DNA of 64,000 nucleotides. Origin: a virus. The DNA lies in the IMG/VR virus record IMGVR_UViG_3300034069_000822; one strand, written 5' to 3'. The position numbers were made by a program, and so were the translations under genes. Positions 1 to 64,000 of this stretch are shown in pieces. How positions within the stretch are numbered: the stretch's first letter is position 1; each line of letters begins with the position of its first letter. The notes under the pieces were generated by a model. That model ran no database searches. It saw nothing but the letters and a program-made list of their open reading frames with translations, and had not been told where the DNA came from.

Positions 1-10
1 ATCAGTCGGC

Positions 11-397
11 TTGGATGTAATCCCGGCCGAACCAGGAGAGGAAACGTTGGGCGTTTTGACCGTCGACAGCGACCGGGGCATCGTGGAATACATGATCACG
101 GCAGAAAGTGCCCGAGCGTTCCGCACCACAATGGACCAGTTCCTAGACTACGGAAGCGCGGTGTCCGGAGCCGGCCAACCCGGGCCACAACAGGAAGCCC
201 AAACGCTTACCGTTCCGATTTCGCCAGCATCCATCACGGTTGGCGAAGCTGAAGTGGCGGGGCAAAAGGTCGGTGTCCTTCAAATACAATCGGAGGATGG
301 CCGCGAAGCCAGCCTCTTGCTCGACGAAGGACAAGCGGAGTTCATCATCCAGGCCGCGACGCAATTGCAGGCCATTCTGAACCAGACCCGGCAATAA
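11..397 (+). CDS. Hypothetical protein, 128 aa (start may lie upstream of the window)
   Basis: ORF with TTG start, stop 8 bp before the SRAP gene. Confidence 0.55.
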   Translation: MDVIPAEPGEETLGVLTVDSDRGIVEYMITAESARAFRTTMDQFLDYGSAVSGAGQPGPQQEAQTLTVPISPASITVGEAEVAGQKVGVLQIQSEDGREASLLLDEGQAEFIIQAATQLQAILNQTRQ

Positions 398-405
398 GGT
401 TTCCC

Positions 406-1137
406 ATGTGCAACCTCTACAACCTGACCACGACGCAGCAAGCAGTACTGGAATGGACACGCGCGCTTCGAGACATCTCGGGCAACTGGATGCCGAGCAT
501 GACGGTCGGCCCGGATCGCCATGGCCCTATCGTTCGCAATGGCCTCGACGGTAAACGGGAATTGGTAAAAGTGCGCTGGGGCATGCCGTCATCCCCCTAT
601 GCAATCTTGCAGGCCACAGAGGACCGCGTGACGAAGATGCGGGCCAAGGGAAAGACCGTCAGCAAGGAAGAATTCAAGGAGTTGATGAAGGTCGAGCCCG
701 ACGCGGGCACAACCAATGTGCGCACGCTCAAGAGCGAACATTGGGCGCAGTGGTACGATCTTCAGAACCGATGCGTCGTACCGATCACCAGCTTTGCTGA
801 GTGGGATAAGGAAAACAGGCGGAACCAGTGGTTTTCTGTCACGGAGGAAAGGCCGCTAGCCTTCTTCGCCGGGCTGTGGGTTCCGCAACACACCAGCATC
901 CGCAAAAAGACCGAAGGACCGGTGACGATCGATGTGTATGGCTTTCTGACCACCGAACCGAACAACGTCGTCAAGCCTATCCACTTCAAGGCCATGCCCG
1001 TCCTTCTCACCACACAGGAAGAAACCGAGACCTGGCTAACCGCACCGTGGGATGAGGCGAAGAAGCTGCAGCGCTCTCTGCCTGACAGCATGACAGCCTT
1101 GGTTGATGCACCGAAGGACGCGATCAGCGTTCAATAG
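406..1137 (+). CDS. SOS response-associated peptidase (SRAP/YedK/HMCES) abasic-site protein
   Basis: N-terminal MCNLY (Cys2), RCVVPITSFAEW, FFAGLW, PIHFKAMPVLL motifs. Confidence 0.92.
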   Translation: MCNLYNLTTTQQAVLEWTRALRDISGNWMPSMTVGPDRHGPIVRNGLDGKRELVKVRWGMPSSPYAILQATEDRVTKMRAKGKTVSKEEFKELMKVEPDAGTTNVRTLKSEHWAQWYDLQNRCVVPITSFAEWDKENRRNQWFSVTEERPLAFFAGLWVPQHTSIRKKTEGPVTIDVYGFLTTEPNNVVKPIHFKAMPVLLTTQEETETWLTAPWDEAKKLQRSLPDSMTALVDAPKDAISVQ

Positions 1138-1158
1138 GCGCTGTTCTAGGAGGTTCGA

Positions 1159-1356
1159 ATGGACCGGATTGTTCGTCTCGATACACGGCAGGAAGCAGCG
1201 CTACAGCGCGTCGCTGACCGATTTGTGGCCAGCCACAAGGGCGACGTGATGATGGCGCTGAAGCAGATGATCGTACTCAACGGCGAACTGCAGCAGCGCA
1301 TTGAGACGTTGGGAGACGGCTCGCTGTTCGACCAGGAGCATCGCAACCACCATTGA
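1159..1356 (+). CDS. Small hypothetical protein, 65 aa
   Basis: AGGAGG ribosome-binding site upstream; helical composition. Confidence 0.7.
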   Translation: MDRIVRLDTRQEAALQRVADRFVASHKGDVMMALKQMIVLNGELQQRIETLGDGSLFDQEHRNHH

Positions 1357-1363
1357 GCGATGA

Positions 1364-1391
1364 TTGACCGCGCTGCAATCGCAGCTACACT
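1364..1391 (+). promoter_or_regulatory. Candidate sigma70 promoter TTGACC-N16-TACACT; leaderless start of the ORF at 1398
   Basis: Hexamers read directly; ATG 6 nt after the -10; no Shine-Dalgarno. Confidence 0.4.
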
Positions 1392-1397
1392 ATCTCC

Positions 1398-1640
1398 ATG
1401 TGGTTCAACCCGCCAAAGCGACAGGACCCCTACCCCGACCGGCAGATAGACTGCCAGGAGGCGCTTGAACCGGGGTTTCAAATCCTCGTTGAAGAAATGA
1501 TGGCCGTTGGCTGGAGCTGTGACGAAATCCGGCAAGCGTTCGTCGGCCTGATGTCGGCACACGATCTCGCTCAGGAATCGAATGCTGCGCTTGAAGTAGA
1601 GCTTGCCTTCATGCGCGCTCAAATGAGGTTGCCGAAATAG
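1398..1640 (+). CDS. Hypothetical protein, 80 aa
   Basis: CQEALE...GWSCDEI pattern resembles small rhizobial phage proteins; candidate promoter directly upstream. Confidence 0.65.
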   Translation: MWFNPPKRQDPYPDRQIDCQEALEPGFQILVEEMMAVGWSCDEIRQAFVGLMSAHDLAQESNAALEVELAFMRAQMRLPK

Positions 1641-1649
1641 CGGGGGATC

Positions 1650-1796
1650 ATGGCCAGCAAAGACAGTCGCGAGTATTTCGCCTGGGCCTACGGCCAGCAG
1701 GCCCGCAAGGATGGCCGCCCGCGCGAGGTGCCAGATGCGTGGAAAGACCATGCTACGGGCTGGTTGAAGGGCTACGACGGAGAGCCGGCGCCGTGA
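1650..1796 (+). CDS. 48-aa micro-ORF with a ribosome-modulation-factor-like pattern (not in the ORF track)
   Basis: Translated by hand: MASKDSREYFAWAYGQQARKDGRPREVPDAWKDHATGWLKGYDGEPAP; GGGGG purine run upstream. Confidence 0.6.
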   Translation: MASKDSREYFAWAYGQQARKDGRPREVPDAWKDHATGWLKGYDGEPAP

Positions 1797-1836
1797 TGAC
1801 ATACCGGGCTGCTGGCGCCATCAACGCTTTAGCGGC

Positions 1837-2055
1837 CTACTTCTTGCTGATCGACTGAATCTGGGGCGCGAGCGAAGCCAGCGCATCGACCGTCGGCTGG
1901 TAAGTATGGGCGTATGCGGGATAGCGTTGCTGCTGCTCCCGGTAAAAACCGACCCATTTCGCATGGTCTGAAATCGGATACGTGCCAATCCAGCCGCCGG
2001 CTTCGGAGAGCGTGAAGGTGCCGGCATCGGAATCAATTGTCGTCTTGGTTGTCAT
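1837..2055 (-). CDS. Hypothetical protein, 72 aa
   Basis: ORF with plausible composition just downstream of the late terminator. Confidence 0.6.
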   Translation of the reverse strand: MTTKTTIDSDAGTFTLSEAGGWIGTYPISDHAKWVGFYREQQQRYPAYAHTYQPTVDALASLAPQIQSISKK

Positions 2056-2093
2056 GCCGGCGGTCTAGCTCTTTTTGGGTGGCCGCCAAACGC

Positions 2094-2126
2094 AAAAAAA
2101 GCCCGCCCCGGCGAACCGGAGCGGGC
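2094..2126 (-). terminator. Rho-independent terminator ending the lysis/late operon
   Basis: Minus strand GCCCGCTCCGG-TTCG-CCGGGGCGGGC followed by T7. Confidence 0.85.
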
Positions 2127-2220
2127 CTATTGCCTGAGTGCGCTCGCCAACGGACAAGCGCGCAGCCGATTAGCTGCTGGGAATGGGCTAGGCAAGCATA
2201 CGGAACATTCGATGACTCTG

Positions 2221-2580
2221 TCAGAGATACATCACGCGATGCCCCAGGGCTTCGGAGAGAGCAAGCTCCGCTTTTGCGCCTTTGCTACGTTCCCATCCCG
2301 GAAGCAGAGCGATCGTATCGGCCTGACGACATATCCACGCCGTATCGTCAGCCAATGCCTCCCTTAGTGAAAAGCCATGTTCGCGAGCGGCGGCTTCCTC
2401 ACACCCGGTTAGGTTGCCCTTGGAAATATCCTTACCATGGCGCTCGTTGTCGCGTTCGGCGGGATTGAAAACCTCGTGCCCTTGTCCCCGCAGAATGGCC
2501 GTCGCCGCATTGAAGGCCGGAAAGTTGAATTCCGGTATCCCCCGCATCGGGCCGGCTACATAGATACGCATCCTGTTCAT
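2221..2580 (-). CDS. DUF4406 family, nucleoside 2-deoxyribosyltransferase-like protein
   Basis: IYVAGPMRG..FNFPAF, VFNPAE, LLPGWERSKGAKAE motifs. Confidence 0.85.
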   Translation of the reverse strand: MNRMRIYVAGPMRGIPEFNFPAFNAATAILRGQGHEVFNPAERDNERHGKDISKGNLTGCEEAAAREHGFSLREALADDTAWICRQADTIALLPGWERSKGAKAELALSEALGHRVMYL

Positions 2581-2885
2581 GGCCGATCATCCTCGCCAAT
2601 CTGACGTGTTTCGTACGCAATGAGAAATGAGATGCAGCACGCGGCGTGCCAGAGATGGGAGCATCCGGTTTCCGGGTCGGCTCTCTCTTTGCGCCACCAT
2701 GCCCACAAATGCCGCATGAGCGCTCCGAACACTCGGCCCCACTTCATGCCTTTTTCCCAGTTTCGATCCTCATATTTTTGAGCACCGAAGGTCAGGATTG
2801 TTGCGGTTGCTTCGAGCAATTCCGGCGGCAGCAGCTCCATCCGGATTTTGCCGGAATCGTCCTTGCGACCTTCTTGTGGGTTCAT
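2577..2885 (-). CDS. dATP/dGTP diphosphohydrolase domain protein (DUF5664-like), 102 aa
   Basis: GRKDDSGKIRMELLP, FGAQKY..RNW.KG, DPETGCSHLWHAACC; true start MNPQ at 2885 with ATGA overlap. Confidence 0.85.
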   Translation of the reverse strand: MNPQEGRKDDSGKIRMELLPPELLEATATILTFGAQKYEDRNWEKGMKWGRVFGALMRHLWAWWRKERADPETGCSHLWHAACCISFLIAYETRQIGEDDRP

Positions 2886-3907
2886 CGACGCAACCACGCC
2901 AGATAGTCCGCGCCCTGCTCCACATCGGCGAAGCATTGGACCTTCCCTGTCTGCGGAAACACGACTGACAACACCGCCGCGCCGCGATTGGACTGGGCAT
3001 AGCCATTCACGAGGGCATGGCGATCGCCCATCTTGTAGCCCGATATCTGAGCCAGCCACGCGTTCGACTTCTTTTCAGGAAACTCGATATCGAATAGCCC
3101 GAACGAATGGATATGGCCGGTAACGAAAAGTGCCGCGTCCTGGCCGAACTTGGCATCTCTCAGCGTGCCATGGGTCGGATTGTAGATCGATGAGCCCTTA
3201 CGGCCGTGGGCGGCATCGACACGCGTTTCCGACCCGTTCTTGTGGCAAAGTGTGAACTGTGCCCGCCAATCGATCACGGGGATCTGCGAAGCGCCGAGAA
3301 GCTTGTAGAACTCGGTGCCACCGTTCCATTCGTCGTGATTACCGCCGAGCCAGAGAAGCCATTTGATCCCGGCTTCCATCATGAACCAAGTCGCTAGACG
3401 CCGCTCGGTCTTGGATGAAATGTCGGCCTCGGCCCATAGCCGCGCCAACCTCCCGGTCCATGGCCAATTGTCTGAGGTGTCACCTATGTTCCCGCCATAG
3501 ACGCCGGGATGTCTGGCGATGGCGATATGGCTTTCTAGCGTCTTCCAGTCACAATGGACGCCGAGATGAGGATCGCCGAACCAGAGAATTCCGTAGGGCT
3601 TCTCATCCTTGATCTTGATCGGGAACCAAGATCGAGCCTCGATTGCCTTCTGCTTGCGGTCGTGGGCTTTGCGAAATCGATCGAGGATGTCGTCAATCGG
3701 TTCTTCTTCATCGCCGTGGACGAAAGCGGGGAACTCCACCGCTTCATCCTTTTCGACGTGGATGCTACGGCGTTCCGCAGCCGCAAACTGACTTTTTAAT
3801 GTTGATGCTGGTAGCCCTAAAGCCTTTGCAGCGGCCGCCTTTGATCCGTGTTCCTGTACTGCACAGAGCACGGCTCGCAGTTGTGCCTCATCGGTTGATA
3901 CGACCAT
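2882..3907 (-). CDS. Calcineurin-like metallophosphoesterase with N-terminal Fis-like HTH
   Basis: GDPHLG, GDTSDN, GGNHD, AAHG, GHIH motifs; GSKAAAAKALGLPASTL HTH. Confidence 0.85.
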   Translation of the reverse strand: MVVSTDEAQLRAVLCAVQEHGSKAAAAKALGLPASTLKSQFAAAERRSIHVEKDEAVEFPAFVHGDEEEPIDDILDRFRKAHDRKQKAIEARSWFPIKIKDEKPYGILWFGDPHLGVHCDWKTLESHIAIARHPGVYGGNIGDTSDNWPWTGRLARLWAEADISSKTERRLATWFMMEAGIKWLLWLGGNHDEWNGGTEFYKLLGASQIPVIDWRAQFTLCHKNGSETRVDAAHGRKGSSIYNPTHGTLRDAKFGQDAALFVTGHIHSFGLFDIEFPEKKSNAWLAQISGYKMGDRHALVNGYAQSNRGAAVLSVVFPQTGKVQCFADVEQGADYLAWLRR

Positions 3908-3922
3908 ATGTGAGCCTCTGAA

Positions 3923-4354
3923 TTATTGGAAAGCTGGGGTTTCGGGCCGTTTTTCAACGTTCCTCGAAACAGGAGGCGGTCCGTCAAAGGACACGCCTTC
4001 GTCATTGCGGCCGCGCTTTATGTGCGCTGAAACCCCATCGCCGTTACCGGCGTCGAGGGCATCTTGAAGTTGGTTGGCCGCAGCGGTCGAATAGGGAAGG
4101 ACGTAGAAGGTCGGAACATCGCCAGCATCGAGCAGGACATAGATGGCCTTGTCGACCACAATCTTTGCCCCGACGACGGCATAATCACCTTGTGGTGGGG
4201 TTGTGAAGCGAGGCGAACCCGTTGGAACCCACAACGCAGCAGCGGCGACAAGACAAGAGATCGGTAGCGTGAGTAGGACCAGACGGCGATTAATGAACCA
4301 TCCCATTGCGCATAGGATGAATGCTAGGCAAAGCCATGTTGTTGCGATGATCAT
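3923..4354 (-). CDS. Membrane protein (2 N-terminal TM helices plus soluble domain), third gene of the MotA/B-like cassette
   Basis: Two hydrophobic segments; ATGA overlap with the upstream gene. Confidence 0.75.
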   Translation of the reverse strand: MIIATTWLCLAFILCAMGWFINRRLVLLTLPISCLVAAAALWVPTGSPRFTTPPQGDYAVVGAKIVVDKAIYVLLDAGDVPTFYVLPYSTAAANQLQDALDAGNGDGVSAHIKRGRNDEGVSFDGPPPVSRNVEKRPETPAFQ

Positions 4355-4896
4355 TTGCCAACCTCGCGCAGAGGTTTGAACACCCTGTTCTCGCTGCCCT
4401 CGATCAGGCGCCCCTCGCCGTCGAGCCGGAACCGAATGACGGTCCTCTCCTGCTTGGGCTGGAGATCAATATTGGTTTTCACCAAAAGCCGGCCGTTGAG
4501 AGAGGCCTCGACATAGACCGGAACCGGACCTGTCGGCAGGGAATACCCATGGACGTTGACGACATACTCGCCGGCCGGTGTCGCGCGGGCGAAGGCGTTT
4601 TCCATGTTGATGGGAGACACGTCACCGGTGGTTCCCATATCGTCACGCAGAAGGCTCCAAAGCTTCCCCTGCTTGTTGCTATAGCCGACGGCGACAGGTT
4701 CGCCCGGACCAGTTACCCAAAGATCGACATCAATTGGTCCAACGGGCCACGAGATCATGACCGCGATGTTGCCGGGTGGCTTTGTTTCTTCGTTCGATTT
4801 GGCGGCTGGATTGATCTGCGCCAGCACGAGCACGACCAGCGCAGTGAGCCCAAGAAGCATATTCATGAGCAGGTCGCGCGTGAGGATCGGTATCAT
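4351..4896 (-). CDS. MotB/ExbD-like single-TM protein with a YfaP/DUF2135-like periplasmic domain, 181 aa
   Basis: TRDLLMNMLLGLTALVVLVLA (Asp at the start of the TM); ISWP..IDVDLWV, GEYVVNVHGY; true start MIPIL at 4896. Confidence 0.65.
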   Translation of the reverse strand: MIPILTRDLLMNMLLGLTALVVLVLAQINPAAKSNEETKPPGNIAVMISWPVGPIDVDLWVTGPGEPVAVGYSNKQGKLWSLLRDDMGTTGDVSPINMENAFARATPAGEYVVNVHGYSLPTGPVPVYVEASLNGRLLVKTNIDLQPKQERTVIRFRLDGEGRLIEGSENRVFKPLREVGK

Positions 4897-5291
4897 TTCG
4901 AAACGATCCAGGCGTTGACGTTCAGCCAAAGGGCACAGACCGCGCCGACGAGGGTCGAACAAAACGCGACACCCATGCCGGCCAAAAGAGACGCAGCGAC
5001 CTTCTGCACACCCTCGGCAGTTCCAAGAGAGTTCATATCGATGTGATGCAGGGCAAGCACGAAACCCACGACGTTGCCGATGAGGCCCAGCGTCACGAGC
5101 CACACTTCATAGCGATCGAGATGATTGGTTCGTCCTGCAAAGACGCCGACCATCACAGCAAGGAAGATGGCGGTGATGAGATAGCTGAGACGGGAAATAT
5201 CATGGCTGTAAACGAAACCGAGATATCCCATCCACCACGTCCATGCGAGAAAACACAGGGCCGCGAAGTTTAGAACAGCGAGCCTGATCAT
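4893..5291 (-). CDS. MotA/TolQ/ExbB proton-channel family protein (minimal, 4 TM)
   Basis: LGLIGNVVGFVLAL ... LLAGMGVAFCSTLVGAVCALWL matches the LGLLGTV..G...AL.TT..G family signature. Confidence 0.75.
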   Translation of the reverse strand: MIRLAVLNFAALCFLAWTWWMGYLGFVYSHDISRLSYLITAIFLAVMVGVFAGRTNHLDRYEVWLVTLGLIGNVVGFVLALHHIDMNSLGTAEGVQKVAASLLAGMGVAFCSTLVGAVCALWLNVNAWIVSK

Positions 5292-5638
5292 GGCGTTTCC
5301 GTCCCCGGAACGACTTCCTTGGGCGGGATGACATCAAGCCAATCCTGACCTGTCGCCACGACGCAGGCCTGCCCTTTCTGGTCGAGGATCGCGACGGTCC
5401 AGGTAGCTCCGGCTGGCGACGCGAATACAATCAGTGCAGCACTTCCCTGCCCCGTGATGCCGGAACCGGCGGGAACTTCGTGATATTTGTCAGCGAGACC
5501 CTTGGCGAGTTTCTGGAACTCGAGACAGGCCATCGACTGAGCATGTGCCTGCGAAAGGCTTAACGCGATGAGCGCAGCAACGATGCCGGCCAGCCACAAC
5601 AATGTGAACCAGATGCGAAAACGAAATGCGGTACCCAT
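5288..5638 (-). CDS. Secreted/periplasmic hypothetical protein, 116 aa, two Cys
   Basis: Signal peptide ending AHA-Q; C...KY.E.P...VFAS..G.TWTV...ACVVATG. Confidence 0.75.
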   Translation of the reverse strand: MGTAFRFRIWFTLLWLAGIVAALIALSLSQAHAQSMACLEFQKLAKGLADKYHEVPAGSGITGQGSAALIVFASPAGATWTVAILDQKGQACVVATGQDWLDVIPPKEVVPGTETP

Positions 5639-5703
5639 GGCCAGAGTCCTTTCCGGCGTGCGAGGGAACGAAATTTCGATGCGAATGAGAGAGGCGAAGC
5701 GCC

Positions 5704-5988
5704 CTATGGTGGATTGCGGCCGCGTCGGCCGCCTTGGTCGTAGAGCCGGTCCAGGCGCTCGTGGAGACCATCCATCCGGCCGGCGACGCCTTCAATGGCG
5801 CGCATGATCGCGGTGGTCTGTTCCTGCATGCCGGCCTTCGTCGAATACGTCTCGGCAACGTGCGTTTTGTATTCCGAGAGTTCCTTGTCGACCTTGGCGA
5901 TCGCCTGAGAAAATCGCCAATAGGCCGCGCCAACAGCGCCAACGACCGTCGCGATGAACAGGATGGCGCGCATGAGTTCTTCGCTCAT
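5704..5988 (-). CDS. Small membrane protein (TM plus coiled coil) in the lysis module
   Basis: One TM helix then heptads; ATGA overlap with the o-spanin. Confidence 0.7.
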   Translation of the reverse strand: MSEELMRAILFIATVVGAVGAAYWRFSQAIAKVDKELSEYKTHVAETYSTKAGMQEQTTAIMRAIEGVAGRMDGLHERLDRLYDQGGRRGRNPP

Positions 5989-6254
5989 TTGGCGGCTCCC
6001 GTACCGGCATTCCAGCGCCGAACCCCGTCGACCTGCGCTGCACAGACCCTCAGCGATGCCTCATTGGCCGTTGCTGTGCCCACGATGTCCTTCACCGTTG
6101 ACCATTTGCGGCGATCAGCCTTCGGGCATGGGACCGTGAACGCCTCTGGTACCCGCAACTGCTCGACCTTCGGCGCAACCACGGTCTCAGTGCTGATACA
6201 ACTTGCCAAGGTCACTGGGCACAGGACGATTGAGAAAATCGCGCACCACTTCAT
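5985..6254 (-). CDS. o-spanin (Rz1-like lipoprotein), 89 aa
   Basis: Lipobox LASC; Pro/Cys pattern VPEAFTVPCP; overlaps the i-spanin 3' end. Confidence 0.8.
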   Translation of the reverse strand: MKWCAIFSIVLCPVTLASCISTETVVAPKVEQLRVPEAFTVPCPKADRRKWSTVKDIVGTATANEASLRVCAAQVDGVRRWNAGTGAAK

Positions 6255-6555
6255 TTGACTTTTCCAGTTCGGAGAGTTTTTGGGATTGATCTTCGACCGA
6301 CGCACCGATGTTGCGCATTTCTTGGACCAGCGAGGAGACAAGGCGGCTATCTAGCCGCGCCTGTTCCTGCAGAGCGTCGATAGTGCTGTTTGCGGCCTTG
6401 TTGGCATCGACGGCCACGGACAGCTGTTTCTGCGCGTCCCTGGCCTCGGCGGAGGCGCTTATGGCCTGCCCGCGATACCAGAGCGCCGTCGCGATAAGTC
6501 CGGCGAGCAAGACAGCGATTACCAGCGCTGCATAGAGCTTGGCTTGGGTGAACAT
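6187..6555 (-). CDS. i-spanin (Rz-like), 122 aa
   Basis: N-terminal TM, long coiled coil, C-terminal FLNRPVPSDL; follows the endolysin. Confidence 0.8.
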   Translation of the reverse strand: MFTQAKLYAALVIAVLLAGLIATALWYRGQAISASAEARDAQKQLSVAVDANKAANSTIDALQEQARLDSRLVSSLVQEMRNIGASVEDQSQKLSELEKSNEVVRDFLNRPVPSDLGKLYQH

Positions 6556-7067
6556 CACAGCCCCGCCAGGCACAGTTCGAGTTCGCCAAGGCGACTTGCG
6601 TCGCCAAACTGCCGACGGTTCTTCAACCCCTGTATCTCTTTGCCATTCGCTTTATCGAACCAGGTCATCGCGTAGCAGGAGCCGGTGTAATCACCGACAC
6701 GGGCGCGCTTCGCCGCGGTCGAATTGCAAACTGCCCCGACGCCCACGTTGTAGGAAAGGTCGAGCGTAGCGGCCTGCCAACTCAGTGGTTTGCCGTCGAA
6801 CCCTTTGATGCAGCGGGTGAGCGGCTGGTGAAAATCGACCTCGAGGCGGCGATACAGCATGGCGCTGCACTGCTGGTCGGACATCACCATGTCGGGCTTC
6901 ACGCCCTTGGTTTCGCCCGTGCAGATCGTCCACACCTTACCCAGCCTATCCCAATAGGCGCGGTTTACCGTCCCCTCCCAAGGCTGCGTCAAATAGGTCG
7001 CAGTCATCGCGACAAGGCCAAGACCGGAGGCGAGCGCCGCTTTTGCGCGCTTACTCATTGTCGTCAT
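6555..7067 (-). CDS. SAR endolysin, GH24 (T4/P21-like) lysozyme
   Basis: Ala/Gly-rich SAR helix; E-x8-D-x5-T triad (WEGTVNRAYWDRLGKVWTIC); GLKNRR. Confidence 0.9.
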   Translation of the reverse strand: MTTMSKRAKAALASGLGLVAMTATYLTQPWEGTVNRAYWDRLGKVWTICTGETKGVKPDMVMSDQQCSAMLYRRLEVDFHQPLTRCIKGFDGKPLSWQAATLDLSYNVGVGAVCNSTAAKRARVGDYTGSCYAMTWFDKANGKEIQGLKNRRQFGDASRLGELELCLAGL

Positions 7068-7281
7068 CCTTCAGGTTGGATTGGTCGATGATGCGGACCA
7101 CCGGAACGGCAACAGCTAGAACGCCGTTGAGTGCAGCGAGCCACATCGGGGCGACTGGCAATGATCCGGTGATGATGGAGACGGTCACGGCAGCGCCGTT
7201 GAGTATAGCGGCCAAAAGCGCCAGACGGACGGTCCATGCATAGCGCAGGACCGCTCGCCAGTTCGTAACGAGACGAGGCAC
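7051..7281 (-). CDS. Putative holin/pinholin, 2 TM
   Basis: NWRAVLRYAWTVRL start, two TM helices, position upstream of the SAR endolysin. Confidence 0.7.
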   Translation of the reverse strand: MPRLVTNWRAVLRYAWTVRLALLAAILNGAAVTVSIITGSLPVAPMWLAALNGVLAVAVPVVRIIDQSNLKDDDNE

Positions 7282-7319
7282 GGTCTTTCCTTTCCGGCGT
7301 TATTCGATTAGTTTCCCGG

Positions 7320-7506
7320 CATCTCACCGAAATGAGGTGGGATGGGGCGTGAGAACCCCTCCAAGCGACGCTCTCCGGCACAGGCTGGGGAGCGTTTCAT
7401 ACCCTCCCGATTACCGTTCGGGTCGGGGAGGCATACGCGTATGTCCAGGGCGAAAGTCTAAAGGCGTATGCGGTCGTCGCTTGGCGGCTTCTCAACTCCC
7501 CGATCC
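7320..7506 (+). ncRNA. Candidate structured RNA (multibranch junction)
   Basis: Long-range pairs 7361-7370/7475-7484 (10 bp), 7350-55/7489-94 and 7340-47/7498-7506 enclose three hairpins; GAAA loop. Confidence 0.5.
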
Positions 7507-7524
7507 AGATTTGGGGAGATGGGT

Positions 7525-7785
7525 ATGTTCGAAAACCTCTATGAACTTTCCTGCCAGTGGCTGGACCATTGGCAGCTAACGCATCCGAAGCACTGGTGGA
7601 CGTGGTGGCGGACCGACCCTTTCGAGTGGTCGCCCTATATGCCGTTCGGACGAAAAATCCGCGATGAAGCTGGCAACCTGATCGAAGGCAACTGCATGAG
7701 GCGGTTTCGTGATGGCTCTTGGACCTACCGGCCGTTTACCGAAAAAGAATCAGCTGACGACGACATGTGGCACGGGGTCCGCTGA
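7525..7785 (+). CDS. Trp-rich hypothetical protein, 86 aa (moron)
   Basis: GGAG 6 nt upstream of ATG 7525; opposite to the late operon. Confidence 0.6.
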   Translation: MFENLYELSCQWLDHWQLTHPKHWWTWWRTDPFEWSPYMPFGRKIRDEAGNLIEGNCMRRFRDGSWTYRPFTEKESADDDMWHGVR

Positions 7786-7947
7786 CGCCGGATCGTCTCC
7801 CCCTGCTATGCAGATCGCGCCGAAGCGGGTGGTTATGAGTTCCAGATATTAAGCCGGGTCAACGAAAGTACATCTCCGCTGGAATTGCCCAATGGCGATG
7901 TTCCCATCTACTTTGTCGCTAGGGCAAAAAAACAATGGGACTGGGGA

Positions 7948-8469
7948 ATGAAAAAAACCATTGCATGCGTCGTCGCCATAACGCTCACATTCTTGTTGTC
8001 GCCTGTGGCGGCAGATGAGTTTCGCGGTGCTCTGGTTCACAAGAATACCGATGCCGAGCAGATCGTTCCGAATAGCTATTCGCACGCACAGTGGGTGCAG
8101 GTTGAATTTCCTGAGGTCGAATACGACACGAGCGGCTTATGGGACGCGGCAAACCATCAATTCGTAATTCCTGACGGCGTACATTTTGTTCGTCTCTCAG
8201 GACAAATAGTATGGGACCACGACGCTAAGGGCTCGCGGCAGACACTCATTACCAAAAACAATGCCCTTTTCGACGGTTATGCCGCCCAGAACGGGCGAGC
8301 AACTTTTGGTACCACTCCCGATCAAAACGTAGCGACAGCCGTCATTCCGGTAAAAGCAGGAGACACGTTTCAGTTGCAGGCGTGGCATATACGCCAAAAA
8401 CCAACAGGTGCGCCAACTAAGATTTACGGAAATCACGGAACGTGGTTTTCCATAGAAGTAATTGATTGA
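7948..8469 (+). CDS. Secreted C1q/TNF-like jelly-roll protein (moron), 173 aa
   Basis: Signal peptide MKKTIAC...PVAA; WDAANHQFVIPDG..VRLSGQIVW, IPVKAGDTFQLQAWH. Confidence 0.7.
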   Translation: MKKTIACVVAITLTFLLSPVAADEFRGALVHKNTDAEQIVPNSYSHAQWVQVEFPEVEYDTSGLWDAANHQFVIPDGVHFVRLSGQIVWDHDAKGSRQTLITKNNALFDGYAAQNGRATFGTTPDQNVATAVIPVKAGDTFQLQAWHIRQKPTGAPTKIYGNHGTWFSIEVID

Positions 8470-8478
8470 TGACAAGAG

Positions 8479-8506
8479 GCGACCTACGGGCGTCCCAGTA
8501 GGTCGC
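8479..8506. terminator. Hairpin between convergent genes, probable terminator
   Basis: GCGACCTAC/GTAGGTCGC 9-bp stem; no U tract. Confidence 0.5.
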
Positions 8507-8582
8507 ACCATCCCATCATATCGACGGTATGCATCTGAGCATGGCGGGGGTTGCCAATCGTTCCCGTTGTTCTCGGCCGCTA

Positions 8583-9380
8583 CTACGCAAGAACAAGCTG
8601 CAGAGCAGCCTTGATCGAAGCGCACTGAATGTCGTCCCCCGCCATGCTCAGATGCATACCGTCGATATGATTGGCATCGGCTAAGTTCCCCGAATTATCC
8701 ACCAGTTGAGCCTTCGGACGCGCGAACTCCACGCGGGCCGTGCTGCTTGCCCAAGCTAAGCGGATGCGCGCGTTCACAGCATCGACCTGGGCATTGAACC
8801 CGGCGTAATTGGAGCTGACATTGGCAACCAACACCGGCTCATTGACCGGCAAGATTTCGCGGATCACCCATTTGCCAGTGGCCTGAGCCGCAACGCACTG
8901 ATGCATGACGGCGATGTTGTTCAGCTTCGCTTCAAGCGGGTAGGCGTTGTAATAAGCGAAATTCGCCAGTTCATTCACGCCTGATGCCAGCACGACAGCC
9001 CCGGCCCTGTGGATCAGGCCGCCCCTGGAAAGCCGGTTCAGGCATCTGCGAAGGCTCTCACCACCAACGCCGAAGCCCTCGACAAATGGCCCAATCTTCC
9101 ACGTCACCATGTCCTGCACGATGGAATCGCCCAAGACCATGATCGTGCCATTGAGGCAATGCGCCATCTTCCGATCATAATAGCCCAGATCCACCGCCGT
9201 GGGGACGGTGTCATTTGACGTATATCCGAGCGGATAAGGGAGGAGCGCCGTAGGCCACACACCGCCGAGACAATCAACCCCGGTTGGCATGGTGTAGGTC
9301 GACAGGCCGCCGCCGGGAATATTATCGAAAGCAGTAGCGATCGAGCGGAAGGTATCTCCAAGGGAGGTCATGCATTCCAT
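8583..9380 (-). CDS. SGNH/GDSL hydrolase, tail-associated
   Basis: Blocks GDSI, G, GVNE, DGMH. Confidence 0.85.
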   Translation of the reverse strand: MECMTSLGDTFRSIATAFDNIPGGGLSTYTMPTGVDCLGGVWPTALLPYPLGYTSNDTVPTAVDLGYYDRKMAHCLNGTIMVLGDSIVQDMVTWKIGPFVEGFGVGGESLRRCLNRLSRGGLIHRAGAVVLASGVNELANFAYYNAYPLEAKLNNIAVMHQCVAAQATGKWVIREILPVNEPVLVANVSSNYAGFNAQVDAVNARIRLAWASSTARVEFARPKAQLVDNSGNLADANHIDGMHLSMAGDDIQCASIKAALQLVLA

Positions 9381-10969
9381 CCATCAATTGGTACTGAGAA
9401 GCGAAGTTCCACCGGGACGGCGGAGCCAATAACCGTCCCAGGCACAGGGGTCACGCTATCGCGGCCGGCCGAGGCATAGCTGAGATTCACGACGTTCGAA
9501 CCACCAAGCGCCAGAACATAGATGCTCTGCGTGCCGGCAACCTGGGATACTCCCACACCAACAACAGGCCTAAACGTATTCCAGTATGTATCGCAGACGA
9601 CACCGCCACTGAGCCCGTTAAACCCCATCGTCATATCGAACGTCGTCGCAGTAACGGTACCGGTCATAAATGCCACTTCCACTTCCAGATTGGCGCCGAC
9701 ACGTCTTGATCGACATTGAATGCCGGTAGCGGTGCCGATCCCATTAAACGTTGGCGTGTAAGCCACCCACGGGGTCATGAATGAAACCGTGGGTAACGCG
9801 ACGGCGACCTGATACGAGATCACCTTCCAATTGCCCGAGCCGAGTGATTGAACGACTGCACTATCACCGGCGGCGGTCGTGATATTGGCGCGCCCGGGCA
9901 AGATCATGGAAGTGGCATTGTAGGTTAGCGTCAACGCGGCCGAAAACGTCAGGAACCGCAGGGCACCGGCAGGGAGCGTACCAAAGGACGCGATTGTTGT
10001 CGTGCCGGTAATCGTAACCTCGGATGCAGCTACGATTGAAAGATTCGTCGTCGAGGCCGAGGCTATTGTTCCAGTGGACAACGCCAGCGTGGTTGCAGTT
10101 AATGCCTTGGGCGTACTGGCGCCGATAACCATGTTGTCTATGGTGCCAACGGTCGCCGGGTACACGGACACGAGGCCCGAGCCAGTCGGTGACACAATCA
10201 CATTGTAGTTGGCCGGCGAGAGTGTAATAGCACTGCTTGCGGTCAGTGTAGTAAAAGCACCGCTTCCAGCGACAGTCGCCCCGACACTCATGTTATCCAT
10301 GGCACCGGCTGTTGCCGGATTGATGGTGACCACACCGGAGCCTGTCGGCGACAGCGCAACGTTGGCGTTGGCTGGAGAAAGGGTTGTTGCGCCGCTGGCT
10401 GTAAGGGCCCCCGTTACCGTGAACGCTTTTGAGATCGTCAGCAGGTTGTTTGAGTGGGTTACGGTGACGTTGCCGTTGGCGAAGTTGATGGCTGCCCCAC
10501 TGGCCAAGAATAGGCCCGACCATTGCAGGGTCGTTGACCCGAGCGATCCACCATTGTTAGAGACTGGCGTGATCCCTCCCGACGCGGAAAGGCTTGTAAA
10601 GGTTCCAGCCCTCGCCGTAGTCCCTCCGATGACCATATTGTCGATCGTGCCGGGACTCACCGGATTGATGTTGGTGATGCTGTTGCCGGCAACCAGCGGT
10701 CCAACGCTGACATTGTTCACCTGGATGAACAATCCGGTGGATGCCAACCACATATCGCCGTTATTGGGATTGGCTGGCGCGACACCTTGGTAGAGGCGAA
10801 AGCCGGAACTCTGTGCCGTTGACGCAGCGATAGACAGCTTCCCGACCATCGTGCCGCCCGCCTGATTGAGGGGCGTGTAGTCGAGATTGTCCTGCTTGTT
10901 GCCGAAGGCGTTGTTCCATTGGGCAGTCGTCGGAACAAAGCCGTAAGACCAGTTTGGATTCCAGCTCAT
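9368..10969 (-). CDS. Tail fibre/spike-like protein with internal repeats, 533 aa
   Basis: Thr/Gly/Ser-rich; repeats TLSPAN.NV..SPTGSG.V...PAT.G..DNM; position in the fibre region. Confidence 0.75.
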   Translation of the reverse strand: MSWNPNWSYGFVPTTAQWNNAFGNKQDNLDYTPLNQAGGTMVGKLSIAASTAQSSGFRLYQGVAPANPNNGDMWLASTGLFIQVNNVSVGPLVAGNSITNINPVSPGTIDNMVIGGTTARAGTFTSLSASGGITPVSNNGGSLGSTTLQWSGLFLASGAAINFANGNVTVTHSNNLLTISKAFTVTGALTASGATTLSPANANVALSPTGSGVVTINPATAGAMDNMSVGATVAGSGAFTTLTASSAITLSPANYNVIVSPTGSGLVSVYPATVGTIDNMVIGASTPKALTATTLALSTGTIASASTTNLSIVAASEVTITGTTTIASFGTLPAGALRFLTFSAALTLTYNATSMILPGRANITTAAGDSAVVQSLGSGNWKVISYQVAVALPTVSFMTPWVAYTPTFNGIGTATGIQCRSRRVGANLEVEVAFMTGTVTATTFDMTMGFNGLSGGVVCDTYWNTFRPVVGVGVSQVAGTQSIYVLALGGSNVVNLSYASAGRDSVTPVPGTVIGSAVPVELRFSVPIDGWNA

Positions 10970-10980
10970 TCAGATCAACC

Positions 10981-12105
10981 TCAGACAGTCGTGAGACGTT
11001 GGAATGCAACACGATTGACGAGCGTCATGGGTTGTGTTGCCCCTGAAACTTGGAAGCCCCACAGGTCGAAAACATCTCCGACCAAAACATCCTTGATTTC
11101 AGCGGCACCGCCGAAGAGCTGGCTAATAACCGTCGTGCTCAAGCGGAGAGAGCTCGAAGATAGTTCGTTGCCATTGTAATGGAGCCCAAAGGTAAGAGCC
11201 GTAGCTTGGGCTGAAACCATAGTGCCCCCAAGGGTGGCGAAGATGTTGTAGCGCCCAGCCCGCTGGCAAACCACGGTGTTCCCAGTCTGAACAAAATCGC
11301 CTTGGCCGTCGTCGGAAAACGACGTGATTGGCAACGTCGTGATGGTATTGTCCGCCATGCTGAAGGGCGAACCAAAGCTATACGCGGATGCGAAACGAGT
11401 GACGGATGTTAGTGAGATGTTTCCCGCGTCGACCCCTTGGAGCAGGAAGTTCGTGCCATCATAGACCGCGCCGTAAATCTTGCCGGTTTTGAGCCGGATG
11501 AGCGGCAAAAGGTTTTTGTTACCGAGCCCATTGGCGTTGAGGGTAAGTGCGCCGGTGCTGTCAGCCGTCGCCTTGAAGTAGATCACCGTACCGGCCGTGT
11601 AGGCAGGAAGCGCTGGCGCCAATGCCACCGTCAGGGCATTGGCTGTCCCGCCCGCGACGGCATAATTCCACTTTCCGGACTGCACATCAGTGGATATCGC
11701 GATCTGAACCCAGTTCACCCCCCCGGAATCCGGGTTCGTGATGTTGTCGTCGACTAGATTGAGCCACACCACACCTGCCGTCGAAGCACTGGCAAGCAGG
11801 GCTGATTTTGGATACCCGCCAACGGTTGTCGAGAATGTCCCGTCGTAGGTCGCAAGACCACCAGCACCCTGCCACTGACTCCAAAGCGTGATCTGCTTCA
11901 GAATGCCGTTCATATCCTGACCGAAGGGGGGCACGCCGCCCGCGCCAACGGGAAGGAAATTCATCGGCGGGAACCCCGTCGTAAGCGAGGCGGCACCGTC
12001 CTGAACACCGATCTGGGATGCCTCCGGTACTGGCCGCACGTAGCCGCCGCCAGCGCCGTTCGCAAAAGGGATGTTGAACCTTGCGGGAAGGTTGGAAAGT
12101 TTCAT
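10981..12105 (-). CDS. Baseplate-attached tail fibre protein with a C-terminal C1q-like domain
   Basis: Conserved N-terminus IPFA...SQIG..DGAASLTTGFPP..GGVPPFGQDMNGIL; C-terminus CQRAGRYNIFA...VGDVFDLWG. Confidence 0.8.
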   Translation of the reverse strand: MKLSNLPARFNIPFANGAGGGYVRPVPEASQIGVQDGAASLTTGFPPMNFLPVGAGGVPPFGQDMNGILKQITLWSQWQGAGGLATYDGTFSTTVGGYPKSALLASASTAGVVWLNLVDDNITNPDSGGVNWVQIAISTDVQSGKWNYAVAGGTANALTVALAPALPAYTAGTVIYFKATADSTGALTLNANGLGNKNLLPLIRLKTGKIYGAVYDGTNFLLQGVDAGNISLTSVTRFASAYSFGSPFSMADNTITTLPITSFSDDGQGDFVQTGNTVVCQRAGRYNIFATLGGTMVSAQATALTFGLHYNGNELSSSSLRLSTTVISQLFGGAAEIKDVLVGDVFDLWGFQVSGATQPMTLVNRVAFQRLTTV

Positions 12106-12121
12106 GACTGCCTCGAGGAGT

Positions 12122-12871
12122 TCAGAGAATGACGATGGCGGCCGCGACGCCGGTAGGCTTCGGCAAAACGCCTGAATTCTGGACGATGGCGAGTTCGACA
12201 GGGCTAAGCGGGAACTCGAACGTGTATGTCATCGTCATGGTTGTAATCGGCGAACCCGAGTAGAATGCCGCTTGATTGAAACCTTGGGCATTGACGGATT
12301 CCGCAAACCCGAACCACGTACCTTGCTGCTTGCCTTCGGTGACGTATGTGTTGCCACGATGAGGAAACAGATCCATCAGAATGCGGTTGATCGCCGGGAT
12401 TGATCCGCTTGTGATGTTGGCTGCGGCCTTGGCAATGATCAGCGTTCGATAGGACGCATCGGATAGCGCGAAGTTATCGGTGAGCGTCTGACCTGAGTAG
12501 AGCGCTGACTGTCCGAAGGTGAATGAGCCTGGCAGCGCCTCGTCGTATCCGAACCAGTCGCCATTGACGACCTTCAGGACGCGATTGACACCAACAATTC
12601 GCCCCCAGCAATCTAAGCCGTATCCTTGGGCGGTATCGAGGTTCATCACCAGATCGAAGAAGGCTTCGATGTTTTGGGTCTGATCGACGTATTCGAAGAT
12701 GTTTTCGATCAGCGTCGTAAGCACTGGTGAATTTGCGTACTGGCTGATGATTGTCTGCCAGACATCGAAGCTCGAAATGCCCCCGATCTGGCTAACGCCA
12801 ATCTTGAAGAGCCCAACGCCATTCGACCCGGGAAGCGGCCCAGGCGGGTAATCCGGTCCTGTATCTGCCAT
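12122..12871 (-). CDS. Baseplate wedge protein, DUF2612 family
   Basis: IISQYANSP, NLDTAQGYGLD.WGRIVG, LSD..YR.LI..KA motifs. Confidence 0.85.
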   Translation of the reverse strand: MADTGPDYPPGPLPGSNGVGLFKIGVSQIGGISSFDVWQTIISQYANSPVLTTLIENIFEYVDQTQNIEAFFDLVMNLDTAQGYGLDCWGRIVGVNRVLKVVNGDWFGYDEALPGSFTFGQSALYSGQTLTDNFALSDASYRTLIIAKAAANITSGSIPAINRILMDLFPHRGNTYVTEGKQQGTWFGFAESVNAQGFNQAAFYSGSPITTMTMTYTFEFPLSPVELAIVQNSGVLPKPTGVAAAIVIL

Positions 12872-12875
12872 GAGA

Positions 12876-14312
12876 TCAGCTCAGCGTGACCGCAACATCG
12901 GCAGCCGTCACCGTTGGGATTTGGTTGATGTTGATACCGATCTCAAACAGGTTCGCTGCTACGGTCTGCATGGTTTCGGTCGCAACGGTCAGGCTGTTGC
13001 TCAGCGTGTAAGTGCCTGTGCCTCCTGTGCCCGTGCCCAAGGCGATGATGGATGTGCCAGCCACCACGGCACCCGAAGCATCAAGCACGTTTTGCCCAAC
13101 GGCCAAGGTTCCCGATGAGATAGCCGAGACCGTCAACGTGTTGCCATTGATCGATCCCGTGAACGTGGCTGCCGCCGCATTTGTGGATCCGATCCTGATC
13201 GAGACAATCTGTGCCCACGGTCCAAGAAGTGAGATCGGAGCGTAGAACCGGCTCGCAAAGACTGGAGCACCGATCTTTGCTCGCAGACCGCCGTCGAGCC
13301 CGGCGAAAGCACCAACAATGGCATTTCGAATTTGTGTCGCGGCATCGGCCGGTACCAGCGTCGAGTTGTTGATGTTGACGTTGAAGATGATCCGAAGCGG
13401 GTTCGGAATTTGATATGAGACGGAGTATGCCGGATAGGGCGGCACATATCCGGGGCTCTGATCGAGGACGACGACCGAAGTATTGCCGTTATAAGCGCAT
13501 CCCGGCGACTTCTTCGACCAGATGGCACGAACAATGTCATTGGGCGCTCCGCCCGCTGCCGCGACATAGAGCGAGTTCGGTAGCAACGACACTCCGCCAA
13601 TCACCTGCGGGGCGTTGCTGGTGTTCTCGGTAACGTAGGCGTCAATAACGCCAGGAACCGTCAGAACAGCACCCAGAACCGATGGAAGAGTTCCGATGGA
13701 ATTGTGAGCGACAGATGCGGCGCGCCTTGCTTCGAACGCGGCTCGTGATTCCACATTGTTGCCAAGCACGCCGGCACTTGGATTGTTGATCGAATCCCAA
13801 CCAGGAATAGATTGATAGACCTGATTGAGCGTATCGGCGGGGCATGGGATCGGACCCGGAAGAACGCAATCGAACGGCAACGTGATCTGTCCCGAAACCG
13901 GGATGACCCCGTCTTGGGTGCAGACATAGCGATTGCCGTCCGCCGCAACTGCCAAGGCCCCCTGCGGGATCAGCACGCCCTGTAGGCCGGTGCAGAGACA
14001 TTGAACCGTTGTTGGCTGCGCCGGATTGCGCGAGATGAAGTAGATGCGCGCCAGCGCGTCCTGATAGCGGCCAAAGGCGAAGGCCGGATCGAACATCTGG
14101 GTCAGAAAGAGAAAATCGGCATCGGTGTTAAGAACAACAGCCGCTTCGCTCGATGCAAGCTGCCCTTGAGGCGTCTCCAGGGACGGATTGAGGCCGCCGC
14201 CAAAGGCAGAGTTGATATCCGCCTGCACGCCGTCCAACACTTGCTGCGAGGACGGAATGACAAAACCCCGCGGCCCGAACGTCGGGCGCGGCACATTGGA
14301 CGTTGTTGCCAT
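12876..14312 (-). CDS. Baseplate J-like protein
   Basis: [37 protein letters not shown]. Confidence 0.85.
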
Positions 14313-14662
14313 CAGAACGAAGCTGCCGTGACGTTGCCGTTGCTGTCTTTGACCTGAACCTGGCCCCGGACGGTTCGGTCAGTCCATTCCGAGATGTAGG
14401 CGACTGCCGAGACGACGCCCGGCACGGTCATTGCCGACCGGACGAACCACGCCTTCATCAAAGAGATCGGCGGAGCCTGCCCCAAAATCTGATCGAAATA
14501 CGGAATGCCCGGTCGGGTATCGAAGTAGAGTTCACCCTGAAACAGGCGGATTGCGCTCGCCGCATCTTGGGCCAAAGCGTAGGGTTCAGCGGCCAGTGCG
14601 ATATTGCCCGACGCATCAATCTTCAAATCCCATGCGCTGGGCTCAAGCATCAGCGTCTTCAT
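14312..14662 (-). CDS. Baseplate gp25/W-like wedge subunit, 116 aa
   Basis: WDL..D..GNIA....PYA.AQD, LFQGE.Y.D...GIPY; true start MKTLM. Confidence 0.8.
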
Positions 14663-14663
14663 C

Positions 14664-15323
14664 TCAGGTTCCCGGAACAGGCTGTGCCGTATTGCCACCA
14701 CCCGGAACGACACCGGAGTGGAGATGATTAAGCAAGGAAACGTAGCCGCCACCGAAGCCCGCGACAACGTCGCCGGTCACGTGTAGCGTGCCGGTGATCT
14801 TGATGATGCCGCCAGAGTTCATCTCGATCACGTTCCCGTTCTTGTCGGCCACAGTCACGCCATCGGCGCGGAAGTGAACGAATTGATCCGGATTGTTCGG
14901 ATTGAGCATCCCGCGCTGGTAGACGCTGTCGGCTAGATTGTGGCGCCGCTTGCTGCCCGGATTCGACTGAGCACCATCGTTCGATTTCAGTGCGGAGATG
15001 TCACGATCAGCGACCGATACCAGACCGACATCGCCGACGACCGGATCATTGATGATGGCGTTGCCGCCACCCTGGTTTCTGGAGACGGCGACGCCATAGA
15101 TGATGCCGTGATCGGTCTTCTTGCCAACACCATCGGTCTGATTGACCATGATTTGCACGTCGACTGTCGGGGGCTTGCCGACGCCACCACCATGTTTGGC
15201 AATGACCTTGACGGGAATGTTTGTCCGGACTTGTGCCAGTGCCTGTCGAATTTGAAACTCGACAGTGTTGCTGTCGCCGGCAGCGTCGGAAACGCCCTGT
15301 TGACCGAAAAAGCTCTCACTCAT
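14664..15323 (-). CDS. Baseplate central spike (Gp138-like N-terminus), 219 aa
   Basis: OB-fold-like N-terminus; C-terminal HxH metal tip SLLNHLHSGV. Confidence 0.85.
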   Translation of the reverse strand: MSESFFGQQGVSDAAGDSNTVEFQIRQALAQVRTNIPVKVIAKHGGGVGKPPTVDVQIMVNQTDGVGKKTDHGIIYGVAVSRNQGGGNAIINDPVVGDVGLVSVADRDISALKSNDGAQSNPGSKRRHNLADSVYQRGMLNPNNPDQFVHFRADGVTVADKNGNVIEMNSGGIIKITGTLHVTGDVVAGFGGGYVSLLNHLHSGVVPGGGNTAQPVPGT

Positions 15324-16186
15324 CCGACCGTCTCCGACATTTGATAGCAGCTCACGATCGTGAACCATTTGCCTTTCGGCACCTCGGCGTCGAGGTAGTG
15401 GAATAGCTGACCGACCTTCCACTTCCCGCGTGCCGATGTGAGATCAGACTGGATTTCGACCTGCCCGCCCATCTTGTACGCCGGGTTGAAGAGACACTGA
15501 CAAATGACCTGGGCCTCATTAAACATCGGATATCCGACGAGACCGGTGGTCGGAGAAATCAGTACCGCCTCGCCCTGTCTCGGTTTTCCGGGCGGGGAGA
15601 TTGCGAGTGTTCCGCGATCAATGATCCATTCGATGCCAGCATCTCGGGCGATATTGGCGGCTTGTTGGAATGGCGTTCCCGCATAATACGGGTTGGCCAG
15701 TTTCACACTGACGCCGTTGCTCTCGAAGGTGAGGTTCATCTGGCCGGCGATCTGGCTCATCATCTGAGCGACATCGCCACTGCCGTTGATCGACATCGGC
15801 GTCGCCGGTTTGACCTTGTCAAATCCACCAGGTACGGCCTGGATACGAAACGCCACTTCCGGCATTGCTCGCGCATCGACGAATGCTCGAAAAATCTGGC
15901 CTTGGAAGACAAGATGCATTCCCATCTCATCATCGCCAGCCTGCACAGTAATTGTGTTCAGTAGCGACTTATTCAGATCCCTGCCGACGTTGCTCAGTTG
16001 GTTCATCAGGCTAAGGGGAAGCCCGTAGATTGCCATCTGCATATTGGACTGGCTGAAGCCGCCGTTGACTTCGATGATGCACGACGTGCGCAGGCCTTTC
16101 AGCGCTGCAGTGTTACCGCCGCCGATGCTGAATTGTCCGCTCGCCAGCGAGATGTCCGTCACGATGCGCTTTTTCGTGAAGGACAT
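15320..16186 (-). CDS. Baseplate hub protein
   Basis: Position upstream of the spike; IYGL...LMNQLS, LISPTTGL.GYP. Confidence 0.8.
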   Translation of the reverse strand: MSFTKKRIVTDISLASGQFSIGGGNTAALKGLRTSCIIEVNGGFSQSNMQMAIYGLPLSLMNQLSNVGRDLNKSLLNTITVQAGDDEMGMHLVFQGQIFRAFVDARAMPEVAFRIQAVPGGFDKVKPATPMSINGSGDVAQMMSQIAGQMNLTFESNGVSVKLANPYYAGTPFQQAANIARDAGIEWIIDRGTLAISPPGKPRQGEAVLISPTTGLVGYPMFNEAQVICQCLFNPAYKMGGQVEIQSDLTSARGKWKVGQLFHYLDAEVPKGKWFTIVSCYQMSETVG

Positions 16187-16217
16187 ATGGAGTTCCGATC
16201 AATGAGCGTGGCTATTT

Positions 16218-16261
16218 TGTAAGGTAGTGCTTGACATATTTCCGTAAGCTGGTACCTTACA
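16218..16261 (+). promoter_or_regulatory. higBA promoter and palindromic operator
   Basis: TTGACA 16231-36 and TACCTT 16253-58; 9-bp inverted repeat TGTAAGGTA (16218-26) / TACCTTACA (16253-61); inner GTAAG-N7-CTTAC. Confidence 0.7.
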
Positions 16262-16264
16262 GAA

Positions 16265-16543
16265 ATGATCGTGTCGTTCCGAAACAAAGCCCTGCAACGG
16301 TTCTTCGAGACCGGAAACCCACGCGGTCTGAGTGTTCAGGATGACAAGCGAGTGTCCCGCATCCTGCGCGCGCTTGAAGCTGCGTCTGCACCGGAAGACA
16401 TGGACCTTCCTGGCTATCGTTTTCACGGCCTCTCAGGTCAGGACAAGGGCCGCTATTCGGTCCGCGTTACCGGCAATTGGCGCATCACATTCGGCTGGGA
16501 CGGCGAACACGTCACCAACGTTGAATTAGAGGATTACCACTGA
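16265..16543 (+). CDS. higB: HigB-family toxin (plasmid maintenance system killer)
   Basis: MIVSFRNKAL.RFF..G, PGYRFH.L.G...YSVRVTGNWRITF; toxin precedes antitoxin. Confidence 0.93.
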   Translation: MIVSFRNKALQRFFETGNPRGLSVQDDKRVSRILRALEAASAPEDMDLPGYRFHGLSGQDKGRYSVRVTGNWRITFGWDGEHVTNVELEDYH

Positions 16544-16851
16544 TGACTACATCATCTCCTATCAAGCGCGGGCTTCCCCCGATGCATCCGGGGGAACTTC
16601 TGCGCGAAGACATCATTCCTGCGCTGGATAAGTCCAAGACTGAGATCGCAAAGATGCTCGGCATCAGCAGACAGACGCTCTACGACATTATCGACGAGAA
16701 GCAGCCCGTGACCGTCACGATGGCCCTCCGGTTCGGAAAATTGCTCGGAAACAGCCCGTTCTTCTGGCTGAATCTCCAGCAGGCATATGATCTGGAACGG
16801 GCCGAACGCGAGGTTGATGTCTCGGCAATTCCGACTCTTAAGGTCGCCTAG
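16543..16851 (+). CDS. higA: HigA-family antitoxin (XRE HTH)
   Basis: HPGELLREDI, MALRFGKLLGNSPFFWLNLQQAYDL. Confidence 0.93.
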   Translation: MTTSSPIKRGLPPMHPGELLREDIIPALDKSKTEIAKMLGISRQTLYDIIDEKQPVTVTMALRFGKLLGNSPFFWLNLQQAYDLERAEREVDVSAIPTLKVA

Positions 16852-16914
16852 CCCGACTACTTCAGAATCTCCAATCCAACGGATATGGTTGTCCCCATCT
16901 CAACGGGGGCAACC

Positions 16915-17334
16915 ATGGTTTTTGCTCGGATTCTGACTACTCTTCTCGCGATCGTAGCAGGCGTACTGTCCGCCGCTGCAACCGAAATCCCGCCTGGCAA
17001 GGTGGGAAACTATGAATACTGCCTTCGAATGCTTGGCGGCGCCACACCCGAGGCAGCCATAGTCAACTGCAATGGCACCTTCAGCCCTTATGTTTCCATA
17101 TGCCAGAGCAAGGGCCACACCCAGTTCGCTTGCACTCAAGACGCGACTGCAATGGCCTATGCCGTGTTCTGGGAAGGCGCAAATGAGCGCTGCCGAGGTG
17201 GAACTGAAGAACCGGCGACTTCCGACGCATGTGACGAACGGCAGGTCTATTCTGAAAAGCTCCAAAGCATGCACTGGTGTGAAGGACATGCCCCAAACCA
17301 GCGATCGATGCTTAACTGGTCCCGCTGTGACTGA
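16915..17334 (+). CDS. Secreted Cys-rich hypothetical protein (8 Cys), moron
   Basis: Signal peptide MVFARILTTLLAIVAGVLSAAA; GGGGG purine run upstream. Confidence 0.65.
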   Translation: MVFARILTTLLAIVAGVLSAAATEIPPGKVGNYEYCLRMLGGATPEAAIVNCNGTFSPYVSICQSKGHTQFACTQDATAMAYAVFWEGANERCRGGTEEPATSDACDERQVYSEKLQSMHWCEGHAPNQRSMLNWSRCD

Positions 17335-17338
17335 TCAA

Positions 17339-17644
17339 TCAGGGCCCGATTTCATCGGGAAAGAGGTACGCCAGCACATACCTCGATCCGATGCCTGAGT
17401 ATTCCGGATCGTTCGTTCCCTGGGTATCGATCCACATCAGATCACCCAGGAAGCCGAGATACGCATCTCGCACGATCCGGTTGGCACGTTGGCAAATCAC
17501 GCCCATCACCATCGGTGAGTTGTCAACCAGAAGGTCGAGGAACAAGCCTTGATCCTTTTGATAAATGTTGAACTGGCATTGCTGGTTGTTGAGTTGCACC
17601 CGGACCGCCTGGTTAGGCACGGCTTGAAGCGGAACAATCAGCAT
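17339..17644 (-). CDS. Baseplate plug-like small protein
   Basis: IVPLQAVPNQ...VQL..Q.C, GFLGDL...D..G..DP...GIGSRY.L.Y. Confidence 0.75.
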   Translation of the reverse strand: MLIVPLQAVPNQAVRVQLNNQQCQFNIYQKDQGLFLDLLVDNSPMVMGVICQRANRIVRDAYLGFLGDLMWIDTQGTNDPEYSGIGSRYVLAYLFPDEIGP

Positions 17645-18198
17645 CAGAATGGCCCTGCTGGAAGTCCGCTAGCACCGAATTGTGCTGCGGTTGGCGCAAC
17701 GGGCTGAACCGGCCCTCCATTGACCAGCCCCGCAACTGTCGGGCTTTTCGTTGCGGAGAACATGCCACCACCGGCTTCTCTGATTTCGATCACGGTCACA
17801 TCGACCTGCATCAGACCAACACCGTTCGTTGCGGTCTGCGCATAGTCGTAGCGTTCGATATTTGCGTTCAGATAGACCCTTGCCGGGGTCACGATGTTAT
17901 AGAGCTGCAGATCGCCTGCTATCGCCGATATCGAAGATAGCAATGCCTGCTGCCGAGCTTCATTGCCGCCGGCGGCGAACCGGAGCCTCGTGCCATAGGG
18001 CACTTCGACCTTGTCGTAGCTCTCGAATGAACCGCGCTCGACGGGATAGTCAGAGATCGCCCACTGCTTCCGGAAGTCGAACGCGGTGATGCTGTCGGCA
18101 ATCACGACCGGAATGCCACCGCGATAGATGCCCCATGCCGATGCCCTGCCTCGAAATATCAGGGAAAGCGCGTCGGCGAGGAGGAGTTCAAGAGCCAT
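17644..18198 (-). CDS. Dit-like tail tip/baseplate protein, 184 aa
   Basis: YPVERGSFESYDKV; follows the tape measure; true start MALEL. Confidence 0.75.
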   Translation of the reverse strand: MALELLLADALSLIFRGRASAWGIYRGGIPVVIADSITAFDFRKQWAISDYPVERGSFESYDKVEVPYGTRLRFAAGGNEARQQALLSSISAIAGDLQLYNIVTPARVYLNANIERYDYAQTATNGVGLMQVDVTVIEIREAGGGMFSATKSPTVAGLVNGGPVQPVAPTAAQFGASGLPAGPF

Positions 18199-20459
18199 CA
18201 GGTCGGACCAAAGTTCGCCGCCGTGGCATTGGCGGAATGTTTCATGCGCTTGTCGATATCGCCCCAAATGGCATCGGCAATGCCGTGCGGATCAGAGGCT
18301 TGGGTATGGATGTTCATGTTGCCGATCGATGTGTTCGAAGACACGCTGTTGGCGTAACGACGGTTGTCGTTGTTCGCTGAAGAGATTGCCGCCGAGCCTT
18401 TGGCGCCCGTGGCAATCCCCGGCTGTTCCGGTCTCAACAGATATGAATCCATTCCGCGCATACCGCCGGCCGTCCTGCCGGTGAAATTGTCTACGCCAGT
18501 TCGCGGATTGTAACCCTCAGCTCGTTCAAACCGGGAGGCGGCAATAGCGCCCTCGCGATCATTGCGAGCCGTGCGAAGTGCTGATTCAGACCCACCGCCA
18601 GCCTTGCCAGAGTTGATCTCCTTCAGCACATATTTGACTTGCGTCTCGAAATCGCGCCAATCCTTGCCGAGTTCGCGAGCGTGCTGAAGCATTCCGGCTT
18701 TCCGAGAGCCGAGCCATTGGGCAATCCCAGTTGCGCCGATAGAATTAACCGACGACGGACCACCAGAGGCCTCGACATTCATCCACCGCGAGATAAGTCC
18801 TTTTGCACCATGAGGCGACACGCCGCCCTCTGTCAGCATCTGGTAGGCTTGACGCTGCCGGTCCTTCGTCCACCAACCTCGTTCACCGGCACTTCGACCG
18901 CTGACGGCAAAATCGCTGCCACCGGCGAGGCCTCCGCCGCTCGCCCCAGCCGAAATCAGACTGCCACCAGAACCCATGGGGCCAGCGGACGCGCCAGACA
19001 TGGCTCCGGTGATCCCCTTCCAGAGATTTGACCAGAAACCACCGCCGCCAACTTCGTTGGAGACCGGCATGACCGGAAGCGGGTTTGACTTCGAAACCGG
19101 GCGACCGTCGACTGGACCGTTCAAGAAGCCGTCGAGTGAGTTTTGTCGCTCTCGATCACCACGATCGCGGCCGGGACCACGCCCATGGGGACCAGAACCT
19201 GGTCCCTCCGGAATGCCGCGCATCTTCGCCCATTGGGCGACCCATTCGTCGGCGCGCGGATCATCACGCCAGCTACCCGCATTCTTTGCACTGTCACCCG
19301 ATAGGCTGAGCATAGCTATCCATGGGGAAACACGGCCAAGAAGGCCGCGCGCTAAGCCACCAATACCTGCACCACCGGCCGCGGCAGCCCCTCCACCCGC
19401 TGCGGCAGCACCGGCACCACTCGCAATGGCCCCGCCGAACAGGAACTTTGCCGCCTTGCCACCAGCCCATAGGCCGAACATGATTTCGAGCGCGTTGGTG
19501 AGACCACCAACGGCATCGGCGGCAGACTTGGCGCCGTCACCGAAACTCTTCAAACCAGCGCCGACGGCGTTCCAGTCGATCTTCGCCAGATAGTCAGCGA
19601 ACTTGGCAACCTTGTCGGAAATTTCGCTGGCGAGCCAATCCTTGTTGGCACCCAACCAGGCCGTCATCTTGTTGATGAGATCGGTGATCGGTGGTCCGGC
19701 CAACTCATAGAGCTTGTTGATCAGCGAACCGACCTGTTGGGTCAGCGTGAACCAGGCATTCTGAAGGTCTTGCGCTGCCTTGATCGCCCGGCCGGACGGC
19801 GAAATCGATTTTTCGATTTCGGCGACGTAAGCCCCAACGGCTGCACCTTGATCCTTCATCAGGGCAAATGTGCCGGGGTCGATGCCAAGTTCTTGCGCGA
19901 TGTTGAATGCGCGGGCTGGATCGGTTGCCGCCAAATTCTTCAGCGCGGCCGAAGTCTGCTCTAGAAAAGCGATCGGGCCCTTATCGGTCGAGATCAGCCG
20001 GCCGGTAGCTGCTTCAAGCTGGTAGAACGCCTGCGGCAGTGCTTTGCCTTGAAACCGCAAGTCATACAGCGCCTTGCCCATGCGCTGGATGGTTTCGGCC
20101 GTGACCTGCCCAGTACCGCCGAAACGCTGCGCCGCAGCCTGCCACGCCGCGACTTGCTGCGGCGATTCCGCCATGTTGGCGGAGAACCGGCCCAACTCAG
20201 AATTGGCCAGGGTAAGGCCGCTGATGAGATCGGCAAGCGAACGAGAGCCCGCAATGACGGCAAAGAGCGTGATGACTTCGCGGGCCATCTTCTGGATGCT
20301 GGCGGCAACTTTGTTCGAAGCCGCTTCGACATCCTTGCCCGATTTGACGGCCTGATCCCGTGTCTTGAGAAATGCGGAAGCAGCTTCCTTTTCGCCCTTT
20401 TTGAAGTCCTTCGGATCGAGCCGCAAGGCCACGATGAGTTCGTCGATCAAAACGCCCAT
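18198..20459 (-). CDS. Tape measure protein with a C-terminal tail-lysozyme domain
   Basis: Helical Ala-rich body; ISRWMNVEASGG...GATGIAQWLGSR...DFETQVKYVLKE. Confidence 0.9.
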   Translation of the reverse strand: MGVLIDELIVALRLDPKDFKKGEKEAASAFLKTRDQAVKSGKDVEAASNKVAASIQKMAREVITLFAVIAGSRSLADLISGLTLANSELGRFSANMAESPQQVAAWQAAAQRFGGTGQVTAETIQRMGKALYDLRFQGKALPQAFYQLEAATGRLISTDKGPIAFLEQTSAALKNLAATDPARAFNIAQELGIDPGTFALMKDQGAAVGAYVAEIEKSISPSGRAIKAAQDLQNAWFTLTQQVGSLINKLYELAGPPITDLINKMTAWLGANKDWLASEISDKVAKFADYLAKIDWNAVGAGLKSFGDGAKSAADAVGGLTNALEIMFGLWAGGKAAKFLFGGAIASGAGAAAAGGGAAAAGGAGIGGLARGLLGRVSPWIAMLSLSGDSAKNAGSWRDDPRADEWVAQWAKMRGIPEGPGSGPHGRGPGRDRGDRERQNSLDGFLNGPVDGRPVSKSNPLPVMPVSNEVGGGGFWSNLWKGITGAMSGASAGPMGSGGSLISAGASGGGLAGGSDFAVSGRSAGERGWWTKDRQRQAYQMLTEGGVSPHGAKGLISRWMNVEASGGPSSVNSIGATGIAQWLGSRKAGMLQHARELGKDWRDFETQVKYVLKEINSGKAGGGSESALRTARNDREGAIAASRFERAEGYNPRTGVDNFTGRTAGGMRGMDSYLLRPEQPGIATGAKGSAAISSANNDNRRYANSVSSNTSIGNMNIHTQASDPHGIADAIWGDIDKRMKHSANATAANFGPT

Positions 20460-20701
20460 CAGGTTTCCGTTTTCTTGTGAGAATTGATGATGCGTCGGTT
20501 ATGGCCGTCTACCGTCGCGACCTCGAGCAAGTCGTAGACGTCCTCGACGCCAAGCCACTCATCAAGGTCGCGCAGCGTGGCCAGCTTCTGGGAAAGAACC
20601 GCGCCTATCACTCGTGAAACGTTGGCGTACTCAATCAGGCCTTCGTCGTAGGCGTCGCGTCCGAGGTCGGCTTCGATGCGGCGCCGCCAAGCGAAAAACC
20701 C
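20459..20701 (-). CDS. -1 frameshift extension of the tail assembly chaperone (gpT-like), 80 codons
   Basis: Open -1 frame from the slippery G GGT TTT to a TGA overlapping the tape-measure ATG; contains LATLRDLDEWLGVEDVYDLLE. Confidence 0.7.
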   Translation of the reverse strand, partial: GFFAWRRRIEADLGRDAYDEGLIEYANVSRVIGAVLSQKLATLRDLDEWLGVEDVYDLLEVATVDGHNRRIINSHKKTET

Positions 20702-21114
20702 ACATGCAATTCAAGCACCTCCCGGCGCAGATTGATGCGGGTCATCACTTCCTCGATGTCGTCTTCTATGAGGTTGCGCACGACATTGACGTTGGCTGGA
20801 TCAGGCCTGATCTGGATGCAAGACATCATTTCGTCGAGCAGGGGTTCGGCATCATCCCAGTTGGATGACAGCAAAGCGCTGACGCCCATGACGGCGATGC
20901 CCTGCATGCCCTGCCCGGCTGCCTGCCCAATGTCGATACCAGAACGGGCCACGCTGAGAAGCGCACGCATGGCCCACTTCTCGGCCTGGCTGGCCGGCAT
21001 CTCCCGAATGACGAACACCTTGCCAGCATCACGGCTGATCTCGCCGATTGGTTTCCCGTCGGCATCAATCTGGCGATCATCTGAGATCGTAACTGCTTTG
21101 ACCTTACGCGCCAT
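20635..21114 (-). CDS. Tail assembly chaperone (gpG-like)
   Basis: RDAGKVF.I.EMPA.QAEKWAMRAL; sits between tube and tape measure. Confidence 0.8.
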   Translation of the reverse strand: MARKVKAVTISDDRQIDADGKPIGEISRDAGKVFVIREMPASQAEKWAMRALLSVARSGIDIGQAAGQGMQGIAVMGVSALLSSNWDDAEPLLDEMMSCIQIRPDPANVNVVRNLIEDDIEEVMTRINLRREVLELHVGFSLGGAASKPTSDATPTTKA

Positions 21115-21124
21115 GGATCAAGCC

Positions 21125-21556
21125 TCAGATCGGGTTTGCCGTGACCCGCTCCCAGCGGATCATGTAGCGCCGGGGCTGCAAAATCCGCGCCGCTGTCGGG
21201 AGTGGCGATTTGTTGACCAGATACCCTTTGGTCGAGACATAGGTACGATTGACCGATGTCAGAGTAGTCTGACCATTGGCAGTGAACACATCCCGGTTGT
21301 TGATCATTGCCGCCGCCCATTGCTCGAAGATGAAGTTCGAAACGGAATCAGCTTGCAGCGAGAAATTCTGCTCAACCGGGGTGAAGACAAAACCGCCAGA
21401 GAGAAGGCCGTCTACACCCATTGCAGTTTCGACGACTTCCTGCTCGGCAGCGTCATAGATGTTGTCGGCCGAGAAGCCTTGGATGCGCTGCGGTACCGGG
21501 AACAACCCCGGAATGGTAAGCATGATGATGGCGTTGGCCGCCGTAATGGAGGACAT
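21125..21556 (-). CDS. Tail tube protein
   Basis: SITAANA..L....LFP.P..IQGFSAD, MGVDG.LSGG; follows the sheath. Confidence 0.85.
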   Translation of the reverse strand: MSSITAANAIIMLTIPGLFPVPQRIQGFSADNIYDAAEQEVVETAMGVDGLLSGGFVFTPVEQNFSLQADSVSNFIFEQWAAAMINNRDVFTANGQTTLTSVNRTYVSTKGYLVNKSPLPTAARILQPRRYMIRWERVTANPI

Positions 21557-21584
21557 GCGAAATCTCCCGATCTAGGGCGGTTGG

Positions 21585-23537
21585 TTACTGGACGAGGATA
21601 GATGCAAGGTCGATGTGCTGGACCGAGCCGCCGTCCATATACCAGAAGGAAATCGGCGGCGATTGGCGGGCCTGCCTGACGATCGGAGCGGCGTCCTTGA
21701 CCTGCAGATACCAGCCCTGGATTTGCAGCGTGTCGCTGACAGGAAGGCCGGCGGCAGTGTTCACAAGCGAGGCCTGCTGGGCCGACAGAGTGACATTGGG
21801 CCGTATCGCGCCGAAGTTCAGTCCGGCGTTGATCGGGTCCATGCAGGCCTGCCGGATCAGTGCGTACCCATCAGGGTTGTATGGGACAGATTTCGCATTC
21901 GCGAGCAGGTTCATCAGGGCTAGCTGGAGCGCATTGTTCAGCCAGATCTGATTCTCATAGCTGTCCAGCCACTGGAAGATGCCTGAGACAGTACCGTTCT
22001 GGAACTGGCGGAATTGCTGGTTCGCCGTCGCGTAAGCGCCGTAAAAATTGTACGAGTTCGCGATCAGATTGCTGGCGACCGTCGCTGTGGTGACACCGGC
22101 GACAAGACCGCCCTGCCCCTTGAAGGCGAAGGTGATCCGGCCATTGGTAGCCTGGAAATCGATCGATGCCGCGGCACCGCACACGAAGGCGTCGATGCGC
22201 TGCACATCGGTTGCCAAGACATAGATCGGGCACGTGCCGTTGTAGCCAGCCTGAGCCAGTAAGTACCCGAAGCTCGTGGTGGCCTGAGCGGAAAGCGTCG
22301 GCGTCACATCGGTATCGAGAGAGACATAACCCCAGCGCTTGTTCTGTGCGTTGGTCCACTGGGCGAAAGCCAATTTCTGCTGGCAGCCGTTACCACCATC
22401 AGGATCGAAGATCGTCATGAAGTTCGCCCAGTTCTGGGTGAGATTGATGGTGTTCGTCATGAAGGCGGCAGGTGCCTGCGGAGCGCTACCCTGCGAAAGG
22501 ATGGCACCGGTGTCGACAGTCAGGAAAACCTGCGGGGCTAGCGAGCCAGTTGCGAAAGCCACAGTAGAGCCGATGCCGACTGACCCGGAGGTGATGATGA
22601 AGCCACCGGAGATCGTGTCATAGGAAACGCTCAGCGGTGCGCCTGTGGCCGTGATCGTGGTGCTTGCGGCGGTCTGGGTCAGGTTGACGTAGTAGGTACC
22701 GACAAGGCCTGTGCCAGTGCCAAGACCCGTGATCTGCGTGTTGGCGGTCACACCGGTGCCACTAATCGCCTGCCCGACGGACAGAGTACCAGACGAGACG
22801 GCCGAGACGGTCAACGTGCCATAGGCTGCCGTGACAACGGTGCCATCGGGAACTGACTGGGCCTTCGACACTGCATAGGTGCCGAGCCCACCGGTGGTGC
22901 CCGAAAGCTGAGACACGATCACCGTGCCAACCGTCACGCCGGTGCCACTGATCGCCGCGCCGGGCACCAGATTGCCCGACCCGATAGCGGTCACTGTCAG
23001 CACGTTGCCAGCGATGTTGCCGGTCACGGTAGCGGTGCCGGCAGCAATGGCGCCGGTCACGCTCGCCGCCGAAGGCAGAGTGTTGTTCAGCGCGGTTGCG
23101 ATGATGGCGGCAGCCGACGAATAGCTCGTCGCGGCAGCCAGACTCACCGATGCATTCGAATAGGTATAACCATCCACGACCACCGAAAGAGCGCCAGTGA
23201 GCGCCTGAAGCTTAGGAATGGTCAATGTGTTGACCGGACCACCGCGCAAATAGGCCGAGGCACCAGCGGCGGGGAACCGGGTGAACAGGATGGCCGCAGG
23301 CTTCTGGGTCGAGTTATCGAAGCCCTGGAAATAGACGTTCGCGATCCCGACTTCGTCCGACGACGGGCCGAAATACTTTGATACGGAAGTGCCATCATTC
23401 GGGAACGACAGCACTTGGCCGACGGGTACGCGGGTGTTCAGGGTCAGCACCAGCCCGTTCATCACGAGCGAGTTGCCGCCGGCGTTGAGAACGTTCGGAA
23501 TCACGTTCACAAGAAGGCTTGCAGGTATCGACGACAA
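21585..23537 (-). CDS. Tail sheath protein, DUF3383 family, with two inserted beta-repeat modules
   Basis: [42 protein letters not shown]. Confidence 0.9.
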
Positions 23538-23551
23538 GGGTTTGTTCCTTC

Positions 23552-24280
23552 TCAGGTGGCCGGATAGGCCGCTTCGACGTTGATGAGTGTGGGCTGCAAC
23601 TGATCCGCGAAGTCCTGCGGCGTTTGCAGTGTGATGTTGGCTTGTAGCCGCGCATCGATGACCCAGCGGTCATCGACTTGCTGCTCGCCGGTCCAGAACG
23701 GGATTTGCTTCGGATCGTCCGCATGGATCGGGGCGACGCCGGTGTTCAATGCAGCAAAAGCCGCGACTGCATATTGGTCTCTAAATAGCGTCGTGATGGT
23801 CTGAGCGTTGTCGGCGGAGTTGTCGCCGTGGACGTCCAGTTGAATAGTGATTTCAGTTGGTTGTAGAAAAGTCTCAAAGCCCGATGCGAGTTTGCCAGAG
23901 CCAACCGTTTGCGCCGGGCTGACTTGGTAGGTTCCGATGCCACCTGTCCCTGAAACGATTGCCGCGACTGTAGTGCCGGCGGCAACACCGACGCCAAAGA
24001 CGGTCTGCCCTACGGCTATCGTGCCGAATTGAACGGCCGTCACGGTCATGACTTGGCCGGCAATCAATCCGGTGAAACTGACATCGGTATAGGTATCGAC
24101 GTTGGTCGAGAGCCGGCGACGTCCGATTGGGTTCATCACTACGTAATCGGGTGCCTTCGGCGGCGGCACTCGGTTCACCTGTGCCCGCACGACTTCAACG
24201 CCAGAAGGCAGGATCGAGATCAGGAACGACCGTAGCGCGGTCAGTACCGCCGTCTCGGTCAGCGCTGGCGCGATGCTCAC
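23552..24280 (-). CDS. Tail terminator/neck protein with one inserted beta-repeat module
   Basis: [25 protein letters not shown]...E.Q...RW. Confidence 0.8.
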
Positions 24281-24572
24281 CCGGCCAGCCTGTAGAAGGC
24301 GACGTTCAGTTTTGCGCCGGCCGTCTGCTCGATGAAGCGCAGTGCGCCCAGATTGGCCGAGAACAGAAGTGGCGCATCAGCCACCGCCATGGTCATGCCG
24401 ATTGCCGCCGTGGGAGCCGTGCCATCGTCCCGCCAACGGACCGCCAACGGACCGCCTGAGCTTCGCAGTCGATGAGCGCAACATTCGCGCCTGGAGGCAC
24501 GGTAAGTGCTGTAGACGCGGCAAGGCTCGTGATCTGCTGATATCCGAGCGGCGCGTAGGATTGAGAGAACAT
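24277..24572 (-). pseudogene. Small virion-region gene (94 aa if restored) frameshifted by an 11-bp tandem duplication
   Basis: MFSQSYAPLGYQQITSL...EAQAVRWR continues as DDGTAPTAAIG...AFYRLAG only if one AACGGACCGCC copy (24435-45 or 24446-56) is removed; 296-11=285 nt. Confidence 0.8.
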
Positions 24573-24581
24573 GTGCCGTTC

Positions 24582-24968
24582 CTATGGTGAGACCTGGAGC
24601 GTCAGAGCCACTTTTGACCAATCGGGCCAGCGTTCGAGGACGTGCGCAGCGAGCCACACATTGCCCTCGGGTAACGTTCCGTTTGGGAATACGAAGAGAT
24701 CGCCGCCAGCCCCGACATTGCGAACGACACCCATAGCCACACCGTTGAGATAAACGGCACGGTCAACGCCCTGGATGTTGAGACCGTCGAGCAAACGAAG
24801 ATCCGAGGACGTTAGAGCTTGGACCTGAACAGAGATGGCGAAATCGGAGTAAGCCGGAATCTGCGATCCGTCGGGCGCCGTGGTGTATCCCGTTGAACGT
24901 CGCAACGTCGCGGGGACAAACGGGTTCACCGCACCAATTGCCGGCGCTACAATCCCATGAAGGTTCAT
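24582..24968 (-). CDS. Head closure/head-tail adaptor protein
   Basis: MNLHGIV..AIGAVNP, QVQAL...DL..LDGLNIQG, VLE.WPDW.K. Confidence 0.75.
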   Translation of the reverse strand: MNLHGIVAPAIGAVNPFVPATLRRSTGYTTAPDGSQIPAYSDFAISVQVQALTSSDLRLLDGLNIQGVDRAVYLNGVAMGVVRNVGAGGDLFVFPNGTLPEGNVWLAAHVLERWPDWSKVALTLQVSP

Positions 24969-24976
24969 TGCTTGGC

Positions 24977-25414
24977 CTACTTCACGCGCCAGTCGACGCT
25001 GTTCAGCATGTGGCTGGTTTCGATGAGCTGCTTGTCGTTGCCTTTGCGGGCGATGGTCGCCTCGCTGAGCGGAGGCCCGACATATTCGACAATCGCGCCT
25101 TGAAGCTGGCCCTTGATCGCTGCACCGGTCTGCCCGAGGGTCTTGTCGGCGTTATAGCCGTTTTCGACGAGCAACCCGCCGATGGCGTCCGGCCATTCCT
25201 CAGACTTCGCCTCGATCATGCCTCGGAAGAACGGGCGCGGCGGTGACTTCTCATTGCCGAATTCGTTCATCGCCGCCACGAAGGGAACGGAGGTGCCATC
25301 CGGATAAGTCGCTCCGGCGAGGAAGCCGATCTCGACGCTCGACGCATTGCTGACGCTCTGCGCGATTTCGGCCAGCTTGGCGGCGAGTTTGTTGCCGCCG
25401 CTGAACGCGACCAT
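24977..25414 (-). CDS. Tail completion/neck protein
   Basis: GF..GATYPDGT.V..VAAMNEFG, PPRPFFR, PPLS.ATI.RKG.DK.LI.T. Confidence 0.8.
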   Translation of the reverse strand: MVAFSGGNKLAAKLAEIAQSVSNASSVEIGFLAGATYPDGTSVPFVAAMNEFGNEKSPPRPFFRGMIEAKSEEWPDAIGGLLVENGYNADKTLGQTGAAIKGQLQGAIVEYVGPPLSEATIARKGNDKQLIETSHMLNSVDWRVK

Positions 25415-25842
25415 CAGCTCTTGGCCTTGGAGCCCTTCAGCGGCAGCACCTGTAGTTCTTCGGGCTTAGCCGGTTCTTCGGATTTCGCTTCGGCCTTCAA
25501 TAGATCGGCAGTGGCGAGAGCGTCATCAGAAGCGGGCTCCTCGGAGGCCGGCGCCACAGATGCTGCGGCAGCCGCAGGCTCATCGCCGGCATGACCCGCT
25601 GGATCAGTTGCGCCCCCGTCATCTGCGACGGGCTGATGATCGGGCTCTGTCACTGCCGCCGGTTCAACTGGGGCCGCAACGGTCACATTTGCGATGTTCA
25701 TCACCTGGGCACCGCCAGCGAGAGCTTCATCGATACGATCGAGGCGAGCCTCGACGATGGAAAGCCGATCCTCAGTCTCGATCTTGAAATCGCGCACTTC
25801 CTTGCGAAGCGCATTGAACATCTGTTCGTCCATGATCTTCAT
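25414..25842 (-). CDS. Hypothetical acidic, Ala/Pro-rich protein with an N-terminal coiled coil
   Basis: In-operon ORF overlapping both neighbours. Confidence 0.65.
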   Translation of the reverse strand: MKIMDEQMFNALRKEVRDFKIETEDRLSIVEARLDRIDEALAGGAQVMNIANVTVAAPVEPAAVTEPDHQPVADDGGATDPAGHAGDEPAAAAASVAPASEEPASDDALATADLLKAEAKSEEPAKPEELQVLPLKGSKAKS

Positions 25843-25848
25843 CCTGAT

Positions 25849-26262
25849 TTACCGATAGGGGAACGGCGTTGGCGGCGGCGCTGGATAGCTGAACCCGCCA
25901 AGCCAGTACGGACGGGCAAGCTGCCAGAACAGCGCGCCGTATGTGGTTTGGGCGTACCAGGCCTGGGCCAGGCTCGTGGTGAACTCGACGTCCACCGAGA
26001 CACTGCCCTCGGTCGCACTGGAGATGCGGCCGACCAGACCCGTTGCCGGGCTACCGACTACGCCAAAGTTGAGTTTGCAGAGATGCGCAACCATCAGCCA
26101 CAGGAAGTTGGTCTGTTGCTGAGGATCGATCACATTTCCGATGAAGCCGGCAATGGCTTGCTGGGCACTCGGCAGAATTCTCGCCGTGATCTGAGGTTCT
26201 GTCACGTTCGAGAACTCAGGATAGGCCGCAGCCCATGCTGCATAATCGAACGTGATAGCCAT
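25849..26262 (-). CDS. Head-tail connector, DUF4054 family, 137 aa
   Basis: FDY..W...YPEFS, L.LMVAHL..L, VGRISSA.EGSVSV, W..QT.YG. Confidence 0.85.
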   Translation of the reverse strand: MAITFDYAAWAAAYPEFSNVTEPQITARILPSAQQAIAGFIGNVIDPQQQTNFLWLMVAHLCKLNFGVVGSPATGLVGRISSATEGSVSVDVEFTTSLAQAWYAQTTYGALFWQLARPYWLGGFSYPAPPPTPFPYR

Positions 26263-26270
26263 GTCAGACC

Positions 26271-26696
26271 TCAGGCCGCAGCGGTTTCGACGCGGCGCTT
26301 GAACTCGGGGATCGGGTTCTTCGGATCGTGCGGCTCGAAACCGACACGTTCGCCGACATGATCCTGGGTGCGGGCCTTGATGTCGCCTGCCCGGGTCATG
26401 ACCATGATGTTGCCCGACTTCACGGCCGGATGATCGGCGTTCTGCTCCATCCATTTGTCCATGAAGTCGGCATCGACGTTGTAGGTCAGCGCGTAGCCGT
26501 TCATGATCAGGTTCGGCGCGGCGCGGTCGACAGCGTGAGACCATCCGTTCAGGGTGATGGTATCACCCACCTTCTCCCACACCGGCACGTCTCGCGAGCC
26601 GCCGCCCATGACGGGCTCCGGACGGCTCGTTTGACGCTGGAGTTGGAGAACCAGCCCATGCGGGAGGCGGCAAGCCACGGTTACCGTTTTCGCCAT
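26271..26696 (-). CDS. Conserved post-capsid hypothetical protein, 141 aa
   Basis: TVTVACRLPHGL.L, GYALT.NVDADF..KW. Confidence 0.75.
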   Translation of the reverse strand: MAKTVTVACRLPHGLVLQLQRQTSRPEPVMGGGSRDVPVWEKVGDTITLNGWSHAVDRAAPNLIMNGYALTYNVDADFMDKWMEQNADHPAVKSGNIMVMTRAGDIKARTQDHVGERVGFEPHDPKNPIPEFKRRVETAAA

Positions 26697-26718
26697 GGTG
26701 AGTTTCCTTTTTACGATA

Positions 26719-27531
26719 CTAGATGCCTTCCGGCATCGAATTGGACTTCGCAAGGTTGATAGACGCGGGGACTACTCTCAAATTCGTGTGAACGTGCAGA
26801 CCGCTGCAAGTCTTTCCTCGAAGAGGATAGATATGATCCACATGATGCGAGATGCCGGTTTCGCGAGTAAGGCGATCAGCTTCCGCATAGATCTCTGCGA
26901 TCGCATTCATATCAGCCCAAGAGGGTGTTCTTGCCTTTAGGTCAAATTCACGTTGCCTAGCGTTGGCAATGTAACAAGCTCGATTTTTTCGGTAGTCATT
27001 ACGCCGTCTTTCACGGATTATGTCGCCGTTGCGAGCCCGTGAATTCTTTCGCCACTGCTTGAATTTTTCAGGATTGCTCACGCGATCCGCTTTGGCCCTG
27101 ATTTTTCGATCGGCAGCAGTTTCTTGGTAGGCAGATCTTTGCTTTTCCCGAATTCTCGGTCGGTGTTTGGCATAACCTTGCCGTTGAGAGAGCTTTTTTC
27201 TCTCGATTTTCTCACTTTCGGAGAAAGCGAACTCCCGACGATTTTCAATGGAGGCTGCCCTGATCTTATTCCCATGATACCGGAGCGTGTTGGCTCCAGT
27301 GCATTCGAGAGAACAAAATCTGGACTTCTTTTCTCGGCATGTCGGCACATCGTATGGCGATCCACATTCCGCACAAACCAACGAAACAGTGGTTGTGCGA
27401 CGAGGTTGAATACGGCGCCATTCGTATAAGCAAGCCATTGAACAGAAATTGCTAGGCTCTCGCCATGCCGGGACATAGTACGAATTAGAGCAGTTCTGAC
27501 ATGATTTATCTGTTCCAGACTTCTTTGACAT
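26719..27531 (-). CDS. Free-standing HNH endonuclease with two N-terminal CxxC zinc-finger repeats
   Basis: HHVDHIYPL.G..CSGLHV..NL......N..KSN; lower GC than neighbours. Confidence 0.85.
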   Translation of the reverse strand: MSKKSGTDKSCQNCSNSYYVPAWREPSNFCSMACLYEWRRIQPRRTTTVSLVCAECGSPYDVPTCREKKSRFCSLECTGANTLRYHGNKIRAASIENRREFAFSESEKIERKKLSQRQGYAKHRPRIREKQRSAYQETAADRKIRAKADRVSNPEKFKQWRKNSRARNGDIIRERRRNDYRKNRACYIANARQREFDLKARTPSWADMNAIAEIYAEADRLTRETGISHHVDHIYPLRGKTCSGLHVHTNLRVVPASINLAKSNSMPEGI

Positions 27532-27587
27532 TGATATACTCGGAAATCAATCTTTGAACTCCGAGTATACCATATTCGTTTTCCCGT

Positions 27588-28634
27588 TCAAACGCCCAAT
27601 AGCTGCGCTACTGCCGCTGGGTATCTAATGACCGCACCCCAACTACCCGCCGTCTTCTTCTGCTTCCAGGCCGAGAGCTCGCGAACGATGGCATGATCCC
27701 GGGATTTTTCATTGAAGGAGCAGAAGCCGGTGTCCTGACCGTCGAAACGATCGGCGATGAGCTGGACGACATTGCCGGCACCGGTGGCATAGCGCGGCGA
27801 GGTCTTCACCTTCAGCTTGGGGAAGTTCTTGGCCAGAAGATCGGTGACATTGACGCCGAACGAGTTGGTCGAGGTCATGGCCACGGCAGAGCCCGGAGGC
27901 AGCGCCAGGGTCATGTCATCAGTCGCCTCAACACGGCCGGCGGTCTGTGCCACCAACTTGTTGAAGATGGCCTGGATGTCCGCGAACACTTCATTGGCCG
28001 TGGCATTGATGACGCCGGCGCCCGTGATCCAGGTCACGCCACCCGCTGCCTTCGTGGCCGGGGTCAGCGGAGCCGACAGGGCCGGATCATTGAGCAGGCC
28101 ATAGTTCTGCAGACCAGCAACACCGTTGTGATAGGTGTAATCCTGGAACTTGCTCAGCGTTAGTGCGGCCGACATCTGCTTTTCAGCAACCCAGTTCAGC
28201 TTTGCCGTCGCCATGCGAGCCTGTTCAAGATCGCCATATTCGATGATGGTCTGGAACAGATAGGACTGGCGCTGCGGGAACGTGGCATTCGCGTCCGACA
28301 TGCCGACATTGTTCTGGTCGCCGTAGCTGGACACCTCACCGGTGTTTTCCACGACGAGGAACATGGCTGTCTGGGTCGTCCAGTCGCCTTCCTTGCGTTC
28401 GCCGAGGATGTCAGCGCCCTTGTTGGGAGACTGAAGAACCCGGATCACTTCCGGATCGACATAGGTCGTGAACAGCGCCGGGACACCGCTGGAGCCGGGA
28501 CCAACGGCGAGCGTCGGCTGGGCATCCAGTGCGACCTGATAGTTTCGCTTGTAATCGAGCGGAAGGTAGTCCTGAGCGAGGACGACAATACCCCAGTCCT
28601 GCTCAAGGCGGGTGAAATCAACGTGCTTGATCAT
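27588..28634 (-). CDS. Major capsid protein (DUF2184-like)
   Basis: G.W......F...E.TG....YGD, GVAGLQNYGLLNDP, FNEK.R.H...Q.K..G.WG..IR.P. Confidence 0.9.
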   Translation of the reverse strand: MIKHVDFTRLEQDWGIVVLAQDYLPLDYKRNYQVALDAQPTLAVGPGSSGVPALFTTYVDPEVIRVLQSPNKGADILGERKEGDWTTQTAMFLVVENTGEVSSYGDQNNVGMSDANATFPQRQSYLFQTIIEYGDLEQARMATAKLNWVAEKQMSAALTLSKFQDYTYHNGVAGLQNYGLLNDPALSAPLTPATKAAGGVTWITGAGVINATANEVFADIQAIFNKLVAQTAGRVEATDDMTLALPPGSAVAMTSTNSFGVNVTDLLAKNFPKLKVKTSPRYATGAGNVVQLIADRFDGQDTGFCSFNEKSRDHAIVRELSAWKQKKTAGSWGAVIRYPAAVAQLLGV

Positions 28635-28645
28635 GGCTGCCTCGC

Positions 28646-29146
28646 TTAGATCGTGTCGGTCATTTTGATGAGTTCCGACGCAGCACCAGCGGTGGCCGCA
28701 TAGAACTTGGTCTCGATGCTGCCGGCGACAGTGGCGCCAGCGGCTGCGAAGGAGATCACACCAGTCGTGAGATTGGCGAACGCCTTCATGCCGACCGTGG
28801 CCGCACCGGCGCCGGCATTGTTCACCCAGACATCACCGCCGTTGATGATATCGCCGGCCGGGAAGCCGGATGGGATCGTGTTGCCGAACTCGGTCAGATA
28901 CGTCGTGATGATGGCCTGTTCGGTCCGGATCACGATACCAGTGGGCAAACCCGAACCGGTGTTGTTCAGGAGCCGCGGAACGCCATTGGTGTCATTGGCC
29001 GTCCATGCGAACAGACCGACGGTGACGCCATTGGCACCGGCGCAAAAGCCGCCTTCCACGGTAAGAGCCGAATGGCGCGGATTGACGGAGGCGACCTGAC
29101 CGGCAACGGCCGGCGCCTGGGTGAGATTGACCTGCCTCTGGAACAT
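28646..29146 (-). CDS. Head decoration/cement protein
   Basis: FQRQVN..QAPAVAG..AS.NP; lies between scaffold and capsid. Confidence 0.8.
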   Translation of the reverse strand: MFQRQVNLTQAPAVAGQVASVNPRHSALTVEGGFCAGANGVTVGLFAWTANDTNGVPRLLNNTGSGLPTGIVIRTEQAIITTYLTEFGNTIPSGFPAGDIINGGDVWVNNAGAGAATVGMKAFANLTTGVISFAAAGATVAGSIETKFYAATAGAASELIKMTDTI

Positions 29147-29158
29147 TGCTGGATCTCC

Positions 29159-30904
29159 TTACTTGAGGCGGCCGGCGTTCGGGAAACGCTGCGAATAAGC
29201 GTCCTGAGCGGCGGCATCCATGGCAGTGGTGACGGGAGCGGCGGAAGTCGAAGGCACGGGGAGAGCCTTCAACAGGGAGCGATATGCCGAGGGGTGAAGA
29301 CCCGCGATATCGATCTTCATGGCATCCAGGGCGTGACGATAGACCTTGTCGGCGCTGTCGCAGGCCACGGCGATTTTGCCGACGTAGGGGCGAACCTCGT
29401 CCTCGGCGATGCGGATGTCGTTGAACTGTTTCCGAACACGCTTCTCGACGGCTTCGGCAGAGGTTCGGATCGCTTCATCCATGGCGGACTTGCTGACCTT
29501 CTCCTCCTTGTCGTCCTCATCATCCTCGTCTTCGGCGACTTCCTCGCCGTCGTCCTTGGCGCCCTTGGCCTTTTCGTCTTCTTCTTCGTCCTCGGCCTTC
29601 TTGTCTTCATGCTCCTCGTCTTCGCCGCGAGGCTCCATTTCGTCCTGGGCGATGAGCGTCTTGATCACCTCGTCGATATTGGCGTCTGCCGCCAGTTTAC
29701 CGTCGAGGGCAGTTTTGAACGCCGCGACCCTCGCCGCGCGCGCCTTTGCTTTCGGCGAAGTCGCCATTGTGATGTTCTCCATGGGACGTGGGGTGAGTGC
29801 GCTATCTTGGACAAGAACGTCCGGGCCTGCGCGGCCCTGCTCAACGAGGGCTAAATGATTACCCCCGATGTCTCTCATCGTGCCGTCAAAAGCTTCCCCA
29901 TCCGGCGTAGTGCCCGGTGTCATATCCGGGCGGTATCGATACCCGGCTGAAAGCTCTCGTTGTTCGTCGGTCTCGATCAACTCGATTGCCTTGCCATCCC
30001 ACACCGTCAACGGCGCGGTGAGATAGGGCGCGTCGAAGCTGACCGGGCTTCCGATTGTGCCGACGGTTAGTTCCTTGGGATGATCATCGGCGTTGACCGG
30101 CTTGTGGCGGATCAAGAGCGGCTTGCCCTCAAAGCTCGACGCGGCACGCGCCAGTTCCTTGGGATCACGATACAGCCGGTAGATGTGCTCTGGATCGAGG
30201 CCAAGCCGTTCGAAATCTGGAACCTCACGGCCATAGTATGGGTTGACCACCGCCTTGCTAATCGGGGTCCGCTCGACGTGGAGGTGGCCGTCGGCATCGA
30301 TCGAGCGAACCGTGGCCCGGTCCAACGCGATGCAATCCTGCGCACCCTTCACGCGATCCAACCAGTTGTCATCGATTTCCTCGAAGACCTCGGGTCCGAA
30401 TTCCAAGGGGCCGTCATATGGCGCGACCTTGGTCAGATCGACGCCCGCTCCGAAATAGGTAATCGTGACGTGCGGCCTATATTGCGGCCAATCCCAAGAT
30501 GCGCCGCCGTCCTCAAAGGTGCGGTGGCGTTCCGCGAGTTCGTCACTCTGAAACAGAAGGCAGACCGCTCCCTTGTCACCAAGCTCCTCGACCGATCGGG
30601 GGCCGAGGATGGCGACGGCAGTGTTCTCGCGCGGCTTGAACCGGTCCCAATCGACCGGCTCGTTGCTGTAGGCCACTGTCACATGGAGATCGTCGGCCTT
30701 CAGCGTCTCGTCGAAGCCCTGCAGGATCGCCCATGCCAGGAATTCACGGGTGTTCAGCAACGAGCGGCGAACATAGAGCGGGCGTGCTTCGGCCGCGTCC
30801 TTTCCAACGAACTCTTCGCCAACGGCCCTTGGGATGCCGAGCGTAGATTTGCCAGCGGCGGCGGCAAACATCGCCTTCCGCTGAGCCTCAGAGACAGCCG
30901 GCAT
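29159..30904 (-). CDS. DUF2213 prohead protease/scaffold with an N-terminal Acb1-like 2H phosphodiesterase domain
   Basis: DUF2213 core (R..D.DG.L.V, ELSAGY, NHLALV..GRAG) from aa ~195; two HxT motifs LHVTVAYS (aa 74) and PHVTITY (aa 145); acidic scaffold tail. Confidence 0.85.
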   Translation of the reverse strand: MPAVSEAQRKAMFAAAAGKSTLGIPRAVGEEFVGKDAAEARPLYVRRSLLNTREFLAWAILQGFDETLKADDLHVTVAYSNEPVDWDRFKPRENTAVAILGPRSVEELGDKGAVCLLFQSDELAERHRTFEDGGASWDWPQYRPHVTITYFGAGVDLTKVAPYDGPLEFGPEVFEEIDDNWLDRVKGAQDCIALDRATVRSIDADGHLHVERTPISKAVVNPYYGREVPDFERLGLDPEHIYRLYRDPKELARAASSFEGKPLLIRHKPVNADDHPKELTVGTIGSPVSFDAPYLTAPLTVWDGKAIELIETDEQRELSAGYRYRPDMTPGTTPDGEAFDGTMRDIGGNHLALVEQGRAGPDVLVQDSALTPRPMENITMATSPKAKARAARVAAFKTALDGKLAADANIDEVIKTLIAQDEMEPRGEDEEHEDKKAEDEEEDEKAKGAKDDGEEVAEDEDDEDDKEEKVSKSAMDEAIRTSAEAVEKRVRKQFNDIRIAEDEVRPYVGKIAVACDSADKVYRHALDAMKIDIAGLHPSAYRSLLKALPVPSTSAAPVTTAMDAAAQDAYSQRFPNAGRLK

Positions 30905-31134
30905 AGAATTCTCGCAGTGTTAGGAGTGCGGTCTATTCGACCGTGAGACGCAAGCGGTCGAGTATCCAACGCGCCAATCTGTCGTAGTCGGCTTCTGAAG
31001 GTTGCCAACCGAAGAGAGCACAAAGCTTCCAGAAGACCATGCGGGCCCGTAGTTTCGCCCGGAGCGCCAATGGCACGGCTATTCGGATTTCGCTGACAAT
31101 CATCACGAAACCCTCTTTTCACTCGGCGTCTGGG

Positions 31135-31329
31135 CTACCAGCCCATCGCGACAGCGGACCAAATGGCGAAACAAATGCCAAAGATCATGATCATGCCAGG
31201 ACTGCGGAACGAGCCACCGGGCAGATCGTAGTTTGTTCGACGATCGATGGAGCGCATTACCTTCAAGGCGCGGGCCCTTTCAGCCGGGTCTTTTGGAAGA
31301 ACCGGTGGGGGCGATGCAATCAATCCCAT
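31135..31329 (-). CDS. Small membrane protein, 64 aa
   Basis: TGATG coupling to the upstream gene; C-terminal TM. Confidence 0.55.
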   Translation of the reverse strand: MGLIASPPPVLPKDPAERARALKVMRSIDRRTNYDLPGGSFRSPGMIMIFGICFAIWSAVAMGW

Positions 31330-32156
31330 CACGAAAATCCCTTGATCACCGGCCTGCCGACGCATCTGCAGTTGATCAGTTCGCCGGGCTGAATGAATTG
31401 CTTCACAGCGGGATCGTACCAACCTTTCGAAACCTGATAGCGTGTCTTTTCGCGCCCGGCCTTCAGATGTGTATGGCGGGGCTCCCTGGCGGCACCGCTG
31501 TGCGTCCAGATGGCCTCGTCGATCCCGACTTCCTGCAACCTGACCCGATTGAAAGCCGCCGTAGCCTTGTTGTTCTGATCCAAGGATATAAACGCGGCCC
31601 GGCGCTTGGTGACGCCCAGCCTTGTCTCCAGATCGGACGCCAGTTGCCCGAGATCGCGGCCGGTCTGCACCGATCGCATCACCATTCCCTCGACCTGGTC
31701 CAGATACTGGGCGGGGATCGATTTGATCAGGGCAACATTCTGGTGAACCGTGGCGTCGACAACATCCCGCATCACCGGCGTCATCTTGAACTCGACCGAC
31801 ATGCCGCCGTCGCGAAGAATCTTCTTCAGCGCCGCGGTGGATCGTTTCTCAACCGATTGCGCGAAGTAGGCTGCCAAGTTCTCGGCTGCGGTATCGAACT
31901 TCTTCAGCCACTGCGCCGAAAGTTGTTTCATGGTGCGCCGAAGCACATCCGCCGGCGTCTCGTCCATTGCAACACGTGGCTCGTTCGCTCGATACGACGC
32001 CTTGACCCAGTACATCACACTGACGTGCATGGCCTCGACGAGACGATCAAGCTTCTTCCGGTATGCTTCAGCGATCCCGACGTTTGGTCGAACCGGGCGA
32101 AGCACCTTTTCCGTCTTGCTCCGGGGCGCTCGCTTCCGGCTTTGCAGGCTCGACAT
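31329..32156 (-). CDS. Minor head morphogenesis protein (SPP1 gp7/Mu gpF family)
   Basis: LIKSIP.QY, RA..I..DQ..K, W.HS....PR..H, PGELINCRC. Confidence 0.88.
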   Translation of the reverse strand: MSSLQSRKRAPRSKTEKVLRPVRPNVGIAEAYRKKLDRLVEAMHVSVMYWVKASYRANEPRVAMDETPADVLRRTMKQLSAQWLKKFDTAAENLAAYFAQSVEKRSTAALKKILRDGGMSVEFKMTPVMRDVVDATVHQNVALIKSIPAQYLDQVEGMVMRSVQTGRDLGQLASDLETRLGVTKRRAAFISLDQNNKATAAFNRVRLQEVGIDEAIWTHSGAAREPRHTHLKAGREKTRYQVSKGWYDPAVKQFIQPGELINCRCVGRPVIKGFS

Positions 32157-32234
32157 CGCGATCCTTCAGCGTATCAGCGATTGGCCGATCTTTCGGCGTT
32201 CTCGCGTTGATGACATCCCAGAGATCAAGCTTGA

Positions 32235-33800
32235 TCACGCCGCGGCCTTTTTCCCGTCGTCGAATAGCCCATTTATAGGATGGCCGCCCTTCGGCTCAAG
32301 GCCTTCTTCCTCCTCAATGAGGAGGTCCGGCACTTCGTCCGGATCGAGGTTTTGATACATGCTGTCTGGATCGCTTGCTAGGCTACTGCGCGCTTCCTCT
32401 GGCGAGACAACACCGGAATCGATATCAATCTGGCGGGTTTCGGCCTTCGTCTTCTCGACTTCAGCCAGGCCCTTCTCGTCGAGAGACCACAGCGGCTCGA
32501 ATTCGAAATCGATGCCATCGTCGGTTTCACCCCACAGCGAAAGCATCACCAAACCTAAGAGGGCATGCAAGTTCTGGCGATAAAGGTCCTCCTGGAAGCT
32601 GTGTGTCCAGTCATAAAACGACCGCAACTCACCTTCCGACGATGCGTTCAGGCCCGCCGGCTGGACGCCGAGCAGCTTCACCGTTGGGATATGGCTAACG
32701 GATGCCATATGCTCCTGTGATTGAGCCTGGAGCGCGTCGAGGCCACTGAGTGGCGACGAGACATTCTCGAACTCCTCCGCCTCTTTGTCGATCATCAGCA
32801 AACCGCGATTGGATCGCGTATTGTTGAACATCGCCGCGCGGGCCAGCATGCTGTCAGCCGAACCACCGCTCAGAACGGCATCCATTCCTGTCTTCAGAAC
32901 GAACTGCGTAAACGACGTGATGATGTCGTTGACGCCCTGCCGAGTTTTCAACCAGTTCTCGACATAGGGATACGCCATCTGTGACAGCGAGATGCCCCCG
33001 AACGAATAGGCCGGTTTCAGCAGATCCGGCACCGGGCGGCCGATAAACGTCAGCAACCGTGTCTTGTGGACGCTCCTGCCCATCACGTTCCAGGATTGTG
33101 GGTCGTACCAGCCATCCTCAAAAGGATCGGCCGCATTGTAGCCCGTCGGGTATATCCAGACCGGCTCGATGAGCTTCAACTTCTTGATGCTGCCCTTTCC
33201 AATTTTGGCTGCCGAAACCTTGTCCCAGCCATCGCCGATACTCTTGGCCATCTCTTCGGGATTTTTGGAATCGCCGGTATCGATGCTGATATGAGCTCGC
33301 CCGAAGTACCCGTCGGTCTCGGCGACCTTTTTGAACACCGCCCTGACATTGAGGCGCTTGAACTCCGCCTCGAGTTCAGTGATCCGCTCAGCCTTGTCCT
33401 TCTCTTGGGCCTTATTCTTGGCCGTAAATCTGATCCAGCGGCGAGTGCATTCCCCGGCGATGATCTCCGACATCATCCGATATTCCGGACGCTGCGCGAG
33501 TTCGGCCAGGACCGGGTAGCCCATGAAGGCCGAACCCTGGTAGCCGAACGTTGCCGCAGCGCTGGCATAGGCATTGGCGGCCCAGCCGTTGATGCTGTCC
33601 ATCGCCGTATCCATGGCGATGGCTTTGTCATGCGTTCCAACCAACGGGGGATGGACTGCAGCCTTGAACGGCCGGACTTCCGCCTGAACGACGCGCGTCG
33701 CGGCAACAGCCTCCTGCGATACCTTCATGACCTGTTGAGCAGGTTGCGCCACCTCGGCCGTTACTATTTCGGCCTTCCGGCGCCAGAACCAAGACAACAT
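32235..33800 (-). CDS. Portal protein, DUF1073 family
   Basis: FMGYP.LAELAQ.PEYR, IP.VKLLG..P.GLNASSEGE.R.FYD. Confidence 0.9.
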   Translation of the reverse strand: MLSWFWRRKAEIVTAEVAQPAQQVMKVSQEAVAATRVVQAEVRPFKAAVHPPLVGTHDKAIAMDTAMDSINGWAANAYASAAATFGYQGSAFMGYPVLAELAQRPEYRMMSEIIAGECTRRWIRFTAKNKAQEKDKAERITELEAEFKRLNVRAVFKKVAETDGYFGRAHISIDTGDSKNPEEMAKSIGDGWDKVSAAKIGKGSIKKLKLIEPVWIYPTGYNAADPFEDGWYDPQSWNVMGRSVHKTRLLTFIGRPVPDLLKPAYSFGGISLSQMAYPYVENWLKTRQGVNDIITSFTQFVLKTGMDAVLSGGSADSMLARAAMFNNTRSNRGLLMIDKEAEEFENVSSPLSGLDALQAQSQEHMASVSHIPTVKLLGVQPAGLNASSEGELRSFYDWTHSFQEDLYRQNLHALLGLVMLSLWGETDDGIDFEFEPLWSLDEKGLAEVEKTKAETRQIDIDSGVVSPEEARSSLASDPDSMYQNLDPDEVPDLLIEEEEGLEPKGGHPINGLFDDGKKAAA

Positions 33801-33809
33801 GAAGCTTCC

Positions 33810-35273
33810 TCAGATTCCAGGCATTGCCGTCTGTGTCACCGCCGTCGGGCTGATGATCATCGGGCGCTTGGCATGCGAATTGTCCGCAGCGATCACAGCA
33901 TCCGCCAGGTTGTGAGACTTCACGCCCAGGTCCTTCTTGAGCTTCACCTTCGGCACGACCCGTTTTTTGCCCTCGGTTTCAACCCACCACGGCACGCATA
34001 GCTCGGTGAATAGTGCGTCGAGTTTGGCAACACCCATCCCCGAAGAGAACGATAGAACGTCCTCAGGCTTGATGGCGTGGCCCCGCGTCACCGCATTGAA
34101 CGTCAACATCGCGCGGCGAGCCGTGTTGGCCCACGCCTGTGCCTTGCGGTTCAGATACTCGTCCTTGTTGAGCGGGCTTTGCCGATTGTAGGGATCGCTC
34201 GGCTTATCAGGATCTTCCACCGCGCCGCCGGCATGGAATGCGTAGTGCTGAACCTTCGCTTGGTTTTCACGGTTCTGCTCATCGATGTAGCCACCGACGA
34301 AAGCACCCACACCGATCGTGTCGTAAGAGACTGTCGCTCCCATGAGTTTGGCTTTGGCCCAAACCCGCTTGGCGTTCTGAACAAGTTCATCCTTGCCAGA
34401 TGCCCAGTCTTCGGCGTCGAAGAATATGCCTCCGATCTTGTCGGCAGTGGCGCAATTATCCTCGCCGTCATCGGCAGGATCGAAGCCGATCGTATTCCGG
34501 CCGGTCAACGTGACATTCAGGACGGTATGCGCATCAACGCAGGCATCCAGCCAACGCCGCTTGAAGATCGAAAGCTCGCTATCGCCGAGTGGTACGCCAC
34601 CGTAAACGTGCTCGAACTTCTCAGGCTCGCGCTCTTGCATTGCCGCAATGTCGCGCTTGGCCTTGTCCGAGAGGAACGGGTTTTCCGAGTAGTCGATCTT
34701 GTGGACTAGGCAGTGCTCGGGGGTGCTTACAACGAAATTCTTCCACACATAGTCCGTAACGAATTTCGGATTGAAGAGCAGGATCGTGAGGCTGTCCTCT
34801 TTGCGGATCGTCGGCGCGATAACGACCCACTGCTCTTCCGTAAGTTTCTCCGCCTCCTCCACCCAAAGGATGTCGATGTCCGACGTGCCTTTGATGTCGT
34901 CGAGGTTTCGCTCGATCCCGTAGAAGATGAACTCGGAACCGGTCGCCTTGTGGACGATCGTCGTCTTCATGACGTCGAACGCGGCACTGAGCCCGAGATG
35001 ATTTATGGCCCACTTCAGTTCAGTGTAGACCGATTCCTGAATGCGATTCTGAAAGCGCCGGATGCAAAGAACGCGCATCTTGACAGTCAGGTGATTGATC
35101 AGCCTCACCAACTGGCAGGCGGTATCCCTCGTCTTCGAACTGGATCGACCACCGTGCAGGACAGCAATGTCGACGCTGCCGAGGAACACCTCTTCCCAAA
35201 AGTCATAAAGCGCCGGGTTGGTGAGGTGCGTGCTGTCCTCTAACTCTTCTCGCTGCGCAGCACGTCGCGCCAT
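33810..35273 (-). CDS. terL: Terminase large subunit (PBSX family)
   Basis: HGGRSSSKT Walker A, CIRRFQNRI.ESV, LWVEEA, FNP, GFDPAD. Confidence 0.93.
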   Translation of the reverse strand: MARRAAQREELEDSTHLTNPALYDFWEEVFLGSVDIAVLHGGRSSSKTRDTACQLVRLINHLTVKMRVLCIRRFQNRIQESVYTELKWAINHLGLSAAFDVMKTTIVHKATGSEFIFYGIERNLDDIKGTSDIDILWVEEAEKLTEEQWVVIAPTIRKEDSLTILLFNPKFVTDYVWKNFVVSTPEHCLVHKIDYSENPFLSDKAKRDIAAMQEREPEKFEHVYGGVPLGDSELSIFKRRWLDACVDAHTVLNVTLTGRNTIGFDPADDGEDNCATADKIGGIFFDAEDWASGKDELVQNAKRVWAKAKLMGATVSYDTIGVGAFVGGYIDEQNRENQAKVQHYAFHAGGAVEDPDKPSDPYNRQSPLNKDEYLNRKAQAWANTARRAMLTFNAVTRGHAIKPEDVLSFSSGMGVAKLDALFTELCVPWWVETEGKKRVVPKVKLKKDLGVKSHNLADAVIAADNSHAKRPMIISPTAVTQTAMPGI

Positions 35274-35641
35274 GTCCGGCTTTCTGTCTGGATCGGGCCA
35301 CCTTCTGGACCTGAGACCTCAGTCTTCGTCGGGGCATGACTGCCCTGCATCTTGTTGGCCTCAGCGATGGCAGAGACGGCCACTCGGGCGTCGTTCTTCT
35401 CGGCGGCATCGGAGATACGCTTGAGGGCCGCAAGCCTGTCCACGGCCGTCCATTCGGCTTTCTCGGCGACTCTTTCCTGCTTCTTTCGGATCAAATCCGC
35501 GATGTCAGGTTTCGTCAGGTTTTCGGACCCGACACTCCGCGCCGTCTTCTCGCTGTACCCAGCGCGTATCGCTGCCTGGGTAGCATTCAGATCCACTAGG
35601 TATTCCGCGACGAAGCGCTGCTGCTTGTCAGTGAGATTCAT
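35240..35641 (-). CDS. terS: Terminase small subunit
   Basis: LT.KQ..FV.EYL.DLNATQAAIRAGYS.KTA...G.ENL.KP. Confidence 0.93.
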   Translation of the reverse strand: MNLTDKQQRFVAEYLVDLNATQAAIRAGYSEKTARSVGSENLTKPDIADLIRKKQERVAEKAEWTAVDRLAALKRISDAAEKNDARVAVSAIAEANKMQGSHAPTKTEVSGPEGGPIQTESRTWRDVLRSEKS

Positions 35642-35762
35642 TTCACAATCTCGGGCCAGTGGATGCTGAAACCATCTCCCGCCTATAGGAACAAAAGGAG
35701 CGGCTGTTCCTGACAGAAAGCCATGTCCCGACTAATTAGCCTTGGAAAGGAGGGCACTCGAA

Positions 35763-35822
35763 ATGCGCGACGCACTGCTGGCAATCGCTTACGCGATCAT
35801 TGCCATTCTACATCTGATATGA
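35763..35822 (+). CDS. 19-aa hydrophobic micropeptide MRDALLAIAYAIIAILHLI
   Basis: AGGAGG at 35748-53, 9 nt upstream of the ATG. Confidence 0.5.
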   Translation: MRDALLAIAYAIIAILHLI

Positions 35823-35908
35823 CGAGCGAGCCGCCTCAGTTTACGCTGGGGCGGCATATCCTGTTCCTCAGCATCGCCAGTCTTCTTGCCTGTCTGCATC
35901 TAACCTGA
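35819..35908 (+). CDS. 29-aa hydrophobic micropeptide MTSEPPQFTLGRHILFLSIASLLACLHLT
   Basis: ATGA coupling to the 19-aa ORF; TM-like C-terminus. Confidence 0.4.
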   Translation: MTSEPPQFTLGRHILFLSIASLLACLHLT

Positions 35909-35953
35909 TCTATCTTTTGTCTACTTTAGAGGGGGCTGAAGTGCGCAAAGTCG

Positions 35954-36496
35954 ATGGATGAGAACGATTTTTTCATGACGATCCAAGGACAGTTTGTTGC
36001 AGGTGCGCAGCGCTATCTTACAGCCGCCCAAGTGCTGTGCGATTCAACGGAATGGAGAACGAGAGGCAGATTGCTGCAGACGCCGGCGTTACATCTGCTA
36101 GCGCACGGAGCCGAGTTACTTTTCAAATACCCACTCATACGCCATGGCGCGAACCAAGATGAAGTGCGGTCCACCTACGGGCACGATTTGTTGAAGCTGT
36201 GGTCGGCTGACGCCAATGAAATTCTTAGACGGGAATCGCTCCAAGCCGCTGAATTGGTTTGGTCGGCGGCAAGAGACGGCGGGAAATGGCCTAACGACGA
36301 CTTTTCGGAGAATCCTCGCGACGTTCTAGTTGGAGCATTAGGTGTTCTCTCCCACCTGCACGGCCGCTCCAGTTCATTTGCCCTGCGCTATATCATCCAG
36401 AAGGAAACTCGTGCACCAAGGCCGCCATTCCTGATTGAGGCCTTCGGGAGTATTGCCGAGCGCACATGCATGAACCCCGGCTTTCTCGATTACTAG
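35954..36496 (+). CDS. HEPN-like helical protein (moron)
   Basis: LLAHGAELLFK...GHDLLKLW...ALRY pattern. Confidence 0.55.
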   Translation: MDENDFFMTIQGQFVAGAQRYLTAAQVLCDSTEWRTRGRLLQTPALHLLAHGAELLFKYPLIRHGANQDEVRSTYGHDLLKLWSADANEILRRESLQAAELVWSAARDGGKWPNDDFSENPRDVLVGALGVLSHLHGRSSSFALRYIIQKETRAPRPPFLIEAFGSIAERTCMNPGFLDY

Positions 36497-36559
36497 ATGC
36501 CCCTAGGTGACGCCGTCTTGCCCTTTGCCAGTGCCTGGGCGAAGCTCTCATGACGGGCC

Positions 36560-36940
36560 TTGGGGAGAATGGGCATGGAGTTTTGGGTTCCGCTGGTATC
36601 AGCTTTGGCCGGCGCGCTGATCGGTTCCGCAACTTCCATCATCACGATATGGATTCAAGGCAGGAGAGATGAAAGGCGACACCTCCGCGAAAAGGCGGTT
36701 GAGCTCGCCCTTTCCGACTACAAGTACCGATCTGATGTGATCTCTAAGATAGGTGGCAGCCTCTATCCGATTTCACTTCACTTCGCCTACCACCTTGAAC
36801 TTCTCGAAGAGGCATCGAAGGGCAAACTGACACCAGAAGCGATGCAGCGGATTTCTGATAACCACACCGCGCTTCGCGATTTCATCGACCGAAGAGGACG
36901 AGAAGTATCTGATGCAGCAGCCCATCAAACGAAGAAGTAG
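36560..36940 (+). CDS. Membrane-anchored hypothetical protein (moron)
   Basis: N-terminal TM LVSALAGALIGSATSIITIWI. Confidence 0.75.
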   Translation: MGRMGMEFWVPLVSALAGALIGSATSIITIWIQGRRDERRHLREKAVELALSDYKYRSDVISKIGGSLYPISLHFAYHLELLEEASKGKLTPEAMQRISDNHTALRDFIDRRGREVSDAAAHQTKK

Positions 36941-37003
36941 AACGCCACCGCCGCTCTGAGCATTGCAGGGGGATCGTTACTGGCATGATGACCCCGCATT
37001 GGT

Positions 37004-37400
37004 ATCAGGAACGGACTGGACCGCTCGCTTCCCACCCCGCCTTGGCGATCAGGGGAGTGGTACATCGGCTTTCGCCTCCCACACTTTCCCAAGCACCTCA
37101 CGGGCCTTAGCCTCGTCCGTCCGCCGTTCCTGATTTGCTTACCCACACTGGCATCCGCTGGCACATGGCTCTTGAGGTCATGGAGCGCTGGCGCGGGCAA
37201 TTCGAATGATACAGCGAGGGCCGGCCTTTCACCGGCTGCCAGGATAGCTCCTGAGCCTCGCTACGAGACGGGCAGGCCCCGCAAGCATCTGCCGGTTCAT
37301 CTCGCATTTCTGCCGACGCCACCGCCCCCATGGTGACCTTAACGCGACCGGGCCATTATCCTGCTACCGGTGCCGGACTGTCGTTGCCGTCATGGACGGC
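37004..37400 (-). ncRNA. Candidate structured non-coding RNA downstream of the tRNA
   Basis: 11-bp closing stem 37004-14/37124-34 with GNRA-capped inner hairpins; three-way junction 37213-62; no convincing CDS. Confidence 0.5.
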
Positions 37401-37406
37401 GATGAA

Positions 37407-37483
37407 TGGCGCACATGTCTGGACTCGAACCAGAAACCTACCGATTAGAAGTCGGTCGCTCTATCCTGTTGAGCTACTTGTGC
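37407..37483 (-). tRNA. tRNA-Arg(UCU), CCA encoded
   Basis: Cloverleaf: D stem GCTC/GAGC, anticodon stem ACCGA-CTTCTAA-TCGGT, T arm TCTGG-TTCGAGT-CCAGA; one A-A mismatch in the acceptor stem. Confidence 0.93.
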
Positions 37484-37650
37484 GCGGTCCCGGTGCGCCC
37501 AACCCTGTCCGCTCTCGCGGAAACTCTATTGCTGCCTTAGTCGGCCTGCCGAAGCAGGTGCGTTGTTCACGAGGCCTTCCTGTCGCGTTCAACCGACTAC
37601 GGCTATCTTCGGCGGCCGTCGCCTACTCGCAAGATACGCTTGCGAACGAT

Positions 37651-38349
37651 CTAAGCCGCCTGCTTCTGGCGCCGCTTGGCGTTGCGCCACTCACGAAGGC
37701 TCATGCCAGTTGATTTGCTGAAGCTTGGGTCATCACGCCATGAGTATACTCGCTTGGCGTCGTATACTGCGCGATCACCTTCGACCGTAGCGAAAATATG
37801 ACTGATTTCTTGGGTATCAGGCAACACCCCTTCCGCATGATTTTTGCAATGCAAATCAGGTTTGCCGTGCATTCCTGCAAAAAGTGATGCAATGGCGCGG
37901 TTTTTTCGCCTGTGACCAGTGATTTCCGCAATCTTCTCGACATCGCGACACCAGCGCGCAAAGCTGATCCTGCTGCGCCGTCCCGGCCTGGTCAAGGTGC
38001 CCGCTTGTGCCCTCGCCCATGCCCACAATGAACGCCTCTGACCTTCGTCGGTAAGAAAGGATCGCATGATGTCCATGCACCGCTCCCAATTCTCAATCTG
38101 CCGTGTCGTCGGTCGTTTGCCCCACTCCGCCAACACGCGGCTGGCGGACTTCGACCAATCACCCAAGGGGTCGTCCCCTGGTAGGAGTTGGTCCCCAAAC
38201 TCACGCCTGCGCCCATTGATATCGCCGAGATCATGCACCCACGGCAATGTGTACCTGCCGAAGTTTTCCCGAAGCCCATTGACCTCGGGCAACTTGGCCT
38301 CGGTCTCCGCAGCGCGGATGAACAGTTCTGCGATATCGCCTTCGGTCAT
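37651..38349 (-). CDS. Putative late-gene regulator (Q-position protein)
   Basis: Last early gene before the non-coding/late region; function inferred from position. Confidence 0.55.
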   Translation of the reverse strand: MTEGDIAELFIRAAETEAKLPEVNGLRENFGRYTLPWVHDLGDINGRRREFGDQLLPGDDPLGDWSKSASRVLAEWGKRPTTRQIENWERCMDIMRSFLTDEGQRRSLWAWARAQAGTLTRPGRRSRISFARWCRDVEKIAEITGHRRKNRAIASLFAGMHGKPDLHCKNHAEGVLPDTQEISHIFATVEGDRAVYDAKRVYSWRDDPSFSKSTGMSLREWRNAKRRQKQAA

Positions 38350-38792
38350 GGCTGGAAGTTCCTGTCATCGAGAAGATCGGGTTGAATGGATCTAGGCCCA
38401 TAGGCGCGCCAGATGCGTTCGTAGATCATGCCGGCCAATGCGGGTCGCAAAGGAACGAAGCCGCGTAAATCATGCGCGATGGCCTGCAATTCAGCCACAG
38501 GGCAAATGTCCCAGACTTCCATCCATTTGGAAGGGTCATGCTCGAAGCGATCCCTGCCGTGCCTGTAGAGGTCGAAGGCCGCACCGATGCACTCCGCTTC
38601 GAGGCTGGCCTTGTTGTTGGCTGTCTCGGTCAAAGTGCGCATGACGACGCGGGCGTCATCCATTCCGCCACGTTCAATGACCTTGCGGATGGCTGCGACG
38701 GCTCGCGTCTCGCCTATGGCTGGATAGCGATGCTTCGGAACGATCGGAACGCCGAATTCATCGCATAAGCTTTGCACGTGCGGATCGATCAT
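38346..38792 (-). CDS. Conserved hypothetical protein, 148 aa
   Basis: ATGA-coupled on both sides; true start MIDPH. Confidence 0.75.
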   Translation of the reverse strand: MIDPHVQSLCDEFGVPIVPKHRYPAIGETRAVAAIRKVIERGGMDDARVVMRTLTETANNKASLEAECIGAAFDLYRHGRDRFEHDPSKWMEVWDICPVAELQAIAHDLRGFVPLRPALAGMIYERIWRAYGPRSIQPDLLDDRNFQP

Positions 38793-39190
38793 TTTTCCTC
38801 CGCCAGGACAGCCTGCAGTTTGGCGATGCTCGCCGGGTCCATATAGAACCCGCTTCCCCAATCGTTCCTTATTTCGATGCCGTGGTGGTGTAGCTTCTTG
38901 CGAATGTGATGGATGATGACATCGACCGATTTAGTCTCGTACTCGTCACCCCATTGCCGGCTGGCAGTCCTGAGCTGCTGGCGGGACTGGGTTCTGCCAT
39001 TGGTCAGACAGGCGAGCATCCGCGCTTGTGTCCGTGTCAGCCCGAGTGCTCTCAATTTGGAGAGCTCGCTATCGCTTTCGGCGGGGAGAAGGGTTTGGAG
39101 AATATCCTCCAACGCATCGATGTGGCCTATGAGGCGGTCACGGCTTGCGGTGTCGAGGTCGATAGGGGGAATACGTGGGTGGATCGTCAT
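38789..39190 (-). CDS. OmpR/PhoB-type winged-helix DNA-binding protein without a receiver domain (CtrA-like)
   Basis: KSVDVIIHHIRKKL...IRNDWGSGFYM. Confidence 0.8.
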   Translation of the reverse strand: MTIHPRIPPIDLDTASRDRLIGHIDALEDILQTLLPAESDSELSKLRALGLTRTQARMLACLTNGRTQSRQQLRTASRQWGDEYETKSVDVIIHHIRKKLHHHGIEIRNDWGSGFYMDPASIAKLQAVLAEEK

Positions 39191-39555
39191 GCCCGTGCCC
39201 TCCGGTTCCTGTATTCGACGGCTACAGTCGATCCGCTGGCATTGCGCGGCGTCATTGGTGCAGAGCCGAACACCTTGGCCTTTTCCGCGGCGGCTTCATC
39301 GGCCTTCTTGCGGCGCCATCGTTCGATTTCATCGAGTTCTGCCTCCGGCTCGACCGTGCAGGCCTGTACAGGCGAGTTGAGACGCTGCCTGACATATTCC
39401 CTGGCCACAGCCATGGCTTGTCCAGCAGTCGCCATTGGCTGATTGCCCGGAACAATATGAAGCTGCTTGCCAGTAAACAATCGATAGGCCGGAACGTAGC
39501 CGCCACCGACCGGCAGATACCAGTATTCTGGAAGGAAATCGGGTGCGTTGGGCAT
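39187..39555 (-). CDS. Hypothetical protein, 122 aa
   Basis: In-operon ORF with coupled start and stop. Confidence 0.7.
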   Translation of the reverse strand: MPNAPDFLPEYWYLPVGGGYVPAYRLFTGKQLHIVPGNQPMATAGQAMAVAREYVRQRLNSPVQACTVEPEAELDEIERWRRKKADEAAAEKAKVFGSAPMTPRNASGSTVAVEYRNRRARA

Positions 39556-41048
39556 CAGAACAGCCTCATAGGATCAGAGGAAACGGGCGTGTCGAATCTT
39601 TCGGGAAACCCGTTCTCGCCAATTTCGAAGAATGAAGTGGTGCCGCCGTCCCATCCAACGGTAACGTTTGCGGGCCATGGCAACTCACGCGACAGGGCAA
39701 GAACGAACTGTGCCCGGCCGCGCCATTCGGCGACCTTGCATTCCCATACTCCGTAGAGTTCAGAGCCAGGCGTAGGCTCGTTTTCCATCAGGAAAACCTC
39801 GGGCCGGAACGGCATGATGACGTGATCGGCATCCCGTTCGACTGCCCCTATGAGGTCGGAATACCGAGGCTTGCGGCGGATAATGTCGTTAAGGAACTTC
39901 TCGTTGAGCGGCCCTTTGTTTTCCGCGAAGGTGTTTTTCTTCAACTGGACGCAGACGACAATCGGGCAATCGAGATCGCGTGCCGTCGCCTTCAGTTCGC
40001 GGGTGACTTCCTCGCCAAACTCCCAGTTGCTCATTTTGGCCGTGGCCCTATCCCGATCGAGCAACCCGGCATGATCCAGGATCAACAGGGACTTGCCGCG
40101 TTTGCGCACGATGCGTCTCCAGCGATCCTTCAACTGCGGCAGTGTCAGACGGCGATTTTGAATGAGGATCGGTGTGTCTTTAAGTGCTTGGTGGACTTCC
40201 ACCATCTGCGCGAACTGCGCCTCGGTGAGTTCGCCGCGCTTTTGCCTGCGGACCGGAACACCGATGCGCCGCGATATTTCGCGCATGGCCAATTCCTGGG
40301 CCGTCATCTCGCCGGAATAGAAATCGACTGGGTATCCTTCCAGCGCCGCGCCGATTGACATCTGACCGACCAATCCGCTCTTGCCCTGCTTGGTCGCGCC
40401 GCCAATGATGATCAACTGCCCACCGAACAACGGCCCGATTAGGCGCTCAAGCGGCCCAACTCGATACCCGATACCGGCCGCCCGTTTGCCGTCCTTCATG
40501 AAGGCGGCGTTTGCCATGTCGATGGCGGACGTGATGGCATCGCCCATGCTGATCGCACCAAGCGTTTCCGCATCTGTCTCACAAGCAGCAGATATTTCGT
40601 CGATTGCCATGTCGCCGAGCGATTGCGGGTCCGCTTCCGCAGGGGCGTCAAATGCGGCTTCACGCAGGTGGTCTGCAGCCACGATCAGCCGTCGGCGTCG
40701 GGACATGTCTTCGATAGCGCGCGCATAGTCCACAGCATTGATGACGGTCACCGCCTCAGCTGCCAGCCGAGCTAGATATTGCGCCACCGTCATGCCGCCA
40801 ACTTTTTCATCAGCAGGCAGGAACGACTTCACCGTGACCGGGTTCGCAGTCTTTCCCAATTTGATCAATTCGATGCAGGTGTCATAGATTCTGCGGTGTA
40901 GAGGTTCGAAAAAATGGGATGGGCGCAGAAACTCCAACGATCCCACGAGATCATTGTTGGCAAACAGCGCACCCAACAGAGCCTGTTCGGCCTCGATGTT
41001 GTTCGGGGATTCACGAGGAAGGGCGAAATCGTAGCTGTGAGCGTTCAC
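39555..41048 (-). CDS. DnaB-like replicative helicase
   Basis: EAEQALLGAL, FF...H..IY, GATKQGKS Walker A, FYSGEM, ILDHAGL, DL.GA.E.DAD. Confidence 0.92.
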   Translation of the reverse strand: MNAHSYDFALPRESPNNIEAEQALLGALFANNDLVGSLEFLRPSHFFEPLHRRIYDTCIELIKLGKTANPVTVKSFLPADEKVGGMTVAQYLARLAAEAVTVINAVDYARAIEDMSRRRRLIVAADHLREAAFDAPAEADPQSLGDMAIDEISAACETDAETLGAISMGDAITSAIDMANAAFMKDGKRAAGIGYRVGPLERLIGPLFGGQLIIIGGATKQGKSGLVGQMSIGAALEGYPVDFYSGEMTAQELAMREISRRIGVPVRRQKRGELTEAQFAQMVEVHQALKDTPILIQNRRLTLPQLKDRWRRIVRKRGKSLLILDHAGLLDRDRATAKMSNWEFGEEVTRELKATARDLDCPIVVCVQLKKNTFAENKGPLNEKFLNDIIRRKPRYSDLIGAVERDADHVIMPFRPEVFLMENEPTPGSELYGVWECKVAEWRGRAQFVLALSRELPWPANVTVGWDGGTTSFFEIGENGFPERFDTPVSSDPMRLF

Positions 41049-42262
41049 TCTGCCACCTCCATCATCCGAACAAGGCGAGCTGCGCCGGCGGAGCCTCTGC
41101 CGGCAAGGCGAGCTGCGAGAGTGCGGATCGCATACGCTGCTTGAAGCGGGACAACTCCGTTGCCGAGCATGCGAAGTCGATCCACACGCCCAACGTCCAA
41201 CCGGGAGGCCAGCCCATCAGCCACTCGACGAACAGCGGGTTCAAGCTCCGGCGCTCTTTCAAGGGTACGTCGCCAACTGGAGAGGTCGCTTGGCCCGGGA
41301 GGAAAGAGGCCAACCGCATCGTCTCGTTGTATGAGCGCGAGTTCCCCGGCTGATGGCTGTCTCCGAAACTCAACGATGTCGGCGTCGGCCATTGCACCGT
41401 CTGCGCTGGTAACGGCACCCCGCCCGCTCCAAAGGCTTGGTTCGGCCCGCCCTTCTCCCCGTCCGATGCCCGCGGTGTCGACCAAAGCTGTTCCGTCGCA
41501 TAGTCCAGCCGGTCGCCTCGCATCTGGCCGTCCTTGCGCTCCAGCGTTGGGCCGCTGCCCTTCCAGTCGTTCGCAGTAGGCGTCGGCCAGGCCGACGCCT
41601 GAAACGCCTTCGCCTGCAATGTGAGTGTCCCTGTCTCCCCGGGTCGATCCGCTGGCGCCATGCGCATTCGCCGCACCTGCCAACTCTCTGGCGATTCGTC
41701 GTTCTCGTTCGCCCGCGGCGTTATCCACGCCGAGGATGAAGAGGCGTTCGCGCTCGTGGCTCGCGCCGACCTCTGCCGCCGTGAACAATCCTCCCTCAAC
41801 GTCGAAACCCAATCGCTGTAGGTCACGCCTGACCCGTAGCGCGCCCGCATCGAGGCCGGGCTTCGCCGAGAGCATTCCCGAGACATTTTCGATGAGGACA
41901 AACCAAACGCCCGATTGGACGATGATGCGGCGGGCTGTTGACCAGAGGTCGCGTTCGTCGTCGGAGCCTTCGCGCTTTCCGGCAAGGCTATGAGGCTGGC
42001 ACGGGATGCCGCCAATGAGGCCGTCCACGCATCCACGCCAGCGTCTGCCGTCGAAGGATCGGGCATCGCTCCACACAGGAGCCGGATGAAGGAGACCTTG
42101 TTCCATCGCTGAAACCAGGTGCGCGACGGCGAAGGCTTCCCTCTCGACCATGCAGACTGAGCGAGCGCCTGGAATTGCCAGCTCGACGCCGAGATCAAGT
42201 CCGGCTCCGCCTGTGCAGATGGAGAGGATGTCGAGGTGATGGGGACGAACAGCCACATTCAC
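41045..42262 (-). CDS. C5-cytosine DNA methyltransferase (motifs I, IV, VI, VIII, X)
   Basis: SICTGGAGLD, GGIPCQPHS, ENV, HERERLF, RLRMLGNGV. Confidence 0.9.
   Translation of the reverse strand: MNVAVRPHHLDILSICTGGAGLDLGVELAIPGARSVCMVEREAFAVAHLVSAMEQGLLHPAPVWSDARSFDGRRWRGCVDGLIGGIPCQPHSLAGKREGSDDERDLWSTARRIIVQSGVWFVLIENVSGMLSAKPGLDAGALRVRRDLQRLGFDVEGGLFTAAEVGASHERERLFILGVDNAAGERERRIARELAGAANAHGASGSTRGDRDTHIAGEGVSGVGLADAYCERLEGQRPNAGAQGRPDARRPAGLCDGTALVDTAGIGRGEGRAEPSLWSGRGAVTSADGAMADADIVEFRRQPSAGELALIQRDDAVGLFPPGPSDLSSWRRTLERAPELEPAVRRVADGLASRLDVGRVDRLRMLGNGVVPLQAAYAIRTLAARLAGRGSAGAARLVRMMEVAE
41062..42258 (-). CDS. Overlapping alternate-frame ORF (398 aa) carrying WPTP repeats and a motif IX-like segment
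   Basis: WITP, WPTP, WSTP, WPTP repeats; RSLNPLFVEWLMGWPPGW; ATG directly after the upstream stop codon. Confidence 0.6.
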   Translation of the reverse strand: MWLFVPITSTSSPSAQAEPDLISASSWQFQALAQSAWSRGKPSPSRTWFQRWNKVSFIRLLCGAMPDPSTADAGVDAWTASLAASRASLIALPESAKAPTTNATSGQQPAASSSNRAFGLSSSKMSRECSRRSPASMRARYGSGVTYSDWVSTLREDCSRRQRSARATSANASSSSAWITPRANENDESPESWQVRRMRMAPADRPGETGTLTLQAKAFQASAWPTPTANDWKGSGPTLERKDGQMRGDRLDYATEQLWSTPRASDGEKGGPNQAFGAGGVPLPAQTVQWPTPTSLSFGDSHQPGNSRSYNETMRLASFLPGQATSPVGDVPLKERRSLNPLFVEWLMGWPPGWTLGVWIDFACSATELSRFKQRMRSALSQLALPAEAPPAQLALFG

Positions 42263-42933
42263 GCTGCCACCTGCAGATCGAGTTTCTTTTGAGCACGCTT
42301 GGCCGATGCCTTGGCCTTCTTCTCGGCCCGCTTTTGCTCCAAAGCTTCTGGCCCGTCGTGGACAAGCCAGTACATCATGCCGAGCGCGTCAGCCTCGTTA
42401 TCGTTTTTCGGCTTGAGGTTGCGGCCAGGCGCATGACATTCGGCCAAGACCCGATCTTTCAGCCACTTGCGCCGGGCAGCATAGCGATCGTTATCTTCAA
42501 GCCCGGCCCCCACTTCCTTGGGCGCCTTGGTCGTGTGGATGAATGACGATCGCCACGTATCGGGCGGGCAAATGATCGGATAGGGACGGCCTTTGCCTGA
42601 GCACCACAATTCCAGGGCAATTCGCCACATCGCAGCCATAAGCCGCCCGGCTTCGCTCCGCTGTGAACCGTAAGATTCCCCCTCAAGCGCGATCTCGATT
42701 TCGTCGTCAGCGATATCGTGTTTGCGAAGCAGATCATTGAGGCATCGGATGAAGTGCCGGCCGTAGCTGGCGCGGTCTTTGTAGCGCGTGCCGTCGGTAT
42801 CCTTGGTCAAATCCCATGTGCCATAGGAAAGACGCTGACCTGGCGTGCGCTGCTGGTCTGCCGGCAAATGGCTATCGTCCAGCATCAAGGCCCAACCGAA
42901 TTGCGTCGAAGGATCGAGGGTGAGCTTGTGCAT
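42259..42933 (-). CDS. RuvC-like Holliday junction resolvase, 224 aa
   Basis: LDPSTQFGWA, IALEG, NEADALG acidic catalytic pattern. Confidence 0.75.
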   Translation of the reverse strand: MHKLTLDPSTQFGWALMLDDSHLPADQQRTPGQRLSYGTWDLTKDTDGTRYKDRASYGRHFIRCLNDLLRKHDIADDEIEIALEGESYGSQRSEAGRLMAAMWRIALELWCSGKGRPYPIICPPDTWRSSFIHTTKAPKEVGAGLEDNDRYAARRKWLKDRVLAECHAPGRNLKPKNDNEADALGMMYWLVHDGPEALEQKRAEKKAKASAKRAQKKLDLQVAA

Positions 42934-43205
42934 CAGGCGGCCTCCTCTCGCGACAAGCCGCCGAGCCGCAAGTCGGCTTCCGTCGGCTCTTCGATATGGT
43001 CGATGAAACAGCGGCCCCACATGCATGATGTATCGAAAATGGCGCGCTGATCATCTGTCCGGCCTTGGAGCAACATCACGCCTGTAAAGCAGTCTTTCGA
43101 CTCGGACTCGTCTGCCCAAACCTCAATACGCGAGCCGCTGTCCATGACCGCTATCATGCCGGTAGGCGGATAGAAGAGCGGGCCAGCCCATTGGACTTGC
43201 GTCAT
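42933..43205 (-). CDS. Hypothetical protein, 90 aa
   Basis: Coupled start and stop. Confidence 0.65.
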   Translation of the reverse strand: MTQVQWAGPLFYPPTGMIAVMDSGSRIEVWADESESKDCFTGVMLLQGRTDDQRAIFDTSCMWGRCFIDHIEEPTEADLRLGGLSREEAA

Positions 43206-44569
43206 GCTGCCCTCCTGATCTTCAGCATTCCGGTAGGTACGTTCGTGCCAGCCTCAGCGAAACTGCCTACGGGCAAGTCACGCCATTCGCCTTCGAGCTC
43301 GCCGTGGTCGTAGTGGGCGGTTGCCGGGAGGATCGAAACGAGCTGCCCGCCTGGCTTCAGGAACTCGAGTGCATGGCGGACGTGCTTGAGATAATGGCGA
43401 CCGCTGAAGGGCGGGTTCATCACGACCATGTCGTAGACCGGGCTGGCCGGGCATTCGAGGAAGTTAGCCGTTAGGACGTTGTGTCCCTTGGAACGTGCCT
43501 CGGCGGCGCGGACGGCGTGATATTCGACACCAAACGCCCGATGGCCGCGAACGCGGATCGCGTCCATGATCAGGCCATCACCACAGGATGGTTCCAGGAC
43601 GCGAGAAGGCTCGGGAGGATTGTTCCGCCACTCCCGTAAATTGGATAGGCCGGCAAATTCCAAAGCCCGTTCGATCACATCGGCCGGCGACCAATAGAAT
43701 TGCAGGTCTTTCGAGACGGCTGTGCCAGTGCGCGGCTTGGCGTCGTCTTCTTCGGCGTCCGGCAAAACCTCGCCGTAGAATTCGGCGAGCGCACGGTTGA
43801 TGTCGAGCAAGGTATTGGGTGCGAAGAAAACGTGGGCGTTGCCGTTGGCGAAGGTGCGAACCGTCATGCCGCGATCGAGCGTTTTGGCGACCGTCACCTT
43901 GCCGTAGCGGTCGGTTTCTGAAGCCTCTCGTCCATCAAGTATCCCATCGGCTCCGGCGCTGTGCATGATGGCAAGGGCGTTGAACTCTTCCCGTTCCATC
44001 AACGGCTGCCCGCGATAGGCCGCGAGCGCGTTCACGATGTCGCGGAACTTGTTCTTTCCATAAGTGTCGGAATAGCTGCCCCAAGAACCGATGATGACCC
44101 GCTTAGGCAGCCCCTTGACACCGATCTTGACCTTGGAGTGCGACTTATAGGCCGGGTCGAGGTCAGCAAAGGTTTCGGCGAGACCGCGAAGAATGTGCGC
44201 GCGCGGGTTCTCAAGATATGGGCCGAACGTCGCCTTGGCGTTGTCGAAGGTCAGTTCCGGCGGGTCGGCCAACGTGCGTTCAAAAAGCTTCTTGTCTTTG
44301 GCGCTGGCGATCCGGTCGATATTCAGGCGGCCGTAGATCGCCTTCCATCCCGAAGACAACAGGTTCTTGCGCATCTCGGAGGCATGCACATGGGCGCGAC
44401 CGCGCAGCACCGGGTTGACGTAGGTGCCCATGATCGTGCCCGCCATTTCCACGGCAGTGCACGCGTCGTTGTACGCTTTGATAGCCTCGTCGACATTGGC
44501 AGCCTTGCGGTTGTATTCGGCGATGATGTCGAGGACAGTGCTTTGCCGGGTGAGAGTGTGCGAGGTCAT
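43202..44569 (-). CDS. DUF4942-domain amino-methyltransferase (probably N6-adenine), 455 aa
   Basis: VLEPSCGDG, MNPPF; N-terminal region with DLQFYWSP; true start MTSH. Confidence 0.85.
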   Translation of the reverse strand: MTSHTLTRQSTVLDIIAEYNRKAANVDEAIKAYNDACTAVEMAGTIMGTYVNPVLRGRAHVHASEMRKNLLSSGWKAIYGRLNIDRIASAKDKKLFERTLADPPELTFDNAKATFGPYLENPRAHILRGLAETFADLDPAYKSHSKVKIGVKGLPKRVIIGSWGSYSDTYGKNKFRDIVNALAAYRGQPLMEREEFNALAIMHSAGADGILDGREASETDRYGKVTVAKTLDRGMTVRTFANGNAHVFFAPNTLLDINRALAEFYGEVLPDAEEDDAKPRTGTAVSKDLQFYWSPADVIERALEFAGLSNLREWRNNPPEPSRVLEPSCGDGLIMDAIRVRGHRAFGVEYHAVRAAEARSKGHNVLTANFLECPASPVYDMVVMNPPFSGRHYLKHVRHALEFLKPGGQLVSILPATAHYDHGELEGEWRDLPVGSFAEAGTNVPTGMLKIRRAA

Positions 44570-45708
44570 GCGGCCTCCCCGCCGAAGAGCGGCCCGTATT
44601 CGACTGTCTTTGGCTTCTGCGGCACACGCCATTCGGTTTCGATCCGACGGCGGGCCATCTCGGCATATTCTGGGTTGAGTTCGATCAATGTAGCGTGCCG
44701 ACCGTGGCGAAGGGCAACCAGGGCCGTTGTGCCAGCGCCGCCGAATGGGTCGAGTACCAAGCCGCCTTTCGGGCACCCGGCGAGGATGCAGCGCTCGGCT
44801 AGTTCCGGCGGGAATGTCGCGAAGTGAGCGTCAGAGAACGGCTGCGTCGCCATTGGCCACACGGTGAGCGGTGCCGGCTCGTAGTTGCGGAGATTGCGTC
44901 CTTCAATCGCCACTTCAAGATATTCAGGGTCTCCGCGTCCCTCGCGATGGATTGATCCATGCCCTCCTTCGCCTGTGTCCCACCCAGCCGGCACTTTGAC
45001 CTTGCGAGACTGGCGAACCGGCATTGTGGCGGCCATGTTCGCCTTCTTTACTTTGCCGCTACCATCATCCTCGACGTCGTTGCGGACCGTGCCGTAGGTC
45101 GTCAGGGTCTTAGGCCGTAGTCCAAAGCGAACGGCCTCTGCGTCGTACCAATAGCGGGCTGACTTGGAGAGCAGGAAGATTTTCTCGTGTGAAGTTCCAG
45201 GGCGATCTTTCGCACTGTCCGGCATGGGGTTGGTCTTGCCCCAAACGATCTCTGATCGAACCCACCATCCAGCTTCCTGCAGCGCAATGGCGAGGCGGTT
45301 CGGCATCATGCAAAGGTCTTTGGCCTTCAGCACACCGCCGATGGTCGAAAATGGCTTGTCGCGGAATGTGCGATCATCGTTGCCGGTCGCTTTCGTGTCG
45401 GCCGCAGAGCGACCGTTGGGCGTGGTAGCGTAGCAGTCGCCGTAGTTGATCCAGCAGGTGCCGGTCGGCTTCAGAACCCGCTTCACCGCTTCGAACACGC
45501 GGACCATAACGTCGAGGTGTTCTCCGAGCGTCGGCTCGAGTCCGATCTGACCGTCCACGCCGTAATCGCGGAGCCCGTAGTAAGGAGGACTGCAAACCAC
45601 ACAATCCACGCTGTCGGCCTCAATGGCTTCGAGAGCGGCGAAGCAATCTGCCGTCCAGAGCGTCACCCGCCCGTCCAAGAATTGCTGATAGTCGGGATGG
45701 ATGGACAC
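44566..45708 (-). CDS. Beta-class N4-C/N6-A DNA methyltransferase
   Basis: SPPY before HFATFP...LDPFGGAGTT. Confidence 0.92.
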   Translation of the reverse strand: MSIHPDYQQFLDGRVTLWTADCFAALEAIEADSVDCVVCSPPYYGLRDYGVDGQIGLEPTLGEHLDVMVRVFEAVKRVLKPTGTCWINYGDCYATTPNGRSAADTKATGNDDRTFRDKPFSTIGGVLKAKDLCMMPNRLAIALQEAGWWVRSEIVWGKTNPMPDSAKDRPGTSHEKIFLLSKSARYWYDAEAVRFGLRPKTLTTYGTVRNDVEDDGSGKVKKANMAATMPVRQSRKVKVPAGWDTGEGGHGSIHREGRGDPEYLEVAIEGRNLRNYEPAPLTVWPMATQPFSDAHFATFPPELAERCILAGCPKGGLVLDPFGGAGTTALVALRHGRHATLIELNPEYAEMARRRIETEWRVPQKPKTVEYGPLFGGEAA

Positions 45709-45711
45709 GCC

Positions 45712-46104
45712 CTACTCCGCCGCCTGGAGTGCGGGCTTGCGGAAGTGCCGATCGCCTCGTTTGCGTTTCGCTTCGACCGCCGCCTCGTAGGATTTCTTGG
45801 CGTCGTCGGCCGCGTCATAGCCTTCCTCCAACCTGATCAGCACAGGCGCAAAGGCATCGATCGCAACATTGGTCTGCCGCAGCCGTTCCTGCCGGTCTGC
45901 GATCTCGCCTTCCAGCCGAGCCTTTTCGGTCCTGGCATGGGATAGGAAATCGGACACAACCGATGCCGACCGATCCAAGATCGTCGGCTGGCATTTCGGA
46001 TCGAACCCGGCGAGATGCCTTTCAGCCGCCGCTTCGAACTCAGCGTCGAGGGCAGTGTCATCATCGGGGTAGTTGCGGGTGAAGAGGTTGAGGAGGATGC
46101 TCAT
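45712..46104 (-). CDS. Hypothetical coiled-coil protein, 130 aa
   Basis: In-operon ORF. Confidence 0.7.
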   Translation of the reverse strand: MSILLNLFTRNYPDDDTALDAEFEAAAERHLAGFDPKCQPTILDRSASVVSDFLSHARTEKARLEGEIADRQERLRQTNVAIDAFAPVLIRLEEGYDAADDAKKSYEAAVEAKRKRGDRHFRKPALQAAE

Positions 46105-46109
46105 GGCGT

Positions 46110-46355
46110 TTACTCCGAAACCATCTTGTCGGTGAGTTGCCCGCCGTCCGCGAGATGAGCATCGACTGCTGCGCTCGCCTGTGCCGCAGTCAGCGGTTCA
46201 TCCGTTTTGAGGTCGCGGAACGATTCCGGCTCTGCCAGCATGTCGGCGTACGTCGGCGCGCAATCCTCACAAGCGATCTCTTCCGCGCCCTGGTGATAGA
46301 GGTCGCCCTCGTTGATGGTTTTCAGGCAGAAAACGCAGTTGCCCAGTTCAGCCAT
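46110..46355 (-). CDS. Small zinc-finger protein, 81 aa
   Basis: CVFC...CEDC. Confidence 0.7.
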   Translation of the reverse strand: MAELGNCVFCLKTINEGDLYHQGAEEIACEDCAPTYADMLAEPESFRDLKTDEPLTAAQASAAVDAHLADGGQLTDKMVSE

Positions 46356-46605
46356 GCTCGCCTCCCGCAAACGACAATTTTTCGAGACGCGCGAGCTGCT
46401 TTTTGAGGGAGAAAATTCTCCTCGACCGCATCGTGTTTGCGGCGAAGACAGCATCTTCTCGCGAGTGATGGGCATCAATGCCAAGCTTGAAGTGCTGCCG
46501 ATATGGGGCGCTGGCATAGACATATTCGGGATACGACGAACTGATTTCGCCCTCGATCTCAGTGATCCCAGTGCTCAGCGCATACTTGCTGATATAGACC
46601 TTCAT
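46348..46605 (-). CDS. Hypothetical protein, 85 aa
   Basis: KVYISKYALSTGI...SLKKQL..LE pattern seen in phage proteins. Confidence 0.7.
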   Translation of the reverse strand: MKVYISKYALSTGITEIEGEISSSYPEYVYASAPYRQHFKLGIDAHHSREDAVFAANTMRSRRIFSLKKQLARLEKLSFAGGEHG

Positions 46606-46610
46606 CGCCG

Positions 46611-47183
46611 TTACTCCGTCTCGTCGCTCTGATCTGCGAATGGATCGGCACCGGCGATCAACTCGTCTGCCTCCGCCTTGATCCGCATCTGGCGGATCGA
46701 GAAAATGGCACCCTGCCCGCGATGCCATGCCTCGGCATAGGCCTGCCCCTCCGGCGATGCTTCGTTGAAGGGATTGGACAGCGTGTCGCCGCGCATGCCG
46801 GCTTCTTCGCCGTCGCGAGCCGCTCGCTCGACCACAGGGGCACGATCTTCGAGCAGATCAAGCTGAGTGCCGACAGGCATGCCCGCGAAACTCATCGCCT
46901 GCATCTTGGCGTCGATCTCAGCCTTGAGCCTGGCTTGACCTTCCGGCGTCTGTGCCGTGTCGTAGTCCTTGATCTGGCTGAGACCAAATTCGCCGAGATC
47001 GGCCTTGATGGTCTTGCCGACCAGTTTCATCTTGGCGTCAGCGGCCTTCTTCGCCGCAAGCGCCTCGTGGTAGTCGGACCTGTTCATGAAGAACAGAACA
47101 CGCTTGCTGTCGTCGCTCACACCGCTGTTGTGGCCTTCTCCGGCCGCCATTTCTGCATGCTTTGCCATGTCACTCTCCTTCAT
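46611..47183 (-). CDS. Hypothetical protein with a C-terminal RMF-like segment
   Basis: GEEAGMRG...NPF...AWHRGQ; start may be 47168. Confidence 0.7.
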   Translation of the reverse strand: MKESDMAKHAEMAAGEGHNSGVSDDSKRVLFFMNRSDYHEALAAKKAADAKMKLVGKTIKADLGEFGLSQIKDYDTAQTPEGQARLKAEIDAKMQAMSFAGMPVGTQLDLLEDRAPVVERAARDGEEAGMRGDTLSNPFNEASPEGQAYAEAWHRGQGAIFSIRQMRIKAEADELIAGADPFADQSDETE

Positions 47184-47218
47184 GTTCGATCATCTCGGGC
47201 ACGACCCACTCGGCTAGA

Positions 47219-47614
47219 TCAGCGCCCCGATCCCGCAGCCACTTCGCCAGTGCGATCCGGGTCTCGACGGAGAGCCATCGCAACAAGACGGGTGGTTTCC
47301 TGCTTGAAAGCCGCATGTTCTTTCCTTGCCTGGACGACCGCGCGCATTTCTTCGATTTCACGGTGGTCAATCCTGTTTGCTTCCTGGTTGAAGACGGCGC
47401 GCACACGCCGCCTCGTCCACGCATTGTTACGCTTGCGCAAATCGCTAAAGGCACGCTCCAACATGGATTTGACGGGCTCGCGAATACCGCGAATACCGAT
47501 CACTTCATCCATAAGACTTGCCGCAAGTTCACCGTCCTGCATAGCTGATCTTTCCAAGTCCTTGGCTGATTTTTCCACGTTCATGGACAACTCCTTCGAT
47601 ACTGTCGTGAGCAT
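47219..47614 (-). CDS. Putative phage regulatory (cII-position-like) protein
   Basis: WTRRRVRAVF..EA.RID..E pattern; start uncertain (47614 or 47584). Confidence 0.6.
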   Translation of the reverse strand: MLTTVSKELSMNVEKSAKDLERSAMQDGELAASLMDEVIGIRGIREPVKSMLERAFSDLRKRNNAWTRRRVRAVFNQEANRIDHREIEEMRAVVQARKEHAAFKQETTRLVAMALRRDPDRTGEVAAGSGR

Positions 47615-47806
47615 CGAAAGAGTTTCCCCGGTACGCGAAACCTGGGCCGGAGAAATTCGGGTAGACGGTCGGCAAAGCCGGCCACAGTGGAAGGAAGGGA
47701 ATGTCAAATGGATCGAACACGGAACCGCCAAGAACAGCGTTCGACCCAGCTTGAGTTGTTTGGGAAACGGAGCCGGCTTCGGCCGGCGAATGAAAATTGC
47801 CCATTC

Positions 47807-47974
47807 TCAGCCCCCCACCCGACGCGCCGCGTCTTCAATGGACTGGGGAGCGGTCGAAGAGACCTCAGCATCGCGGATGCAATTGCCAGAAGCGGCCCGG
47901 CCCAAGGCATAGCCGACCATGCCCGTTGCGAACGGTAGAAGAGCGAAGATGAGATCGGCAAAGGTCGAGATCAT
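47807..47974 (-). CDS. 55-aa membrane micro-protein (not in the ORF track)
   Basis: Translated by hand: MISTFADLIFALLPFATGMVGYALGRAASG...; ATGA overlap with the upstream stop. Confidence 0.55.
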   Translation of the reverse strand: MISTFADLIFALLPFATGMVGYALGRAASGNCIRDAEVSSTAPQSIEDAARRVGG

Positions 47975-48276
47975 ATCGACACCTTCAGAACGATGGAGCG
48001 TGCTTTGCCTGGGACGCGATCGATAAAACCGCGCTCGGCGAGAGCCACGACGAGCCGATGAACGCCAGCCTTTGAGTTGAGACCGATGCCGTCCTTGATC
48101 TCGTCGAAGGTCGGCGTCCTTCCGTCGTGGCCGCGCACGTACCGCTTGATGAACTCCAACGCGTCGACCTGACGATCCGTCATCCCACCGGTGCTTGGCG
48201 CCAGCTGCCTGACAACTTCATTCGCCAGTGCAGGATCGGTGCGGATCAGTTCGGCTGCGGTTTTGGAGAGGGTCAT
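47971..48276 (-). CDS. LexA N-terminal DNA-binding-domain-only protein, 101 aa
   Basis: MTDRQ..ALEFI......G.TPTF.EI...GL.S..GVHR...L.ERGFI.R..GKARSI; no peptidase domain. Confidence 0.85.
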   Translation of the reverse strand: MTLSKTAAELIRTDPALANEVVRQLAPSTGGMTDRQVDALEFIKRYVRGHDGRTPTFDEIKDGIGLNSKAGVHRLVVALAERGFIDRVPGKARSIVLKVSI

Positions 48277-48638
48277 GCGGACTTCCTGGGCAAATGAACC
48301 ACATTCCCTTCGACCTTCGGTGTGGGGAGAGGCTTGCGAGGCTTCGGTTTTGGGCTGGTTGGTCCATCGGAATAGCCGAGTGGAGGAACCGGACCGCCAG
48401 CAAGCCAAACCTCAACCATTGCAAAGCGATGGAGGGCGTATGGGGAATTGCCAGCGGTGCCGATCTTTGATGCCGAACGTTGTCCGGCTAACTCGGTCAA
48501 AATCCAGTAGCCATCATGGCGATAGCGCTCGACACCGTCCTCATCAGTGACGTGAGAAATCCCATGAACGAAGCCGACATACTTCTGCTTTGGCTTTGGC
48601 AGGTGCGGTGGAAACAATCTCCGAAGGAACCAGCGCAT
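48273..48638 (-). CDS. Hypothetical protein, 121 aa
   Basis: Coupled ORF. Confidence 0.65.
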   Translation of the reverse strand: MRWFLRRLFPPHLPKPKQKYVGFVHGISHVTDEDGVERYRHDGYWILTELAGQRSASKIGTAGNSPYALHRFAMVEVWLAGGPVPPLGYSDGPTSPKPKPRKPLPTPKVEGNVVHLPRKSA

Positions 48639-49034
48639 CTATGCCGCCCTCCCCTGGATGCTCAAGCGAGGCAGCGAGACCCAATGACACTCGGCCTTTT
48701 CAGTCAGGAAATTGGTGCCGAGCGCCGTCCGGTTCGGAACGCGCATTGCGTAGGGCCTGATCGAATAGGTCTCGGTGAGCGCGATAGGATCGCGTTCCTG
48801 AATGCGCTCCTCGGGCTTTTCCCTCACCGGCGGCACAATGATGTAGCCGCGGGCGCGGTCGCGGTTGAAGTTGACGCGTTCGCGTCGATGCTCCGCATAG
48901 ACCGGATCGATGGCGCAACGGACCGTGCTGCCCGTGAAGCCGAACTTCTTGCCTATTCCAGTGAAGGAGGCGCCCTCATTACGGAGCCGCTTCATTTCGG
49001 CCCGCATGGCTTCGGTGACGTGATTGGGTTTCAT
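48639..49034 (-). CDS. HTH protein, 131 aa
   Basis: RLRNEGASFTGIGKKFGFTGSTV N-terminal HTH. Confidence 0.65.
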   Translation of the reverse strand: MKPNHVTEAMRAEMKRLRNEGASFTGIGKKFGFTGSTVRCAIDPVYAEHRRERVNFNRDRARGYIIVPPVREKPEERIQERDPIALTETYSIRPYAMRVPNRTALGTNFLTEKAECHWVSLPRLSIQGRAA

Positions 49035-50545
49035 GCCGCCCTCGCAGCTTCATTCGCTTCCGCCCACAGACGGATTTGCTCGGTTTTCGGACGCCGCGAC
49101 CAAGCCATCAGACAGTCGTGGCAGGCATCCCGGCTATGAGACAGATGACAGGTGTATGGCTGCAAGCAGCGTGGATTTTCGAAAGTGGTGCCCGATGCTG
49201 GGGAGAAGGTCAGCACCGGGCTATCCGCGATCACCGGGGAGGAGTTTGGCTCTTGCGGATTGGAAACTTCGGCCGTGGCTGGATCACGGGGGGCTTGGGG
49301 GTTACCAGCCACGGCCTCGACTGCGGGGGCAGTCGATTGGGAAGTGAGTGCCGTCTCTCCGGCTGTCACGCCTGCCCTTTCGGGGCCACTGACGTTTGTG
49401 CCGGGGAACTGCCCGGTCAGAGCTGGGATCACCTCAGGTTGCCCCGATACTCCAGCCTCAGCCGAACCCGTTGCCGGGCCGACCAGATTTGCGGTCCTTT
49501 CGGATACCGCCTCACATGGCCCATTTGCCAAGGATGCTTGTGCCCCATCGGGCGAATTGGTTGCGCCGACTTCCACGGCGCTGCTGGCGCGCTCTGCGCT
49601 GCGGTCTACATCGTCGCCTCCCGTGCCAGGGGCTGGATTGCTCTCTTGCCTGAGATTGAGTTTGGCGACGGCCTCGCTGCCCGTGATGTAGGCCTTGAAG
49701 TCTTGGCGGACGCCGGCGTCGGCTTCTTTCCAGAGTCTGACAAGCTCGTCGAAGATGTTGCGCGGGGAAATGGTGGGGAGGTCGACCGAAGCTGCCTCCC
49801 CTTCGTGGCGGCCCTCACGATCCGCAAGCGTCCCGGCACCTGTACCCTGGCTTTGGAAGGCTTCGGCTTGCGGACCTGCCTCCGGGGATGGCTCATCGTT
49901 TACGAGGGCCTCTCGTGCATTCTTGCGACCGGCGTTGATACCGGCGACGTTCATGACGCCGACTTTGCCGTGCTTGTTTTTGTAGAAACGAGGCGTTCCG
50001 CCTGCCGCTTCGATCTTTTCGAATCGATCCTGAACAGCGGCTGGCACTGGAGGAGGCGGTGCTGGCCTGGGTTTCTCACTTACCGCGCGGTAAGTGACTT
50101 CCTGTCGCTGCTTCTGCACGAATGCCAAGCTGACGTGGCACTTCTGGCGAATGTCGTTGTCCGACCACGCCGACCATTCCGGGTCATTCAGAAGCGTTTC
50201 GACCGCCCGGCGCTTGTCGTCGCGGGTCCGCCTCAGACCATGCATCTCATTGGCGCCGACGCTATGCAGAATTGCATCGCGGCGCGTTCCCTGGCGAACA
50301 TCGGCGGCAACATTCTCCCGGCCGAGCTTCTGATAGGCATGGAACCGGTGGAACCCGTCGGCCAGCCAGTGCTTCTTGCCGTCGTAGAAAACAACGATTG
50401 GCGGGAACGTCGCGCCGGCCTTGATGGCCTCGGCATACTCGCTGACGACGTGCTCGTTGAGCGTTGCGCGCGACTGCGTTCCGCCGTCGATCTGGATGGC
50501 GTCGAGCGCGAGACCATGATCCTCGGGAGACTGGAGGCGGATCAT
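49031..50545 (-). CDS. ParB/Srx-like N-terminal domain protein with a long disordered linker and C-terminal Cys/His cluster
   Basis: TQSR..LN...V.EY......FPPIVVF.DG...LADGFHR..A. Confidence 0.8.
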   Translation of the reverse strand: MIRLQSPEDHGLALDAIQIDGGTQSRATLNEHVVSEYAEAIKAGATFPPIVVFYDGKKHWLADGFHRFHAYQKLGRENVAADVRQGTRRDAILHSVGANEMHGLRRTRDDKRRAVETLLNDPEWSAWSDNDIRQKCHVSLAFVQKQRQEVTYRAVSEKPRPAPPPPVPAAVQDRFEKIEAAGGTPRFYKNKHGKVGVMNVAGINAGRKNAREALVNDEPSPEAGPQAEAFQSQGTGAGTLADREGRHEGEAASVDLPTISPRNIFDELVRLWKEADAGVRQDFKAYITGSEAVAKLNLRQESNPAPGTGGDDVDRSAERASSAVEVGATNSPDGAQASLANGPCEAVSERTANLVGPATGSAEAGVSGQPEVIPALTGQFPGTNVSGPERAGVTAGETALTSQSTAPAVEAVAGNPQAPRDPATAEVSNPQEPNSSPVIADSPVLTFSPASGTTFENPRCLQPYTCHLSHSRDACHDCLMAWSRRPKTEQIRLWAEANEAARAA

Positions 50546-50859
50546 GCGGGCCTCCGAAACGCGTCAAGGCTCGGCAGAAAACGCGGAGGCCTGCCGTTCC
50601 ATGCCCATGCTTCAAGCCGGCGAATGCGAGCGAGCGTTTCGTTGGCAGGATCGCTTTCGCGTTCGTCGCCTTTCAATATCCAGTCGACGGAACACCGGAG
50701 GATGATGGACAACGCCACGAGCTTGTTGACGTCTGGGAGTGTCAGATCGCCTTCCCACTGCGATATTGCAGATGGCGTGATGTTCAGAACCAAGGCGAGG
50801 TCGCTTTGCGTAATGCTCAGACCTCTACGCGCTTCCTTGATACGGGCGCCGGCGCTCAT
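50542..50859 (-). CDS. XRE-family HTH regulator
   Basis: RIKEAR...ITQSDLA..LNITPSAISQWEG. Confidence 0.85.
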   Translation of the reverse strand: MSAGARIKEARRGLSITQSDLALVLNITPSAISQWEGDLTLPDVNKLVALSIILRCSVDWILKGDERESDPANETLARIRRLEAWAWNGRPPRFLPSLDAFRRPA

Positions 50860-51071
50860 GCTGCTTCTCCCGAAGCAGGGGCGACTGCCGGCACGAAGTC
50901 ATTTGCGGTGACCGAGCCTTTGGTGACATGATCGATAGTTGCCAAGCTCTCCCACGATGGCTTCGAAATCCCACGCTTGATCCTGCTGATCTGGGATTGG
51001 GACATTCCAACCAACACGCCAAAGGCTTCGTCGGTCAGGTTGTTCACTGAGAGATATTCGGAGAGCTTCAT
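50856..51071 (-). CDS. Cro-like HTH repressor, 71 aa
   Basis: MKLSEYL...FG..VG.SQSQISRI..G...PS...T.G.VT.NDF; divergent from cI. Confidence 0.85.
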   Translation of the reverse strand: MKLSEYLSVNNLTDEAFGVLVGMSQSQISRIKRGISKPSWESLATIDHVTKGSVTANDFVPAVAPASGEAA

Positions 51072-51081
51072 GCTGCACAAA

Positions 51082-51121
51082 ATGCATTGGATGCATATGC
51101 ATGTCAAGCATGATTATGCAT
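51082..51121. promoter_or_regulatory. cro-side operator/promoter region
   Basis: Palindrome ATGCAT-tgg-ATGCAT 51082-96; further ATGCAT half-sites at 51097 and 51116; minus-strand TTGACA 51102-07. Confidence 0.75.
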
Positions 51122-51130
51122 GCCATGACA

Positions 51131-51159
51131 TTAAGCATTCAAACGGGGCGCAGTACCCT
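51131..51159 (+). promoter_or_regulatory. Candidate PRM-like promoter for leaderless cI
   Basis: TTAAGC-N17-TACCCT, then 6 nt to the ATG; no Shine-Dalgarno. Confidence 0.5.
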
Positions 51160-51165
51160 TAGAAC

Positions 51166-51588
51166 ATGGCACCCAGACCCAAACCAAAGCGCGATAGAGG
51201 CCGGCATTTCTTCCGTGCATGGCGGGAGAACGTGTTCCCAAATCAGATGGACGCCATGGAAGCTCTGGGCTGGTCACAGTCCAAGATCAGTCGTCTCGAA
51301 AACGGCGATACCCCGTACAATCAAGACGACTTGGAATTTGCCGCAGAGGTGTTCGGCTGCTCGCCGGCAGACTTGATAACGCGGCCGCCTGGTGATGCTG
51401 ATCGAACGCCAGAAATCCAACTCCGATCGGCCCTACTGGCGTTTGGTGTTGATGCTGAAGATCTCGGCCGCGCCGTTTCGTCTGTCAAAGTGTTTGTCGA
51501 CGACCTCGACGAGCAACCATCACAAGACCTTCCTGATGATCAACACGAACGCGCCAGTGGCCGCCGTGTAAAAGTGCCATCGCGGTAG
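51166..51588 (+). CDS. CI-like XRE repressor lacking an S24 autopeptidase domain
   Basis: WRE...NQ...EALGWSQSKISRLENG..PY.QD.LE..A..FGCSPADL; only 140 aa. Confidence 0.85.
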   Translation: MAPRPKPKRDRGRHFFRAWRENVFPNQMDAMEALGWSQSKISRLENGDTPYNQDDLEFAAEVFGCSPADLITRPPGDADRTPEIQLRSALLAFGVDAEDLGRAVSSVKVFVDDLDEQPSQDLPDDQHERASGRRVKVPSR

Positions 51589-51715
51589 ATATCTCTGCGG
51601 CCTTGCGCTTGATGATCATCCTTGGATCGAGCGGAGCCCCCGCACCGGCAGCATTTCTCAGGTCTGCGACTATCCCCTCATTCCGCGTCCTCTGACGCAG
51701 CGCGTTCTCGGCCAA
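51485..51715 (-). CDS. Small LexA-box-preceded protein, candidate antirepressor
   Basis: TTG start with GAGGGG upstream; SOS box 26 nt upstream; convergent with cI. Confidence 0.6.
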   Translation of the reverse strand: MAENALRQRTRNEGIVADLRNAAGAGAPLDPRMIIKRKAAEISTAMALLHGGHWRVRVDHQEGLVMVARRGRRQTL

Positions 51716-51741
51716 TTCCCCTCACTCCTTAACCAAAAATA

Positions 51742-51756
51742 GAACATAATAGGAAC
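51742..51756 (-). promoter_or_regulatory. Alphaproteobacterial LexA (SOS) box
   Basis: GAAC-ATAATAG-GAAC (GTTC-N7-GTTC on the minus strand); minus-strand TTGACA at 51772-77. Confidence 0.8.
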
Positions 51757-51863
51757 AAAATCCTTAAAGCATGTCAACCGCTGACAAACCCAGCGCTGTT
51801 TCTATGGTGGATTTTCCCCCTGCAATCACGAAAATTCATAGATAACGAAAGTGCTACAGACCG

Positions 51864-52259
51864 TTAGGTTTTGTGTCTAGGGGGCGAAGTGTCCATTTTG
51901 GACAGTTCACCAACCGCAGTGCGAAGAACTCTTTCCGCGTCTGCGAAGAAGGAATCTGTCTCATTTGATGACGATTTGAAGTAATATACGATGCGCCGAC
52001 CGACACGCGTCTGGGCAACCTTGCCTCTTACTTGCATTGCCGACAGATGCCGGAGTACCGATGTCCGGGGCAATGTCGTCACTGCTGCAATTTGGCTGGC
52101 ATCCAATGCCTTCCCCTCGTACTGGCCCAGCCGAACAGCAAATGACACAACCATTTCCTCCGTCGGTCTGCCCTGGGACGTGACCAGCGAATGAAGATCC
52201 AGCATCATCCGAACGAGAATGCCTCGGATTTGCTTCTGCTGTTCTGTTGCGTCCGGCAA
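51864..52259 (-). CDS. Winged-HTH (MarR/ArsR-like) protein
   Basis: ASQIAAVTTLPRTSVLRHLSAM...G.V...GRR..Y. Confidence 0.65.
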   Translation of the reverse strand: MPDATEQQKQIRGILVRMMLDLHSLVTSQGRPTEEMVVSFAVRLGQYEGKALDASQIAAVTTLPRTSVLRHLSAMQVRGKVAQTRVGRRIVYYFKSSSNETDSFFADAERVLRTAVGELSKMDTSPPRHKT

Positions 52260-52395
52260 TTAGGGCGATACCTCTAAGCGCCCCCACCTACTTCAAAACG
52301 AATTCCAATAGTCCCAGATTCCGGCACACAAGGCACATTTTCCGCCGAATATGGGACCATTTCAAGGGCTTAAGGATTCGGCGATAAGTCGAGGC

Positions 52396-52797
52396 ATGCC
52401 TAAGCCGAAGCCCCACGAATTCAAACTGCGCGTCTCGCCGCAGCTCTGGGACGTTATCGAGCAGATTCGTGGTAAAAAGAGCCTGAACCGTCAAATCAAT
52501 GATTGGTTATGGGCAATGGCCGATCCAGACGACGCCGACAAACTGGCTGCTGCCTTGCGGCCGATCCTGAAGACCATGAGCGAAACCGACCGATCCGCCT
52601 TCGTCGATCATGCGATGGGCGCGATTAAGGCTCTATCCGCACCGAAGCCGAAGGTGAGAAAGCGGCGCGTGAAGCCTGTCCTGTGGATCAGGCATAGCTT
52701 TCCCCTTCGCTTACTGCCCCCACCACAAGGCGGGCCGCGAACCGGGCAGGACGCTTTCAATCACGGTATAGCTGGAGTGCCGTTTACCTCTACATGA
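52396..52797 (+). CDS. Arc/ribbon-helix-helix family protein
   Basis: EFKLRVSPQL...I......SLN.QI; GAGG upstream of MPKP. Confidence 0.65.
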   Translation: MPKPKPHEFKLRVSPQLWDVIEQIRGKKSLNRQINDWLWAMADPDDADKLAAALRPILKTMSETDRSAFVDHAMGAIKALSAPKPKVRKRRVKPVLWIRHSFPLRLLPPPQGGPRTGQDAFNHGIAGVPFTST

Positions 52798-53249
52798 GGA
52801 AGATGGCCGGTCCCTGCCCCTCTACTGAGCCAAAAACCGCCGAAGATCGAGCGGCTCAGCCTGGCGTAGACCCTTCTTTCGAAAGTGGCAATTTGCACGG
52901 TATGGTTGCCGAAGCAGTCTGCCGGGTTTGTTTGCTCCAGTTACCTCTCAGCTCGCATCAGCTTTCGAGCGGTTGAACCTCTTTCGAGGAAAGACCCGCC
53001 GTGACTATCCGGTTCAGCCTGGGAACCGGTCACCGCATGGGGATTGATGCACCGGATGATCGGCGCGGCGGGGCAATCGCCCGAAAAGACCGTCGCTTTG
53101 CCGCTCCAATCACAAACTCTTGGCGGGAACCTCCGAGCAGACCCAAGATATTGCGATTTTCTGCGTCGCGACGCCGCTTTTTCGATTGCTCGTTTAGTAT
53201 CGACCTGATACATAAGCGGTGACTTATTCCTTGCCTTTTTGGGCGTCGC

Positions 53250-53285
53250 GCCTCGGTCGGATCATCCCGCCGAGGCTTTTCTTTT
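53250..53285 (+). terminator. Rho-independent terminator upstream of the early promoter
   Basis: GCCTCGG...CCGAGGC stem followed by TTTTCTTTT. Confidence 0.75.
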
Positions 53286-53316
53286 ATGCGCTCCAAAAAT
53301 GCTTCGCAAGAAATTT

Positions 53317-53367
53317 ATGCATCATATGCATTTTCCTCTTGCGCTTTGATATGCATTCGATGCATAG
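53317..53367 (+). promoter_or_regulatory. Early-operon (PL-like) promoter with two operators
   Basis: ATGCAT-cat-ATGCAT 53317-31 and ATGCAT-tcg-ATGCAT 53351-65; TTGCGC-N17-GCATAG. Confidence 0.75.
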
Positions 53368-53437
53368 TCGCCTCATCAACCCAGCGCGAAGAAGCACCCA
53401 ACGGGGCGCCGATCTGCCGGAAACGATGAGGACGACG

Positions 53438-53665
53438 ATGAACACCGCATTGCAAACCGCGACCGTGAAGACCGTTGTCGCGAAGTACGTCGACCAGCGC
53501 GACGTGGTTATTGCCGATTTGAAGGCGGCCCTTGAGCAAATCCTGATGCCGGACGTTTTCCACGTCGCAGTCAATCGGATCGAGCTCTCCTCGGAGCCTG
53601 TTCAGACCGTCATCGGAGACATCTACGAAATCGCTCGCGTTGCCCTCGCCAAGGCGGAGGCCTGA
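53438..53665 (+). CDS. Early hypothetical protein, 75 aa
   Basis: GAGGA upstream; first ORF after the early promoter. Confidence 0.65.
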   Translation: MNTALQTATVKTVVAKYVDQRDVVIADLKAALEQILMPDVFHVAVNRIELSSEPVQTVIGDIYEIARVALAKAEA

Positions 53666-53668
53666 GCC

Positions 53669-54118
53669 ATGCGCCTCTCCCAAACCAAGCCTGATCCGTC
53701 CACCGCGATCAACTCAGCCACCTTCCAGCGTGCAGCTGTGAAGCGGGTGATCGACGAAGATACCGGCGAGCGTGTCGGCTGGATGCGTCTTTGCTTCGGC
53801 GAGATCGAATGGAGCGCCTTCGACTATCAGGGCTTCTCGGCCACGGAAGCCGAAGCCCTTGCTGAAATCGAAGCCGCCGTACTCCAGCACCGCGCCAATG
53901 AAGCCGCCGACGCCGCCTATGTGGCCGAGGTCATGGCCCTGCCGGAGCCGGCTCGTACCGCCCGCCGCAATCGCGACAAGGCCGTCGTGATGGTCGAGGT
54001 CGAACGCCATCGCATCGTCATCAATGCGTACGACCTCGCCAATGCGGAGCGCGCCCTCGCGGATGCCGAGGCTGATCTCGATGCGGCGATGGCGATTGGG
54101 AACCGGAGGGCGGCGTGA
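53669..54118 (+). CDS. Early hypothetical protein, 149 aa
   Basis: In-operon ORF. Confidence 0.7.
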   Translation: MRLSQTKPDPSTAINSATFQRAAVKRVIDEDTGERVGWMRLCFGEIEWSAFDYQGFSATEAEALAEIEAAVLQHRANEAADAAYVAEVMALPEPARTARRNRDKAVVMVEVERHRIVINAYDLANAERALADAEADLDAAMAIGNRRAA

Positions 54119-54432
54119 TGGATGACGACGCGCCCAAGTCGGTCCCGTGCGGACAGGAGACACGCGGCAACATCTGCTTGACGCACGCTCTGTGGTGCCC
54201 GGTTTCGATGATCGGCCGCAGCGAACAGCCAGAAACCGGCGTTCGTCGCCTCGACATTCCGCGCGGCCAACCCGGCCATTTCGAACTGATGCAGCACGGC
54301 TGCCGGGACTGGAAATTCGTCACCGATCTCACATTCCAGGCTTTGGCCAAGGGTTGGGACACCCAGCGCATCAGCGACTTCATCCGCAATTTCGGCGAAC
54401 GCCGCCGGCCAAGAGCGAGGGTACTTTTATGA
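54115..54432 (+). CDS. Early hypothetical protein, 105 aa
   Basis: Coupled start and stop. Confidence 0.6.
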   Translation: MMDDDAPKSVPCGQETRGNICLTHALWCPVSMIGRSEQPETGVRRLDIPRGQPGHFELMQHGCRDWKFVTDLTFQALAKGWDTQRISDFIRNFGERRRPRARVLL

Positions 54433-54782
54433 CCAAGTTCCGCAAAGGTGATCGCGTGTCGATCGAAGGCGTCGTCGCCTCCAACTACGTTCTCGACGGC
54501 GGCACGATCAAAATTACCGTCTCGCCGTATCACGAGATTTTCGTGAAAAAGGTCGACCTCACCATGGTCCGGCCAGCTTTCGAGGTCGACGATCAAGTCA
54601 CTTGGTCAACGCACGATGGCGCGGATTCGTGGACCGGTCGCGTCCTGTCGATTTCCAATGATCACCTCTGGGTCAATCTGGACGACGGCTCGTTCTCAAC
54701 GGTCTGGGTCGGCCATACAATGCGCGTCGACCCCGCGCCCGAACCGGCCGTCGAGCCTGCTCCTGTCGAGGAGGCGGCGTGA
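54429..54782 (+). CDS. Tandem SH3/KOW-like small beta-barrel protein, 117 aa
   Basis: FRKGDRVSI and FEVDDQVTW repeated starts. Confidence 0.65.
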   Translation: MTKFRKGDRVSIEGVVASNYVLDGGTIKITVSPYHEIFVKKVDLTMVRPAFEVDDQVTWSTHDGADSWTGRVLSISNDHLWVNLDDGSFSTVWVGHTMRVDPAPEPAVEPAPVEEAA

Positions 54783-55213
54783 TGGAAGCGCTTGGCTATA
54801 CTGAGGGCGAGATCTGCAACCGAAGCGGTTGTACCGGCACCATCGCCACGCACCCGGCAGAAAACTGCAGCTGCCACATCAACCCGCCATGCTCGGCCTG
54901 CACGTCGCCTCGCAATTTCTGCGCGGCCTGCGACTGGCAGGAAAAAGACGATCCTCTAGTGGTCGAGGAGGTGCACACCTATCACCTCGCCATAAACGGA
55001 GGCTTCTGGGGCGAGACCCGTAAGCGTGTCCTCGATCCGACCAAGATCGACTGGATCGTTCAAAGCCACTCCAACTCTTCACAGAAGTGCATCGGGGTCT
55101 ACCCAGAGGGAACCTCGCGCGCCGAGGTCGATGCGCGTGTCAAAGGCACCTTCGGTGGCCGGTTCGACACCTTCGGGGGCGGGCATTTCCAATACATCGC
55201 CTACACGGACTAG
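54779..55213 (+). CDS. Cys-rich zinc-binding hypothetical protein
   Basis: C.RSGC.G, CSCHINPPCSAC, CAACDW. Confidence 0.75.
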   Translation: MMEALGYTEGEICNRSGCTGTIATHPAENCSCHINPPCSACTSPRNFCAACDWQEKDDPLVVEEVHTYHLAINGGFWGETRKRVLDPTKIDWIVQSHSNSSQKCIGVYPEGTSRAEVDARVKGTFGGRFDTFGGGHFQYIAYTD

Positions 55214-55222
55214 GAGCGCCTG

Positions 55223-55336
55223 ATGTCCTCCCTCGACCACATCACGAACCACCTAGCCCTTCATCCACGTTGGACCTGCGCGCTGCTTTGCGCCGCGATC
55301 CTGCTGGCGGGGCAACTCGACCTGCGACTTCCCTGA
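55223..55336 (+). CDS. 37-aa hydrophobic micro-protein (not in the ORF track)
   Basis: AGGAG upstream; MSSLDHITNHLALHPRWTCALLCAAILLAGQLDLRLP. Confidence 0.5.
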   Translation: MSSLDHITNHLALHPRWTCALLCAAILLAGQLDLRLP

Positions 55337-55360
55337 CCGTCTGACAACGAGGACACCACC

Positions 55361-55984
55361 ATGACCACTTGGCTTACCGATGCACGAGGCAACCGCTGTT
55401 CCGTTGAATACTGGGGCAGCGAGGAAGAAGCGCAGAAGGCGCTCGACAGCCTCAAGAACTGTGACAATTGCACCAACTGCTCGGACTGCTCGGACTGCTC
55501 GCGCTGCTCGGGCTGCTCGGACTGCTCGGACTGCTCGGGCTGCTCGGGCTGCTCGGACTGCTCGCGCTGCTCGGGCTGCTCGGGCTGCTCGGACTGCTCG
55601 GATGTTGCCTATGTCTGGGACAAGAAGGGCCTCAAGGGCGATCCTGACAAAGCGACCGCAACCCTTGGCCAGCCGACAATCCCTGTCATCGCGGATATCC
55701 ATCAGAAAGTATTCGAGGCGGCATCTCAGCCCGGCGCACTCAATATGAACGACTGGCACACCTGCGGCACGACGCATTGCCGCGCTGGTTGGGTCGTGCA
55801 TCTCGCAGGCGAGGCCGGATATGCGCTGGAGCGATTTCACAACACCGCGCTAGCGGCCCAACTGATCTACCGGGAAAGCGGACACCCGATCAATCCAGGC
55901 AAGTTCTACGTCAAGAATGACGAAGCGCTTGCTGACATGAAGCGCCTTGCGGAGGTCGCCCCCGCGACTGGCGGTGGCACATGA
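55361..55984 (+). CDS. Protein with a Cys-x-x tripeptide repeat tract (16 Cys) and C-terminal HTCGTTHCRAGW domain
   Basis: Repeat CS[DGR] x14 preceded by CDN CTN. Confidence 0.8.
   Translation: MTTWLTDARGNRCSVEYWGSEEEAQKALDSLKNCDNCTNCSDCSDCSRCSGCSDCSDCSGCSGCSDCSRCSGCSGCSDCSDVAYVWDKKGLKGDPDKATATLGQPTIPVIADIHQKVFEAASQPGALNMNDWHTCGTTHCRAGWVVHLAGEAGYALERFHNTALAAQLIYRESGHPINPGKFYVKNDEALADMKRLAEVAPATGGGT
55478..55603 (+). repeat. 9-bp tandem repeat x14 (TGCTCG + GAC/GGC/CGC/GAT)
   Basis: Counted directly. Confidence 0.95.
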
Positions 55985-56151
55985 GCTGCCCTGAGAACAC
56001 GGCCCTACAGCGCGCCGTTGAAGCGCTGGGCGATGACCTCGCCGCCGAGCTTCGCCAGTGCGAGGAAATCCTGAAATTCGAAGCCGACGTGGCCAAGCGT
56101 CGCGTGGCCGGCAATCGCTTCATCGAACTCACGAATAGGAGGGCAGCATGA
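55981..56151 (+). CDS. 56-aa hypothetical protein (not in the ORF track)
   Basis: ATGA overlaps at both ends. Confidence 0.6.
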   Translation: MSCPENTALQRAVEALGDDLAAELRQCEEILKFEADVAKRRVAGNRFIELTNRRAA

Positions 56152-57251
56152 ACATGCAGGCAATCGGCGTTTCGGCGCATCTCGCCGTCGCAGAAGTCGC
56201 GCCTCTCATTGCTGACGGCATTCATTTCGGCCTTGCGGAAGCCTTTTACCATGCTGACTCGGCGCTCGGTTCGACCGGGTTGAAGGATCTGATCGACAAC
56301 GCACCGGACTACTGGTGGTCGAGTTGGATGAACCCGGCGAGGGAGCCCGAGAAAGAAACGCCAGCCAAGGTTTTCGGTCGCGCTGTTCATAAGTGCGTCC
56401 TCGAAGGGCGAGACGCATTCGAGGCGGCTTACGCTCCATCTCCTGAGCCCGATGACTATCCCGAACATCTGCGAACGATGGATGATCTTCGCGCGTTCTT
56501 AGCCGATACCGGCATGTCGAAATCGGGCACCAAGGATGAGCTGATCCTTCGCGTCAAGGGCGTTTCAGGTTGCCCACCGATCTACGAGGATGTGGTCTCC
56601 GCTTTTGAAAAGTCCAAAAAGCTTCCTCTCAAGCGTGACGAGTTCAACCGCATATTGGCGGCATCGGCGTTCATTCGTGCCAATTCATATCTGCGTGACG
56701 CCTTCACCGGTGGGCAGGCCGAAGTGTCAGTCTTCTGGACCGCTGACGGCATTCGATACAAGGCACGGTTCGACTATCTCAAGATGCGGGCGATCGCGGA
56801 CCTTAAGTCGATCCGCAACCCATTGAACAAGTCCTTTGTGCAGGCTTGTCGCGAGCGTATCGCCAGCCTCGATTACGTGATTTCGGCAGCGCATTACATG
56901 GACGCGCGTCGACGGATGGCAGGATTTGTGAAGGCCGGTCTGGTCTATGGCGCGCCCGATACCGAACAGTTTCGCTCGTGGCTGATCCAAGTCTCCGGCA
57001 TCACCGAGTTCGCGTTCGTGTTTGTGTTCTGGCAGGCCGAAGGCGCGCCGATTTCCCACGGCTTCAAGATTTCCCCCGGTAACCCGCTTCTCGACAGCGC
57101 AAAGCACAGCATCGCCAAGGCCGTCTGGAACTACCAGCGCTTCATGGAGGAGTTCGGCACGTCTGCAGCTTGGGTGCCATCAACTCCCCTCGACGAACTC
57201 GACGAAACCGATCTGCCCGTCTGGTGGCAGCAGAAGCAATTGAAGGGCTGA
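56148..57251 (+). CDS. RecE/exonuclease VIII-like PD-(D/E)xK nuclease (DUF3799-like)
   Basis: YH...LGSTGLK.L, G.A.H..VLEG, AEVS.FW, KAR.DYL...I.DLKS. Confidence 0.88.
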   Translation: MNMQAIGVSAHLAVAEVAPLIADGIHFGLAEAFYHADSALGSTGLKDLIDNAPDYWWSSWMNPAREPEKETPAKVFGRAVHKCVLEGRDAFEAAYAPSPEPDDYPEHLRTMDDLRAFLADTGMSKSGTKDELILRVKGVSGCPPIYEDVVSAFEKSKKLPLKRDEFNRILAASAFIRANSYLRDAFTGGQAEVSVFWTADGIRYKARFDYLKMRAIADLKSIRNPLNKSFVQACRERIASLDYVISAAHYMDARRRMAGFVKAGLVYGAPDTEQFRSWLIQVSGITEFAFVFVFWQAEGAPISHGFKISPGNPLLDSAKHSIAKAVWNYQRFMEEFGTSAAWVPSTPLDELDETDLPVWWQQKQLKG

Positions 57252-57255
57252 TCCG

Positions 57256-58602
57256 ATGGAAGAGATTATCACCCAAGACGGCGAAGTGCTGGAGACTATG
57301 GCGCTTGTCCCGTCGTCGAGCATGGCTGTTCAGCTCCAGAAGGCCGAGATCGACCAGCTTGTGTCGACTGCCCGCGCCTTCCCGCGTTCGCTGAAGCACG
57401 TCCAGACGCGCATCATGAGCATGGCGACCCTGGACGAAGAAAGTGCCGAAGAGTGCATCTATGCCCTGCCTCGTGGCGGCAAGCCCATTCGCGGTCCTTC
57501 CATTCGGTTCGCCGAAATCCTGAAACAGTCCTACGGCAACTGCCAAGCGGCGGCTCGTGTCGTGCATGTCGACAAAGTGGACAAGTACGTCGAGGCGGAA
57601 GGAGTGTTCATCGACCTCGAGACCAACTCGAAGTCGACAGCGCGCGTTCGCCGTCGGATCAGCGGCAAAAATGGAGCCGTCTACAACGACGACATGATCA
57701 TCGTGACGGGCAACGCTGCCTGTTCGATTGCCATGCGCAATGCGATCCTGGCTGGGGTGCCTAAGCCTCTATGGCGCCGCGCCTATGATTTGGTGCAGGC
57801 AACCATCACCGGCGACATCACTACCCTTACCGAGAACCGGGAAAAGGCATTCAAAGCGCTGGCAGCGTTCGGCGTGAAGCCCGATCAGGTTTTCGTCGCT
57901 CTTGGCGTTGAAGGCGTCGAGGACATCAGCGTCGACCATATCGCAACGCTGCGCGGCATGTATTCCGCGTTGAAAAATGGCGAGGCGACAGTCGAAGAAA
58001 TGTTCGTCGGCACGGTCAGGGCTGTGTCCGATCATCAGAAGGTCGACAACCCGCTTTCGGACGAGCCAGCCTCACAGGGCGCGACGGCAGGCGCAGGCAC
58101 GGAACAGAGTGCCGAGACGACGAACACTACTGGCGAGCCTGCCAGCCTCCAAGCCGAAGACAATTCCCAATCGTCGGACAATCCCCCCTCTCCGTCCGAC
58201 GATGGCAGCGGCGGCGTCTCCTCATCCGCCGTCGCTGCCGACCTTCCCGCAACATCGGAAGATCAGAACCCCGATGAAGCGGCCTCGGAGGCCGGAGACA
58301 TTGAAGCGGCTGATGGTCAGTCCGCGTCTCCGGCTTCCGAACAATCCAGCGGCCAGCAGCTCCTGATCCGCGTCTACCAGACCATGCAAGATTGCGTCGG
58401 CCCGTCAGTCGAGGACTTCAACCAGGCGTTCAAGATATTCGACGCCGATCTGGCGGGCGCGTCCGACGACATCAAGCGCAAGGCCGAGAACATCCGAGCC
58501 TCACTCGAATTCTGCTGCGGCGAGAAGCCCATGCGGACCAAGCTGCAGGCGCGCGCGTATCTCGCCGGCATCATCGGGGTTGAAGAGCGGGAGTTGGACT
58601 GA
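57256..58602 (+). CDS. Putative single-strand annealing/recombination partner with an acidic disordered C-terminus
   Basis: Directly after the RecE-like gene; YALPRGGK.I.GPSIRFAE...YGN. Confidence 0.55.
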   Translation: MEEIITQDGEVLETMALVPSSSMAVQLQKAEIDQLVSTARAFPRSLKHVQTRIMSMATLDEESAEECIYALPRGGKPIRGPSIRFAEILKQSYGNCQAAARVVHVDKVDKYVEAEGVFIDLETNSKSTARVRRRISGKNGAVYNDDMIIVTGNAACSIAMRNAILAGVPKPLWRRAYDLVQATITGDITTLTENREKAFKALAAFGVKPDQVFVALGVEGVEDISVDHIATLRGMYSALKNGEATVEEMFVGTVRAVSDHQKVDNPLSDEPASQGATAGAGTEQSAETTNTTGEPASLQAEDNSQSSDNPPSPSDDGSGGVSSSAVAADLPATSEDQNPDEAASEAGDIEAADGQSASPASEQSSGQQLLIRVYQTMQDCVGPSVEDFNQAFKIFDADLAGASDDIKRKAENIRASLEFCCGEKPMRTKLQARAYLAGIIGVEERELD

Positions 58603-59291
58603 TGACCGACCGCCCTATCCTTTTCAGCGGCCCGATGGTTCGTGCTCTACTCGCCGGTCGAAAGACGCAAACGCGGCGCGTCTTGAGCAACGAAAGGTTT
58701 GCCAGTCTCTTCAATGGCACTTGGGCCAATGAATACGTGCTCGACCCCGGCAACCAGTCATGGCGAGATTCTGAAATCCGCTATTCTGCTGGTGACCGAT
58801 TGTGGGTGCGCGAATCCTTGTCGGTTGCAAGCAATGACCAAGGCGTTCGATGGCTCTCATATGCAGCCGACGGCAAAGACGTCTGGCCAACAACCCAGTG
58901 GCACAAGGAGCGCAACAGCGTCCCGTCTATCCACATGCCGCGCTGGGCATCGCGCCTCACCCTGCCGGTCGTCGACGTCAGGGTCCAGCGACTGCAAGAC
59001 ATTAGCGAGGAAGACGCACTCGCTGAAGGCGTTCCCACCGAGATGGAAGGCAACATCGGGGATGAAATCTACTGTTCCCTGTGTGAAGGCAACGGCGTTC
59101 ACGCCGCGTTTGGCGCCGGCTATGGCGTCACCGAGGTCGATTGCGCCGAATGTGCCACCGCAGTTCAGCGGTTCCGCAATCTATGGAACGGCATCAATGC
59201 CGCTCGCGGCTACGGTTGGGACGCCAATCCCTGGGTGACAGCCGTCACGGTAACGGTCGAGCACCGCAACATCGATCAGGTGGCGCCATGA
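58602..59291 (+). CDS. Conserved phage protein (ASCH/PUA-like)
   Basis: RPILFSGPMVRALL.G.KTQTRR, PSIHMPRWASRLTL, W..NPWV. Confidence 0.8.
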   Translation: MTDRPILFSGPMVRALLAGRKTQTRRVLSNERFASLFNGTWANEYVLDPGNQSWRDSEIRYSAGDRLWVRESLSVASNDQGVRWLSYAADGKDVWPTTQWHKERNSVPSIHMPRWASRLTLPVVDVRVQRLQDISEEDALAEGVPTEMEGNIGDEIYCSLCEGNGVHAAFGAGYGVTEVDCAECATAVQRFRNLWNGINAARGYGWDANPWVTAVTVTVEHRNIDQVAP

Positions 59292-59698
59292 GCAGGCCCG
59301 TCCCCGAATGGATCGGCAAGCACCACGGCGTGAACATCCCGCCGCGTGTCCGCCAGCGCGTCTACGACCGCGACAACGGCGTCTGCCACTTGTGCAAGAT
59401 GGCGATCAAGTCGGGCGAGACCTGGCACGCGGATCACGTCATCGCGTTGATCAACGGCGGAGAGCATCGCGAGACGAACCTCGCCCCGGCTCATGGCCAT
59501 TGCCATGTCGGCAAATCAGCTCGAGACGTGAAGGAAAAGGCCAAGGTCGCCAAGATTCGCGGCAAACACATCGGCTCTATCCGACCGAAGCAGTCGATCA
59601 AGTCTGCCGGCTTTCCAGCATCCCCGAAATCCCCGCGCATCGACAAGGCTGCATTGCCGCCCTTGCCCTTGCCGCCATTGATGAGGCTCGCACGATAA
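59288..59698 (+). CDS. HNH endonuclease, 136 aa
   Basis: CHLC...DHVIALINGGEH...NL.PAH..CH..K. Confidence 0.88.
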   Translation: MSRPVPEWIGKHHGVNIPPRVRQRVYDRDNGVCHLCKMAIKSGETWHADHVIALINGGEHRETNLAPAHGHCHVGKSARDVKEKAKVAKIRGKHIGSIRPKQSIKSAGFPASPKSPRIDKAALPPLPLPPLMRLAR

Positions 59699-59892
59699 TG
59701 GACGCCATCTACAAAATCATGACGGAAGCAAACCGCCTCCGCAGCGCTGCTGCGACTGATCGGTTCAGTGCCGATGAACTTCGTAAATTCATGAATGAGG
59801 TCGCGGACCGCCTCATCGATCAAGCTCAGTTCGTCGCTCCAAAGTGGGGCGAACTCACCGGACTTATCCGAGATCTGGAAAAGGGCCGCTGA
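59698..59892 (+). CDS. Hypothetical protein, 64 aa
   Basis: TAATG coupling. Confidence 0.6.
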   Translation: MDAIYKIMTEANRLRSAAATDRFSADELRKFMNEVADRLIDQAQFVAPKWGELTGLIRDLEKGR

Positions 59893-59893
59893 T

Positions 59894-60580
59894 ATGACAC
59901 CCGAAACCTGCCAATCCCCTGACACGATTAGCCCCATAGCGAGAACGGATCGTGATGAGACAGCGAACGTCGCGCTGGCCAACGCGTTTGCGATTTTCAG
60001 CATCGAGGAAGACGAGAACTACATCCGTCTCTCCACATTCGGCCAACAGGTCGCATGCTGGCCGGCCAACTCGCCGCAGGGCAACGCGCTGCTGAAACTG
60101 GAGGCCGAGCGCCGTGCCGCTCCCACCCTCCCGGCAGACGTAAAGGGGCTGGTGGACGAATGGCGCAAGGCCATGGAAGACGTGACGCCTGGGCCTTGGC
60201 ATACCGAGCGAATGGAAACGTCTAGGACCGTACAGCGTCTGTACGTTGCTGGCCCGAGCGAGATCGTCCATCCTCATGATGGCGTTTGCGAGCCTGATAG
60301 ACACAACGATCGGTCCTTCAAGGAAGATGACGCGAATATGCGCTTCATCGCCCGCTGTTCCCCTGACAACATCACCATCTTGCTCGAAGCCCTCACCGCC
60401 CAATCCGCCCTGCTCGAAAGGGCGAGGGAGATAGGAGACGTGACGGATTTGATCCGGGCGCTTGAAGACCTCCGCTTGGATAACGAAACAAGCCTGTTCG
60501 CCAGCGAGATCGAGACAATCAAAAAGGCTGAGGCCGCCTTGGTCGCCGCTTCCCGGTTCCTCGCAGATATGGAGGGGTGA
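59894..60580 (+). CDS. Ead/Ea22-like hypothetical protein, 228 aa
   Basis: VTPGPW...DANMRFIA.CSP..I..LL. Confidence 0.65.
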   Translation: MTPETCQSPDTISPIARTDRDETANVALANAFAIFSIEEDENYIRLSTFGQQVACWPANSPQGNALLKLEAERRAAPTLPADVKGLVDEWRKAMEDVTPGPWHTERMETSRTVQRLYVAGPSEIVHPHDGVCEPDRHNDRSFKEDDANMRFIARCSPDNITILLEALTAQSALLERAREIGDVTDLIRALEDLRLDNETSLFASEIETIKKAEAALVAASRFLADMEG

Positions 60581-60584
60581 GCAG

Positions 60585-60938
60585 ATGGCGAAGCACACAC
60601 CCGGACCGTGGCAATGCTACGCCGATCTGCCGAGTACCGAACCGAATTGGCATATCGTAACCAACGCCAGTCGCATGCGTGTGCTTGCAAACGTCCATAT
60701 CGAGACAGGCAACGATACCGACGAAGCGAACGCTCGCTTGATCACCGTCGTGCCAGAGCTTTTCGAGGAATTGAAACGGCTTCGCCTCGCCTACGTGAAC
60801 CTGCTCGAAATCGGGCGGGATCGCATCCTTGCGTTTGGCGGCTCATGCGATCCCGTTGATGTCATGGAAGCCTCTGACCCAGCCTTGCGCGCGGTGGACA
60901 TCATTATCGCCAAAGCGGAGGACCTTCCCCATGCATAA
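60585..60938 (+). CDS. HTPGPW-family phage protein, 117 aa
   Basis: KHTPGPW...EANARLI..PEL. Confidence 0.7.
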   Translation: MAKHTPGPWQCYADLPSTEPNWHIVTNASRMRVLANVHIETGNDTDEANARLITVVPELFEELKRLRLAYVNLLEIGRDRILAFGGSCDPVDVMEASDPALRAVDIIIAKAEDLPHA

Positions 60939-61740
60939 CACAGCACCGCGCGTGAAGGCGCTGATAGATGAAGGCCCGGATTTCGGCGCCTCTACCCGCG
61001 AGCCATCGTTGCGAGCCGTCCTGCGAGCCCATTACACGCCGTGGTTCGGGCGCGACGAAGCCGATGGATTGGCGGACCGCTATGTCGATGCCGTCATCGC
61101 CGCTCTTGAGCCGCAGGAGGCCGAGCCGGTGGGCGATGAACAAGCGATCATTGAAGCGGCTGCAATTCAGGCCCTGGAATGGGAACACCTAAAGACGACC
61201 ATCAGCAATGCCAAGGCAGGTACTGCTGGCCCTATCACGGGACATGAGTGGAAAGTCGCCACAACGGCGGCCCGGATCGCACTCTCTCACGCCGCATGCC
61301 TCAAACGATCTTCGGCCGTCCCCGCCTCAGAGAAGGCGGTGGACGCGGCAGTAGTTGAAGCTCTCGGCTGGCAGGACTTGCCAAACACGGTTGCCCTCGC
61401 TCGAACCGGGCAAGCTGGCCCGCGAACCAATCAGCGCTGGCTCGACGCTACTAACGCGGCCCGTATCGCCCTCTCCCATCCAGTGCAGGGCTGGCAGGAA
61501 TGCGCCACCGAGGGCTGTTGCAGCCCCGCAACCGTGCACTTCGAACGAGGAGGCATCGGCTCCCACTACTGCCATTCCTGCTACATGCGCGTTCAGGCTC
61601 TCCCCGCCGGCCCTGCCGCCAAGGAGACGGCGCAAAATCCGGAAGGGTCACTCTGCTCAGATTGCCCACCGAAGGATTATCCGACCGACAAAACGCGATG
61701 CGATCCGTGTCCACGGCGTCCCGCCAAGGAGGGCCAGTAA
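60931..61740 (+). CDS. Hypothetical protein with an internal duplication and C-terminal Cys clusters, 269 aa
   Basis: Two AL.W..L...A..G.AGP.T...W..AT.AARIALSH units. Confidence 0.7.
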   Translation: MHNTAPRVKALIDEGPDFGASTREPSLRAVLRAHYTPWFGRDEADGLADRYVDAVIAALEPQEAEPVGDEQAIIEAAAIQALEWEHLKTTISNAKAGTAGPITGHEWKVATTAARIALSHAACLKRSSAVPASEKAVDAAVVEALGWQDLPNTVALARTGQAGPRTNQRWLDATNAARIALSHPVQGWQECATEGCCSPATVHFERGGIGSHYCHSCYMRVQALPAGPAAKETAQNPEGSLCSDCPPKDYPTDKTRCDPCPRRPAKEGQ

Positions 61741-61741
61741 C

Positions 61742-62194
61742 ATGGGCATCACCTACGGCGATCATCTCATCGACAGCGGCTATTACGATATCACGCCCGA
61801 GCAAGAGCGTGAAATTGAAGCCCGCGAGGAATGCGCCCGTCGCGACATCGATCCTGATGAGATTTGCGCGGACGGCGGTGTGACGGCTTGGATGGTCGTG
61901 GACCGCGAGCGCATAGCTGACGTTCTGGACCCAGAGGTTGGATTCCCATCCGACGATCTGCTGCGCTGCATCCATGCGGACATTGAAATTCGTGGTCGGA
62001 AGAACCCGACATTCGCAGTCAGTGTTCATCATCGCAACATCGTCCTATCGGCAGTCGCAAATGCGCTTCGAAGCTCTCACCTCTTAACGTGGGGCGAGTG
62101 GCTGGAGCATTGCGACTGTCGCCACCACGGCGACTGTGACGGCTCCTGCACGCATCCCGAGCCAGCCGCCAAGGAGAATGCGCGCCATGGCTAG
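61742..62194 (+). CDS. Hypothetical protein, 150 aa
   Basis: GGAGG upstream. Confidence 0.65.
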   Translation: MGITYGDHLIDSGYYDITPEQEREIEAREECARRDIDPDEICADGGVTAWMVVDRERIADVLDPEVGFPSDDLLRCIHADIEIRGRKNPTFAVSVHHRNIVLSAVANALRSSHLLTWGEWLEHCDCRHHGDCDGSCTHPEPAAKENARHG

Positions 62195-62351
62195 GCAGGC
62201 CGAAGACCGCACCCAGGCTGAAGCGCTGCGTATTGCTGAGGCTCACCTAAAGTCCAAAGGATGGAAGTTCTCGCCGTCTGATGTCGGGACCACAGCGGCA
62301 GAGATTGTGACTGCCATGCGCGCCGCTTTAGCGAAAGAGGTGCAGGCATGA
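62187..62351 (+). CDS. Hypothetical protein, 54 aa
   Basis: AAGGAG upstream, coupled stop. Confidence 0.55.
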   Translation: MARQAEDRTQAEALRIAEAHLKSKGWKFSPSDVGTTAAEIVTAMRAALAKEVQA

Positions 62352-62545
62352 GCGCGACCGAGCCAAGCGAGCACCAGATCACCGAGGAAGATATCGCGGC
62401 TATCTGGGGGACTTTTGCCAAGTGCTATTTGGCCGAATTGCTCAACGGAAAGTACTCCGTGGAAGAAGTTCGCGGCGATGCGCTCAGCCTGATCGGCAGC
62501 AAATTTGACCCTCGCCAAGTCCTCGCCAAGGAGGCGCAGCCATGA
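62348..62545 (+). CDS. Hypothetical protein, 65 aa
   Basis: ATGA coupling. Confidence 0.6.
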   Translation: MSATEPSEHQITEEDIAAIWGTFAKCYLAELLNGKYSVEEVRGDALSLIGSKFDPRQVLAKEAQP

Positions 62546-63090
62546 GCATCACAACAGCAATTGAGCCTAAGTGCGGAAAGTGCGGTCAGCCCTTGGGTTC
62601 GTCATTCCTATACAATGGCCGGGCCGGATTTCATCACGAGTGTTTCCCGGTCTCACCGGCACAAAAACAGATAGCCGACCTCCAGCGCCAGCTATCCGAA
62701 GCCGTACAGGGACGGGATGAGATGGAGCGCGAACTGGCCATTGAGAAAACTCGTAGCCATGGCGACTGGTCAAACCAGCGCGAGAACGACGCCCTGACCA
62801 TCCGCTTCTACGAAATGAAGGAGCGAGCCGAGAAAGCAGAGCGGGAGCGGGATGCGGCACAAGCCAACGCTTTTGACGCGGCAGTGGCCCACGGCAACGC
62901 AAGACGGCACGCGGATGCCGCCGAAGCCGAGGTAGCGCGTTTGGTTCGGGCCGGGGCGGGAATGGCCAACCTTCTCTACAACGTGGCACTGACGTCTTTC
63001 GGAACGCCAGAGCTACGCACCAGCATGAAACAGGCTCAAACAGCCTGGGATGGTGCCCGCACCGCCCTTCAGCAGGGAGAGCCGAAATGA
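62542..63090 (+). CDS. Zinc-finger plus coiled-coil protein, 182 aa
   Basis: CGKC...HHEC; heptad repeats. Confidence 0.7.
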   Translation: MSITTAIEPKCGKCGQPLGSSFLYNGRAGFHHECFPVSPAQKQIADLQRQLSEAVQGRDEMERELAIEKTRSHGDWSNQRENDALTIRFYEMKERAEKAERERDAAQANAFDAAVAHGNARRHADAAEAEVARLVRAGAGMANLLYNVALTSFGTPELRTSMKQAQTAWDGARTALQQGEPK

Positions 63091-63299
63091 GCGCGACCAC
63101 GCTTCCGACTTTTGGCGACATCCGTCTTTCATGCAGCGAAATCATGCCAGACGACTGCATGGCGTTGATGCGCAACGGCAAAATCGTGTGGGTAGGCAAG
63201 TTCGGCTCACCGATCGAGGACGCCGACTTCGACGGTGTGATGCTCGCTCCGAGCAAATACGCCCTGTTCCGCGCCCTTACAGGAGGCGGGGATGACTGA
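63087..63299 (+). CDS. Hypothetical protein, 70 aa
   Basis: ATGA coupling. Confidence 0.6.
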   Translation: MSATTLPTFGDIRLSCSEIMPDDCMALMRNGKIVWVGKFGSPIEDADFDGVMLAPSKYALFRALTGGGDD

Positions 63300-63537
63300 C
63301 CTTTCAAAACTCATCAATCGTGCAGGCTCGATCCATGAAACCATTGCCGAAAGCGTGCCGCAGATTAGGCGCGGCATCGTCTGGTGCACTATTTGCGGCA
63401 GATCGCAGAAGGTAGATGGCGCCGAGTGTATGCGTTCCGGGTGGCCGGTTTGCCACGGCTACACCATGACCATCGACAGCCCCGACGAACGCGCCACGCT
63501 CAAAGCCCTCCAGACAAAGGAGGCGGGTCGTGGTTGA
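63292..63537 (+). CDS. Zinc-ribbon protein, 81 aa
   Basis: CTICG...C.RSGWP.CHG.TM. Confidence 0.7.
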   Translation: MTDLSKLINRAGSIHETIAESVPQIRRGIVWCTICGRSQKVDGAECMRSGWPVCHGYTMTIDSPDERATLKALQTKEAGRG

Positions 63538-63766
63538 ACGCGAACTCAGGACCAGCGAGTTGGCGAAACTGTTGGGAGTAGACCCGAGCCTGATTCGAAA
63601 ATGGAAGGCTCGCGGGCTGTTGAAACTTGCCCCTGGAGGTGTGGCGGGACAAGGGCGTTCAGTCGAATGCTACTGGAGCAACGCGGCGGTCGAAGAAGCC
63701 AGGCAGTTGAAAGCGTCTCTGCGTAAAACTCGTCCGCGCCGACCCCTCCCCGGAGGTGGCAAATGA
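63530..63766 (+). CDS. MerR/Xis-like HTH protein
   Basis: LRTSELAKLLGVDPSLIRKWKARGLL. Confidence 0.75.
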   Translation: MVERELRTSELAKLLGVDPSLIRKWKARGLLKLAPGGVAGQGRSVECYWSNAAVEEARQLKASLRKTRPRRPLPGGGK

Positions 63767-64000
63767 CCATCCACCCTAGGTCAGTGGAAATCGGGGAGAA
63801 CGTCTCGCACGAAGCGCCTATACGTCTGGACGTAGCGGCGAAGATCGCATTCCCTGATGGGACTATGGGTGCGGCCGGTCTGCGCAAGGAGCGCGATAAG
63901 GGCAACCTGATCACCGAGATGATCGCCGGCAAGGAGTATGTCACCCTTGCCGAGATCGAACGCATGAGGGAACGATGCCGCGTCCAGCGAAAGGCGCCCG
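63763..64000 (+). CDS. Excisionase-like protein, truncated by the window end
   Basis: PIRL..AA..AFPDG.M...GLR.E...G.L....IAGK.Y.TL..I..MR..C; open to the last base. Confidence 0.7.
   Translation, partial: MTIHPRSVEIGENVSHEAPIRLDVAAKIAFPDGTMGAAGLRKERDKGNLITEMIAGKEYVTLAEIERMRERCRVQRKAP

Follow-up and report, generated by a model that had tools for sequence, protein, structure and literature searches.

Two fully overlapping frames of one prophage gene as the probable source of a two-polypeptide DNA (cytosine-5) methyltransferase

Can one stretch of DNA encode, in two frames of the same strand and over almost its whole length, the two parts of a single DNA (cytosine-5) methyltransferase (C5-MTase)? 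The question is raised by one 1.2-kb prophage gene in IMG/VR record IMGVR_UViG_3300034069_000822, of which 64,000 nucleotides, the whole stretch analysed here, are referred to below as the window. In this gene a second open frame overlaps 398 of the 405 codons. An earlier, sequence-only reading had suggested either a heterodimeric enzyme or an enzyme joined by frameshifting. We consider it likely that the locus encodes a two-polypeptide C5-MTase from two fully overlapping same-strand frames; the heterodimer suggestion is supported by open frames in most relatives, by frame-specific selection and by a model of the complex that passes its controls.

Layout of the locus and its two frames

The frame with the catalytic motifs is designated f0 and its product alpha; the overlapping frame is designated f+1 and its product beta. 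The features of the locus are as follows:

39555..41048, minus strand: downstream DnaB-like helicase gene (PF00772, PF03796), whose GTG overlaps the f0 stop as GTGA
41045..42262, minus strand: f0 ORF (alpha) of 405 codons if begun at GTG 42262 and 403 if begun at GTG 42256; motifs I-VIII of C5-MTases are followed by a middle that is not conserved, then by a conserved pre-IX segment and by motif X
41062..42258, minus strand: f+1 ORF (beta), 398 codons from ATG 42258, +1 relative to f0; a conserved peptide at the N terminus is followed by a region predicted to be helical, by four W.TP modules, and by motif IX and a tail
41117..41188, minus strand: motif X of alpha with the helix after it (f0 codons 359-382); the f+1 reading is unconserved across phyla
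41203..41253, minus strand: motif IX of beta (f+1 codons 336-352), also matching the motif IX stretch of a Streptomyces relative (L078)
41273..41308, minus strand: conserved alpha segment LFPPGPxDxxxW (f0 codons 319-330); the f+1 reading is variable there
41359..41727, minus strand: four W.TP modules (f+1 codons 178-300), the presumed target-recognition region
41723..42232, minus strand: catalytic domain with motifs I-VIII (f0 codons 11-180), under f0-dominant selection
42004..42198, minus strand: predicted helical region of beta (f+1 codons 21-85), overprinted on alpha motifs I-IV; AF2 pLDDT 80-92, a confidence that may be inflated by shadow conservation from f0
42241..42258, minus strand: N-terminal peptide of beta (f+1 codons 1-6), kept across phyla; read in f0, these nucleotides vary
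42254..42272, minus strand: start junction, with the starts of both frames and a Shine-Dalgarno-like site
42259..43026, minus strand: upstream RuvC-like resolvase gene (phrog_159, E 2.7e-12), in the f+1 frame

Several elements of this layout had been described in the sequence-only reading. The coordinates of its two same-strand open frames, 405 aa from a GTG over 398 aa from an ATG, were confirmed, and its observation that LADA in f0 is the same DNA as WPTP in f+1 is correct, this pairing being found twice in the sequence. It had assigned motifs I, IV, VI, VIII and X, and no motif IX, to f0; by residue positions, motif I lies at 14-25, PCQ of motif IV at 87-89, ENV of motif VI at 125-127, motif VIII at 169-176 and motif X at 367-372, with motif IX indeed absent. 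The four W.TP repeats and the motif IX that it placed in f+1 were located at residues 178, 224, 259 and 290 and at 336-352, respectively. Motifs IX and X, expected in a C5-MTase on the same chain as motifs I-VIII, are hence divided here, X being in f0 and IX only in f+1.

The match of f0 to PF00145 (E 2.2e-22) was limited to residues 11-183, and ENV (125-127) and the R.R of motif VIII (171-173) were invariant in 94 sequences. AF2 modelling of alpha returned pLDDT above 90 at residues 11-88 and 101-190, 37-43 at 210-289 and 95-97 at 371-400. With Foldseek, the model matched M.HaeIII (1dct_A) with E 1.8e-11 and rmsd 2.7 over 177 columns; as modelled, alpha has the catalytic-domain fold of C5-MTases, and its middle is probably a long, unconserved, disordered connector. 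PHROG matches involving f+1 were phrog_1008 and phrog_27243; a Pfam search of f+1 returned nothing meaningful, a beta profile had no match among PDB sequences at E up to 1, and Foldseek of the beta model against PDB gave nothing at E up to 0.001. VIA-align wide gave only generic helical matches to the beta model, with a best Z of 3.8, which does not imply absence of a fold.

Both starts had been said to abut the upstream stop (GTG 42262, ATG 42258), and this geometry is correct in the sequence. A single Shine-Dalgarno-like site, AGGTGG at 42267-42272, stands ahead of both. The stop TGA of the upstream resolvase gene (42259-42261) adjoins the f+1 ATG (42256-42258) and is overlapped by the f0 GTG at 42260-42262, and a second in-frame f0 GTG occurs at 42254-42256, within the first two f+1 codons. 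It is the equivalent of this second GTG, not of GTG 42262, that is a GTG in 54 of 66 tabulated loci, the remaining ones having ATG, TTG or (one locus) only CTG in its place. The conserved junction consists of the f+1 ATG and the f0 GTG, 2 nt apart behind one Shine-Dalgarno-like site, and it is kept in loci whose upstream genes are mutually unrelated.

Openness of the frames and selection along the gene

The relatives compared comprised 78 loci besides that of the window, including loci of other phyla at only 30-40% identity. Nearly all of these, like the window, had motif IV in f0, the W.TP modules in f+1 together with motif IX, and motif X again in f0. Among 76 related loci, which span Alphaproteobacteria to Dehalococcoidia, Planctomycetota and Acidovorax, f+1 was already open ahead of motif I in 71 and ended together with f0 (within 60 nt) in 63, although these counts are not fully independent because the loci are phylogenetically related. 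The third frame was closed, reaching 250 codons in just one of the 76. The five loci without an open 5' part of f+1 imply that this part is not strictly required or that these copies have decayed. Relatives are usually annotated as one protein; the dual-frame layout is common to most of those sampled, in several phyla. It should be added that the Streptomyces locus L078 has motifs IX and X in f0; it was considered as a true one-frame form and rejected, as a variant only, since its modules remain in f+1.

Over the region of motifs I-VIII, f+1 contained no stops versus 61.5 expected from synonymous shuffles, being open in all 38 testable loci, and the f+2 control had 133 stops versus 167 expected. 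For the window gene alone, synonymous f0 shuffles gave a mean of 5.6 f+1 stops versus the 2 unavoidable ones observed, and 0.13% of 20,000 shuffles gave at most one. The comparative tests on many loci are far stronger than the shuffling of a single sequence, and the dual openness is not due to chance.

Codon-position diversity further indicated that selection alternates along the gene between f+1, f0, f+1, f0, f+1 and f0, the selected frame being f+1 at codons 1-15, f0 at 16-180, f+1 at 181-315, f0 at 319-330, f+1 at 341-352 and f0 at 359-382. Diversity over codons 1-15 peaked at the f+1 third position, and f+1-specific third-position variation was also seen at motif IX and the modules. The f0 reading over motif IX is a shadow, because variation there falls only at f0 first codon positions. 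Over the modules, the f0 reading (f0 codons 181-317) is unalignable between homologues, and f0 remains open through this 135-codon stretch. The number of modules is 1 to 7 depending on the locus, which makes the repeat-variable specificity region of the sequence-only reading plausible; it is most likely these modules of beta that read the target sequence.

Over the catalytic domain, f+1 stays stop-free and some of its residues are fixed via f0-synonymous sites. The flanking genes, the helicase downstream and the gene upstream, are not homologous from one related locus to the next, and the codon usage expected was therefore taken as baseline for the saturation of synonymous sites. Against this baseline, 4-fold sites of f0 codons 20-87 had an identity of 0.50 versus 0.31 expected in 8 distant lineages, and invariant f0 third bases fix f+1 residues such as L61, A71 and P42, where alternative bases would not make stops. 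The substitution periodicity over the 180 N-terminal codons of beta is f0-dominant, and this part may mostly be a read-through leader.

Proposed two-chain enzyme and competing explanations

In the arrangement that we propose, ribosomes would load at the one Shine-Dalgarno-like site or arrive from the TGA of the upstream gene. Initiation at the ATG would yield beta, and initiation at the GTG 2 nt downstream or 4 nt upstream of it would yield alpha, both ribosome populations then reading the whole 1.2 kb. The core for AdoMet binding and catalysis (motifs I-VIII) would come from alpha, together with the connector, the short conserved segment and motif X; beta would contribute its N-terminal peptide, a helical region that is possibly folded, the W.TP modules, and motif IX. 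Together the chains would form a single enzyme with the canonical architecture of C5-MTases, in which motif IX of beta would pack against the motif I, VIII and X elements of alpha. That both frames are translated, that the chains assemble, that the product is active and that the modules have a part in its specificity is inferred here.

The sequence-only reading had asked for a structure prediction of the heterodimer. The alpha-beta model reached ipSAE 0.90, 0.90 and 0.87 versus 0.00 for the best control; 58 of 80 solved complexes attain the mark applied, as do 2 of 110 mismatched pairs, a calibration that holds only roughly because our own alignments were used. The runs shared at least 74% of contacts, with partner pLDDT of at least 54. 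Contacts joined alpha 19-31, 47-57, 158-171 and 315-385 with beta 287-297, 313-323 and 335-389, including alpha 320/321 with beta 346/347, and motif IX of beta was placed against the alpha core with low error. This model may pass through likeness to solved single-chain C5-MTases.

A more far-reaching version of the two-chain reading, which we put forward only tentatively, treats the enzyme as ‘braided’: its conserved segments would be shared out in turn between two co-translated frames, with five or more switches, and beta ~20-85 would be a folded domain overprinted on the DNA of motifs I-IV. Given a dual start and translation of both frames, paired indels would merely shift a segment to the other chain. 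If the overprinted domain is real, selection on amino acids would act in both frames simultaneously over about 200 nt. If the braided arrangement as a whole holds, dual coding would extend through several phyla and be absent from most annotation, and its ~1.2 kb would be, to our knowledge, among the longest conserved same-strand dual-coding regions of bacteria and phages.

Three other explanations have to be weighed. Beta might be made and yet act outside the catalytic fold, as a separate DNA-binding specificity or regulatory factor or in a role unrelated to methylation. Its lack of matches to Pfam and to solved structures would fit such a factor, as would an N-terminal region with some selection of its own and a confidently predicted helical fold without known relative. 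We nevertheless regard this as unlikely: a clear motif IX resides on beta and is missing from alpha, split relatives carry the same modules on the chain with motifs IX and X, and the complex model sets motif IX against the alpha core.

Programmed ribosomal frameshifting, the second option of the sequence-only reading, would produce one chain from f0 (motifs I-VIII), a +1 shift to f+1 (modules, motif IX) and a return to f0 (motif X). The order of motifs along the DNA is indeed the canonical I-VIII, TRD, IX, X, the first module begins right after motif VIII, and phrog_1008 matches f+1 over its positions 37-281 and then f0 over 287-321. However, the f0 segment 319-330 sits between the f+1 modules and the f+1 motif IX, and as the conserved segments alternate, a single chain would need at least four shifts downstream of motif VIII, so that two polypeptides are the simpler reading. 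Furthermore, frameshifting requires neither f0 to be open over 135 unconserved codons nor f+1 over the catalytic region, the f+1 N-terminal peptide and its ATG are conserved, and some relatives are two separate genes. Canonical -1 slippery heptamers occur once per frame in the window gene, neither at a frame boundary, and no conserved heptamer was found at the boundary of motif VIII and the modules, both frames being open end to end. This option is accordingly disfavoured, and we hold it to be very improbable.

That f+1 is open and non-functional, a relic or by-product of composition with alpha active alone or the gene inert, could draw on the lower stop frequency expected because the region is 64% G+C and on the openness of the first 180 f+1 codons, only mildly unlikely in this single sequence, but the stop counts over 38 loci with their control frame, an f+1 equally open in Escherichia coli phage K1ind1, which does not belong to the high-G+C alphaproteobacterial elements, the f+1-specific variation at motif IX and modules and the absence of IX from alpha make it hardly credible.

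Implications and comparison with known systems

Should both frames be translated, ‘DNA cytosine methyltransferases’ annotated by the thousand in phages and prophages would be only half an enzyme, the probable specificity half being missing from protein databases or filed as ‘hypothetical protein’, with effects on methylome-to-gene assignment, on specificity prediction of the REBASE kind and on the anti-restriction biology of phages. As a case of same-strand dual coding, the gene would be large, ancient and easy to manipulate, and closing either frame by changes silent in the other would serve as an internal control inherent in the system. It would also be a natural system in which to study how two proteins are optimised on one DNA and how a dual start sets the subunit ratio. 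We found no family-level account of dual-coded C5-MTases in a literature search mostly without subscription journals, where one may be described.

Compared with M.HaeIII and M.HhaI (1dct, 1hmy), the alpha core superposes on the catalytic domain and the profile matches motifs I and IV-VIII; in those enzymes, however, the TRD and motif IX are on the same chain, and the middle region of alpha has no counterpart. In M.AquI the subunit genes are separate. This natural split C5-MTase (CYCGRG) has both motifs IX and X on its smaller subunit (PMC3404938). It resembles the present case in having catalytic motifs on one chain and a distal variable region with late motifs on the other, whereas here motif X is on alpha and the genes are co-extensive.

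Gordonia phage Upyo (MT521997) has genes 54 (motifs I-VIII) and 53 (modules, IX and X), both annotated ‘DNA methylase’. The catalytic and recognition halves, with LLPTP-type modules and motifs IX and X, are likewise separate polypeptides, and gene 53 is in the +1 frame of gene 54; the genes are, however, adjacent and non-overlapping, and it is the recognition chain that bears motif X. Escherichia phage K1ind1 (NC_041897) shares the dual-frame layout of the window gene: ORF29 and ORF28 (‘Mte8-like’), 274 aa and 230 aa, are both annotated, the second in the +1 frame, although the annotated beta start is 88 nt inside alpha and there is one module. No functional description of this pair was found in the literature search.

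[quoted passage not shown] The sequence-only reading had drawn this analogy, and it stands as to the layout: by the published description, the beta of M.EcoHK31I is in an alternate frame of the alpha gene, as is conserved here in 63-71 of 76 loci. It does not extend to the presumed recognition modules, which are on beta here, the alpha middle being unalignable (pLDDT 37-43), whereas the TRD of M.EcoHK31I is on alpha. Moreover, the beta of M.EcoHK31I is a short internal ORF, whereas here the overlap spans the whole gene from starts 2-4 nt apart and, unlike in M.EcoHK31I, the N-terminal part of beta is overprinted on the catalytic domain.

Two open frames in the modification block of a prophage

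The sequence-only reading of this locus, two overlapping same-strand ORFs with C5-methyltransferase motifs split between the frames, was borne out: both frames are open, over 405 codons in f0, whose predicted product (alpha) is the catalytic half, and 398 codons in the +1 frame relative to it (f+1), whose predicted product is beta. The element is a prophage, and the dual-frame gene is placed within its replication and modification block.

Features of the prophage around the dual-frame gene
26700-35300 (27.6-35.3 kb), minus strand: structural and packaging genes (major head protein, protease, portal, large terminase)
39555-41048, minus strand: downstream gene, DnaB-like helicase; its GTG overlaps the f0 stop
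41045-42262, minus strand: f0 ORF, GTG start
41062-42258, minus strand: f+1 ORF, ATG start
42259-43026, minus strand: upstream gene, RuvC-like resolvase, in the f+1 frame; its TGA lies immediately 5' of the f+1 ATG
43202-44776, minus strand: DNA methyltransferase gene directly upstream, DUF4942 and SAM-MTase protein
44566-45708, minus strand: second such gene, PF01555 N6/N4 methylase
49031-50545, minus strand: ParB-like protein

The dual-frame gene and the two methyltransferase genes upstream make three consecutive methylases in one prophage. The two upstream ORFs, as listed, share approximately 210 nt, hence the true start of the 524-aa ORF is probably further in.

Motifs I, IV, VI, VIII and X are all located in f0, and its Pfam match (PF00145) is limited to residues 11-183. 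Motif IX is clear in f+1 (residues 336-352), where the W.TP modules, the presumed target-recognition region, lie at residues 178, 224, 259 and 290. Inspection of the sequence agreed with the earlier observations that LADA in f0 and WPTP in f+1 derive from identical DNA and that both starts abut the upstream stop. Pfam search with f+1 returned no family; against PHROG, this frame matched phrog_27243 and positions 37-281 of the phrog_1008 profile (‘DNA methyltransferase’), the tail of which (287-321) was matched by f0.

Openness and selection in the two frames

Alignments of f0 revealed strong conservation at residues 1-180 and 318-405, with 181-317 being unalignable, and those of f+1 were modular and conserved at 178-352. 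Selection was mapped from codon-position diversity in 28 alphaproteobacterial loci, together with a column-by-column view of 15 distant representatives.

Selected frame along the gene (f0 codon numbering)
1-15: f+1; N-terminal peptide conserved far better than the f0 reading
16-180: f0; motifs I-VIII
181-315: f+1; W.TP modules
319-330: f0; conserved over a short stretch that includes invariant Pro and Trp residues
341-352: f+1; motif IX, with f0 variation confined to first positions
359-382: f0; motif X

A frameshift-joined enzyme, the other possibility raised from sequence, would need at least four shifts past motif VIII to carry all conserved segments on one chain, whereas two full-length polypeptides would need none; no conserved slippery site was found at the first frame boundary, between motif VIII and the modules.

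Over the motif I-VIII region f+1 bears no methyltransferase motif. It was stop-free there in 38 of 38 testable loci (0 stops against 61.5 expected from synonymous shuffles), as compared with 133 stops against 167 expected in the f+2 control. For the window gene alone, shuffles averaged 5.6 f+1 stops; the actual sequence has 2, neither of them avoidable, and just 0.13% of 20000 shuffles had one or none. Of 76 loci, 71 had f+1 open from 5' of motif I and 63 had it ending within 60 nt of the f0 end; the third frame attained 250 codons in a single one.

In the N-terminal half of beta the substitution periodicity is f0-dominant, so its conservation is mostly a shadow of f0. Yet, judged from eight distant lineages, this half is not free to vary: identity at 4-fold f0 sites was 0.50 against 0.31 expected over codons 20-87 and 0.37 against 0.30 over codons 88-133, and invariant or nearly invariant third bases at codons 62, 72, 43 and 76 fix L61, A71, P42 and V75 of f+1; other bases there would create no stops. 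AlphaFold2 with 93 sequences modelled beta 21-85 as helical (pLDDT 80-92, about 75 at 134-171 and low elsewhere), a confidence perhaps inflated because the alignment carries conservation from f0. An overprinted, folded N-terminal domain is possible; comparison of the beta model with known folds found no match.

Spread of the layout and the start junction

Homologue searches with either frame found more than 1000 proteins, those with f+1 being full-length matches at identities down to 42%, and on several contigs the proteins of both frames were present together. In nearly all of 78 comparison loci, chosen on f0 motifs alone, f0 carried motifs IV and X, and f+1 the modules and motif IX that lie between them. 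At 30-40% identity the layout occurs in Dehalococcoidia, Planctomycetota, Bryobacterales, Myxococcota, Armatimonadota, Saccharibacteria and Acidovorax; among phages it lies hidden in Burkholderia phage phi1026b gp68 and Erwinia phage Gungnir39, and in E. coli phage K1ind1 the annotation already gives both ORFs. By these comparisons, the open f+1 is neither chance nor peculiar to the window genome. No published description of the family-wide layout was found in the part of the literature covered.

Some loci depart in detail. In L057, L063, L064 and L073 (Acidovorax and relatives) f+1, measured from stop to stop, reaches 180-840 nt beyond f0 on the upstream side, and beta may there be an in-frame fusion with the upstream gene. 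The deposited Rhizobium lusitanum protein P0092 (locus L005) reads as the f+1 N-terminal peptide followed by f0 from motif I; it is a chimera created by annotation, or else its gene carries an indel close to the start. In L038, L031, L016 and L052 every downstream motif is moved by one frame part-way along the gene, as from a single indel; several being MAGs, assembly error or a decayed copy may be responsible.

The junction order of stop TGA, ATG and TGG is kept across loci despite unrelated upstream genes. Many of them lack an f0 start 4 nt upstream, where an N-T-G would overlap the TGA; a start inside the first two f+1 codons (GTG, or ATG in a one-codon-longer variant) occurs in 54 of 66 tabulated loci.

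Start signals in the window
42256-42258, minus strand: f+1 ATG
42260-42262 and 42254-42256, minus strand: f0 GTGs
8 nt before the f+1 ATG, minus strand: AGGTGG

Both frames could be fed by a single ribosome-loading site or by termination-reinitiation after the upstream gene; with such a shared start, f+1 would have to remain open from its first codon. Across L002-L071 wholly different upstream genes all end, near position 1501, at the same TGA directly before the f+1 ATG, and the methylase cassette seems to recombine precisely at this coupled junction.

Predicted assembly and known split methyltransferases

The alpha model has a confident C5-methyltransferase core (pLDDT above 90 at 11-88 and 101-190, 95-97 at 371-400) matching M.HaeIII, M.HhaI and DNMT1, and a low-confidence middle (37-43 at 210-289). 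The heterodimer prediction proposed earlier, run with full alpha and beta 170-398 and an alignment supplied for each, passed its controls with ipSAE of 0.90, 0.90 and 0.87 against 0.00 for the best control, which may reflect likeness to single-chain C5-methyltransferases, such enzymes having already been solved. Of 80 solved complexes 58 attained the ipSAE mark, as did 2 of 110 mismatched pairs. Runs shared at least 74% of contacts, with partner pLDDT of at least 54, and had beta motif IX and the last module contacting alpha at motifs VIII and X, in the region of motif I and in the 319-330 segment. Binding of alpha and beta is thus supported by modelling.

Independent support for a two-chain assembly comes from Gordonia phage Upyo (L081), where the catalytic and recognition halves are plainly separate genes, adjacent and each annotated ‘DNA methylase’: gene 54 (603-1148) has motifs I-VIII, and gene 53 (1171-1872), in the +1 frame of gene 54, four modules and motifs IX and X. 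Streptomyces L078 (1607-2413) has LLPTP-type modules in the +1 frame and motifs IX and X with I-VIII in f0, its f+1 ORF starting only past motif IV; this different partition suggests that segments are carried by different chains in different lineages. Taken together, the open frames, selection map, complex model and split relatives favour the heterodimer of the sequence-only reading, and we consider it likely that the locus encodes a heterodimeric C5-methyltransferase.

By analogy, the enzyme would work like M.EcoHK31I, its precedent, and M.AquI. In M.EcoHK31I, alpha comprises motifs I-VIII, X and the recognition domain (TRD), beta comprises motif IX and is encoded within the alpha gene in another frame, and activity requires both (PMC2836561; PMC3404938); M.AquI is a split C5-methyltransferase of non-overlapping form (PMC3404938). 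The window locus departs from them in four respects: complete gene overlap, common starts, presumed recognition modules carried by beta, and interleaving of selection between frames.
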